Source: an uncultured Chlamydiae bacterium
GTDB taxonomy: Bacteria > Chlamydiota > Chlamydiia > Chlamydiales > JAJFMA01
Length of the DNA: 64,000 nucleotides
Assembly: GCA_963713615.1 (NCBI GenBank)
Contig: CAVQMM010000001.1
Span: 808,667-872,666 of the forward strand
Direction of reading: 5' to 3'
Numbering within the stretch: position 1 is the stretch's first letter; the number at the start of each line of letters is the position of its first letter. The translations under genes were made by a program, and so were the position numbers. Below the pieces are notes generated by a model. That model was not told the DNA's origin, searched no databases, and saw nothing but the letters and a program-made list of their open reading frames with translations. Positions 1 through 64,000 of the stretch are shown here, piece by piece.

Positions 1-1565
1 CGATGCCTACCGATAAGATCTTTAGATGGAAAGAATTGTTCCAACCTGTTGCGAGAGGGAACAGGTAAACACTGCACACATTCTTCCAAGTGTTTTTTTG
101 TGGCCACGTAAGGTGCATCTTTATAACCTAAATCGATTAATTTACTCCTTATGAGTTCTTCCACAGTGTCGTTTAAAAGGGAGGGGTCTTCTTCAAAAAG
201 ATGATCTATTATATCATCGATCGTCGTATCATCAATTTTGTATTCAATTGCTTCCACGATGGTTTCAAGCATACTCTTTAATGATTTGTTGTCGCTATTG
301 TTTATAGCATCAATAAAATCATGCAAATAATTGTACGCAGCGTTCACATCATCACTGACAGGGGCCTTGAAGTAATTGATGCTTACCAGTCCATAGTTTG
401 TATCTAAAAATGGAGCATCGGCATAGACGAGCTTTGGATCCTTTTCCGTCAGGTTGGCAGATTGATGGTCAGGTCCAAGAAAAGATTTATTTTCAGCAGT
501 TTCAACAAAAACTTTAGCGATCTTTGGGTCATAAAGATGCGACCAGCCCAAATCAATAAAATCCTTGAAAATATCTAGCGACAAGTCATGCTGATCTAAT
601 CCAATTAGGTAGAGACAGGTTAGAGCTATTTCGCGATCTGGATATGTTTTTACAAGGTTGTGGATTAATGGTTTGAATGGTTTGTTTTTGAGGTATTGGC
701 TAATGGTGGGACCCATTTCTATGCATATTGGATAGTCGCGACTAACCAAAGTTACTAAAACTAATACTTCTTCTGCATAGCAGGTATAGTCCAGAATGCC
801 TTTTTTTTGATCTATATCATGCTGAATAAGGGTCCAGCCTATAGATTCTATAAGGTCTGACACTTCAGTATGAGATAGTTTAGGCATCACTATCAGACCA
901 TAACAAATATCTATATAGGTGGGCAATAAGGCATTAATTGAATAATCGCTGTCGGATTCAGGGGGAGTCTTGGTGAGAGTGCATCTCGTATGGTTTTTGG
1001 CCAAAGCGATAAATTTAAGGAAAACTTCCTTTGCCTTATCTTTTTGAGCGAGCACGTCGAGTGTTTTGGAAAAATTAGCATAAAAATACATTTGCCCAGG
1101 CTTGGTTGCAACGCCCTCTATAAATCGCTCTACTTCTTCAATACTGACTATCCCCTGAGTAAGAGAACGCATGAGAATTTGACAAACTCTTCGATGAGTC
1201 GCTGATATTTGGTGGAAAGGCTTACATAAAGTGGGTTGGTTAGCGGGATCAGTAATTTCTGCCACCAATCGACTAAAAAGTTGTAGCTTTTCTGATATCT
1301 CAACACTTGGTGGGGCGGGAATGCAGGGCCGATCATCACTTGAAACCACTCCTAAGATCGAAGTACTTAGTTCAGATGCATACCCTGTAAGCTTCATTGT
1401 AGGACCTTTAAAAGGCTCTGAGTTTTGTGAAAGGGCAACATTTAGATTGTTGGCGTCGATCGCGCAAACCGTTACTACGTTCGTTGTCGGGGGTAACGAA
1501 TCACTCCCATTCATGGCATCAGATGGCGTGCCAGAGGGGTTATTATTATTATTTACCGGTTCCAT
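1..1565 (-). CDS. hypothetical protein (N-terminal >520 codons; 3' end lies beyond window start)
   Basis: Uninterrupted minus-strand reading frame from ATG at 1565-1563 (MEPVNNNNNPSGTPSDAMNGSDSLPPTTNVV...) to the window edge. An AAGGA-like RBS sits about 8 nt upstream and an in-frame TGA lies just upstream. It is absent from the ORF track only because it runs off the edge. N-terminus is Asn/Ser/Thr-rich; no domain recognised. Confidence 0.55.
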   Translation of the reverse strand, partial: MEPVNNNNNPSGTPSDAMNGSDSLPPTTNVVTVCAIDANNLNVALSQNSEPFKGPTMKLTGYASELSTSILGVVSSDDRPCIPAPPSVEISEKLQLFSRLVAEITDPANQPTLCKPFHQISATHRRVCQILMRSLTQGIVSIEEVERFIEGVATKPGQMYFYANFSKTLDVLAQKDKAKEVFLKFIALAKNHTRCTLTKTPPESDSDYSINALLPTYIDICYGLIVMPKLSHTEVSDLIESIGWTLIQHDIDQKKGILDYTCYAEEVLVLVTLVSRDYPICIEMGPTISQYLKNKPFKPLIHNLVKTYPDREIALTCLYLIGLDQHDLSLDIFKDFIDLGWSHLYDPKIAKVFVETAENKSFLGPDHQSANLTEKDPKLVYADAPFLDTNYGLVSINYFKAPVSDDVNAAYNYLHDFIDAINNSDNKSLKSMLETIVEAIEYKIDDTTIDDIIDHLFEEDPSLLNDTVEELIRSKLIDLGYKDAPYVATKKHLEECVQCLPVPSRNRLEQFFPSKDLIGRH

Positions 1566-1878
1566 AGAAAAATCCTTTATTCAATCGCAACTTCTTCTGC
1601 ATCTATTAGACGTGAATAAAGCAGCATGTGAAACATTAAAAACATTCAATGTTCATTTTTTTTAGCAACTTTTAATGTCACAATATTACATTGCTGATAA
1701 TAAATCAATAACATTCATGTTTTTGGTGATTGCAATCTATAACAAGCTGATTATAGTTATGATAATATACATTTTTGATAATTTTATATGTAAAATTAAC
1801 GATTTGTTATAATGATGAACGACGAGCAATACTCATTACCGATTTTGTGATCGTTCTCTCAAAATAAGGGGTAGTCAT

Positions 1879-2928
1879 ATGAAATGGTTGTGTGGTTTTT
1901 TTCTAATGCTTTTTGCTCTGATGGCCTGGCAGCCCACTAATGTGGCTGCGGATACCGCTGCTCCTGCGGTGGCTCCTACTCAGGAGAAAGTTGTTCTTCC
2001 TCCTGGAGGATTCTATGTGGCGTTAGTGCCCTACTTTCCAAAAGTTCCCGATTTGGCCAAGATGACGGTGCCATCCGACCAGCAGGGCCAACCTCCTAGG
2101 GAGATGAAGCCATCGGAGTGGTTAGCGCAGCAAACACCCAAGACGGTGGAATTTGCCCCAGCAGAAAGGCCGATGTTCTTCTATTTCTCATCGGAATGGA
2201 AGAATCCCTTAAATGACAGAACCAAACTTGTTAAAGACCTCCAACTGGCAGCTCCGATTTCGATGACCATCAAAGGCAAAGATGGCAAAGAGATCAAAGT
2301 CGACGGCGCTGTGCTTTACAAAGTGGCAGGCACCTTTGGGACGAAAGAGGAATTTCTCAAAGCCTACCCACCAGTAGCACAAGGCACTAACGAATCGAGT
2401 AACCCCGCCGCGGAACCGGAAGTCGCATTGGTCGATGCCAAGGGCACTTTCAAAACTAGTGCTACTACGGAAATGGGTGCTTTTGATCAAAGTGGCGGAC
2501 CCTTTGAAGAAGGGTGGTCTGATGCTCGACAACAGCAGGACTTAGCCTTTATGCATGATCTCATGAAAGACCTCGGCTGCTTTATTGCCACGGCTGTATT
2601 TCAGTCTTGGGATGCTCCACAGCTGACAGTGTTACGTGCTTTCCGTGACAGGATCATGCTAACCAGTCCAGAGGGAGTGAAACTCGTTAGCTACTACTAC
2701 CAGCATGGCCCCTATTGGGCACAGGACCTTCAGTCTCATCCTGTCCTGAAGGCTATATTAAGGCCGTTACTATCAGGGGTAGCAGCTACATTGAATCTGA
2801 TGAATCTGGATAGTCCAGCAACTCAGAAGATCTTACAAACCAGTGTCGGTTGGGTTGAATGGATGGTCTCGCCTTTTATGTCCAGCGAGCCACAGACTCA
2901 TACGACGATCTATCCCGTGCCACAATAG
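1879..2928 (+). CDS. secreted hypothetical protein with conserved Cys-containing C-terminal domain
   Basis: 349-aa ORF with a classic signal peptide (MKWLCGFFLMLFALMAWQPTNVAA) and an Ala/Pro-rich linker. The C-terminal block GCFIATAVFQS...LRAFRDRIML...YYYQHGPYWA resembles a widespread uncharacterised extracellular C-terminal domain. Confidence 0.6.
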   Translation: MKWLCGFFLMLFALMAWQPTNVAADTAAPAVAPTQEKVVLPPGGFYVALVPYFPKVPDLAKMTVPSDQQGQPPREMKPSEWLAQQTPKTVEFAPAERPMFFYFSSEWKNPLNDRTKLVKDLQLAAPISMTIKGKDGKEIKVDGAVLYKVAGTFGTKEEFLKAYPPVAQGTNESSNPAAEPEVALVDAKGTFKTSATTEMGAFDQSGGPFEEGWSDARQQQDLAFMHDLMKDLGCFIATAVFQSWDAPQLTVLRAFRDRIMLTSPEGVKLVSYYYQHGPYWAQDLQSHPVLKAILRPLLSGVAATLNLMNLDSPATQKILQTSVGWVEWMVSPFMSSEPQTHTTIYPVPQ

Positions 2929-2934
2929 CAATTT

Positions 2935-3348
2935 AACGCAAAGGCGCAAAGAAGAGCTCACGTTTGTAGCGTAGCGACGGTTCGTTCAACTTTTTAGGAG
3001 CAACACGGATGCACACGGATTTAGGGCGTAGCCACGGTTCGTGTCATTTTTAGGAGCAACACGGATGCACACGGATCTAGGAGGATTTAGGAGGATAGGA
3101 TGGCAAATACGGTTCTTCAATCTAAAACAATAAAATTAGTTTTTAAGAATGAACACAATCCGTGTTGCTCCTAAAAAGCTGAACAAACCGTATTTGCCAT
3201 CCTATCCTCCTAAATCCTCCTAGATCCGTGTGCATCCGTGTTGCTCCTAAAAATGACACGAACCGTGGCTACGCCCTAAATCCGTGTGCATCCGTGTTGC
3301 TGCATACACATGTGAGCTGTTTCTTGCGGTTCCTTGCGCCTTTGCGTT
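2935..3348. repeat. family-A foldback (MITE-like) element, full copy
   Basis: About 414-bp near-perfect palindrome. Terminal inverted repeats are AACGCAAAGGCGCAAAG(A/G)A...GCTCAC. Internal repeated modules are TTTTTAGGAGCAACACGGATGCACACGGATCTAGGAGGATTTAGGAGGATAGGATGG and its complement. Related copies occur at 5248-5520, 46600-46825, 50893-51380 and 55981-56101. Confidence 0.8.
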
Positions 3349-3436
3349 AAGTCTTGAATTTTCATTGCTTACTAAGAATTATTCAAGTATAGTTGTTATT
3401 TTGACAATTATCTTAAGAAATTACTGGAAAAACATC

Positions 3437-5248
3437 ATGTGGAACCCGAAGAAAATACGTAATATCGCTATCATTGCTCACATCGACCATGGCAAAACAA
3501 CCATGCTAGATGCCATGTTAAAACAGTCGAACATCTTTCGAGAAAACGAAGAGATTCCCGAACGAGTGATGGATTCCTACGATCAAGAGCGTGAGCGCGG
3601 AATTACGATCTTTGCCAAGCATACGGGTATTCGCTATGGCGATTATAAGATTAACATTATTGATACGCCTGGCCACTCTGACTTCTCTGGTGAAGTTGAA
3701 CGCGTCCTTGGTATGGTTAACAGCGTTCTATTGCTGGTGGATGCTCAGGAAGGTCCCATGCCCCAGACGCGTTTTGTGCTTTCTAAGGCACTAAAAATGG
3801 GTTTACGCCCGATCGTCGTCATCAATAAAATCGATAGACCACATGCCGATCCACATAGGGTCTTGAACGAAACTTTTGACCTCTTCGCCGAACTCGGTGC
3901 TGATGATGACCAGCTCGACTTCCGTCACTGTTACGCATCGGGACTAGGAGGCTTTGCTACTAAGAACATAGATGATCCTCGCGTCAATATGAACCCGCTC
4001 TTCGACCTCATTATAGAAGCTGTACCAGCACCTGAAGGTGACATCGAAGCACCTTTTTTGATGCAGGTTCGTACCGCTACGTACAACGACTATCTGGGTA
4101 GACAGGCTACTGGTCGAGTGTTGCAGGGGAAAGTCGTTAAAGGTCAGACGGTCGTTTGCGTAAGCACGCAAAAAGAACCTCAGAAATTTAATATTTCACG
4201 CGTTGAAGGTTATGAAGGTCTAAAGAAGGTCGAGTTTGATGAAGGCGTCACCGGCGATATTGTCAGCCTCTCGGGCATTCCCGAAGTCATGCTAGGCGAT
4301 ACCTTGTGTGATCCAGATCACATCATAAGAATGCCAGCGATTGCTTTGGATGAACCAGCTGTTTCCGCCAACTTTATGATCAACTCCAGTCCGCACGCCG
4401 GACGTGAAGGCAAAAATGTTACCTATAACAAAATCAAAGAACGTCTGTGGAAGGAAAAGCGGTCCAATATCTCTCTAGATATCGAAGAATATACTGGGGA
4501 AGGTGAGGCCATCACCGTATCGGGCCGTGGAGAACTTCACTTAGCTGTTCTTATTGAAGCGATGCGACGCGAAGGCTATGAATTGAGCGTCTCTAAGCCT
4601 CAGGTAATCATCAAGGAAATTGATGGGCAGAAATGTGAGCCTATTGAAAATGTCCATGTTGAAGTCCCTGAAGAATTTTCCGGTATCATCATCGAAGAAC
4701 TAGCAAGACGCAAAGGCGAAATGCAATCGTTACATACGAATGAGCATGCCGTTACTCACATGGAATTTCGTATGCCTACACGTGGTTTGATGGGCTATCG
4801 CAACGAGTTCCTAACGGTGACGAGAGGGCTTGGTGTCTTGACCTCAATCTTCGATTCCTTTCAGCCTTGGCGTGGTGAGATCCCACAGCGCAAAAAGGGC
4901 GTTCTGGTATCTATGTGCGACGGAAGAGTCACAGACTATGCACTAGACGGTCTTCGTAGCCGAGGCGTCCTATTCGTTAAGGCCGGAGACCAGGTCTATG
5001 AAGGCATGGTCGTCGGAGAGCATAGCCGTGAGAACGACCTCTTGGTTAATGCTACAAAAGCTAAGCAGCTGACAAACTTCCGCGCATCCGGTAAAGACGA
5101 GCAGGTGTTGATGGCTCCTCCCCGTGTGTTTACTCTGGAGCAAGCCATAGACTACATTGAGGACGATGAGCTTGTCGAAGTCACGCCCAAGAGTATCCGC
5201 ATGCGTAAGACGGTTCTGAAAGAGCAAGATCGTAAGCGCCAGCGGTAA
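3437..5248 (+). CDS. typA: translational GTPase TypA/BipA
   Basis: G-domain motifs ([21 protein letters not shown]) and full-length similarity to the BipA/TypA family. The start is ATG at 3437; the upstream extension of the track ORF into the repeat is rejected. Confidence 0.9.
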
Positions 5249-5520
5249 ACGCAAAGGCGCAAAGAAGAGCTCACGTTTGAACATGCGCAAGGATTTAGGG
5301 CGTAGCAACGGTTTGTGTTATTTTTAGAAGTAACACGGATGCACACGGATTAGGAGGATTTAGGAGGATAGGATTTAGAAATGCAAATCGGTACGACAGC
5401 TATTCCATCCTAAAATCCTAAAATTATTTTTTGGGGTTGGCGAGTCCCATCCTATCCTCCTAAATCCTCCTAGATCCGTGTGCATCCGTGTTGCGCCAAA
5501 AAAATTGAACGAACCGTAGC
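5248..5520. repeat. family-A foldback element, copy truncated at right end
   Basis: Begins immediately after the typA stop with the AACGCAAAGGCGCAAAGAAGAGCTCACGT terminus. It contains the GGAGGATTTAGGAGGATAGGAT core and its complement but lacks the outer right TIR. Confidence 0.75.
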
Positions 5521-5521
5521 A

Positions 5522-6097
5522 TTATTTCATGTGGCGATCGAGTAAAGCACTGTACCAGCACGCCACAGGCATAAAGATGGCCCAAACCACGCCTATGATA
5601 ATTAGGGACTGTCCATCAGGCAGAAGGAATTCGGCTGCTCCAAGACGCGCTCCGGCCAAATAGCTCATCACCCCACCGACAGCGCCACAAATCGCAGCTA
5701 TGAGGGGAAAGTTGCGTAGCCAAAATAGCGAATAATCAACCGCTGCCGCAAAGAGAAAGTAGACACCCACCATCCAGAATGGCGGAGCCCACGAAAGATA
5801 GGGGTTAGGGCTGGCATAGCTAAGAACTCCAAAACTCTGATATCCGATGTCCAAGAGGCATCCTGCCAATGTCACGGTACAGAGAAAAACAGCATCTTTA
5901 GAACGTTGATGCGATAGGAAAAAGTGCACAGCCATCAATGCTGCAAGAATCCATAAGCCTTTACCAGGCTCTCCCGCAGCAGCAAAGATCACCAATGCTG
6001 TCCAACCCCCATAGAAGCTTAGACTGTTGAAAATACGCGCAGGTGCTGGACCCGTAAGAAACTTATACATGTATGCTCCCCAACGTCGAAAAATCAT
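5522..6097 (-). CDS. DUF2878-family integral membrane protein
   Basis: 191 aa with about five TM helices. This family commonly sits next to TIGR01777 (YfcH) epimerase genes, as it does here with a 4-bp overlap. Confidence 0.6.
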   Translation of the reverse strand: MIFRRWGAYMYKFLTGPAPARIFNSLSFYGGWTALVIFAAAGEPGKGLWILAALMAVHFFLSHQRSKDAVFLCTVTLAGCLLDIGYQSFGVLSYASPNPYLSWAPPFWMVGVYFLFAAAVDYSLFWLRNFPLIAAICGAVGGVMSYLAGARLGAAEFLLPDGQSLIIIGVVWAIFMPVACWYSALLDRHMK

Positions 6098-6984
6098 CCA
6101 ATACTCAATATATGACGCAAACAGAGTTCAAGATCTGGGAAGGCAAAACTCATTCCTAATGAAGTGAGCCGCTTAGGGACTGCTCGGCAGCTTGCCAATA
6201 ATAGCGCATCGCCCATTTCGCCAAAAATTAGACCAACAGCCATTGCTGGCATAGGAAAGGGGGTAGGGCGTCGTAGTACCCTTCCTAGCACTTTGGTGAA
6301 AGTTGCATTATCAACAGGGTTTGGGCTAACGAAATTTACAGGGCCTTGAAGACGATCGTCAGTCAAAGCATGGCATAGGTGATTGACCACGTCGTCGATG
6401 CCGATCCAACTATAATATTGCCGGCCAGAACCTAAACGTCCTCCAAGGCATAGCTTGAATGGGGTCAGCATCTGCTTTAGAGCCCCTCCATCAGGGCTAA
6501 GAACAATTCCAAAACGTGGTATGACCACGCGAGCTGTCGTCAATCGTTGGGATGCTCTTTCCCAATCAGCGCAAAGATCCGCCAGAAAACCTGTTCCTTG
6601 GCAACTCTCTTCGTCGACGATTTCATCTCCCCGATCACCATAAAACCCTATAGCCGACGCCGAAATAAAGACCTTGGGAGGAGCCCCTGACCGCTGCAAA
6701 GCTTCAACGAGCAGATTTGTCCCTTCAACCCTGCTAGCATGTAGCCTGGCTTTTTTGCTGCGTGTCCAGCGGCCTGATGCAATGCTCTCACCAGCCAAAT
6801 GGATGACCGCATCAAAACCCCCAAGCTTGTCGGTCTGTATGGTCCCTGCCGAGGGATCCCAAACAACATCCGTCGTCAAGACTGGGTGGCGCGTAAGGCG
6901 ACATACGGTATGTCCTGCTGCAATAAGAGAAGGTTCCAAGGCGCGGCCAATGAGTCCGGTAGCTCCTGACACCAAGATTCGCAT
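6094..6984 (-). CDS. TIGR01777-family NAD-dependent epimerase/dehydratase (YfcH-like, DUF1731 C-terminus)
   Basis: N-terminal Rossmann motif MRILVSGATGLIGRAL; AAGGAG RBS 6 nt upstream of this ATG. The track ORF start 54 nt further upstream is less likely. Confidence 0.75.
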   Translation of the reverse strand: MRILVSGATGLIGRALEPSLIAAGHTVCRLTRHPVLTTDVVWDPSAGTIQTDKLGGFDAVIHLAGESIASGRWTRSKKARLHASRVEGTNLLVEALQRSGAPPKVFISASAIGFYGDRGDEIVDEESCQGTGFLADLCADWERASQRLTTARVVIPRFGIVLSPDGGALKQMLTPFKLCLGGRLGSGRQYYSWIGIDDVVNHLCHALTDDRLQGPVNFVSPNPVDNATFTKVLGRVLRRPTPFPMPAMAVGLIFGEMGDALLLASCRAVPKRLTSLGMSFAFPDLELCLRHILSIG

Positions 6985-7038
6985 GACGTTCTCCTTCGTT
7001 TCTGCACCTATTAGTGCTGAAAACGTCGATTTGGTCAA

Positions 7039-7325
7039 GTTTTAGAAGAGAGAGGGGACGAGGAGAGAAAGGGGGGGGGAGGAGGAGGAATTTTTCTACA
7101 GAGAGCACCGAGACGCAGAGGTAGGAGAGAGAGGATTAGAAAGGAGGAGAGTAATTTTTGTTTAGTGTTTTAAACAAACACTTTCTCGTTCCCTTTCCTA
7201 ATCCTCTCTCTCCTATCTCGGCGTCTCTGAGGTAAAAAAAAATCTTCCTCTTCCTCACCTCTTTCTCTCCTCTTCTTCTTGACAGGGATTACAGAATAGG
7301 AAAAAGTATCTATCGGGAGGTTTGA
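7039..7325. repeat. GA/CT-rich long imperfect palindrome in divergent promoter region
   Basis: Purine-rich arm (GAGAGGGGACGAGGAGAGAAAGG...CAGAGAGCACCGAGACGCAGAGGTAGGAGAGAGAGGATTAGAAAGGAGGAGAG) mirrored by a pyrimidine-rich arm (CTCTCGTTCCCTTTCCTAATCCTCTCTCTCCTATCTCGGCGTCTCTGAGG...). The arms lie around a small central palindrome, GTGTTTTAAACAAACAC. A related GA-rich segment is at about 37840-37925. Confidence 0.6.
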
Positions 7326-8720
7326 ATGTCGAAGCCATCAAAGATAGCAATTATTGGTGCGGGGCTTTCTGGCTTAGCTTGTGCCTACGAGCTGACGAAA
7401 GCCGGGCATGACGTTGTCGTTTATGAAAAAGATGCCGATGTAGGGGGGCGTGCGGGTACTCGCTCTAAACGCGAGTGTCCTTTTGATGTGGGCGCGCAAT
7501 TTCTAAATAACAGCTATACACAAGCCAAAGAGTATTGCAAAGAGTTGGGAATTACCGAAGAGTGGCGCACTATGACTTTGGCTACGCACCACCTCCTGCA
7601 TGATAATCAGCTTCACTGCATCTCTTTTCGATCCATTCGCGAGTTCCTAAGCCTTCGTTTCTACTCACATCTGGCTCGCTTAAGGCTGATGATGTGCTAT
7701 CTGAAGCTCCAGCGTGCGGCCCACGGGATTGATCTTTACGACTTAAGCAGCACTGCAGCCAATTTTGATACTTGCAGCGCTCGTGACTACATCTTGAAGT
7801 GGGGAGGTCCTGAAGTACTTGAATATGCATTCGACTCTCTCATCTTCACCTATCACTTCCATGGGGCTCAGGACCTTAGTCTAAGCTGTCTTTTGGGAGC
7901 CATAGCGGCTATTGGACCAAATTTCACGTATGACTACTTCGTCAAAGGGATCGATGAGATTGCTCAGGCGCTGGCCCGCAAGGTGCATGTCGTTCTCAGA
8001 GCCACCATCACTGATGTCAACGTAGGTCCTCATCATGTTTATCTTAAATTTGAAGACGAAAAGTATCATTATGACGCCATCGTCATTGCTACGACGGCAT
8101 CGGCAGCACGGCGTATCTATCATAAGCCTAGCGCGGCACAACGCGACCTGCTAGAGGCCACTAACTACTCTACAACCATCAATGCCAGCTTCAAAGTCCC
8201 AAGCTTGCCGATCTCCCACCTAGCTATGGTGGCCGTTCCTTCCTCACAGAACGAAAACATCTGCTGCTACTTTAACCAGGCGAGCAAATATTCAGGATTT
8301 TTAGAGGATGGTCAAACGCTGGTGAACGTCTTTGCCCGCGATATCAAAGCCCTAGAACTTATGGATGGTCCGGACGAAAAGATCTGGCAACTGATGGAAC
8401 AGGAGTTCTTAAAGGTATGTCCACCACTGCGGCCTTTTGCCAATCGCATCAGTCGTTACCAGCTTCAGCGTTGGCCAGAGGCGATTCCTAAATATTCCCA
8501 CGGCTATGTCACCAAGGTAGCTAACTTTTTGCAGAATGGCCAGGGAGATAATGGGATTTTCCTCTGTGGCGACTATTTAAATGCTCCATGGATTGAAGGT
8601 AGCCTTCGCGGGGGACGCAAGGTTGCGGGTAAGGTTTTGGAGCACTTGTCGAAGGCTAAAGACATCGAGACAGAAGGGCTAGATATACCACGCGCGGTTA
8701 GATTTGACACACTCGGCTAA
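7326..8720 (+). CDS. FAD-dependent oxidoreductase (amine-oxidase / protoporphyrinogen-oxidase-like fold)
   Basis: N-terminal dinucleotide-binding motif IAIIGAGLSGLACAYEL...VVVYEKDADVGGR; length 464 aa, typical of the PPOX/CrtI-like family. Confidence 0.7.
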   Translation: MSKPSKIAIIGAGLSGLACAYELTKAGHDVVVYEKDADVGGRAGTRSKRECPFDVGAQFLNNSYTQAKEYCKELGITEEWRTMTLATHHLLHDNQLHCISFRSIREFLSLRFYSHLARLRLMMCYLKLQRAAHGIDLYDLSSTAANFDTCSARDYILKWGGPEVLEYAFDSLIFTYHFHGAQDLSLSCLLGAIAAIGPNFTYDYFVKGIDEIAQALARKVHVVLRATITDVNVGPHHVYLKFEDEKYHYDAIVIATTASAARRIYHKPSAAQRDLLEATNYSTTINASFKVPSLPISHLAMVAVPSSQNENICCYFNQASKYSGFLEDGQTLVNVFARDIKALELMDGPDEKIWQLMEQEFLKVCPPLRPFANRISRYQLQRWPEAIPKYSHGYVTKVANFLQNGQGDNGIFLCGDYLNAPWIEGSLRGGRKVAGKVLEHLSKAKDIETEGLDIPRAVRFDTLG

Positions 8721-9625
8721 CTAATTAACCACAGCATTAAACCGATATAGATAAAGGCTGTGACCACCATATGAGGGTCACGCAGCAATTCTTGAGCTGG
8801 GTTTTCTCCAGCCTTCCACCTATGTAACAGGTACATATACCGGAATATTCCGTACGTCACCAATGGCACGGTGGCGATGAGGTTCGTGGTTTGATGGACG
8901 TGAATTGTCTCTGCATTAGTGGTGTACAGGCTATAGGAAAGGATCGTGCTGGCAGCAGTAATACTAATGAGGTTGTCAAGCAGTTCCGGGGTATATTGGG
9001 AGAGCACTTTACGCCCGGGTTCATTAGCCTCTGCCATCACTAACATTTCCGCTCTTCGTTTAGTAAATGCCAGAAAGAGAGTGAGCATAATCGTACACAG
9101 CAGTAGCCACTGTGAAGGGGGAATGCCGATTCCAACCGTACCCACTAATACCCGCAAGATAAAGCCCGCGGAGATGACAAAAGCATCAATGATCACAACA
9201 TGTTTTAGGTACACCGAATAGGCAAGATTCATCACAGAATAGACGATCAATAAGACCAAGGCAGTATTCGACACCTCCCAAGCCATTAAGCAGCCTCCGC
9301 ACCAGCACAAGAAAGCTAAAATGACCGCAGCATGAATAGATACCCTTCCAGCAGCAATAGGACGCTTTCGTTTCTTTGGATGATGGCGATCCGCATCGCA
9401 GTCTATGATGTCGTTTACAACATAGACTCCGCTGGAAACTAAAGCAAAGGCAGCTGCACAAGTTATGGCTTGGAGGACTAGCGTAGAATCATTCCAAGCA
9501 TGTCCGAAGAAAATGCCAACGAAGACAAAACCATTCTTCCACCACTGAAACGGGCGCATCAGCCTTAAATAATCTTTGAGGTAGCCGAGCAAGGGCAACC
9601 CAGCTGTTTGAGTACCATGCGTCAC
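8717..9625 (-). CDS. UbiA-family prenyltransferase, decaprenyl-phosphate phosphoribosyltransferase-like (DPPR synthase)
   Basis: Multi-TM protein with the family signature VVNDIIDCDADRHHPKKRKRPIAAG. It is last in an overlapping three-gene operon with DprE1 and DprE2 homologs. Confidence 0.7.
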   Translation of the reverse strand: MTHGTQTAGLPLLGYLKDYLRLMRPFQWWKNGFVFVGIFFGHAWNDSTLVLQAITCAAAFALVSSGVYVVNDIIDCDADRHHPKKRKRPIAAGRVSIHAAVILAFLCWCGGCLMAWEVSNTALVLLIVYSVMNLAYSVYLKHVVIIDAFVISAGFILRVLVGTVGIGIPPSQWLLLCTIMLTLFLAFTKRRAEMLVMAEANEPGRKVLSQYTPELLDNLISITAASTILSYSLYTTNAETIHVHQTTNLIATVPLVTYGIFRYMYLLHRWKAGENPAQELLRDPHMVVTAFIYIGLMLWLIS

Positions 9626-18384: not shown

Positions 18385-19612
18385 TTGTAAGAGACAGTAG
18401 ATGTCCTAGTTTTTCTTTCTTAGCAGTAAGATACAAAAGATTGTCCTGATTGATCTCTGGGACTACCGGTACTCTATCAACGATTTGCAGATCATATCCA
18501 TCCAAGCCAACATACTTGGCGGGATTGTTTGTCATCAAGCGTATTTTGCCAACACCGAGATCTACAAGAATTTGCGCTCCGATGCCATACTCACGCGAGT
18601 CTACGGGTAGACCCAGCTGAATATTTGCTTGAACGGTATCGTGACCCTCATCCTGTAGATTGTAAGCGCGCATTTTATGTGCCAAGCCTATGCCACGACC
18701 TTCATGACCACGCAGGTAGACGATAATACCGTTCCCTTCTTTGCCTATGTGTTCCATGGAATGCTTAAGCTGCCAGCCGCAGTCACAACGCTGTGATCCA
18801 AATACATCACCGGTCAGACATTCCGAATGCACACGTACGAGAATGGGTTCATCGCGAGAGATATTCCCTTTAACCAATGCGACGTGCTCGATTCCATCTA
18901 AGATAGAAGCAAACACATAAGCTGTGAAGTCGCCAAATTCAGTGGGAATGCGTGCTGCTGAGACACGGCGAATCAACTTCTCGCTACGCCGGCGAAAGCG
19001 AACCAGCTCGGCAATGCTTAACAAAGGAATATTAAAGCGATCTGCGAACTCCCTCAGAGCATTCCCGCTGGCCATGGTGCCATCGTCGTGCATAATTTCT
19101 GAAACCACTGCAGCAGGGTACAATCCAGCTAAACGGCACAGGTCAATGGAGGCTTCTGTATGTCCAGCACGCTTCAAAACACCGCCTGCACAATAGCGTA
19201 GAGGAAAAATATGTCCGGGACGCGCGAAGTCACAAGGTTTACTGTTAGGATCTACGAGGGCCCTAATGGTAAGCGCACGGTCGTGAGCCGAAATCCCTGT
19301 AGTAATTCCGTGACGATAGTCCACCGAAACGGTAAAGGCTGTGCAGTGAGCTTCGGTATTCTGCTCGACCATCTGCTTGAGCTGCAATTCCTCAAGACGT
19401 TCACTAGTCATCGGAACTGTGAGCACTCCACCAGTATAACGAACCATAAATGCAATAGTTTCTGTAGTGGCCTTTTCTGCAGCAATAACAAGATCACCCT
19501 CGTTTTCACGATCTTCATCATCAGATACGAGAATGAGCCCACCAGCTTGCAGTGCCCTAATGGCGTTACCAACAGCTCCATCGATTGAATTCTCGAGCGC
19601 ATGAATACCCAT
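18374..19612 (-). CDS. ribBA: bifunctional 3,4-dihydroxy-2-butanone-4-phosphate synthase / GTP cyclohydrolase II
   Basis: RibB block LVSDDEDRENEGDLV plus RibA block RVHSECLTGDVFGSQRCDCG. GGAAGGAGAAGG RBS upstream of ATG at 19612 (MGIHALENS...); the track ORF begins 45 nt further upstream. Confidence 0.9.
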   Translation of the reverse strand: MGIHALENSIDGAVGNAIRALQAGGLILVSDDEDRENEGDLVIAAEKATTETIAFMVRYTGGVLTVPMTSERLEELQLKQMVEQNTEAHCTAFTVSVDYRHGITTGISAHDRALTIRALVDPNSKPCDFARPGHIFPLRYCAGGVLKRAGHTEASIDLCRLAGLYPAAVVSEIMHDDGTMASGNALREFADRFNIPLLSIAELVRFRRRSEKLIRRVSAARIPTEFGDFTAYVFASILDGIEHVALVKGNISRDEPILVRVHSECLTGDVFGSQRCDCGWQLKHSMEHIGKEGNGIIVYLRGHEGRGIGLAHKMRAYNLQDEGHDTVQANIQLGLPVDSREYGIGAQILVDLGVGKIRLMTNNPAKYVGLDGYDLQIVDRVPVVPEINQDNLLYLTAKKEKLGHLLSLTNGV

Positions 19613-19789
19613 AGCAAGCCTTCTCCTTCCTTGTCCAAATAGTGAGGTCACCATCATGCCCGATATGCCCCTTTTTTACCACACAGGAGAGAACAGGGTA
19701 CCAAGCATTAAAAGAAATCTTTCAGGTACTTCCCTTCCTCCTCGTGCCCGAGCCTGATGTAATTCTCCCTATTCCTTATTCTTCCCGTT

Positions 19790-19913
19790 TTAACCGACCT
19801 CGCAGTCATGGAATAACTGCGCCACATAGGAAGCTTTGTTGCTTTCGGATATTGGCGACACAGTCGGTTGGGACTCGCCACACTCTTGGAATGGGCCGAA
19901 GCCCCTCCACTTT
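19790..19913. repeat. partial family-D element plus GATATTGGCGACRCAGTCGGTTGGG module
   Basis: CGCAGTCATGGAATAACTGCGCCACATAGGAAGC followed by TTGCTTTCGGATATTGGCGACACAGTCGGTTGGG. The same module is seen at 63957-64000 and 61485-61530. Confidence 0.5.
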
Positions 19914-22900
19914 CTAGTCGACATCCGGCGCATCAAACATTTTCTGTATGTAACCTAGGATCTCGTCTCCATTGGTCAGACCATTATTGGCGAGAAAATC
20001 CTTAACCTGATCATACATATTTTGAACGTATGCAGCTTGAGCATTAACAGCGATGTATCGAATAGAGTCCTTAACAGTGTGAAACAAGACATAGTAAGCC
20101 GTCATAGGTGATAGATCATGCTCTTCCAACATCTGATTGGTCAAACCAAACTCGCCTTGAATTTTCTTAAGAACGTCAAAACGACATGAAGCCTGCGTTC
20201 CTTTCAAATAACCCATGTGCGTCACATCACTGTTGCGTAAACATCGAGGAAGGTCGTCATCTAAAATGGATCCTTCCTGGCTGATCGACACCTTGACGCC
20301 TGCTTGTTGCCTTTTTTTCTCCAGCAACTTCTTCCAAAGCGTCTCCATGCCAGGATTCTCATCCCAGTTTAGATCTACCATGTATTGATGATAGGCTGTC
20401 ACAAAGTTGTCAACACGATTGAAAGCTCTGGGATCATTAATCTGTTCAAAGGCAAGTTTAATCAGATATGGGAGCTCTTCCTCACTGAGGAAAGGCACTG
20501 AACCTTTGTCCCAAAAGTCTAAACCGTAGTTTATTGCAAGCTCCTGAAACCTCGGAAAGGGGACTTTCCAGGAGATAGAGGGCCATATGCAAGATAGGGA
20601 CTCCTTGGGTAAATTCAGTAGCTCTTGTAACCTGCTATCGAGAAAGTCTTCATCAAGAGCCGCTAAACCCACTAAATAAGGATCTAAATTTTCCAATTTT
20701 TTACCAGCTAGCGTTTCGCGCCATTTCAGACCCAATTTAATTTGCAAAAATGAGTCACTGAACTCTTCGCAAATTGAATTGCCATGAAATATTAGGAACC
20801 GGAGCAGTTCATAGGCGTCAGCATAAGATCTATTGTCTAGCGCTGGGTCATGTCGCCAGACTAATTGCAACTTTTCGGCGGTCGCCTCGGTGGGCCAGTG
20901 CAAGGGCAAACCTTCGATTCGATAGATTTCCCTATATATTCCTCTAATCTCAATCGGAGGAATGTAAGATAAAAGTTTGATAAAGTTTGCAGGATCTATG
21001 CGTTCCAATACTTTAAAAAATAGCCTGTAGCGGCTTTGAATATTGCGTTGCATGGCATCCAGTTCTTGCGGTGAAACAGGATTTTCAATCAAAATGATGG
21101 ATTTAAGTAAATCCGCAAATTGATTGCCAACTATTTGAAAAGTTTCTGGAGGCATATAACGTGCCATTGCTATTCCCAAATCGGGAGAACTTCCATTTAA
21201 CCATCTTTGAGCTAGCTTAATGGGGTCGATTAAAGTAGATTTGATAAAACATTTTATAAACCATTCAGCTTTGCTTTCATTAAAAAATCTTGCCTCTACA
21301 TAAATAGCAGCGAATAGATCAATATCAAAAAAGGTCTCGGCTAAAGTAGTTACTACGGCTGTATCACGAGAATTATAAAAACCTAGCGCTTCATCCATTG
21401 TAATCTGATCGATGCTGCGATTTCTAAGATTGCTAATAATTACATCAAGTGCCTGATCAGACTTCTTGTAGGTGATCATTGTCGATCCCTTGCAAGTGAT
21501 CATTGCCGATCCCATGTCTATCAACTGTTGATAATGACCTTGCCCTAACTCGCTCTTAAGCCTTAACAAGAGTTCCTTCCATTGATCATCGCTGCTTTCA
21601 GTACAAATGATGCGATACAGCTGACATGTTTGCCGAGGTTTAAGGGGGTCATGAGCAGAATGCTTTAAGTGTAGGTGCAAGCTGAGAGTCCAATCGGCAA
21701 AATTCGAGGGTGTGAGAACGTTCGCTAGTGCTTTGACCAGGTTCCGAATGGCTGGATCCTGGTTAGCAGAGTAATGCCTGCAGGCTTTTGCACATGGATC
21801 CGGTCCGAATTTTTTCACAATCTTCTGTATCAGACGCAGCATTGAGCCCTTATCATAAACTGATGATGCTGCTACAATAAGCACGGGCAAGAGGTGCTTG
21901 TCGCTAATTGCACCGTCGATGACTTTATCAACCCCATTTTGTCCAGGCCCTGACACGATAACCCTCATCTGTTCCACTAGCATCACCATCTGCCAATAGT
22001 CGGGTTTACAATGCTTCTCCCCTAGTTCTTTAAAAATAAAAAATGGTCTTTCAGCGGCATGCTTGCAGATACATTTCCATAGCGGTTTGGCAATCTCGGG
22101 ATTATGGCAATGGATTTTCTTTACAAGGTCATGGAGTGAGGAAATGGAAAAGTTACCCTTTGTTTTTTCGAATTCGATAACGTCTTTACAACGCTGAAAA
22201 CAACAAGGGAAGGCATCTAAACCGGGAGGGTAGCAGGAATTAAGGACTGTCGCACGCACCTCGTTTATTGGTAATAGCTCTTGCCACTGATCTTCGCTTG
22301 CCGAAAGACAGAAGGAAAGCTTTAGATTTGAACTAACATCGTTGAAAAGTTCTTTTAACGTGGGGCTGTCAAAATGAGGAACGACCTTTTCAAAAATTGA
22401 TCGTGCGTAATCTATGTCAGTCTGCTTTAAAGTGGCATTTGGATCCAAGTTAGGAATGTTATTATAGATAACAGTCGAATTATCCAGAATAAGATCCTTC
22501 TCGACCTTTTCGAGCATAGATCGTCCTATAGATAGTAACATCTTATTAGAGGTATGTTCGTTAACGACTGTATCTCTATCTGCTAAAACAAAACCTTCCA
22601 GACCGGAGGTACAGTCAAACATGGCACTGATTAGGTCCGAGTATGCATGTTCACTCAACGGCTCGGGTTGAACGATTCCTTGCAGAACCTGAACGTATTC
22701 ATGAACAGGAAGTAGTCCACCTAGGAAATCCACGCGACCGGTAGGTGATCCCCAATCAAAACCTTCCGATAGACGACAAATTTCTACACGCTGCTCATCG
22801 GTTAAAGCCAAATGTAAGAGTCGTCCAATTGTTCTTCTATCGAGCGAGGAATCCGCAATATAGTTACAAAGCAGCTCTAACGAATCGAAGGATCGGATAA

Positions 22901-23057
22901 AATTTAACGCTAGGGATCTTCCGGTTTCGTAGTCTTCGCGATGACCCAGTTCACCTCTCCACTTAGCCAGGTTCTGCGCAAAATTCGGTAGTTGATTTGG
23001 AATTACAGAAACCCGCGAACCTATATTGCTTAAGTTATTAAACTCTAAACTATTCAT
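19914..23057 (-). CDS. large hypothetical protein (1047 aa), candidate secreted effector
   Basis: Long uninterrupted ORF with no signal peptide or TM helices and no recognisable domain. Its last 100 codons are duplicated as a fragment at 24893-25210. AT-rich promoter-like region upstream at 23058-23200. Confidence 0.6.
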   Translation of the reverse strand: MNSLEFNNLSNIGSRVSVIPNQLPNFAQNLAKWRGELGHREDYETGRSLALNFIRSFDSLELLCNYIADSSLDRRTIGRLLHLALTDEQRVEICRLSEGFDWGSPTGRVDFLGGLLPVHEYVQVLQGIVQPEPLSEHAYSDLISAMFDCTSGLEGFVLADRDTVVNEHTSNKMLLSIGRSMLEKVEKDLILDNSTVIYNNIPNLDPNATLKQTDIDYARSIFEKVVPHFDSPTLKELFNDVSSNLKLSFCLSASEDQWQELLPINEVRATVLNSCYPPGLDAFPCCFQRCKDVIEFEKTKGNFSISSLHDLVKKIHCHNPEIAKPLWKCICKHAAERPFFIFKELGEKHCKPDYWQMVMLVEQMRVIVSGPGQNGVDKVIDGAISDKHLLPVLIVAASSVYDKGSMLRLIQKIVKKFGPDPCAKACRHYSANQDPAIRNLVKALANVLTPSNFADWTLSLHLHLKHSAHDPLKPRQTCQLYRIICTESSDDQWKELLLRLKSELGQGHYQQLIDMGSAMITCKGSTMITYKKSDQALDVIISNLRNRSIDQITMDEALGFYNSRDTAVVTTLAETFFDIDLFAAIYVEARFFNESKAEWFIKCFIKSTLIDPIKLAQRWLNGSSPDLGIAMARYMPPETFQIVGNQFADLLKSIILIENPVSPQELDAMQRNIQSRYRLFFKVLERIDPANFIKLLSYIPPIEIRGIYREIYRIEGLPLHWPTEATAEKLQLVWRHDPALDNRSYADAYELLRFLIFHGNSICEEFSDSFLQIKLGLKWRETLAGKKLENLDPYLVGLAALDEDFLDSRLQELLNLPKESLSCIWPSISWKVPFPRFQELAINYGLDFWDKGSVPFLSEEELPYLIKLAFEQINDPRAFNRVDNFVTAYHQYMVDLNWDENPGMETLWKKLLEKKRQQAGVKVSISQEGSILDDDLPRCLRNSDVTHMGYLKGTQASCRFDVLKKIQGEFGLTNQMLEEHDLSPMTAYYVLFHTVKDSIRYIAVNAQAAYVQNMYDQVKDFLANNGLTNGDEILGYIQKMFDAPDVD

Positions 23058-23214
23058 TTTTTTCTATTAATTAATTTTGACGATGTTTTTAGTACATAAT
23101 ATTCTTTCATGAAGTTTCATGCAAGAAAATAAGGGATCCAGACTAGGATTGCGAAGTTCTTTTACAACAAATTGATAGTACCTTGACAGTCTTTGAGCCA
23201 TGGCTATAGAACCC

Positions 23215-23345
23215 TTACAGTAGTATCTTGGCGCGCAGCGCTTAAGAGTTCCAAGAAGACTTTCTATGTGGCGCAGTCATGGAATGACTGCGCCACATAG
23301 GAAATTGCGCCAGCCAACCTTTTGGCGCTGCGCGCGTGTTATTCG
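23215..23345. repeat. composite palindrome (GGCGCGCAGCGC arms around a family-D core)
   Basis: TTGGCGCGCAGCGC...CTATGTGGCGCAGTCATGGAATGACTGCGCCACATAGG...GCGCTGCGCGCG, perfectly self-complementary over more than 100 bp. Confidence 0.55.
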
Positions 23346-23384
23346 ATGGTATGTGCATGATGGAACTTTTCTTTCAAATAATGT

Positions 23385-24620
23385 ATGATACGCACACTTA
23401 CATGGATGGAAAAAATGACACTTTCTCTATTAAAAGACATCTACCTACACGAGGGCTTGAAGGGCGATACGCCGCAGAGAATAGCTCTTCCATCCGACGA
23501 TCCTATTGCCGCCGAAGTGAGACGGTTTCCTCTTATCTGCATACCGGCTGTAGGTCCTTCAAAATGTGCGTTATTCAATACCAGTTTGTTTCGAAGCGTC
23601 GCTGCACTAGTGGTCAATAGCGTAAACTACCCCTTTTATGCTCGTAAGAGTATTGAAGATCTCGAACGCATCAGAATTCTGATTAATAAGGTAGCATCGT
23701 CCGAATGGGCCATCGAGCTAAAAGCCTTGGTTATTCATAATCTACTGGCCTTCATAGCTGCGTATCGCAGTGATGCCTATTTTCAGACGGTTGAAGGTAG
23801 AGCAGCACTCTTCACACTTCCTGTCTGGCAGGAAAAGGCGTTGATTTTGAAGGACTGTCATTGGGATCGTGATATTAACATCTTTGGTGGTGTGACAGCA
23901 CGAGTTTTTGTACCTTCCGACAAAACCGGCTCCCCAACATACCTTCTACATGGAACCCTTTGCTGGAACTGTGGCAATGGTGCGGGCATTACTATTATAG
24001 ATGATTTTAACCCCTTCGGTGTGGGCGAAACCATTAGACAGAATGCACGACAGCGACTACATCCCTATCTAGTCGAGCATAAAAAACTCCTGGGGGAAAA
24101 GGCGGTCATGATAGGGCAGAGTCTAGGCGGTATCTTGGTGACGGCATTGGCTATTGACCATCCCGACTTAATCAGCAAAGCCTTTGCCTTTGGTCCACCC
24201 AAGCCCTCATTAAATCTGAGAAGGCAGTGGGAACAGCTGGAGAATCCTCCGTCAATCACAACCTTTATCGGATGCTACGGAACCAAATTCGACCCAGTAC
24301 CATTGATAGGAGAGCTGTGGCTAGGACGTGTATTTGAGATGCGCCAGGGGGCAATAGGTGACGCGATAGTCCGTCATATACATCCAGTTGCTAATTCGCT
24401 AACTTTCGAAATTCATGAAATCCCTATTGGATCCCTCCCACGCACTACCACGCTCTGGTGGATAATACAGCGTATCGGTGCGACAATTATTTTTTGCCTA
24501 TTGCTGCCTATTCTGACCCTAAAGCGTCTGCTTTTTGGCTGGAATACAGGCGGACGTTGGAAGTATGGCCTATTCGGCATCCCCTTCCAATTCTGGAAGG
24601 GTCGAAGCCTCGGCCATTAA
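23385..24620 (+). CDS. alpha/beta-hydrolase (lipase/esterase-like, GxSxG) with C-terminal TM segment
   Basis: Nucleophile elbow MIGQSLGG; C-terminal hydrophobic helix IIFCLLLPILTL; 411 aa. Confidence 0.65.
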   Translation: MIRTLTWMEKMTLSLLKDIYLHEGLKGDTPQRIALPSDDPIAAEVRRFPLICIPAVGPSKCALFNTSLFRSVAALVVNSVNYPFYARKSIEDLERIRILINKVASSEWAIELKALVIHNLLAFIAAYRSDAYFQTVEGRAALFTLPVWQEKALILKDCHWDRDINIFGGVTARVFVPSDKTGSPTYLLHGTLCWNCGNGAGITIIDDFNPFGVGETIRQNARQRLHPYLVEHKKLLGEKAVMIGQSLGGILVTALAIDHPDLISKAFAFGPPKPSLNLRRQWEQLENPPSITTFIGCYGTKFDPVPLIGELWLGRVFEMRQGAIGDAIVRHIHPVANSLTFEIHEIPIGSLPRTTTLWWIIQRIGATIIFCLLLPILTLKRLLFGWNTGGRWKYGLFGIPFQFWKGRSLGH

Positions 24621-24639
24621 AACCCTCACAATCGTACCT

Positions 24640-24843
24640 CGGCGCGTAGCGCTTTGGAGTGCGCGTCGCTCGCGACCGCTTTGGATTTGGGCGAGCTAGG
24701 CATTACACGAAACGTAACCCTGCTCTCTAGGGGTAACTGTGTGTGGTGGTGGGCAGCCTCCAAAGAACGGCGCGCGATTCAATAGGCTCGCCCAAATCCA
24801 AAGCGGTCGCGAGCGACCGCACTCCAAAGCGCTACGCGCCGAG
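24640..24843. repeat. family-B palindromic element, full copy
   Basis: Same TIRs as 15308-15512. The central tract is GTGTGGTGGTGGG rather than poly-G. Confidence 0.8.
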
Positions 24844-24892
24844 GTGCGATTGTGAGGGCTTTATTAGCCATCTGACATCCCAAGAGGCTTCT

Positions 24893-25210
24893 GCAATTAC
24901 CTCATCTTCTAGTCGATATCCTGTGCAGCAAACATTTTCTTTATGTAGTCTAGGATTTCGTCTCCGTTGGTAAGATTGTTTTCGGCGAGAAAAGCCTTAA
25001 CCTGATCATAAATATTTTTTTGCGTATGCAGCTTCATCAGCTATGAATCGAATAGAGTCGTTAACAGTGTGAAACAAGACATAATAAGCCGTCATGGGTG
25101 TTAAGTCATGCTCTTCCAACATCTGATTAGTCAAACCAAACTCGCCTTGAATTTTCTTGAGGACCTCCAAACGACATGAAGCCTGCGAGCCTTTTAAATA
25201 ACCCATGTCC
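24893..25210 (-). pseudogene. duplicated 3' fragment of the 19914-23057 gene (C-terminal about 100 codons only)
   Basis: Translation MGYLKGSQASCRLEVLKKIQGEFGLTNQMLEEHDLTPMTAYYVLFHTVNDSIRFIADEAAY is about 85% identical to the C-terminus of the 1047-aa protein. The fragment is bounded by family-B repeat copies on both sides. Confidence 0.7.
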
Positions 25211-25211
25211 G

Positions 25212-25328
25212 CGGAGGCTGCCCCCCCAGTTACCCCTAGAGAGAAGGGTTACGTTTCTTGCAATGCCAACTTCGCCCAAATCCAAAGCGGTCGCGAGCGA
25301 CACGCACTCCAAAGCGCTATGCGCCGAG
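25212..25328. repeat. family-B element, half copy (centre to right TIR; C7/G7 tract)
   Basis: GGAGGCTGCCCCCCCAGTTACCCCTAGAGAGAAGGGTTACG...GCGCTATGCGCCGAG. Confidence 0.7.
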
Positions 25329-25365
25329 ATACGATTGTTCCATGAATGCGCCAATGGGACCTTCC

Positions 25366-28300
25366 CTACCTGGAAGTATTCAGCCGAAGAGCATCGAGAA
25401 GCTTCTTGGCGCCCTTCTTGACTTCTTTATGTAAGCCATTAAGAGGTTTTGTCTCAGCGACAGGTTTTGAACCTCCCTCTGGAGACGCTGGTTCCCAAGG
25501 CAATGGACCATTGGGTGGGGGCACTTTTTCATCATGCAAGCCACCACCTAGGAGATCCAAGACCCCTCCAACCATCGCGCCATGGGCAGACCCCTGACTT
25601 TGCGCGAGCAAAGCTGTGACTCTAGCTGTGGCTTTGGTCTTATCAATACTAGCATTATCGATAGTACCCGTAAGAGGGAGCTGGAGCATGTATTTATCAT
25701 CCACATTCATCAGAGAATAGGCATTGCGCAATGCTTGTGCTGTGATTCCTATGATCATGCGAACATGATCTTTGATCAGATCTATTCTTCCCCACAAGGC
25801 TACAGGATAGTGGTCAGCTATTAATGCATCCATACGGCTAAATTTGAGAATGCCATCAGCTAAAGAGAGGTTTAAAGGTGTAAACCAGACATTGAATGTT
25901 CCGTTATCCTGATCGCGATCGCCTTGCAAGATGCTGATGACTGCCCCTAATTGTCCATTATCCTCGATTTTGACCTTTCCCATTTCCAGGGTTGCTTGGC
26001 CAATGCGAGCATGATTTAGGTCATCCACAGGAAGGGAAAAGCCCACAGGATCTACCGTAAAGCGAATAGGTTTCTCAGTGGACTTCGTCGCTGCCATGTA
26101 AGGGGCAACGTCGCGTAATAGGCCATGTCTGAGCTCTGGGGTCACCTCCAACTCGAGGACAAGAGGCTGCCTTAGAGTAAGAATACGCTTCGCGATTTGT
26201 CCATCGACCTCAAACCTACCGCTATCGCCAACAAGCGATGCTTGCAGGTGTCCATCAGGACCCTTCAATTGAAATTGTACAGTACCACTAACGCGTTGAC
26301 CGATTAGCCCTGGTAAATGCTGACTGACAGCAGCCCGTTGCAGAGGATAACGCAAAAGATGGACTAGGCTGAGTTCCTTGCCAGTGATAGATAGATCCAC
26401 AGCTAGCATCGGGGACTCTAACCAAGGTTTCGTGGAATCAAGACGTGCTACGTGACCTGTCACATCCGCTTCGGCAGGAGCATACTTAGATTCACCAGCC
26501 TGCTCTCGAGCCTGAAGAGTGAAATCCATCCCCTTAGCAACGTTATCGGTCTCAAAGGTTAAGCCTAGGTTTTGCAAGGTTGCCTCGTCGTTGGACAAGG
26601 TATCGCGAATTCTCACCCCGTCCCATGTGATGCTGCCAGCTAGGGCTGGGGATAGGAATACACATTGATCATCAGAACCATCCACTAATCCGGCAATTGG
26701 GCGTAGCGGCAAAGTCACTGTGTTCAATGTTGCTAAAAGTGTAGCTGGTTCGACAACAGCCCAGGGAAGGTTCATGGGTGCTCCTGGGGTACCAAGGACT
26801 TCCTGTAGGGCTTGCCAACGATCTGGAGTAACTGTCCAGGATAGGGTCATGGGCTTGTCTGCCTGCAATGTCGCGCCTTGCGAATTGATGTTAAACTGCG
26901 ACTTAGCTTGAAACTGATCGGCGCTCATGGACAATGACAAAAGCCCTTCACTGGTATTATCAGTAGGACCATAGTGACCTTGCAATGACAGTTCTACTGT
27001 TGGACCGATGATCTCAGACCATCCCTTCCGTCCGGTCAAAGCACTGACTACTACGAGCGGGAAGTGCTGACCATTGACTTCTAACTTTGCTATGGAACCG
27101 CGCAGCAGTTCTTCCATTGAGCTTCCCCACTGAGCGAGATCTAGCGAAGCTTCCAAGAAGCCTTGCTCTTTGTTCATCTCCGACTTTGCTCTTAGGACAA
27201 GAGCCGCTAGCTGAGATGTACTGTCATAGCGCCAGGAAAAGACAACATCCCTCAATATTGCTAGGGGATTGGATTCCGCCTCCTGAACAACTTGTAGTTC
27301 TCCTACAGAGGCCTTACCGCGACAAAAGACCACTCGAGGGCCTGTTTCATTGAAGCGAACAGTAAAATCATCCACTCGTACTTCCACAGGATTACGTTGT
27401 AATAGATGTGGAACCTGAGGCTGCATCACTCCGAGAGCTAGTAGAGCTTCTGACTTAAGATTGTATCGCAAGGTTGCTGGAGATATCAGACTCAGAGACC
27501 CGTCGGATTGCGACTTTGCTAAGATGCGTGCGTCGATGAGCTCATTCTGTAAACTGAGGCGTAGTTCTGAAAAGGAGGGATCAGATAGAGAGGGGGTTGC
27601 TAGAATTCCTTCCAGCTCCACTGTTGATACGGAACCTAAGGCTGCTGTTAACACTGGGGTAACGCCATCAGGTGCGATATCAGTATGTAAGGCAAAGTGC
27701 AGATCGGAAAATTTTCCGCCATTGGCCCGTAGCTTTACATTAGAAAAGCGCGCACGTCCCTGTTGAGAGTCCGTCAACCCACCAATAACAAAGGGTGCTG
27801 TAGCGATTTCTGCGTCAATGATTGCTTTGTCACCTGTCTCCTGACGGCCTAGGGGCACTGTGAGCTGGTTGAGAGTCAGGAGCATACTAGTTCTTTCTTC
27901 CAATACAATTTTGCTATTGGTCCCCAACAAATAGCGAACAAGAGCTGGCGTAGCCTGCATATGTACCTGAGCAGGCTTCACCAACTGCAGACTATCGGCG
28001 AGTTTAAATTGAAGAGATGGAGCTGCAAAGCTGTCAGAGCCCATCTGCACATCCATCCTCCGCCCTTGAGAGTCTGTCACTATCTTGGCTTGAAGATCAA
28101 AATTTTCTCCAAGAGAGCCAACCAACAAGCCATCAGTTCGGAATAAATAGTCGAATGCCGCGGTTGGAATTTTGGTTGCTGCTACAACCAGATCACCAAG
28201 GAGTATGGTGTCAGTATGGTCTTGATCGATCAGCTTACCAGCAATTCGCAGGCTTCCATGTTGATCTAGATGCGTTATGGCAGCATTAAGCTGGTATACA

Positions 28301-29595
28301 AGCGCACCGCTAGCTTCTAGGCGTTCTAATACCCCTGAGACATCCTGAAGACTAAATTTTCCAACACCGTCACGTGCGATTAACTGCACATCTGGTAGCC
28401 GCAGTGCAATACGAACAGTCGGATGAGTATTTGAGCCTTGTGTTAAACGCGTTGGCAGTGTCAAGCGCTGGACTTCTATCTCTAGAGTCGTATCTTTCTT
28501 CAGTGATACTGTCGACTCAGATCCCGGCCGCTGCAACTGCCATATGCGTTCAAAGAGGTCAGGCGTCATCTTTAGGCTAATGATGCCCGGTCGCTCTAAG
28601 ATAAGGTTGCCATCGCTTAAGTGAGTGACAAGGTCCGCTTTAAAGTTAGTACTATCTCCCACAATCTCAAGAGAGGGGCCTGAACTGCTCAACAGTAAGT
28701 CTAGCTTAAGGTTAAGGGTTTCACCTAATGCATCACCTAAGAGTCCTGTCCAGGCTGGGTGCCCTAATGTCAGCACTTGGTCAAAAACATGCACAGCGGC
28801 ATTCTGGACATTCATTTTAACATGAATCTGTCCATCGCCTTCAGGAAGAGGAATCCCCGTCACGCTTGGTTGTAGGAGCAATTGCCCATGGGAGTCGAGT
28901 CCATCCAAAGTTGCTTCAAAAGCAAAATGCCCAGCGAGCTCTTGCTGATGGGATTTGCCTCTTATCTTTAAAATGGCCGTTTCTTGCGCCGGATCATGTT
29001 GTAGAGATGCTTGAATATCATCGAGACTAACCACTTCGCTGGTCTTGTTCTGTAAAACGATGGTGCCATCATTGACCACCAGACGACCTTTAAAAGGTAC
29101 GGAGATAGAGGACTGCGTGGGAATTTTACGCTCGGCCACTAGATCTTCGGATGGTTCTAAATCAACTTTCGTTTCAGGTTTGATGAAAGCACTGTGTAAG
29201 CTGGTGTGGCCTTGTCCATCTGGGATCAAGTCGGCATGCAAGCCATGGATTTCTGCATTTCCCAAGTCCATATGGGAGATTAATAGGGATAGGGGAGACG
29301 CATCGGTCGCCATTCGATTGATCGTCAACACCACCTGGCCATCAGGATCCCTAACAGTAATTCCTTGTGCTGTCTGATGACCAAACCAACCAAGGCTAAG
29401 GTCATCGATCTCCACGCTACCTGGGATATGCTCGTTGATAAGGGCTACAACCCTCTCTTTCCCCCAAGACGTACTCACGATACTTGGTAGACTCAATGTA
29501 ACGACAATGAAAGCTGCGAGCAAGCCACCAAATATCCGAAGAAAACGAACGTTGTTGGAGGGCTTTGTTAACCTAGGCGTATCTTGGCCGGGCAT
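25366..29595 (-). CDS. very large membrane-anchored protein (1409 aa), TamB/AsmA-like
   Basis: Single N-terminal TM anchor (FLRIFGGLLAAFIVVTLSL) followed by about 1300 aa of beta-rich, low-complexity-free sequence and a conserved C-terminal segment. The architecture is that of the TamB/AsmA family; assignment by architecture and vague sequence recall only. Confidence 0.45.
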   Translation of the reverse strand: MPGQDTPRLTKPSNNVRFLRIFGGLLAAFIVVTLSLPSIVSTSWGKERVVALINEHIPGSVEIDDLSLGWFGHQTAQGITVRDPDGQVVLTINRMATDASPLSLLISHMDLGNAEIHGLHADLIPDGQGHTSLHSAFIKPETKVDLEPSEDLVAERKIPTQSSISVPFKGRLVVNDGTIVLQNKTSEVVSLDDIQASLQHDPAQETAILKIRGKSHQQELAGHFAFEATLDGLDSHGQLLLQPSVTGIPLPEGDGQIHVKMNVQNAAVHVFDQVLTLGHPAWTGLLGDALGETLNLKLDLLLSSSGPSLEIVGDSTNFKADLVTHLSDGNLILERPGIISLKMTPDLFERIWQLQRPGSESTVSLKKDTTLEIEVQRLTLPTRLTQGSNTHPTVRIALRLPDVQLIARDGVGKFSLQDVSGVLERLEASGALVYQLNAAITHLDQHGSLRIAGKLIDQDHTDTILLGDLVVAATKIPTAAFDYLFRTDGLLVGSLGENFDLQAKIVTDSQGRRMDVQMGSDSFAAPSLQFKLADSLQLVKPAQVHMQATPALVRYLLGTNSKIVLEERTSMLLTLNQLTVPLGRQETGDKAIIDAEIATAPFVIGGLTDSQQGRARFSNVKLRANGGKFSDLHFALHTDIAPDGVTPVLTAALGSVSTVELEGILATPSLSDPSFSELRLSLQNELIDARILAKSQSDGSLSLISPATLRYNLKSEALLALGVMQPQVPHLLQRNPVEVRVDDFTVRFNETGPRVVFCRGKASVGELQVVQEAESNPLAILRDVVFSWRYDSTSQLAALVLRAKSEMNKEQGFLEASLDLAQWGSSMEELLRGSIAKLEVNGQHFPLVVVSALTGRKGWSEIIGPTVELSLQGHYGPTDNTSEGLLSLSMSADQFQAKSQFNINSQGATLQADKPMTLSWTVTPDRWQALQEVLGTPGAPMNLPWAVVEPATLLATLNTVTLPLRPIAGLVDGSDDQCVFLSPALAGSITWDGVRIRDTLSNDEATLQNLGLTFETDNVAKGMDFTLQAREQAGESKYAPAEADVTGHVARLDSTKPWLESPMLAVDLSITGKELSLVHLLRYPLQRAAVSQHLPGLIGQRVSGTVQFQLKGPDGHLQASLVGDSGRFEVDGQIAKRILTLRQPLVLELEVTPELRHGLLRDVAPYMAATKSTEKPIRFTVDPVGFSLPVDDLNHARIGQATLEMGKVKIEDNGQLGAVISILQGDRDQDNGTFNVWFTPLNLSLADGILKFSRMDALIADHYPVALWGRIDLIKDHVRMIIGITAQALRNAYSLMNVDDKYMLQLPLTGTIDNASIDKTKATARVTALLAQSQGSAHGAMVGGVLDLLGGGLHDEKVPPPNGPLPWEPASPEGGSKPVAETKPLNGLHKEVKKGAKKLLDALRLNTSR

Positions 29596-29917
29596 TCCCT
29601 ATCTCCTTGCAATGGTTATCTTCTTATGCCGCACTGTAAATCGAACTTTCTAACCGCGCGTGGTATATAACCTATCAGTCTACCAGCTTCCGAGATTTAT
29701 ACCACACTCAGTCACAAATTTGGAATTTGGACCGCACCAAAATCTCGAAATTCAACGATCGCTGACCTCGCGTGGTATAACATTTAAGCTGTAAACATAA
29801 AAATCTACTTATCAGGTGCATGAATAACACTTGCACTTTACAATAAAAGTAAAAAAGCCTATAATTTAACCGTGTTTTTAATAAGCTATTATAGGTATAA
29901 GATTTTACAATGAAAGC

Positions 29918-30617
29918 ATGGATTTCGGGATAGCTGATCAAGAAATACCTGCAGTACCCATTTCAACCGCAATCCTTCCCACGGCTATAAATCTCCATTC
30001 CTCAAATTGCCCCAACTCCCATTCGACGGTCATGATTCTAGCGCCAGGCCAACTGGAGTATGTTCCTAAACCCGAGAATGACGCCATGAGCATCGAGGAT
30101 GACTCTCAGCCATCAAATAAGTAGTGATCACACATGGGTTGATGCTATCGCTATGTGGCCAAACTACACGGGGAATTTTGATCCTGCAAAACACTTCTGT
30201 TTAGTCATGGACCTGTGGGGACCTTCTCTCCTTCAACGTCTAAAGGCTAATCATGTCTATTCCCTTCCTAACCTTCAAAAAATAGCGCAACAATTATTTT
30301 TAGGCCTTCAGGATATTCATGAAGCACATTTTGTGCATGGCGATATCAAACCTGGCAATGTTCTCACAGATTTGCTTGATCCTTGCACCATTCGCATCGC
30401 GGATCTTGGGACTCTAGTTACTGAGCAAGTGGCATCAACAACTGATCGCCTTTGGACAATTAGTCATGCAGCCCCTGAAGCCTTTTTTGGTGGCCCTCGA
30501 TCCTCTGCAGGGCACATTTGGGCGATGGGATGCCTTCACTATCAGCTTAGCACAGGTAAGGCCTGCTTTGTCGGAAGTAACTCCTCTTGCCTAGTGAATC
30601 AACAGATCGCTGACTAA
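29918..30617 (+). pseudogene. frameshifted, N-terminally degraded paralog of the Ser/Thr kinase
   Basis: ORF 30099-30617 encodes the C-lobe of a kinase (HGDIKPGNVL, IADLG, APE-like). ORF 29918-30124 in another frame resembles the N-lobe segment YIVLAEGQLTG of the intact kinase at 11858-13597 (VMILAPGQLEY). No Gly-loop or VAIK lysine remains. Confidence 0.55.
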
Positions 30618-30749
30618 CACAGAAAATCAATTCCTATGATGTTAAAGTCCATTTTATGTCATGGTTAGCCACAACTGCAGGTAAACAATCTTTGAGGCAA
30701 AAAATCTTTAACTTATTTATTGTAATGGACAACACAAGTCTTAGGCGGT

Positions 30750-31397
30750 ATGAAGATGTTAAGAGGGGTGATTTATCAGTCGTTTTTGGTTATGAGCCTT
30801 ATCTCTGTTTCATGGGTTCATGCAGGCCCCTTAAATTGTGACGTTGTAGGGAATGTTATGTTAGAGCGATTTAGTGGACGTTCCTATGATGCATCCAAAC
30901 CCATTTCCTCACATCAGCTGCATGCCATATTGGAAGCTGGGCGCTTAGCTCCATCGTCATACAATGAACAACCTTGGAGCTTTATTGTATGCGATCGATT
31001 TACCGATCCGGCTGCTTTTGAGGCTGCGGTGGCCACTTTGGTAGAGTCGAACCAGAATTGGGCTAAGCATGCTCCGGTGTTAATCATAGCGATAGCCAAA
31101 CTTAATTCGAAAGGCGATGGAAAGCCTAATCGGTGGGCCCCGTACGACACTGGGGCGTCCAGTTTTGCGATGATGCTCGAAGCAACATCTTTGGGCCTAA
31201 TGGCACACCAAATGGGAGGCTTTGATGAAACTAAAGTTATCAAGACGTTTGGTGTTCCTAGTGGGCATATGCCCATGGCTGTGATGGCCATAGGCTATGC
31301 TTCACCAGACCAAGCGCCAATTCCTAAAAAACGAAAACCGCTATCCGAAAACTTCTTTCGCGGGTGCTGGGGAAACGGTATCAGCTTTTCAGGCTGA
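30750..31397 (+). CDS. nitroreductase-family protein
   Basis: Family blocks RRSxR-like (RFSGRSYD), PSSYNEQPW and the FMN-binding region. The true start may be the internal Met at about 30858. Confidence 0.7.
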   Translation: MKMLRGVIYQSFLVMSLISVSWVHAGPLNCDVVGNVMLERFSGRSYDASKPISSHQLHAILEAGRLAPSSYNEQPWSFIVCDRFTDPAAFEAAVATLVESNQNWAKHAPVLIIAIAKLNSKGDGKPNRWAPYDTGASSFAMMLEATSLGLMAHQMGGFDETKVIKTFGVPSGHMPMAVMAIGYASPDQAPIPKKRKPLSENFFRGCWGNGISFSG

Positions 31398-31531
31398 CTC
31401 AGCTAGAGATCTTCCTTTTTGAGAGCCTCAACTTTGGACTCAAACTCTTGCGGTGTAATTTTCAAAGCGCCCCAATTCTTCCCAAGAACCTTTTTCTTGA
31501 GCTCCTTTGCATTGGGATGCAATTCGGCTTT

Positions 31532-32470
31532 TTAACCTTCATCCGGTTCCCTTAACGTATTTTCTGTTTCGTCTTCTTTTACATCGCTTGGTTGCTTTTT
31601 ACCCAATCCCATAGTCAATGCCGTCATTCCCGCAAGCCCCCCAAGCTGCATCGTTTCGATGGCCGAGCTGGGAACGATGACGATAGTAGAATTCTGTTTC
31701 AATCCTTCATAAAGCATGTTCATTGCTCTTAAATGCAATGCAACAGGATTGTTGACGTAGGTTTTAGCCGCTTCACCAAATTTTTCTGCCACTTGCCGCT
31801 CTGAATCCCCAAGAATGACCCGAGCTTGACGTTCTCTTTCCGCCTGTGCTTGCATTGACATCGCATCTTCCAAAGCGGGTGGAATCAGGACATCTTTGAC
31901 TTCGACAGAAATGACATTGATTCCCCAAGGCTCAGTCCGTTCATCGATGATGATTTGCAGTTCGTTGCTAATTTTACCTCGTCCCTCAAGCATATCAGAA
32001 AGCATTGTCTTACCAATCACATCGCGCAAAGCTGTTTGGGATGCCCATCCGATGGCGCTTTTGTAATCGGCTACCTCTAAGGCGGCCTTTATAGGATCGA
32101 TCACCTTCCAAAAGAGGACCGCATCGACATCGACAGGCACTGTATCTTTGGTCAGAGTTTTTTCAGCTTTAAATGAACTCGTAATGACACGGATGTCTAT
32201 CCAGAAAGGTATTGTATCGATAACCGGAATGATAAAAAATAATCCTGGCCCCTTTAAGGCATGAAAATGACCCAGTCGTAAAACGATGGCCCTCTCCCAC
32301 TGATTTGCAATGTTAATTGATGCCGAAACGATGTAGGCAAGGAAAAACGTAACGGTAAAGACAAAGTAGCTTGCGTAGCCCTCAAAACTTATATGCATGG
32401 TAAAAGCTACTGCAGCACCGATGAATAAAATGATGAAGAACACTAGGATGGAAAAAGAGTTTGTGTTCAT
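31532..32470 (-). CDS. SPFH/band-7 (stomatin/prohibitin-like) membrane protein
   Basis: N-terminal TM region followed by the SPFH domain (WERAIVLRLGHFHALKGPGLFFIIPVIDT...) and a coiled-coil, Glu-rich tail. Confidence 0.8.
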   Translation of the reverse strand: MNTNSFSILVFFIILFIGAAVAFTMHISFEGYASYFVFTVTFFLAYIVSASINIANQWERAIVLRLGHFHALKGPGLFFIIPVIDTIPFWIDIRVITSSFKAEKTLTKDTVPVDVDAVLFWKVIDPIKAALEVADYKSAIGWASQTALRDVIGKTMLSDMLEGRGKISNELQIIIDERTEPWGINVISVEVKDVLIPPALEDAMSMQAQAERERQARVILGDSERQVAEKFGEAAKTYVNNPVALHLRAMNMLYEGLKQNSTIVIVPSSAIETMQLGGLAGMTALTMGLGKKQPSDVKEDETENTLREPDEG

Positions 32471-32492
32471 TTTGATTTCCTTTTATTTATTT

Positions 32493-35154
32493 CTAAACAT
32501 TTTTTTTAGGTTTATTAGGAGATTCACTTTTTCGAATTTCACGCTCTGACTGCTCCCAATCTTCCTTTGCATGGCCGTCTTGGTGCCCCCTCTTTTCGTA
32601 AAGTTCATAGGCATGTTTAGCGATCTGCGGTGTTATATTGGACGGAGTCTTCGTTTCATGTTTTGGTTCAGATTTGACTGGGTCAATGAACCGATACGCC
32701 AGCAATTTAACACGATCATTCAAGAGGAACCAAGCCAGAGCATACACCCACACGAACAGAGCCCAACCCCAGCCAAGTGGCGTCATAAATAGTCCATAAA
32801 CGGCTATCAATGTAGCCACGATTTGCGTGCCGAGCACAGCCACCCATAAAATCCGCGCAGGAGGTATGGACCAGAAAGGGCCACGGGTACGCGTAAGGAA
32901 GATCGTTAGATGCCCTGCCACAGATAGCTTCAAATACATCATTGTCTGGATATGCGCACGATCGAGATGAAAGACGCGCTCACCAAGATAAAACAGACCG
33001 AAGGCTGCAACAACCCCGATAACACCAAGTACCGTTGCGATGCCCAGTACCATGTGCATATTCCAGGCTTCGGGCCTATTTTTGTAATGAACGTTGTCAT
33101 AGGCAATGGACAGAATGGCACCGTCGTTAAGCAATGCCAGCATAACAATCATCACCGCCGTCAGTGGATAAAAGTTAAAGACCAGAATTGCTAGTGTCAT
33201 AAAAAATAATACGCGCAGTGTTTCAGCGATGCGGTAAATCGCGTAACTATTCATTCTCTGGAAGATACGGCGGCTCTCTTTGATCGCTTCAATAATCACT
33301 GACAATCCGGGCGTAAGAAGCACGATAGCCGCTGCCGCGCGTGCCGCGTCTGTGGCACCAGAAACGGCAATCCCGCAATCGGCTTTTTTCAGAGCAGGAG
33401 CGTCATTCACACCGTCGCCAGTCATGCCGACAATGTGGCCTAGTTTTTGAAAGACATCTATAATATGAAACTTATGCTCTGGAAATACTTGTGCGAAACC
33501 ATCGGCCTTTTCAATGGACTGCTCGATTGCCTTGGTTTCTTGTTTCTTTGAGTCTTCGCCAAGCATGGTAGCATCGAGAATGTTTGTGCCCATCCCTAAT
33601 GTTTTGGCTGTTTCCTTGGCAATGGCTATTGCGTCGCCAGTAACCATCTTAACCTTCACACCCATTTGAGTTGCGGTGGCAATCGTTGCTTTGGCGTCTT
33701 CTCTTGGCGGATCGAACAGAGGCAATACACCCAGATACTGCCATTTGCCGTCTCCATCGGCTCGGGCCACCCCTAAAGAACGAAAGCCGCGTGTCGCGAA
33801 TTCGTCGACTGCTTTTTCGACGATGGTCTTCACTTGCTCGGCATTGGCCGATAAGGCCAAAATCACCTGTGGAGCTCCTTTCGTCACTTTGAACTGTTTT
33901 CCATCTTTGTCCTTGACTGTGGCCTCGGTACGTTTGTGCACCGGATCGAACGGTTGGAAATGGACTACCTGATAGCCTTTCATTGCATCTTTATTTTTCA
34001 AACCACTCAGAACGGCCAGATCAATGGTGTCGTTATTATCTGCGCGCGACGCCAGTGCGGCATTGAGAACAACTTGCTCGGCGTTAACATTGTTTACGCT
34101 GAATGGATCACCTAGCGTCAGCTTATTCTGGGTCAGGGTACCGGTTTTATCCGCGCACAAAACATCTACACCTGCCAATTCTTCGATGGCCACTAACCTA
34201 CTCACAATAGCTTCTTTTTTGGCGAGTAGGCGCGCACCGACTGCCATCGTAACCGATAGCACTGTCGGCATTGCCACAGGAATAGCCGCTACAGTCAACA
34301 CTAAGGCGAACTGCAATGTAGTGAGGATCGGATCTCCGCGGAAGATTGCGACGGTAATAATCAGGGCTACCAGAACCACAGCGAGGATGATCAGATAATT
34401 GCCAATCTTCAAAACTGCTTTTTGAAAATGGCTAACGGTGTGCGCTTCCTGTACTAATTGCGCTGTCTTGCCGAAATAGGTATTCGCACCAGTGCCATAT
34501 ACCAGCGCTCCGATTTCGCCCTGTCGTATAATCGATCCGGAAAATACTGCCTCGCCGGATTTGTGCGTGACAGGCAACGATTCTCCGGTGAGCGCAGACT
34601 GATCTACCTCCACTGGATCCCCCTCTAACAAGCGCGCATCCGCTGGCACAATATCGCCCATGCGCAACCGAATGACATCTCCCGGCACCAATTCACGCGC
34701 CGCCGGATTAGTCCATTTTCCATCGCGTTTCACTCGAGCCTTAATCGCCAGCTTGGCTTTCAGGGCAGCGATGGCATTTCCAGCCTGGCGTTCTTCCCAA
34801 AATCCGACGATGGCATTGGTAAAAAGTAAAAGCAGAATGATAAAAAAATCCGGCCAGTGTCGGACCACGCCAGATAGAATCACCGCTATTTCAATCATCC
34901 ACGGAATGGGACCCCAAAAATAACTGAGGAATTTAAGGAACAGATTGGTTTTCTTTTCTTCAATCTCGTTAGGTCCATATTGGATCAGTCGTTTCTGTTG
35001 CCTCGGCTTGAGTAAGCCCTTCCGCTGAAGACCCCAATTTCTTTTCCAATTCCGGCATGGGAAGGGTTTTTAAATCGTCCTTTGCATCGACATTCGATTT
35101 AGGAGTCTTGGGTTTTGATTCTGGAACCTTGGGTTGTTCGGTATTGGATTTCAT
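32493..35154 (-). CDS. plasma-membrane-type (P3A) H+-transporting P-type ATPase; reading frame interrupted near 34995-35005
   Basis: DKTGTLT, TGES, GDGVNDAPALKKADCGIAVSG and overall collinearity with fungal/plant PMA-type pumps. The first 52 codons (MKSNTEQPK...GLTQAEA, ORF 34969-35154) are in a different frame from the remainder (QQKRLIQYGPNEIEEKK...). A single-nucleotide indel is required to join them; no start codon exists in the downstream frame before the first TM. Confidence 0.8.
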
Positions 35155-35201
35155 TTAGTTTCCCACACTTGAATAGTGAATAATTTTATTAAACGATTCA
35201 A

Positions 35202-36135
35202 CTATGATTTGGGAGCACCCCATTTCCAGTTCCGGATTTCCGGCATGTCTTGGCCGTGCTTATCAATGTAATGCTTGTGCTCGATGAGCTTGTCCTGCAT
35301 CATCTGCTTAGATAGCTTGCCCAGATGCAGCCGTCGAAGTTTGTACCAGATGAAACCGGTCAATATCGTTTTGCACTCGCATGTCAAAGGCTGTCGTGAT
35401 CGTGCCCTCTTCCTTGTATTCCCGAACGTGCATATTTTGGTTGGTCCTGCGATAGGTCAGCCGATGAACTAGGCATGGATAGCCATGAAAGTTAAAGATG
35501 ATGTGCTTGTCTTTTGTGAAGAGTGAATCGTAATCTGTTTCACTTAAGCCATGAGGATGCTCGCTCTTAGGCTGCAGCTTCATCAGATCGACGACATTGA
35601 CGACGCGGATTTTCAGATCGGGAAGATTCTTATGTAGGATAGAAACGGCAGCCAAAGTTTCCAATGTCGGCGTGTCACCGCAGCAGCCCATCACCAGATC
35701 TGGCTCAGAGTGCAGACGTCCATTTTCATCAAATAGCTCCTCGGCCTTGTAGCTTTTCATCCAGTCTTCAAGTAGCTTGACATGATCGTTATATCCATTA
35801 AGGTGCAGGATTGGCAGCACAGCGCCATCGCTAATTGGATTGAGTAATTTATTGGATTGCCATGCGGTTGCCAAAGAGCCCGTTTCTGCTTCACCGTATC
35901 GAGCCCTTGTAAACGGTTGTTTTTTATAGGAGATAACCAGATCTAAGTAATCTTCCAGCGTAAACTTTCCCTCTTCGTAGGTTGCAAAAATCAGATGATG
36001 CCGAGCCTCTATCTCTGCCCACTTCAACTCAAAGTTCGTTGCTGCCCGTTTGCGGGCATGATGATCCCAACCATCGGTGAGCAGAACACCGCCGATATCC
36101 AAAAACAAATGGGTAATTGCATTTGATTTCTTCAT
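35202..36135 (-). pseudogene. phosphoketolase (xfp) remnant: internally deleted and frameshifted
   Basis: ORF 35308-36135 contains the mid-region motif [35 protein letters not shown] joined directly to the C-terminal block [51 protein letters not shown]. The extreme C-terminus ([19 protein letters not shown]) continues in another frame at 35202-35387. The TPP-binding N-terminal about 450 aa is absent. Confidence 0.65.
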
Positions 36136-36744
36136 CTAGTTTTTTCCATTGTGTCATAAGGGACCCTTGGGTCGATGATATCTTTTGTCTAACAGACAAG
36201 AAATTTTAAGCGAAGGGGATTCCCAAAAGATACTTATGGCTCTTGGGAAGAATTGGGGGCGCTTTTTGCTTCCACAAACCATCGAGTAGATGGGCTGCGC
36301 TTTGGAGTCGCAATCGTCACTCGACGCGAAGCGCTTTGGAGCCCCAACCGACCGCATCGCCAACGTTAAAGATCGGCCCGACTACAATTCAACTTCGGCG
36401 AACGACCGCAAAAAATATGGCGATGGCAAGGAGGCCTAGTGGACTTCTGATCCAGGCTCTGCGTGAAAACAGGTCCGATAATTTACGTTATGTATATCCT
36501 GGTGTGGCGGGAAGCTTGAGGCTACGGTAAGTCGCTAATGCGAATCCTACCCCCACGTGGCGGAACACTGCCGAATGCTTCTTCAGAGGCGGTTCTCCAG
36601 TTAATGGAATCCTTGGTAGATGGTATCTTTCAATTTACTGAAATTCGGCCAGTTGTGCCTTTGATCGATTAAAGTGTGGGAAACTGTGCTTGCAACTGCG
36701 TGGTCCACGGCGACGTTTAACGAATGAAAATTCGGGTACATCTT

Positions 36745-37161
36745 TTAAACCCATGGATTGATGATCGCAACTCCCGTAGGGTCAAAGTCTTTGGTATTAT
36801 TTGTCACAACTGCTAGTCCATGTACGATTGCAGTAGCAGCTATATATAGATCCTGTACTCCGAGAGATATACCTTGCTTGGTAAGACTGGCGTTTAGTTG
36901 CCCCCATGCTCTGGCAATAGGCTCATCAATCGGGAGGGAACATTCGCTAAATCGTTGTTGAAATTCCCCATAGAACCATTCCTGAAGCTCTATCTTTTTG
37001 CGAGATGCTTTTAGGCGTGCTATACCATCCTCTATCTCAGCCAACGTCACAACGCTGATAAAAAAAAGATCATCATCTTTTTCAGAAAACCACTCCCTGA
37101 CCTTGACAGGAAGGTTTTGCCGTAAATTAGATATCACGCAGGTGTCTAGCAAAAAGCTCAC
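36745..37161 (-). CDS. vapC: PIN-domain ribonuclease toxin VapC
   Basis: 138 aa; MSFLLDTCVISNL start with conserved acidic residues (D6, E43, D97-like) of the PIN fold. 4-bp overlap with the upstream antitoxin gene. Confidence 0.8.
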   Translation of the reverse strand: MSFLLDTCVISNLRQNLPVKVREWFSEKDDDLFFISVVTLAEIEDGIARLKASRKKIELQEWFYGEFQQRFSECSLPIDEPIARAWGQLNASLTKQGISLGVQDLYIAATAIVHGLAVVTNNTKDFDPTGVAIINPWV

Positions 37162-37418
37162 AATTGCACCTTTCTTGGCAGATCTTTACGACGTTCGGCT
37201 GAGATATCTATTTCTCGATGAGGCGAATTTTGAAAAAAATCGAGGAGCTTTTCTTTGCGTTTTGTTAGCTTATGATAGTCCTTGGCAGACAGTAGCCACG
37301 CACTTTCTATACCTCCCTTAGTGATTTGTTGCGGTCCTTCCTGTTCAGCACGGCGTACAACCTCGCTGAGCTGTTGTTTAGCCGTTTGAAGTTGCCATGT
37401 CGAGGTATGTTTTTTCAT
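37158..37418 (-). CDS. type II antitoxin (Phd/YefM-like)
   Basis: 86-aa protein directly upstream of and overlapping vapC. The WQLQTAKQQLSEVVRRAEQEGPQQITKGG N-terminus is typical of Phd/YefM antitoxins. Confidence 0.6.
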   Translation of the reverse strand: MKKHTSTWQLQTAKQQLSEVVRRAEQEGPQQITKGGIESAWLLSAKDYHKLTKRKEKLLDFFQNSPHREIDISAERRKDLPRKVQL

Positions 37419-37544
37419 GATCCATCTCCTGTCTAGACTGTCTAGATTTCATTATGCCACATCGATGATTTGAGTTCAACAAGTCTCAATGTGTACTCTT
37501 CTAATTGGTAAAAGAAGACATTCCATCCAGGCGCAACAGGTATT

Positions 37545-37725
37545 AGGGAGAAAGGGCCTTATTCACCTTTGCGGTCAGTTTTCGGTCGACTGCAAAAGGA
37601 TCGTCTGTCGCGTTTTGCTCCTCGGACATAGCTGGCGCTATGCCCTCGTCACAAACCACGACATCCGACCTTTTTCGTCCGACCGAAATTCTGACCGTAA
37701 AGGTGAACAAGGCCGGAGAAAGCCT
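37545..37725. repeat. isolated long inverted repeat (hairpin-forming), about 35-bp arms
   Basis: Arms CCTTATTCACCTTTGCGGTCAGTTTTCGGTCGAC and GTCCGACCGAAATTCTGACCGTAAAGGTGAACAAGG, separated by about 85 bp, immediately upstream of the antitoxin/vapC operon. Confidence 0.5.
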
Positions 37726-37929
37726 GCTAATTTAACATCTGATAAATTACACATAACTCCGAGTGTGCCATGAAGCTAAAAGCTTTGGTCACTACCATTA
37801 CAATTATCTGCAAATTTTTCTATTGTCTGCAATATTTCTTGAAAAGTAGGTTTTTCTTTGTAATAGAGAGACTGACTTTGAGAGAGGAAAGGGAAGAGGA
37901 AGGAGAAGAAAAATCGAATGGTTTTTGTT

Positions 37930-38830
37930 TATTGTTTAATAGATGTCCATATGAGGTAATTGCAGAAGTAATTGGGCTCTCATGGATCGATTCTTTGAAA
38001 AAAAAATCACTTTTTTTTGTGAGAAGGCGATTCTGGAGAGCTTAAGTGGTATGGCACTATCCAGTCTGGAAAGACAGGCTTTTCTCCCTTCCCAGGCCCG
38101 AAGGGTCGATATTGCAACAGGCCATGGCATAGCCATGGTATATGCCAGGAAGGGATTTCGCAGTCCGATGGACTGCTACAAGACGCCAGTTTACAAACAC
38201 CATTTATGCATGCGCTTTATGGCAGCCCTACAGGCTGCTAAAACCGTTTTGGCATATACCATGGCATAGCCACATAGGCCTCAACCTAACAGGTCTTTTG
38301 AGCTTATATCTCAATGACTTAGGACTTCACAATCGTATCTCGGCGCGCAGCGCTTTGGAGTGCGGTCGCTTGCGACCGCTTTTCGTTCCTTGGGACGGCA
38401 ATGCTAAACGGCATTGTATGGATTCGTCGAAGGCTGCATGTACTAACTATTTTACCCTTAGGGAATTATAGTGATGCCGTTGCACACGACCGTCGCAAGG
38501 AACCCAAAGCGGTCGCAAGCGACCGCACTCCAAAGCGCTGCGCGCCGAGATACGATTGTTAGGCTTAGGTTGAGGCCTATGTGGCATAGCCATGGTATAT
38601 GCCAGGAAGGGATTTCGCAGTCTGAAGGACTGCTACAAGACGCCAGTTTGCAAACACCATTTATGCATGCGCTTTATGGCAGCCCTACAGGCTGCTAAAA
38701 CCGTTTTGGCATATACCATGGCGATGCCATGGCCTGTTGCAATATCGACCCTTCGGGCCTGGGAAGGGAATGACTCTCTCTTCACCGGCATCCGATTTTC
38801 AGGAAATTGACTTCGGAAAATCGGACTTCT
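37930..38830. repeat. composite nested foldback: family-E arms flanking a family-B element
   Basis: E-left (37930-38340, includes the inverted pair CATGGCATAGCCATGGTATATGCCAGG / TGGCATATACCATGGCATAGCCACATAGGCCTCAACC), then B (38341-38549), then E-right in inverted orientation (38550-38830). The latter ends ...TTCAGGAAATTGACTTCGGAAAATCGGACTTCTGCAATTACCTCA. The same architecture recurs at 58380-61470 with an IS66 inserted. Confidence 0.7.
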
Positions 38831-38834
38831 GCAA

Positions 38835-39300
38835 TTACCTCATATTGTCAATTTTTAAGCTACACGTCATTGGCAAATTTGCTTGGATTCGCTCTAGCTG
38901 GGTCCGCGCATCCTCATCAAGACATGGTAAATCGATAACTTTGGGGATCAATTCTCTCAGAATAGTTTGTAGTTGGTTCATCGCCCGGTCGTTGACTTGT
39001 GCTTCGCATGCGCAAAGGTATATTCGTCCGATATTTTTCTGGCTAGTCCCTCGGCTTTCATCGAGTCTAGAGCCCACTTGACGGATGTAGGCCCCAGCGC
39101 TATGAGACTGCATAAACCAAGGATGAGACTTTCTAGGGTGGCAAGTAATGCGTCGCTTGACTTCCCGCTGCCGAAGATCCCCAACGATGCCTCGATTATG
39201 GAGCAGTTCCGCATCCTTGGTGGTGCAATGTTGAGTTATCCGAAGCCTACAGGCGTAATCAACATGATTCGTCCTGATGGTACCCAACCAGACCCTAGGG
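38835..39300 (-). pseudogene. internally deleted paralog fragment of the 42986-44602 gene
   Basis: 38978-39214 (ATLESLILGLCSLIALGPTSVKWALDSMKAEGLARKISDEYTFAH) matches the N-terminal part of the 538-aa protein. 38835-38990 (AMNQLQTILRELIPKVIDLPCLDEDARTQLERIQANLPMT) matches its C-terminus. The nucleotide identity extends to 42965-43140 and 44320-44460. Confidence 0.65.
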
Positions 39301-39680
39301 GTTACAACGGGACCGGGCTGGTTGATATACCGTGGGGTTTGAATATCGATGGTAATGATGATGTCTGGATCGGTAACTTTCGTGGCCGTGGAGTTGTTTT
39401 GATGGCTGGAGCCGAGCCGAAGGGCCATCCTGCAAACACAAAGACCGGCGATATCATCCACGTTTTCCAGAGTGGTAGCATTCAGATGCTCACGGATGTA
39501 TCGATCGATCCGGCTGGCAACGTTTGGGCAGCGAACAACTGGAATCTACCAGAAGCTGCCGTCGGGGATCCTCCCTCTTATCCCACCTCAACTTGGGGCG
39601 GAGGGTCGGGCCTGACAATAATCTATGGAGTGGCAGCACCAGTAAAGCCGCCACGCATTGGCTCAGTGCGCAAATTCTAG
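39198..39680 (+). CDS. beta-propeller-like protein fragment (possible truncated gene)
   Basis: The C-terminal 160 codons (WIGNFRGRGVVLMAG...IHVFQSGS...SIDPAGNVWAANNW) look like propeller blades. The first about 75 codons of the track ORF are antisense to the duplicated fragment above and are not credible. Confidence 0.3.
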   Translation: MEQFRILGGAMLSYPKPTGVINMIRPDGTQPDPRGYNGTGLVDIPWGLNIDGNDDVWIGNFRGRGVVLMAGAEPKGHPANTKTGDIIHVFQSGSIQMLTDVSIDPAGNVWAANNWNLPEAAVGDPPSYPTSTWGGGSGLTIIYGVAAPVKPPRIGSVRKF

Positions 39681-39794
39681 GGATTCAAAGCCCAATGGAA
39701 CGAAAGGCCACGCCAAACAAGAGAAGATAGGCTGCGCAGAACCTATCTTCATCAGAATCACAGAGTTAATTCTATTTTAAAAAATCAATAGGAT

Positions 39795-40045
39795 AGAGTT
39801 GGAATAGATTCGGGTCAAATCCTCTCCACTCCTACCCCCTTTCCGCTTTAAGCACATTGTCAGCCCTATTTGCATTTTGAAGGTGGGAGTGATCCTGCCT
39901 ATCATGCCGCGAAGCGATCCTGCAGATCCTGTTAAAGTCCATTTTAGCCTTATCTACAACATCTATCCTGTACTCAACAAGCTGAGGATCACTCTCACCT
40001 TCAAAATACAAATAGGACTGACAATTTGCTTATAGTGGAATGGAT
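39795..40045. repeat. family-C foldback element
   Basis: Arms GCACATTGTCAGCCCTATTTGCATTTTGAAGGTGGGAGTGATCC / GGATCACTCTCACCTTCAAAATACAAATAGGACTGACAATTTGC around a loop containing TAAAGTCCATTTTAGCCTTATCTACAACATCT. Related copies occur at 51100-51260 and 51440-51480; a fragment is at 30636-30652. Confidence 0.65.
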
Positions 40046-40114
40046 TCTTTGCTGCGTTGACAGCATGCTTCCACGATGTTAGAGTATTCTCAACATTAAA
40101 TAGGAGCTTTGCGC

Positions 40115-40750
40115 ATGACTAGAGAAACGATTCATCTCGCGATTTACGACACCATGTCAGATTGGGAGGTGGGCTATGTCGTCGCGCATTTAAATTCGCC
40201 GGAATTCCAGAAAACGCCTACCCGGTTTCAGGTGAAAACAGTCGGCGCTTCGCTTGAGCCCATCGTTAGCAAAGGCGGACTACGGATACTTCCCGACCTC
40301 AGCTTGAGCATGCTGGAGCCCCAAGACAGCCGCATGCTGATTTTGCCCGGTGCCGATAGTGCCGCAACAGGAGGGATTGACGAATTCGTCAAAAAGGCAG
40401 CTCAGTTTTTGAAAGCCGGGGTTCCGGTCGCCGCCATTTGTGGTGCGACGGCTGCACTTGCAAAGTTTGGGCTACTGGACGCATTGCCACACACGAGTAA
40501 CGCAAAAATCGTTCTGGAAATGGTGGGTTACAAAGGCGGTTTCCACTATCAAGACAAGCTTGCCGTCACTTCTGGAAATGTGATCACCGCCAGTGGAATT
40601 GCCCCAATCGAATTTGCAATGGAGATCTTTCGTAAACTTGATGTTTACTCCGAGGCAACTTTGCAGGCTTGGTACAAGTTATACAGGGATCAGAATCCAG
40701 AAGGCTTTTACGAACTCGTGGCGGAACATGGTTCTCCAGTAGAGTCGTAG
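40115..40750 (+). CDS. DJ-1/PfpI-family (class-I glutamine amidotransferase-like) protein
   Basis: IHLAIYDTMSDWEV...LILPGAD...VAAICGATAAL with the nucleophile-elbow Cys in AICGA. Confidence 0.75.
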   Translation: MTRETIHLAIYDTMSDWEVGYVVAHLNSPEFQKTPTRFQVKTVGASLEPIVSKGGLRILPDLSLSMLEPQDSRMLILPGADSAATGGIDEFVKKAAQFLKAGVPVAAICGATAALAKFGLLDALPHTSNAKIVLEMVGYKGGFHYQDKLAVTSGNVITASGIAPIEFAMEIFRKLDVYSEATLQAWYKLYRDQNPEGFYELVAEHGSPVES

Positions 40751-40755
40751 AGCCA

Positions 40756-42336
40756 TTAATGAACGTACCCTCTGAAACGACCTTCGCACGTTTTTCTCAC
40801 AAAAGTAATAGGTTTAAATGATCGAAATCCTTCGAAAGGGATTTCTATTTGATCAGTCCTCTGTGAGGAATCTTTAAAAAACGTGAAATCAATGATGGGA
40901 TTGATCCCATACACGAGCAATTCGCTGAATTTACCGCTAAACACATTGTCGGATTTAAAATAGAGCGGAGTGGTTGTTTTGCCATAGGATGCTAGGAGCC
41001 TATTATTCTCGATTTTTAATTCCACATTCCCATAAGCAGGATGGGTATAAATCCCGGTATAGGTTTCCAACGTTTCAATGGAAGGAACTAGACTCTGCTC
41101 AGCAAATAGGGCTAGAGCTTCGTCTAGGGCATCTCTAGTTTTTGTGCGTAGGTCCTGGAATTTGCTTACCCAATCGACATCTTCTGTTTTCAGAACTTTA
41201 TCAAAAATCTGATTTTTGATCACTGAAGCAGCATATCGACCATCAGTACTGCTATTGGTCAAAATAACGATTCCTATGCCCAGGTCCGGCAAGAAGGCAA
41301 CTTCAGAGGAAAATCCATCAAGGTCACCACCATGATTAACTTGGTTCTGGTCTCTGTACTTGCCGACAAACCATCCTAATCCATATCCCAAGTGATAAGC
41401 TTTTTCATCTGCCTTCGGCGATGAGGAAAACGGCATCTGAATCGTATGAGTTTCTTCCAACGTTTGGCTTTGAATAATAGGAGGATTTGCAAATTGGCCT
41501 TTTCCAAGCTGGAATTTTAGCCAGTTGGCCATGTCTAAGGCGTTCGAGATGATTCCTCCGCCAGGATTAACGGAAAACGGGCTGCGAAACGGTATTTTTG
41601 TAACGATTCCCTCAATTTCGGCATAGGGCAAAGAAAAGTTGTCTGTAGTCTTCTGCAACTCTTCAACAGAAGTGATTGAATGTTTCATAGCGAGAGGCTT
41701 TAACAACCGAGAAGAGATTTGCTCTTCCCAGGATTGTCCTGTGAGTCTTTCGACGATTATTCCCGCTACGGCATACATAAAATTATTGTATTGAAACTCT
41801 TGACGCAGATCACAGACTGGTTCAAGATGTTTTAGAAGCCCAACGACAGACGATCTAGAGATCTCGGAAAAAAACCAGATCGGGTCGTGGCGAGCTAACC
41901 CTGTCCGGTGTGCGAGTAGATCTCGGATTGTCAATTGAGTCGTTCTGTCTGGATCGGCTAGGTCGAGTTCTGGAATGTATTTTTGAACAGGGTCGTCGAG
42001 ATCTATTTTACCTTCGTCCACGAATTGAGCTAACGTCAAGGCAGTAAAAGCTTTAGTGCAGGAAGCGATCGGAAATAGTGTTTGTTCAGTCACGGGTAAT
42101 TTGTGATGTAGGTCACGAAAACCATATCCTCGAGAGAGGACGACTTGGTCATCAGCGACTATGCTTATGGATACTCCGGGCACGTTAAAATTCTTAATGG
42201 CGTCGTTTACGATCGTGTCGATGTCGTTGATAGAAAGATTAAATTTCTCGCAAGAGCCTTGGCGTGGGCCCAAATCCAAATTTGTGAATCCCAGAAAAAT
42301 AGACATTGCTAGACAAAATAGAAGCAGACTACGCAT
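40756..42336 (-). CDS. secreted serine hydrolase of the beta-lactamase / penicillin-binding-protein (class C) family
   Basis: Signal peptide; SxxK motif in PIASCTKAFTALTL; YxN-like and downstream family blocks; C-terminal extra domain. 526 aa. Confidence 0.8.
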   Translation of the reverse strand: MRSLLLFCLAMSIFLGFTNLDLGPRQGSCEKFNLSINDIDTIVNDAIKNFNVPGVSISIVADDQVVLSRGYGFRDLHHKLPVTEQTLFPIASCTKAFTALTLAQFVDEGKIDLDDPVQKYIPELDLADPDRTTQLTIRDLLAHRTGLARHDPIWFFSEISRSSVVGLLKHLEPVCDLRQEFQYNNFMYAVAGIIVERLTGQSWEEQISSRLLKPLAMKHSITSVEELQKTTDNFSLPYAEIEGIVTKIPFRSPFSVNPGGGIISNALDMANWLKFQLGKGQFANPPIIQSQTLEETHTIQMPFSSSPKADEKAYHLGYGLGWFVGKYRDQNQVNHGGDLDGFSSEVAFLPDLGIGIVILTNSSTDGRYAASVIKNQIFDKVLKTEDVDWVSKFQDLRTKTRDALDEALALFAEQSLVPSIETLETYTGIYTHPAYGNVELKIENNRLLASYGKTTTPLYFKSDNVFSGKFSELLVYGINPIIDFTFFKDSSQRTDQIEIPFEGFRSFKPITFVRKTCEGRFRGYVH

Positions 42337-42515
42337 ATCTTAATGTTCCCATACAAATGAGCTGATTTGGAAACACCATTTTATATTTTTTTATATTTTG
42401 AAATCAAGTCTGTTTACATATATATCTTTGTAGTTAAGGAACCAATGTCCTGTATGGCGCAGTCATTCCATACACGGTGTTGTATGCATCTTTTTCTTGA
42501 TTCACAATCGTCAAT

Positions 42516-42935
42516 CGGCGCGCAGCGCTTTGGAGTGCGTGTCGCTCGCGACCGCTTTGGATTTGGGTGAACTAGGCATTGCAAGAAACGTAACCCTTCG
42601 CTCTAGGGGTAACTGTGGGGGTTTAAGCCTCCGTAGAACGGTGCGCGATTCAATAGGCTCGCCCAAATCCAAAGCGGTCGCGAGCGACACGCACTCCAAA
42701 GCCATAGGCATCAACTTAAGCAACTAACTTCGTAAATAGGCGCGCAGCGCTTTGGAGTGCGCGTCGCTCGCGACCGCTTTGGATTTGGGTGAACTAGGCA
42801 TTGCAAGAAACGTAACCCTTCGCTCTAGGGGTAACTGTGGGGGTTTAAGCCTCCAAAGAACGGTGCGCGATTCAATAGGCTCGCCCAAATCCAAAGCGGT
42901 CGCGAGCGACCGCACTCCAAAGCGCTGCGCGCCTA
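42516..42935. repeat. two tandem family-B elements (42516-42703 and 42739-42935)
   Basis: Both carry the CGGCGCGCAGCGCTTTGGAGTGCG...TIRs; central tract GTGGGGGTTTAAGCC (G5). Confidence 0.8.
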
Positions 42936-42985
42936 GTGACGATTGTGATTCCAAAGCCGTGGGATGCAAAACATGAGCTTTGCAT

Positions 42986-44602
42986 TCACGTCATAGGCAA
43001 ATTTGCTAGGATTCGCTCTAGCTGGGTCTGCTCACCCTCATCAAGACATGGTAAATTGATAACTTTGGGGATCAATTCTTTCAGAATAGTTTGTAGTTGG
43101 TTCATCGCCCCGCCGTTAACTTGGGCTTTGCACTGTTTCTGGATCGCTTTAATCAAAGTAACCTGCATGCGTACGCTGCTATCTTTGCGTATAGTTTCCA
43201 ATTTCTCGAGCAGTTTCATTATTGGGGAGATAAATTGGTCTTTATCGACGAGACCGGCTAATATGGCAGCTCTTTTGACTAAATCCGAGATTTTCCGCTC
43301 AATTGCCTCTCCAGCTGACTCCCACAATTCAGGGTCTGGTTCTTTCGCTATTGCTTTTAGTTGCGCGACGACCTCGGCTAGTTTATCGCAACAGGCAGCA
43401 AGTTGCGCGAGGGTCTCGATCGTGCCCAGAGGACTCAGATTCAGCTTATTTTTAATAGCTTCTAATCGCCGCTTAGGGATGCGATTTAACGAACGCCGTA
43501 AACTGGCTAATGCGTATTTAATTCCACGCCTATAGCGCAGTGAAAGAAAAGCAAAGGTCAAAGGATAGATTAAAAATTCAGCAATGGCGAGCGGATCCGT
43601 TTTTACTCTCTCCCAACTGGAGGAAAGAATGGAAGAGATATAGTCTGCCGAGACTGATAACGGAGTTACTATCAAAACCGATATAGGCGTGTGCCATGAG
43701 AGGGATGGCATCCACTCCCATGAAGACGATGAGTCGTCCTGCCCCAACTTTGTTGGGGAAAGGGAGCCTGATGAGCTATAGGAGTCGAGCGTTTCAGATT
43801 CAGAAGAGATGATCTTCATGTTCAATAGACTGCCAAAGATAGTCCCTCTGAATGTGGAATGTATGCTGGCAAATAGTGAATCCATCAAACCATCGAGAAG
43901 CAATCGCATCCCATCAAATTTGGCAGTCAAATCATCAACGGTTGGCCGCAAGGCGTCAGGTATTGGTATCTCTAAACCATAGGCTACCGCCCACTCCTTG
44001 TATCGTGTTAAATCTAGTCTGGTTGCTCCGGCAAGTGCCAAGACACCTGTTACTGCTATGGTGGCTCGAGGATAATAGCGCACAATTTGATAAAATGCCT
44101 TCGGGACACCGAGCAATCCATGGGCGATTTTTTGAGATACATGAAGCACACGAGCAATATTAGCGTGTCCTGACAAACCCGAGGCAGCTTCGCCAGCTGC
44201 TTGGATGGCTGGTAGCAACCAATAATAGATACTCACCCCCCATTCTGGGTTGAGCAAGATCACCCCACTTCCCAGTATGGAATAGCTGCCTATGCGGATT
44301 GCTTTGCTAAGGGTATCCCAGCAATGCGCAAAGGTATATTCGTCCGATATTTTTCTGGCTAGTCCCTCGGCTTTCATCGAGTCTAGAGCCCACTTGACGG
44401 ATGTAGGCCCCAGCGCTATGAGACTGCATAAACCAAGGATGAGACTTTCTAGGGTGGCTGTAATGGCTACGCTAATGGCGCCTGGAATACGGATCGGATA
44501 GAGGCTTGCCCCTAGACTATCTGATGTCTCTGCAATCGTTGCTCGATCCTGGATCCAGTCAACAACATTTTGGGTATGAATTGTACTTGGTCCTAGTAAC
44601 AT
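42986..44602 (-). CDS. hypothetical membrane protein (538 aa), possible inclusion-membrane-type protein
   Basis: Several long hydrophobic segments (AISVAITATLESLILGLCSLIALG; ILGSGVILLNPEWGVSIYYWLLPAI; IAVTGVLALAGAT); Ser-rich low-complexity middle region; C-terminal coiled-coil region. A degraded paralog lies at 38835-39300. Confidence 0.55.
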   Translation of the reverse strand: MLLGPSTIHTQNVVDWIQDRATIAETSDSLGASLYPIRIPGAISVAITATLESLILGLCSLIALGPTSVKWALDSMKAEGLARKISDEYTFAHCWDTLSKAIRIGSYSILGSGVILLNPEWGVSIYYWLLPAIQAAGEAASGLSGHANIARVLHVSQKIAHGLLGVPKAFYQIVRYYPRATIAVTGVLALAGATRLDLTRYKEWAVAYGLEIPIPDALRPTVDDLTAKFDGMRLLLDGLMDSLFASIHSTFRGTIFGSLLNMKIISSESETLDSYSSSGSLSPTKLGQDDSSSSWEWMPSLSWHTPISVLIVTPLSVSADYISSILSSSWERVKTDPLAIAEFLIYPLTFAFLSLRYRRGIKYALASLRRSLNRIPKRRLEAIKNKLNLSPLGTIETLAQLAACCDKLAEVVAQLKAIAKEPDPELWESAGEAIERKISDLVKRAAILAGLVDKDQFISPIMKLLEKLETIRKDSSVRMQVTLIKAIQKQCKAQVNGGAMNQLQTILKELIPKVINLPCLDEGEQTQLERILANLPMT

Positions 44603-44972
44603 TTTTGTCTCTTTGTCTCGGTAATGTCTGGTTTTCAGTCAATCAGTCCCACAAAGGAATTGAAAAGTGAAAATAAAAAAACGTTGATATTGTTCCTCGT
44701 TTGATCAATAAAATGTTATTAGGCATACTATGATGCACAAACAGTGTGATCGGATTTGCCTTGACGGTATAGTAATTATTTGCTATTATTGTGTCATCAT
44801 CAGATTTAACTTAAGGTGCAAGATGCGCAGCTAATCCAATCCAGACGACCGCCTAAGGACTGTGTCTTTGGGTCATTATTTGGCAGGGTTCCGCGCGCTT
44901 CCATCCATTCTTACTGCAACGTTCTGTGCACAACCCTGCGTGAGTCCATTACCTTCTCACCGGGATTAGCCT

Positions 44973-46649
44973 ATGTCGCAGCTCATAAAATTAGATTCAG
45001 TCACCAAGACGTTTGGTCCAAAGTGCATCTTAGATAATGTTTCGCTGGTAATCAACCAAACTGACCGACTTGCCCTAATCGGGGCAAATGGAAGCGGAAA
45101 GTCTACGCTGGTCAGGATTTTAACTGGCCTTGAATCGGCCGACAGTGGCCTTGTCGTCAGATCCCCCACTCTCATGATAGCCTATTTGCCTCAAGAGATC
45201 GAACTAGGAAAAAGGCTGATAACAATTGAGGAGTATTTACAGGAGGCGGCAGGCGGATTGAACTCTCTGCAACAGGAAATGCTGAGGCTAGAAGAGCTCA
45301 TGGCCTCTCCCCTACCTTCGGATCAGTTAGAGCGGCTCTTGGTGGTTTATGGCGATGTTCAAGAGCGCTTTCAGGGGTGCGATGGCTATAACATGGAATA
45401 CCGTATCCAAGAGGTGCTTGAGGGGCTTTCTCTAGATCATATAGACCACCAACGTCAGCTGTCATCATTGAGCGGGGGTGAGCGACGTCGCGTGGCTCTG
45501 GCCGCTTTGTTGTTGTCATCGCCTCAACTGTTGGTTTTGGATGAACCGACCAATGACTTGGACTTTCAAAGCTTAGAATGGCTAGAAACGCACTTAAGTG
45601 GCTATCCAAATGCCCTGCTGGTGATCAGTCATGAACGGGATTTTCTCGATCGTGTGACCACGGGGATTTTGGAGTTGGACGACCATCATCACCAGCTGAG
45701 TTACTTTCCGGGCAATTATGCAAACTATTTACAGGAGCGCCTGCGTCGAGAGGAGGTTCAGCGAGCAGAATACGAAGAATATCGAGAACAGGTCAAAGAA
45801 CTCCACACCTATATCAAGAGTCAATCGTATGGTCTTGCAGCTCCAGCGCCACCAAAAGATCGAAATATTATGGCCTATAACAGTCATGGCGAAGCCGCTA
45901 TGGCGATGCGTGCGAGGCGCATACGACAAGCAAAAGCAAAGTTGGAGGATTTGTTAAACAGCCCGGTGCAACGCCCTGCACGTGGTGCGTGGGCGTCAAT
46001 GACCTTTCATCATGATGAGTCGACCAATCATAAAGTCCTTGAAGCAATATCGTTGAGCAAGAGCTTTGGTGACAAGACCATCATTGCTAACCTGTCGGTG
46101 ACTATTCATGGTCTAGATCGGATTGCTCTGGTAGGTCCTAATGGCAGTGGCAAAAGTACGCTCGCCAAGCTTTTGTGTGGTCTACTCCCACCCGACAGCG
46201 GTTCAATCAGCCATGCTTCAACGGCTCGTTTGGTCTACGTTGCGCAGGGATGGGAAGGTCTAATATTGAGCAATACAGTTTTAGAGGAATACCGGCGTGC
46301 CAGAGGTGGTGGAGATGAGGGCGAGCTACGTTCAGAGTTGCATAAGTATGGGTTATTCGCTGGTGAAGAGGTGTTTCGCTATGTAGAGGCTTTAAGCAGC
46401 GGTATGCGTCAAAGGCTAAAACTTGCTCAGGCACTAGCTCAAAAGCCGAATGTGCTGGTGTTGGATGAACCGACGAACCACCTCGACCTCATGAGTATTG
46501 AGAGTCTTGAAAAGGCTCTGCGCGAATATCAAGGTGCACTGCTGCTTATTTCACACGATCGCAGGCTCGTAGAACGCCTCACCACCTCGCAGTGGGTGTG
46601 TGATGGTTTTAGGAGTAACACGGATGCACACGGATCTAGGAGGATTTAG
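44973..46649 (+). CDS. ABC-F family ATPase (tandem ABC domains, no TMD)
   Basis: Two Walker A motifs ([18 protein letters not shown]), two LSGGE signatures and a charged inter-domain linker. The 3' end runs into a family-A repeat. Confidence 0.85.
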
Positions 46650-46825
46650 GAGGATAGGATGAAATGGAAATTGAATTCATATTGATCCATTCCATCCTAA
46701 TACCATTTTTATCGTTTAGAATGATGAACTAGTTTTTTCCATCCTATCCTCCTAAATCCTCCTAGATCCGTGTGCATCCGTGTTATTCCTAAAAACGACA
46801 CGAACCGTCACCATCACACACACTA
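46600..46825. repeat. family-A foldback element (core copy)
   Basis: TTTTAGGAGTAACACGGATGCACACGGATCTAGGAGGATTTAGGAGGATAGGATG ... complement. It is flanked by GTGTGTGATGG / CCATCACACACAC and overlaps the 3' ends of the convergent ABC-F and SIMPL genes. Confidence 0.75.
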
Positions 46826-47515
46826 TTCGTATTCGATTTCGAGGGTAACCGTGGCTGTGGTCTCTTGTTGCTGGGGCAAAACCTGCGTGGGAGCGGGTTC
46901 GCGAGTTTCAAAATGCATTGCTCTTGGAGCATAGAAAATGCCCCCACCAAAGGGCGCTACGGTGACCTTAGAGATTTGCTTGCGTTTAAGCCCGAGTGAA
47001 GAGAGGACTGTCTTTGCCTGTTCTAGGGCGTCCTTGCTGGCAGCTTGAAGTGCTTTGTTTTTGGCTACAGTGGATGTAGATTCGTCTGGGCGTTGACTCA
47101 GGTTTTGCAAGCGATTTGCGCCTGCTTTAAAGGCGCTATCGATCAAGGGCCCGGCCTTTTGGAGTGAAGCAGAGAAGGTAATGCTATTAGATCCGACAAA
47201 ACCGACGACAATAGATGCATTGTCCTTGCTATATTCAGGACTGATATTCATCGTGCCCGTTTGCAGTTTGTCGACCTTGTGCTGTTGAAGAATTTCGATG
47301 ACAGGTTGCATTTGCTGGGCAAGCTTCTGCTGTACCTGCAGAGCATCTCGACCTTGCACCTCCACGGATAATTCTACATCTGCTGTAGAGGTCTCAGCGG
47401 TGGCCTTACCCTGTCCCACCACGGTTAAAATATTTCGATTGTTGGCGCCGTCATCTGCTGTCAGTGGCACTGCGAATAACAAATATAGCACAAAAAATTT
47501 AATACGCATGACCAT
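46823..47515 (-). CDS. SIMPL-domain (DUF541/BP26-like) secreted protein
   Basis: Signal peptide plus the characteristic length and pattern of the SIMPL family (TVVGQGKATAE...VELSVEVQGRDA...). Confidence 0.7.
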   Translation of the reverse strand: MVMRIKFFVLYLLFAVPLTADDGANNRNILTVVGQGKATAETSTADVELSVEVQGRDALQVQQKLAQQMQPVIEILQQHKVDKLQTGTMNISPEYSKDNASIVVGFVGSNSITFSASLQKAGPLIDSAFKAGANRLQNLSQRPDESTSTVAKNKALQAASKDALEQAKTVLSSLGLKRKQISKVTVAPFGGGIFYAPRAMHFETREPAPTQVLPQQQETTATVTLEIEYE

Positions 47516-47576
47516 CCTCTGCTTTATCGATGTTTAACGAACCATAGCAGAGAGCGCTAGCAACCTAAAGTGAAAC

Positions 47577-64000: not shown

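What the first reader, a model, noticed from the sequence alone, without database searches (positions are those of the whole stretch)
32493..35154. P3A-type proton pump with a single-nucleotide frame break near its 5' end and a DUF2934-like C-terminal tail
The protein is a clear plasma-membrane-type H+-ATPase, a family uncommon in bacteria. The first 52 codons (ending GLTQAEA) are out of frame with the remainder (QQKRLIQYGPNEIEEKK...). The shift lies within a few nucleotides of 34995-35005, and the downstream frame has no start codon. This is either an early pseudogenisation, a sequencing or assembly indel, or a translational recoding site. The C-terminus ends in HAYELYEKRGHQDGHAKEDWEQSERE, which resembles the small DUF2934 motif.
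Basis: seen in the sequence. Interest (0 to 1): 0.5.

Follow-up and report, generated by a model that had tools for sequence, protein, structure and literature searches.

The report
Frameshifted bacterial proton-pump gene, decaying island
A well-known type of bacterial proton-pump gene carries one extra A that breaks its reading frame after codon 52, most likely a very recent inactivation (or a sequencing slip) in a horizontally acquired gene cluster that this chlamydia-like genome is losing, so it is ordinary.

Summary
On the minus strand, 32493-35154 encodes a P3A plasma-membrane-type H+-ATPase (TIGR01647, 1076 bits against a cutoff of 615). Its frame is broken by one extra A at 34998/34999: GAGGCAACAG here, GAGGC(A/G)CAG in the four closest DNA relatives. 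Removing it gives an 886-aa protein reading ...GLTQAEAQKRLIQYGPNE..., as in all close homologues.

The DUF2934 tail is real (PF11154, 42.5 bits) but typical of the family: 106 of the 120 best homologues have it. The pump is not rare in bacteria. More than 8000 homologues were scored, and at least 599 species-representative genomes from many phyla carry one.

The host is a chlamydia (CPAF equivalog, 695 bits). The pump belongs to a horizontally spread ack-xfp-aldolase/TIM-ATPase-Band7-6PGD-G6PD island. Here four deletions have removed about 5 kb upstream, and 6PGD and G6PD are missing.

The ATPase is otherwise pristine: window-branch dN/dS is 0.08, and only one unusual residue is seen. The break is therefore either very recent or an assembly error.

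- Real, recent pseudogenisation during island decay: about 0.6.
- Consensus error: about 0.33.
- Recoding: about 0.02. No slippery motif, no RNA structure, and no relative shares the break.

Interest is low.

The parts
34969..35154 (-). ORF1: start codon and the first 52 native codons of the H+-ATPase (to GLTQAEA), then 9 out-of-frame codons and a TAA stop
   Evidence: The N-terminus aligns with the N-termini of P0001-P0011 and with AHA2 residues 2-30.
34998..34999 (-). Site of the frame break: AA where all four closest relatives have a single base (GAGGCAACAG versus GAGGCACAG or GAGGCGCAG). One of the two A's is the extra base.
   Evidence: DNA alignments. Deleting one A restores an 886-aa ORF.
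32493..34997 (-). Rest of the H+-ATPase reading frame, codon 53 (QKRLIQYGPNE...) to the stop. It contains TGES (34578-34589), the DKTGT phosphorylation site (34137-34151), TGDGVNDAP (33396-33422), the TM5 Arg in ETLRVL (33207-33224) and the TM6 Asp in LLNDG (33120-33134).
   Evidence: There are no further stops or frame breaks. Window-branch dN/dS is 0.079.
34896..34898 (-). First start codon in the downstream frame (Met-86 of the repaired protein, in mid-TM1). It is the start of the 801-aa ORF that public gene calling reports (P0005).
   Evidence: P0005 is the only one of the 120 best homologues that lacks PF00690 Cation_ATPase_N.
32532..32627 (-). C-terminal DUF2934 motif (QIAKHAYELYEKRGHQDGHAKEDWEQSEREIR)
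   Evidence: PF11154 at 42.5 bits against a cutoff of 22. Coordinates. Present in 106 of 120 homologues. No solved relative.
35208..36149 (-). Mosaic remnant of the upstream island genes: the 5' end of a HAD-like gene (36149-35898) fused to three phosphoketolase pieces (35897-35783, 35788-35712, 35711-35208). A further loss of about 17 nt near 35330 breaks the frame.
   Evidence: blastn against L001 and L083, Pfam and NCBIfam, alignment, tblastn.
35155..35207 (-). Last ~50 nt of the deleted aldolase/TIM gene. In intact islands this gene overlaps the ATPase start codon, which suggests translational coupling.
   Evidence: Alignment with L001 5949-6000 and L002. Gene calls in L001 are 4469..6004 and 6001..8649.
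31532..32470 (-). Intact Band 7/SPFH gene directly downstream. It is the last retained island gene. Homology to L001, L002 and L083 stops at about 31558-31569, where they continue into 6PGD and G6PD.

Best explanation
This is a bacterial P3A-type proton-efflux P-type ATPase gene of the common architecture: Cation_ATPase_N, E1-E2 core, HAD-type P domain, ten predicted TM helices and a DUF2934 tail. It arrived by horizontal transfer as part of a fermentation and pH-homeostasis island (HAD-like, acetate kinase, phosphoketolase, aldolase/TIM, H+-ATPase, Band 7, 6PGD, G6PD).

In this chlamydial genome the island is being lost. Four deletions removed acetate kinase, most of phosphoketolase and aldolase/TIM, and 6PGD and G6PD are absent. 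A one-base insertion (an extra A at 34998/34999) now shifts the ATPase frame after codon 52.

Translation from the native start would end after 61 residues. The only in-frame restart, Met-86, lies in the middle of TM1. It would give a product without the N-terminal A-domain segment and without half of TM1, so no working pump is expected.

- **Shown:** the insertion, the deletions, the family assignment and the lack of secondary lesions.
- **Inferred:** that the extra base exists in the organism rather than only in the assembly, and that the truncated product is inactive.
For: - **Private insertion.** The extra A is absent from all four closest DNA relatives. At least 83 of 84 related loci read through the site in one frame.
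- **Undoubted decay next door.** The adjacent upstream genes of the same operon have four deletions of about 2.2, 0.33, 0.82 and 1.76 kb relative to L083, plus a loss of about 17 nt. These cannot be base-calling errors.
- **Missing partners.** 6PGD and G6PD follow Band 7 in L001, L002 and L083 but are absent here.
- **Clean assembly elsewhere.** About 40 other ORFs in the 64-kb window give full-length domain matches with no frame breaks. The assembly is therefore not generally indel-prone, and the defects cluster in one island.
- **Sequence context.** The site is not a long homopolymer.
- **Timing fits.** Window-private codon changes in the remnant are 9 non-synonymous to 19 synonymous, so the island's decay is recent. 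This matches an ATPase with a single lesion.
- **Relatives vary too.** L083 has at least 8 gene breaks confined to HAD-ack-xfp-FBA-TIM-ATPase. L002 and L084 lack xfp and ack.
- **Host lifestyle.** The host is a chlamydia (CPAF equivalog at 694.6 bits; BipA hits). From general knowledge, gene loss is common in that lineage.
Against: - **No mark of relaxed selection.** Apart from the one base, the gene shows none. Window-branch dN/dS is 0.079, the same as in intact orthologues. Only one substitution (L568F) falls at a column that is at least 97% conserved, against a median of 2 for 120 homologues. There is no second stop or indel in 2.66 kb.
- **Intact neighbour.** The Band 7 gene downstream is intact.
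- **Single, unverified assembly.** The sequence is known from one assembly. Related contigs have metaFlye-style names and carry private single-base frame breaks of the same kind, so a long-read consensus error cannot be excluded. No reads were available.
Confidence: 0.6

Rival explanations
1. Assembly or consensus error. The organism has an intact 886-aa pump gene, and the extra A was introduced by sequencing or polishing of a single, probably long-read, metagenome assembly.
For: - The repaired gene is indistinguishable from functional orthologues (dN/dS 0.079, one unusual residue, no other lesion).
- Only one assembly carries the sequence.
- The closest relatives come from ENA assemblies with contig_NNNN names. 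They show private single-base breaks in the same island: L083 has +C in the ATPase, and L001 and L083 each have a different break in xfp.
- Band 7 downstream is intact.
- The insertion allele was not found in JGI metagenome contigs. This is weak evidence, because the organism may simply be absent there.
Against: - No other frame break was seen in about 40 recognised genes over 64 kb.
- The site is a dinucleotide, not a long homopolymer.
- The break sits in the one operon of the window that is demonstrably decaying by large deletions. A randomly placed error would land there about 4% of the time (2.7 of 64 kb).
Confidence: 0.33
2. Programmed recoding. A +1 ribosomal frameshift or transcriptional slippage at or near GCA-ACA joins the two frames, so a full-length pump is made, possibly in a regulated way.
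For: - The two frames overlap by about 30 codons.
- A GAGG, which resembles a Shine-Dalgarno sequence, lies just 5' of the site. It is reminiscent of prfB, but this is my own recollection and is not evidence.
Against: - No relative shares the break, so nothing is conserved.
- The GAGG is ordinary coding sequence (A-E-A) in all orthologues.
- tRNA-Ala on GCA cannot re-pair on CAA (inference from base pairing).
- No stop or rare codon follows the site.
- There is no A/T run of 7 or more for transcriptional slippage.
- The local RNA fold has z = -0.8.
Confidence: 0.02
3. The 801-aa ORF starting at Met-86 (34898) is a functional N-terminally truncated pump, or the gene works as two pieces.
For: The 801-aa ORF is open and is what public gene calling reports (P0005).
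Against: - Met-86 lies inside TM1 (PWMIEIAV).
- The product would lack Cation_ATPase_N (PF00690), which is present in the other 119 of the 120 best homologues. It would also lack the region aligned to AHA2 residues 2-~62.
- No Shine-Dalgarno-like sequence precedes the ATG.
- No orthologue has this arrangement.
Confidence: 0.03

Closest known systems
[quoted passage not shown]
   Same: - Full-length match to the equivalog model (1075.7 bits, model positions 1-755).
- Domain order is the same, and TGES, DKTGT and TGDGVNDAP are conserved.
- 93% amino-acid identity to intact proteins P0001-P0003.
- The DUF2934 tail is present, as in 106 of 120 homologues.
   Different: This copy has a one-base insertion after codon 52, so it cannot encode the full protein as written. 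The transport function of the prokaryotic members has not been determined experimentally (review PMC10654040).
Plant AHA2 (PDB 5ksd) and fungal Pma1 (1mhs, 7vh5) plasma-membrane H+-ATPases
   Same: - Best solved relatives: 721, 654 and 644 bits over residues ~27-816.
- The proton acceptor Asp (AHA2 Asp684; LLNDG here) and the TM5 Arg (AHA2 Arg655; ETLRVL here) align (residue roles from PMC10654040).
   Different: There is no plant R domain and no fungal regulatory terminus. The C-terminus instead carries a ~32-residue DUF2934 motif of unknown function with no solved relative.
Single-lesion pseudogenes in recently acquired or recently dispensable operons of host-associated bacteria (general knowledge)
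   Same: One disabling frameshift lies in an otherwise conserved gene, next to deletion remnants of the same operon, in a chlamydial genome.
   Different: Whether the lesion exists in vivo is unverified, because no read data were available.

Membership tests
P3A H+-ATPase (TIGR01647 / P-type ATPase subfamily IIIA) | Whole-protein score above the curated equivalog cutoff, and better than the sister subfamilies | tested here: met
   1075.7 bits against a cutoff of 615.5.
P3A H+-ATPase (TIGR01647 / P-type ATPase subfamily IIIA) | P-type catalytic motifs: TGES (A domain), DKTGT phosphorylation site, TGDGVNDAP hinge | tested here: met
   All three are present, at residues 189-192, 335-339 and 578-586 of the repaired protein. 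They align to AHA2.
P3A H+-ATPase (TIGR01647 / P-type ATPase subfamily IIIA) | Proton acceptor/donor Asp in TM6 and controlling Arg in TM5 (AHA2 Asp684 and Arg655; PMC10654040) | tested here: met
   LLNDG aligns with ILNDG, and ETLRVLF aligns with ITIRIVF, in the 5ksd alignment.
P3A H+-ATPase (TIGR01647 / P-type ATPase subfamily IIIA) | One uninterrupted ORF encoding the N-terminal domain through TM10 | tested here: not met
   The frame is broken after codon 52 by one extra A. As written the locus is a pseudogene or mis-assembled copy of the family, not an intact member.
P3A H+-ATPase (TIGR01647 / P-type ATPase subfamily IIIA) | ATP-driven H+ export | not testable with these tools
   This needs biochemistry. 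The review PMC10654040 states that the transport function of prokaryotic P3A ATPases remains to be determined.
DUF2934 (PF11154) | Score above the Pfam gathering threshold | tested here: met
   42.5 bits against 22, E = 5e-11, profile positions 5-36 of 37.
Programmed +1 frameshift genes (prfB-like) | Frame break conserved among orthologues, with a slippery or hungry codon plus a stimulator | tested here: not met
   No related locus shares the break (at least 83 of 84 read through). There is no in-frame stop or re-pairing codon at the site. The fold has z = -0.8.

The most novel reading that the evidence does not exclude
The extra A is real and is bypassed at low efficiency by +1 frameshifting near GAG-GCA-ACA. 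The pump would then be made in small, possibly condition-dependent amounts from a newly arisen recoding site, rather than being dead.
Probability: 0.02. Interest if true: 0.55.

Novelty: already known. Interest (0 to 1): 0.13.

Why it matters
It matters little in itself. A single-base frame break in a well-annotated gene family is a routine pseudogene or assembly-error call, and the DUF2934 tail is the family norm.

There are two practical lessons:
- The public 801-aa gene model for this locus is an artefact of the break and should be annotated as a frameshifted pseudogene.
- The textbook view that prokaryotic P3A pumps are mostly archaeal (PMC10654040) is outdated. These pumps are widespread in bacteria.

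The context is more interesting than the break. The pump travels in an xfp-linked island that is 80-86% identical at the protein level across many phyla. The island is seen here and in relatives at different stages of loss.

Tried and rejected
- **Independent copies of the same sequence.** Exact-product look-ups for the 801-aa ORF, the 61-aa ORF1 and the Band 7 protein found nothing on record.
- **Metagenome scans.** One scan covered the site with or without the extra base in this lineage's flanks. The other covered the insertion allele with wobble freedom. Both found nothing, so there is no independent confirmation or refutation of the allele.
- **Cluster look-up.** It gave no accession or organism name.
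- **Recoding.** Rejected: no conservation, no slippery motif and no stimulatory structure.
- **Functional internal start.** Rejected on topology and on the universal presence of PF00690 in homologues.
- **Promoter and terminator scan of 31300-36800.** Nothing above the shuffled expectation.
- **tRNA and Rfam scans of the window.** Empty.
- **Literature.** Searches for DUF2934 and for the xfp/ack/H+-ATPase cluster found nothing relevant.
- **Tail against solved structures.** Only a chance hit, E = 0.89.
- **Not attempted.** Structure prediction of the tail, because the tool returns no coordinates from which docking could be judged.

Full report
**Observation**

On the minus strand, a 61-codon ORF runs from 35154 to 34969 and ends ...GLTQAEATETTDPIWT*. 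The neighbouring frame reads ...QQKRLIQYGPNEIEEKKTNLFLKFLSYFWGPIPWMIE... and stays open to the stop at 32493-32495. In that frame the first ATG/GTG/TTG after the preceding stop is the ATG at 34896-34898. This gives the 801-aa ORF listed, and the same 801-aa product is in the public protein collection as P0005.

Aligning the DNA with the closest relatives that could be fetched shows one extra base in the window. These are L001 and L002 and then also L083 and L084, all about 89-90% identical in nucleotides. The window reads GAGGCAACAG where the others read GAGGCACAG or GAGGCGCAG.

Deleting one A gives a single 886-codon ORF. Its junction reads GLTQAEA-QKRLIQYGPNEIEEKK, exactly as in P0001-P0011, and it aligns with AHA2 residues 2-70.

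**Identity of the gene**

[quoted passage not shown] It scores 1075.7 bits against a cutoff of 615.5. The sister subfamilies all score below their own cutoffs.
- Pfam finds Cation_ATPase_N, E1-E2_ATPase, Hydrolase and DUF2934.
- The best solved relatives are Arabidopsis AHA2 (5ksd, 721 bits) and fungal Pma1.
- TGES, DKTGT and TGDGVNDAP are present. So are the TM6 Asp and TM5 Arg, which the review PMC10654040 describes as the proton acceptor and its controlling residue.

**The DUF2934 tail**

PF11154 matches residues 843-874 (window 32532-32627) at 42.5 bits against a cutoff of 22. It is not special to this copy, because the precomputed Pfam column shows it in 106 of the 120 best homologues. 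It has no solved relative, and the searchable literature does not discuss it in connection with ATPases. Its function is unknown. A regulatory role like the plant or fungal C-terminal domains is only a guess.

**Rarity**

The claim that the family is uncommon in bacteria does not hold. All 8000 scored candidates had E<=1e-50. They include Verrucomicrobiota, Bacteroidota, Acidobacteriota, Chloroflexota, Planctomycetota, Cyanobacteria, Nitrospirota and cultured methanotrophs. A 2023 review still says prokaryotic P3A pumps are mainly in methanogens (PMC10654040). Papers on acidophile genomes already list them as bacterial pH-homeostasis genes (PMC8196465, PMC8886135).

**Host and context**

The window encodes a CPAF equivalog (694.6 bits against a cutoff of 250). 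The named relatives of its BipA are Chlamydiales at 68-71% identity, so the host is a chlamydia. The ATPase is 80-86% identical to proteins in genomes of other phyla, which is higher than BipA reaches within the order. It was therefore acquired horizontally.

In relatives the pump sits in an island. The gene order is HAD-like, acetate kinase, phosphoketolase, sometimes DUF389, aldolase/TIM, ATPase, Band 7, 6PGD and G6PD. Phosphoketolase is linked to the pump in about 30 of 82 fetched loci.

**State of the island in the window**

blastn against L001 and L083 shows five blocks of homology. They are 36149-35898 (5' end of the HAD-like gene), three phosphoketolase pieces (35897-35783, 35788-35712, 35711-35208), and 35207-31558 (ATPase plus Band 7).

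Relative to L083, four deletions of about 2.2, 0.33, 0.82 and 1.76 kb have removed the following:
- the rest of the HAD-like gene;
- acetate kinase;
- most of phosphoketolase;
- aldolase/TIM.

A further loss of about 17 nt breaks the remnant's frame near 35330. Homology stops at the end of Band 7, where the relatives continue into 6PGD and G6PD. The 275-aa ORF at 35308-36135 is thus a chimeric remnant. Window-private codon changes in the remnant are 9 non-synonymous to 19 synonymous, so these deletions are evolutionarily recent.

**Age of the frame break**

Apart from the extra A, the ATPase looks fully constrained.
- By Nei-Gojobori estimates on three taxa, the window branch has dN 0.017, dS 0.22 and a ratio of 0.079. 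L001 gives 0.082 and L002 gives 0.148.
- Only one residue (L568F) departs from a column that is at least 97% conserved among 120 homologues. The median per homologue is 2.
- There is no second stop or indel in 2.66 kb.

The break is therefore either very young or not real.

**Real mutation or assembly error?**

*For a real mutation:*
- The same operon is undeniably decaying by large deletions.
- Its partner genes are gone.
- About 40 other ORFs across the 64 kb give complete domain matches with no frame breaks.
- The site is not a long homopolymer.
- Relatives hold the island at other stages of loss. L083 has at least 8 gene breaks confined to the HAD-to-ATPase stretch, with five intact genes after it. 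L002 and L084 lack ack and xfp.

*For an error:*
- Only one assembly carries the sequence.
- The related contigs have long-read-assembler style names and carry private single-base breaks of the same type.
- The gene is otherwise perfect.
- Band 7 is intact.

No reads were available. Two metagenome scans for the allele found nothing. I put a real, recent pseudogenisation at about 0.6 and a consensus error at about 0.33.

**Recoding and internal start**

At least 83 of 84 related loci read through the site in one frame, and none shares the break. There is no slippery codon, no in-frame stop or hungry codon at the site, and no A/T run long enough for transcriptional slippage. The 111-nt region folds no better than shuffled sequence (z = -0.8). 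Recoding is about 0.02.

The internal ATG lies in the middle of TM1. The product would lack the Cation_ATPase_N domain, which is found in the other 119 of the 120 best homologues. A functional truncated pump is about 0.03.

**Verdict**

This is a correct and careful observation of an ordinary thing. A known, widespread bacterial P3A proton-pump gene with its usual DUF2934 tail is disabled by one extra base, or appears to be, within a horizontally acquired island that this chlamydial genome is shedding. Interest is low. The cross-phylum spread of the island and the unstudied DUF2934 tail are the only aspects that might repay further work.

Noticed in passing
window 31532-36149; loci L001-L084: The ATPase, and often a linked phosphoketolase, is 80-86% identical in amino acids across species-representative genomes of many phyla. 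These include a Thermoplasmata archaeon and cultured Methylomicrobium lacus and Methylobacter marinus. That is higher than this window's BipA reaches against named Chlamydiales (68-71%). It points to a widely and recently exchanged xfp/H+-ATPase island in soil and peat communities. I found no paper describing it.
   Followed up: partly
window 35308-36135 (-): A chimeric 275-aa ORF joins the first ~80 residues of a HAD-like protein to three phosphoketolase fragments. All three large deletion junctions keep the native reading frame, which has about a 1 in 27 chance. Only a later ~17-nt loss near 35330 breaks the frame. The in-frame junctions are unexplained.
   Followed up: partly
L083 1908-10992 (ENA ERZ25039540 contig_35705): The closest ATPase relative (96% identity) has at least 8 gene breaks confined to HAD-ack-xfp-aldolase-TIM-ATPase, while the next five genes are intact. 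This is either independent decay of the same island or low-coverage long-read errors. L001 has its own break in xfp.
   Followed up: partly
window 53213-54955 (-); whole source contig: A CPAF equivalog (694.6 bits) marks the genome as chlamydial. The identical 801-aa product is recorded on a 3,904,876-bp contig, which would be a very large chlamydial genome (my own knowledge of typical sizes).
   Followed up: no
window 37936-38858: Nested inverted repeats (63 nt at 98%, 86 nt at 90%, 40 nt at 93%, 34 nt at 85%) and a 148-nt direct repeat (96%, 457 nt apart) form a large palindromic block in an ORF-poor stretch next to the island. Its nature is unknown.
   Followed up: no
window 36745-37418 (-): An intact type II toxin-antitoxin pair (PIN/VapC toxin, Phd/YefM antitoxin) lies just upstream of the island remnant.
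   Followed up: no
window 58436-61062 (+): A complete-looking IS66 element is present (130-aa orf, TnpB_IS66 and a 514-aa DDE transposase). L002 also has an IS66 transposase near its copy of the island.
   Followed up: no
window 47577-50749 (-): Two tandem paralogous ~490-aa proteins each carry a central GIY-YIG nuclease domain and are otherwise unannotated.
   Followed up: no
window 30099-30617 (+): A 172-aa ORF matches only Pkinase profile positions 65-209 of 263, so it lacks the N-lobe. No adjoining fragment appears in another frame. It may be a second gene remnant near the island.
   Followed up: partly
window 25366-29595 (-), 19914-23057 (-), 56093-58270 (-): Three very large ORFs (1409, 1047 and 725 aa) have no significant Pfam or NCBIfam family. 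The only match is a sub-threshold DUF748 hit on the first.
   Followed up: no
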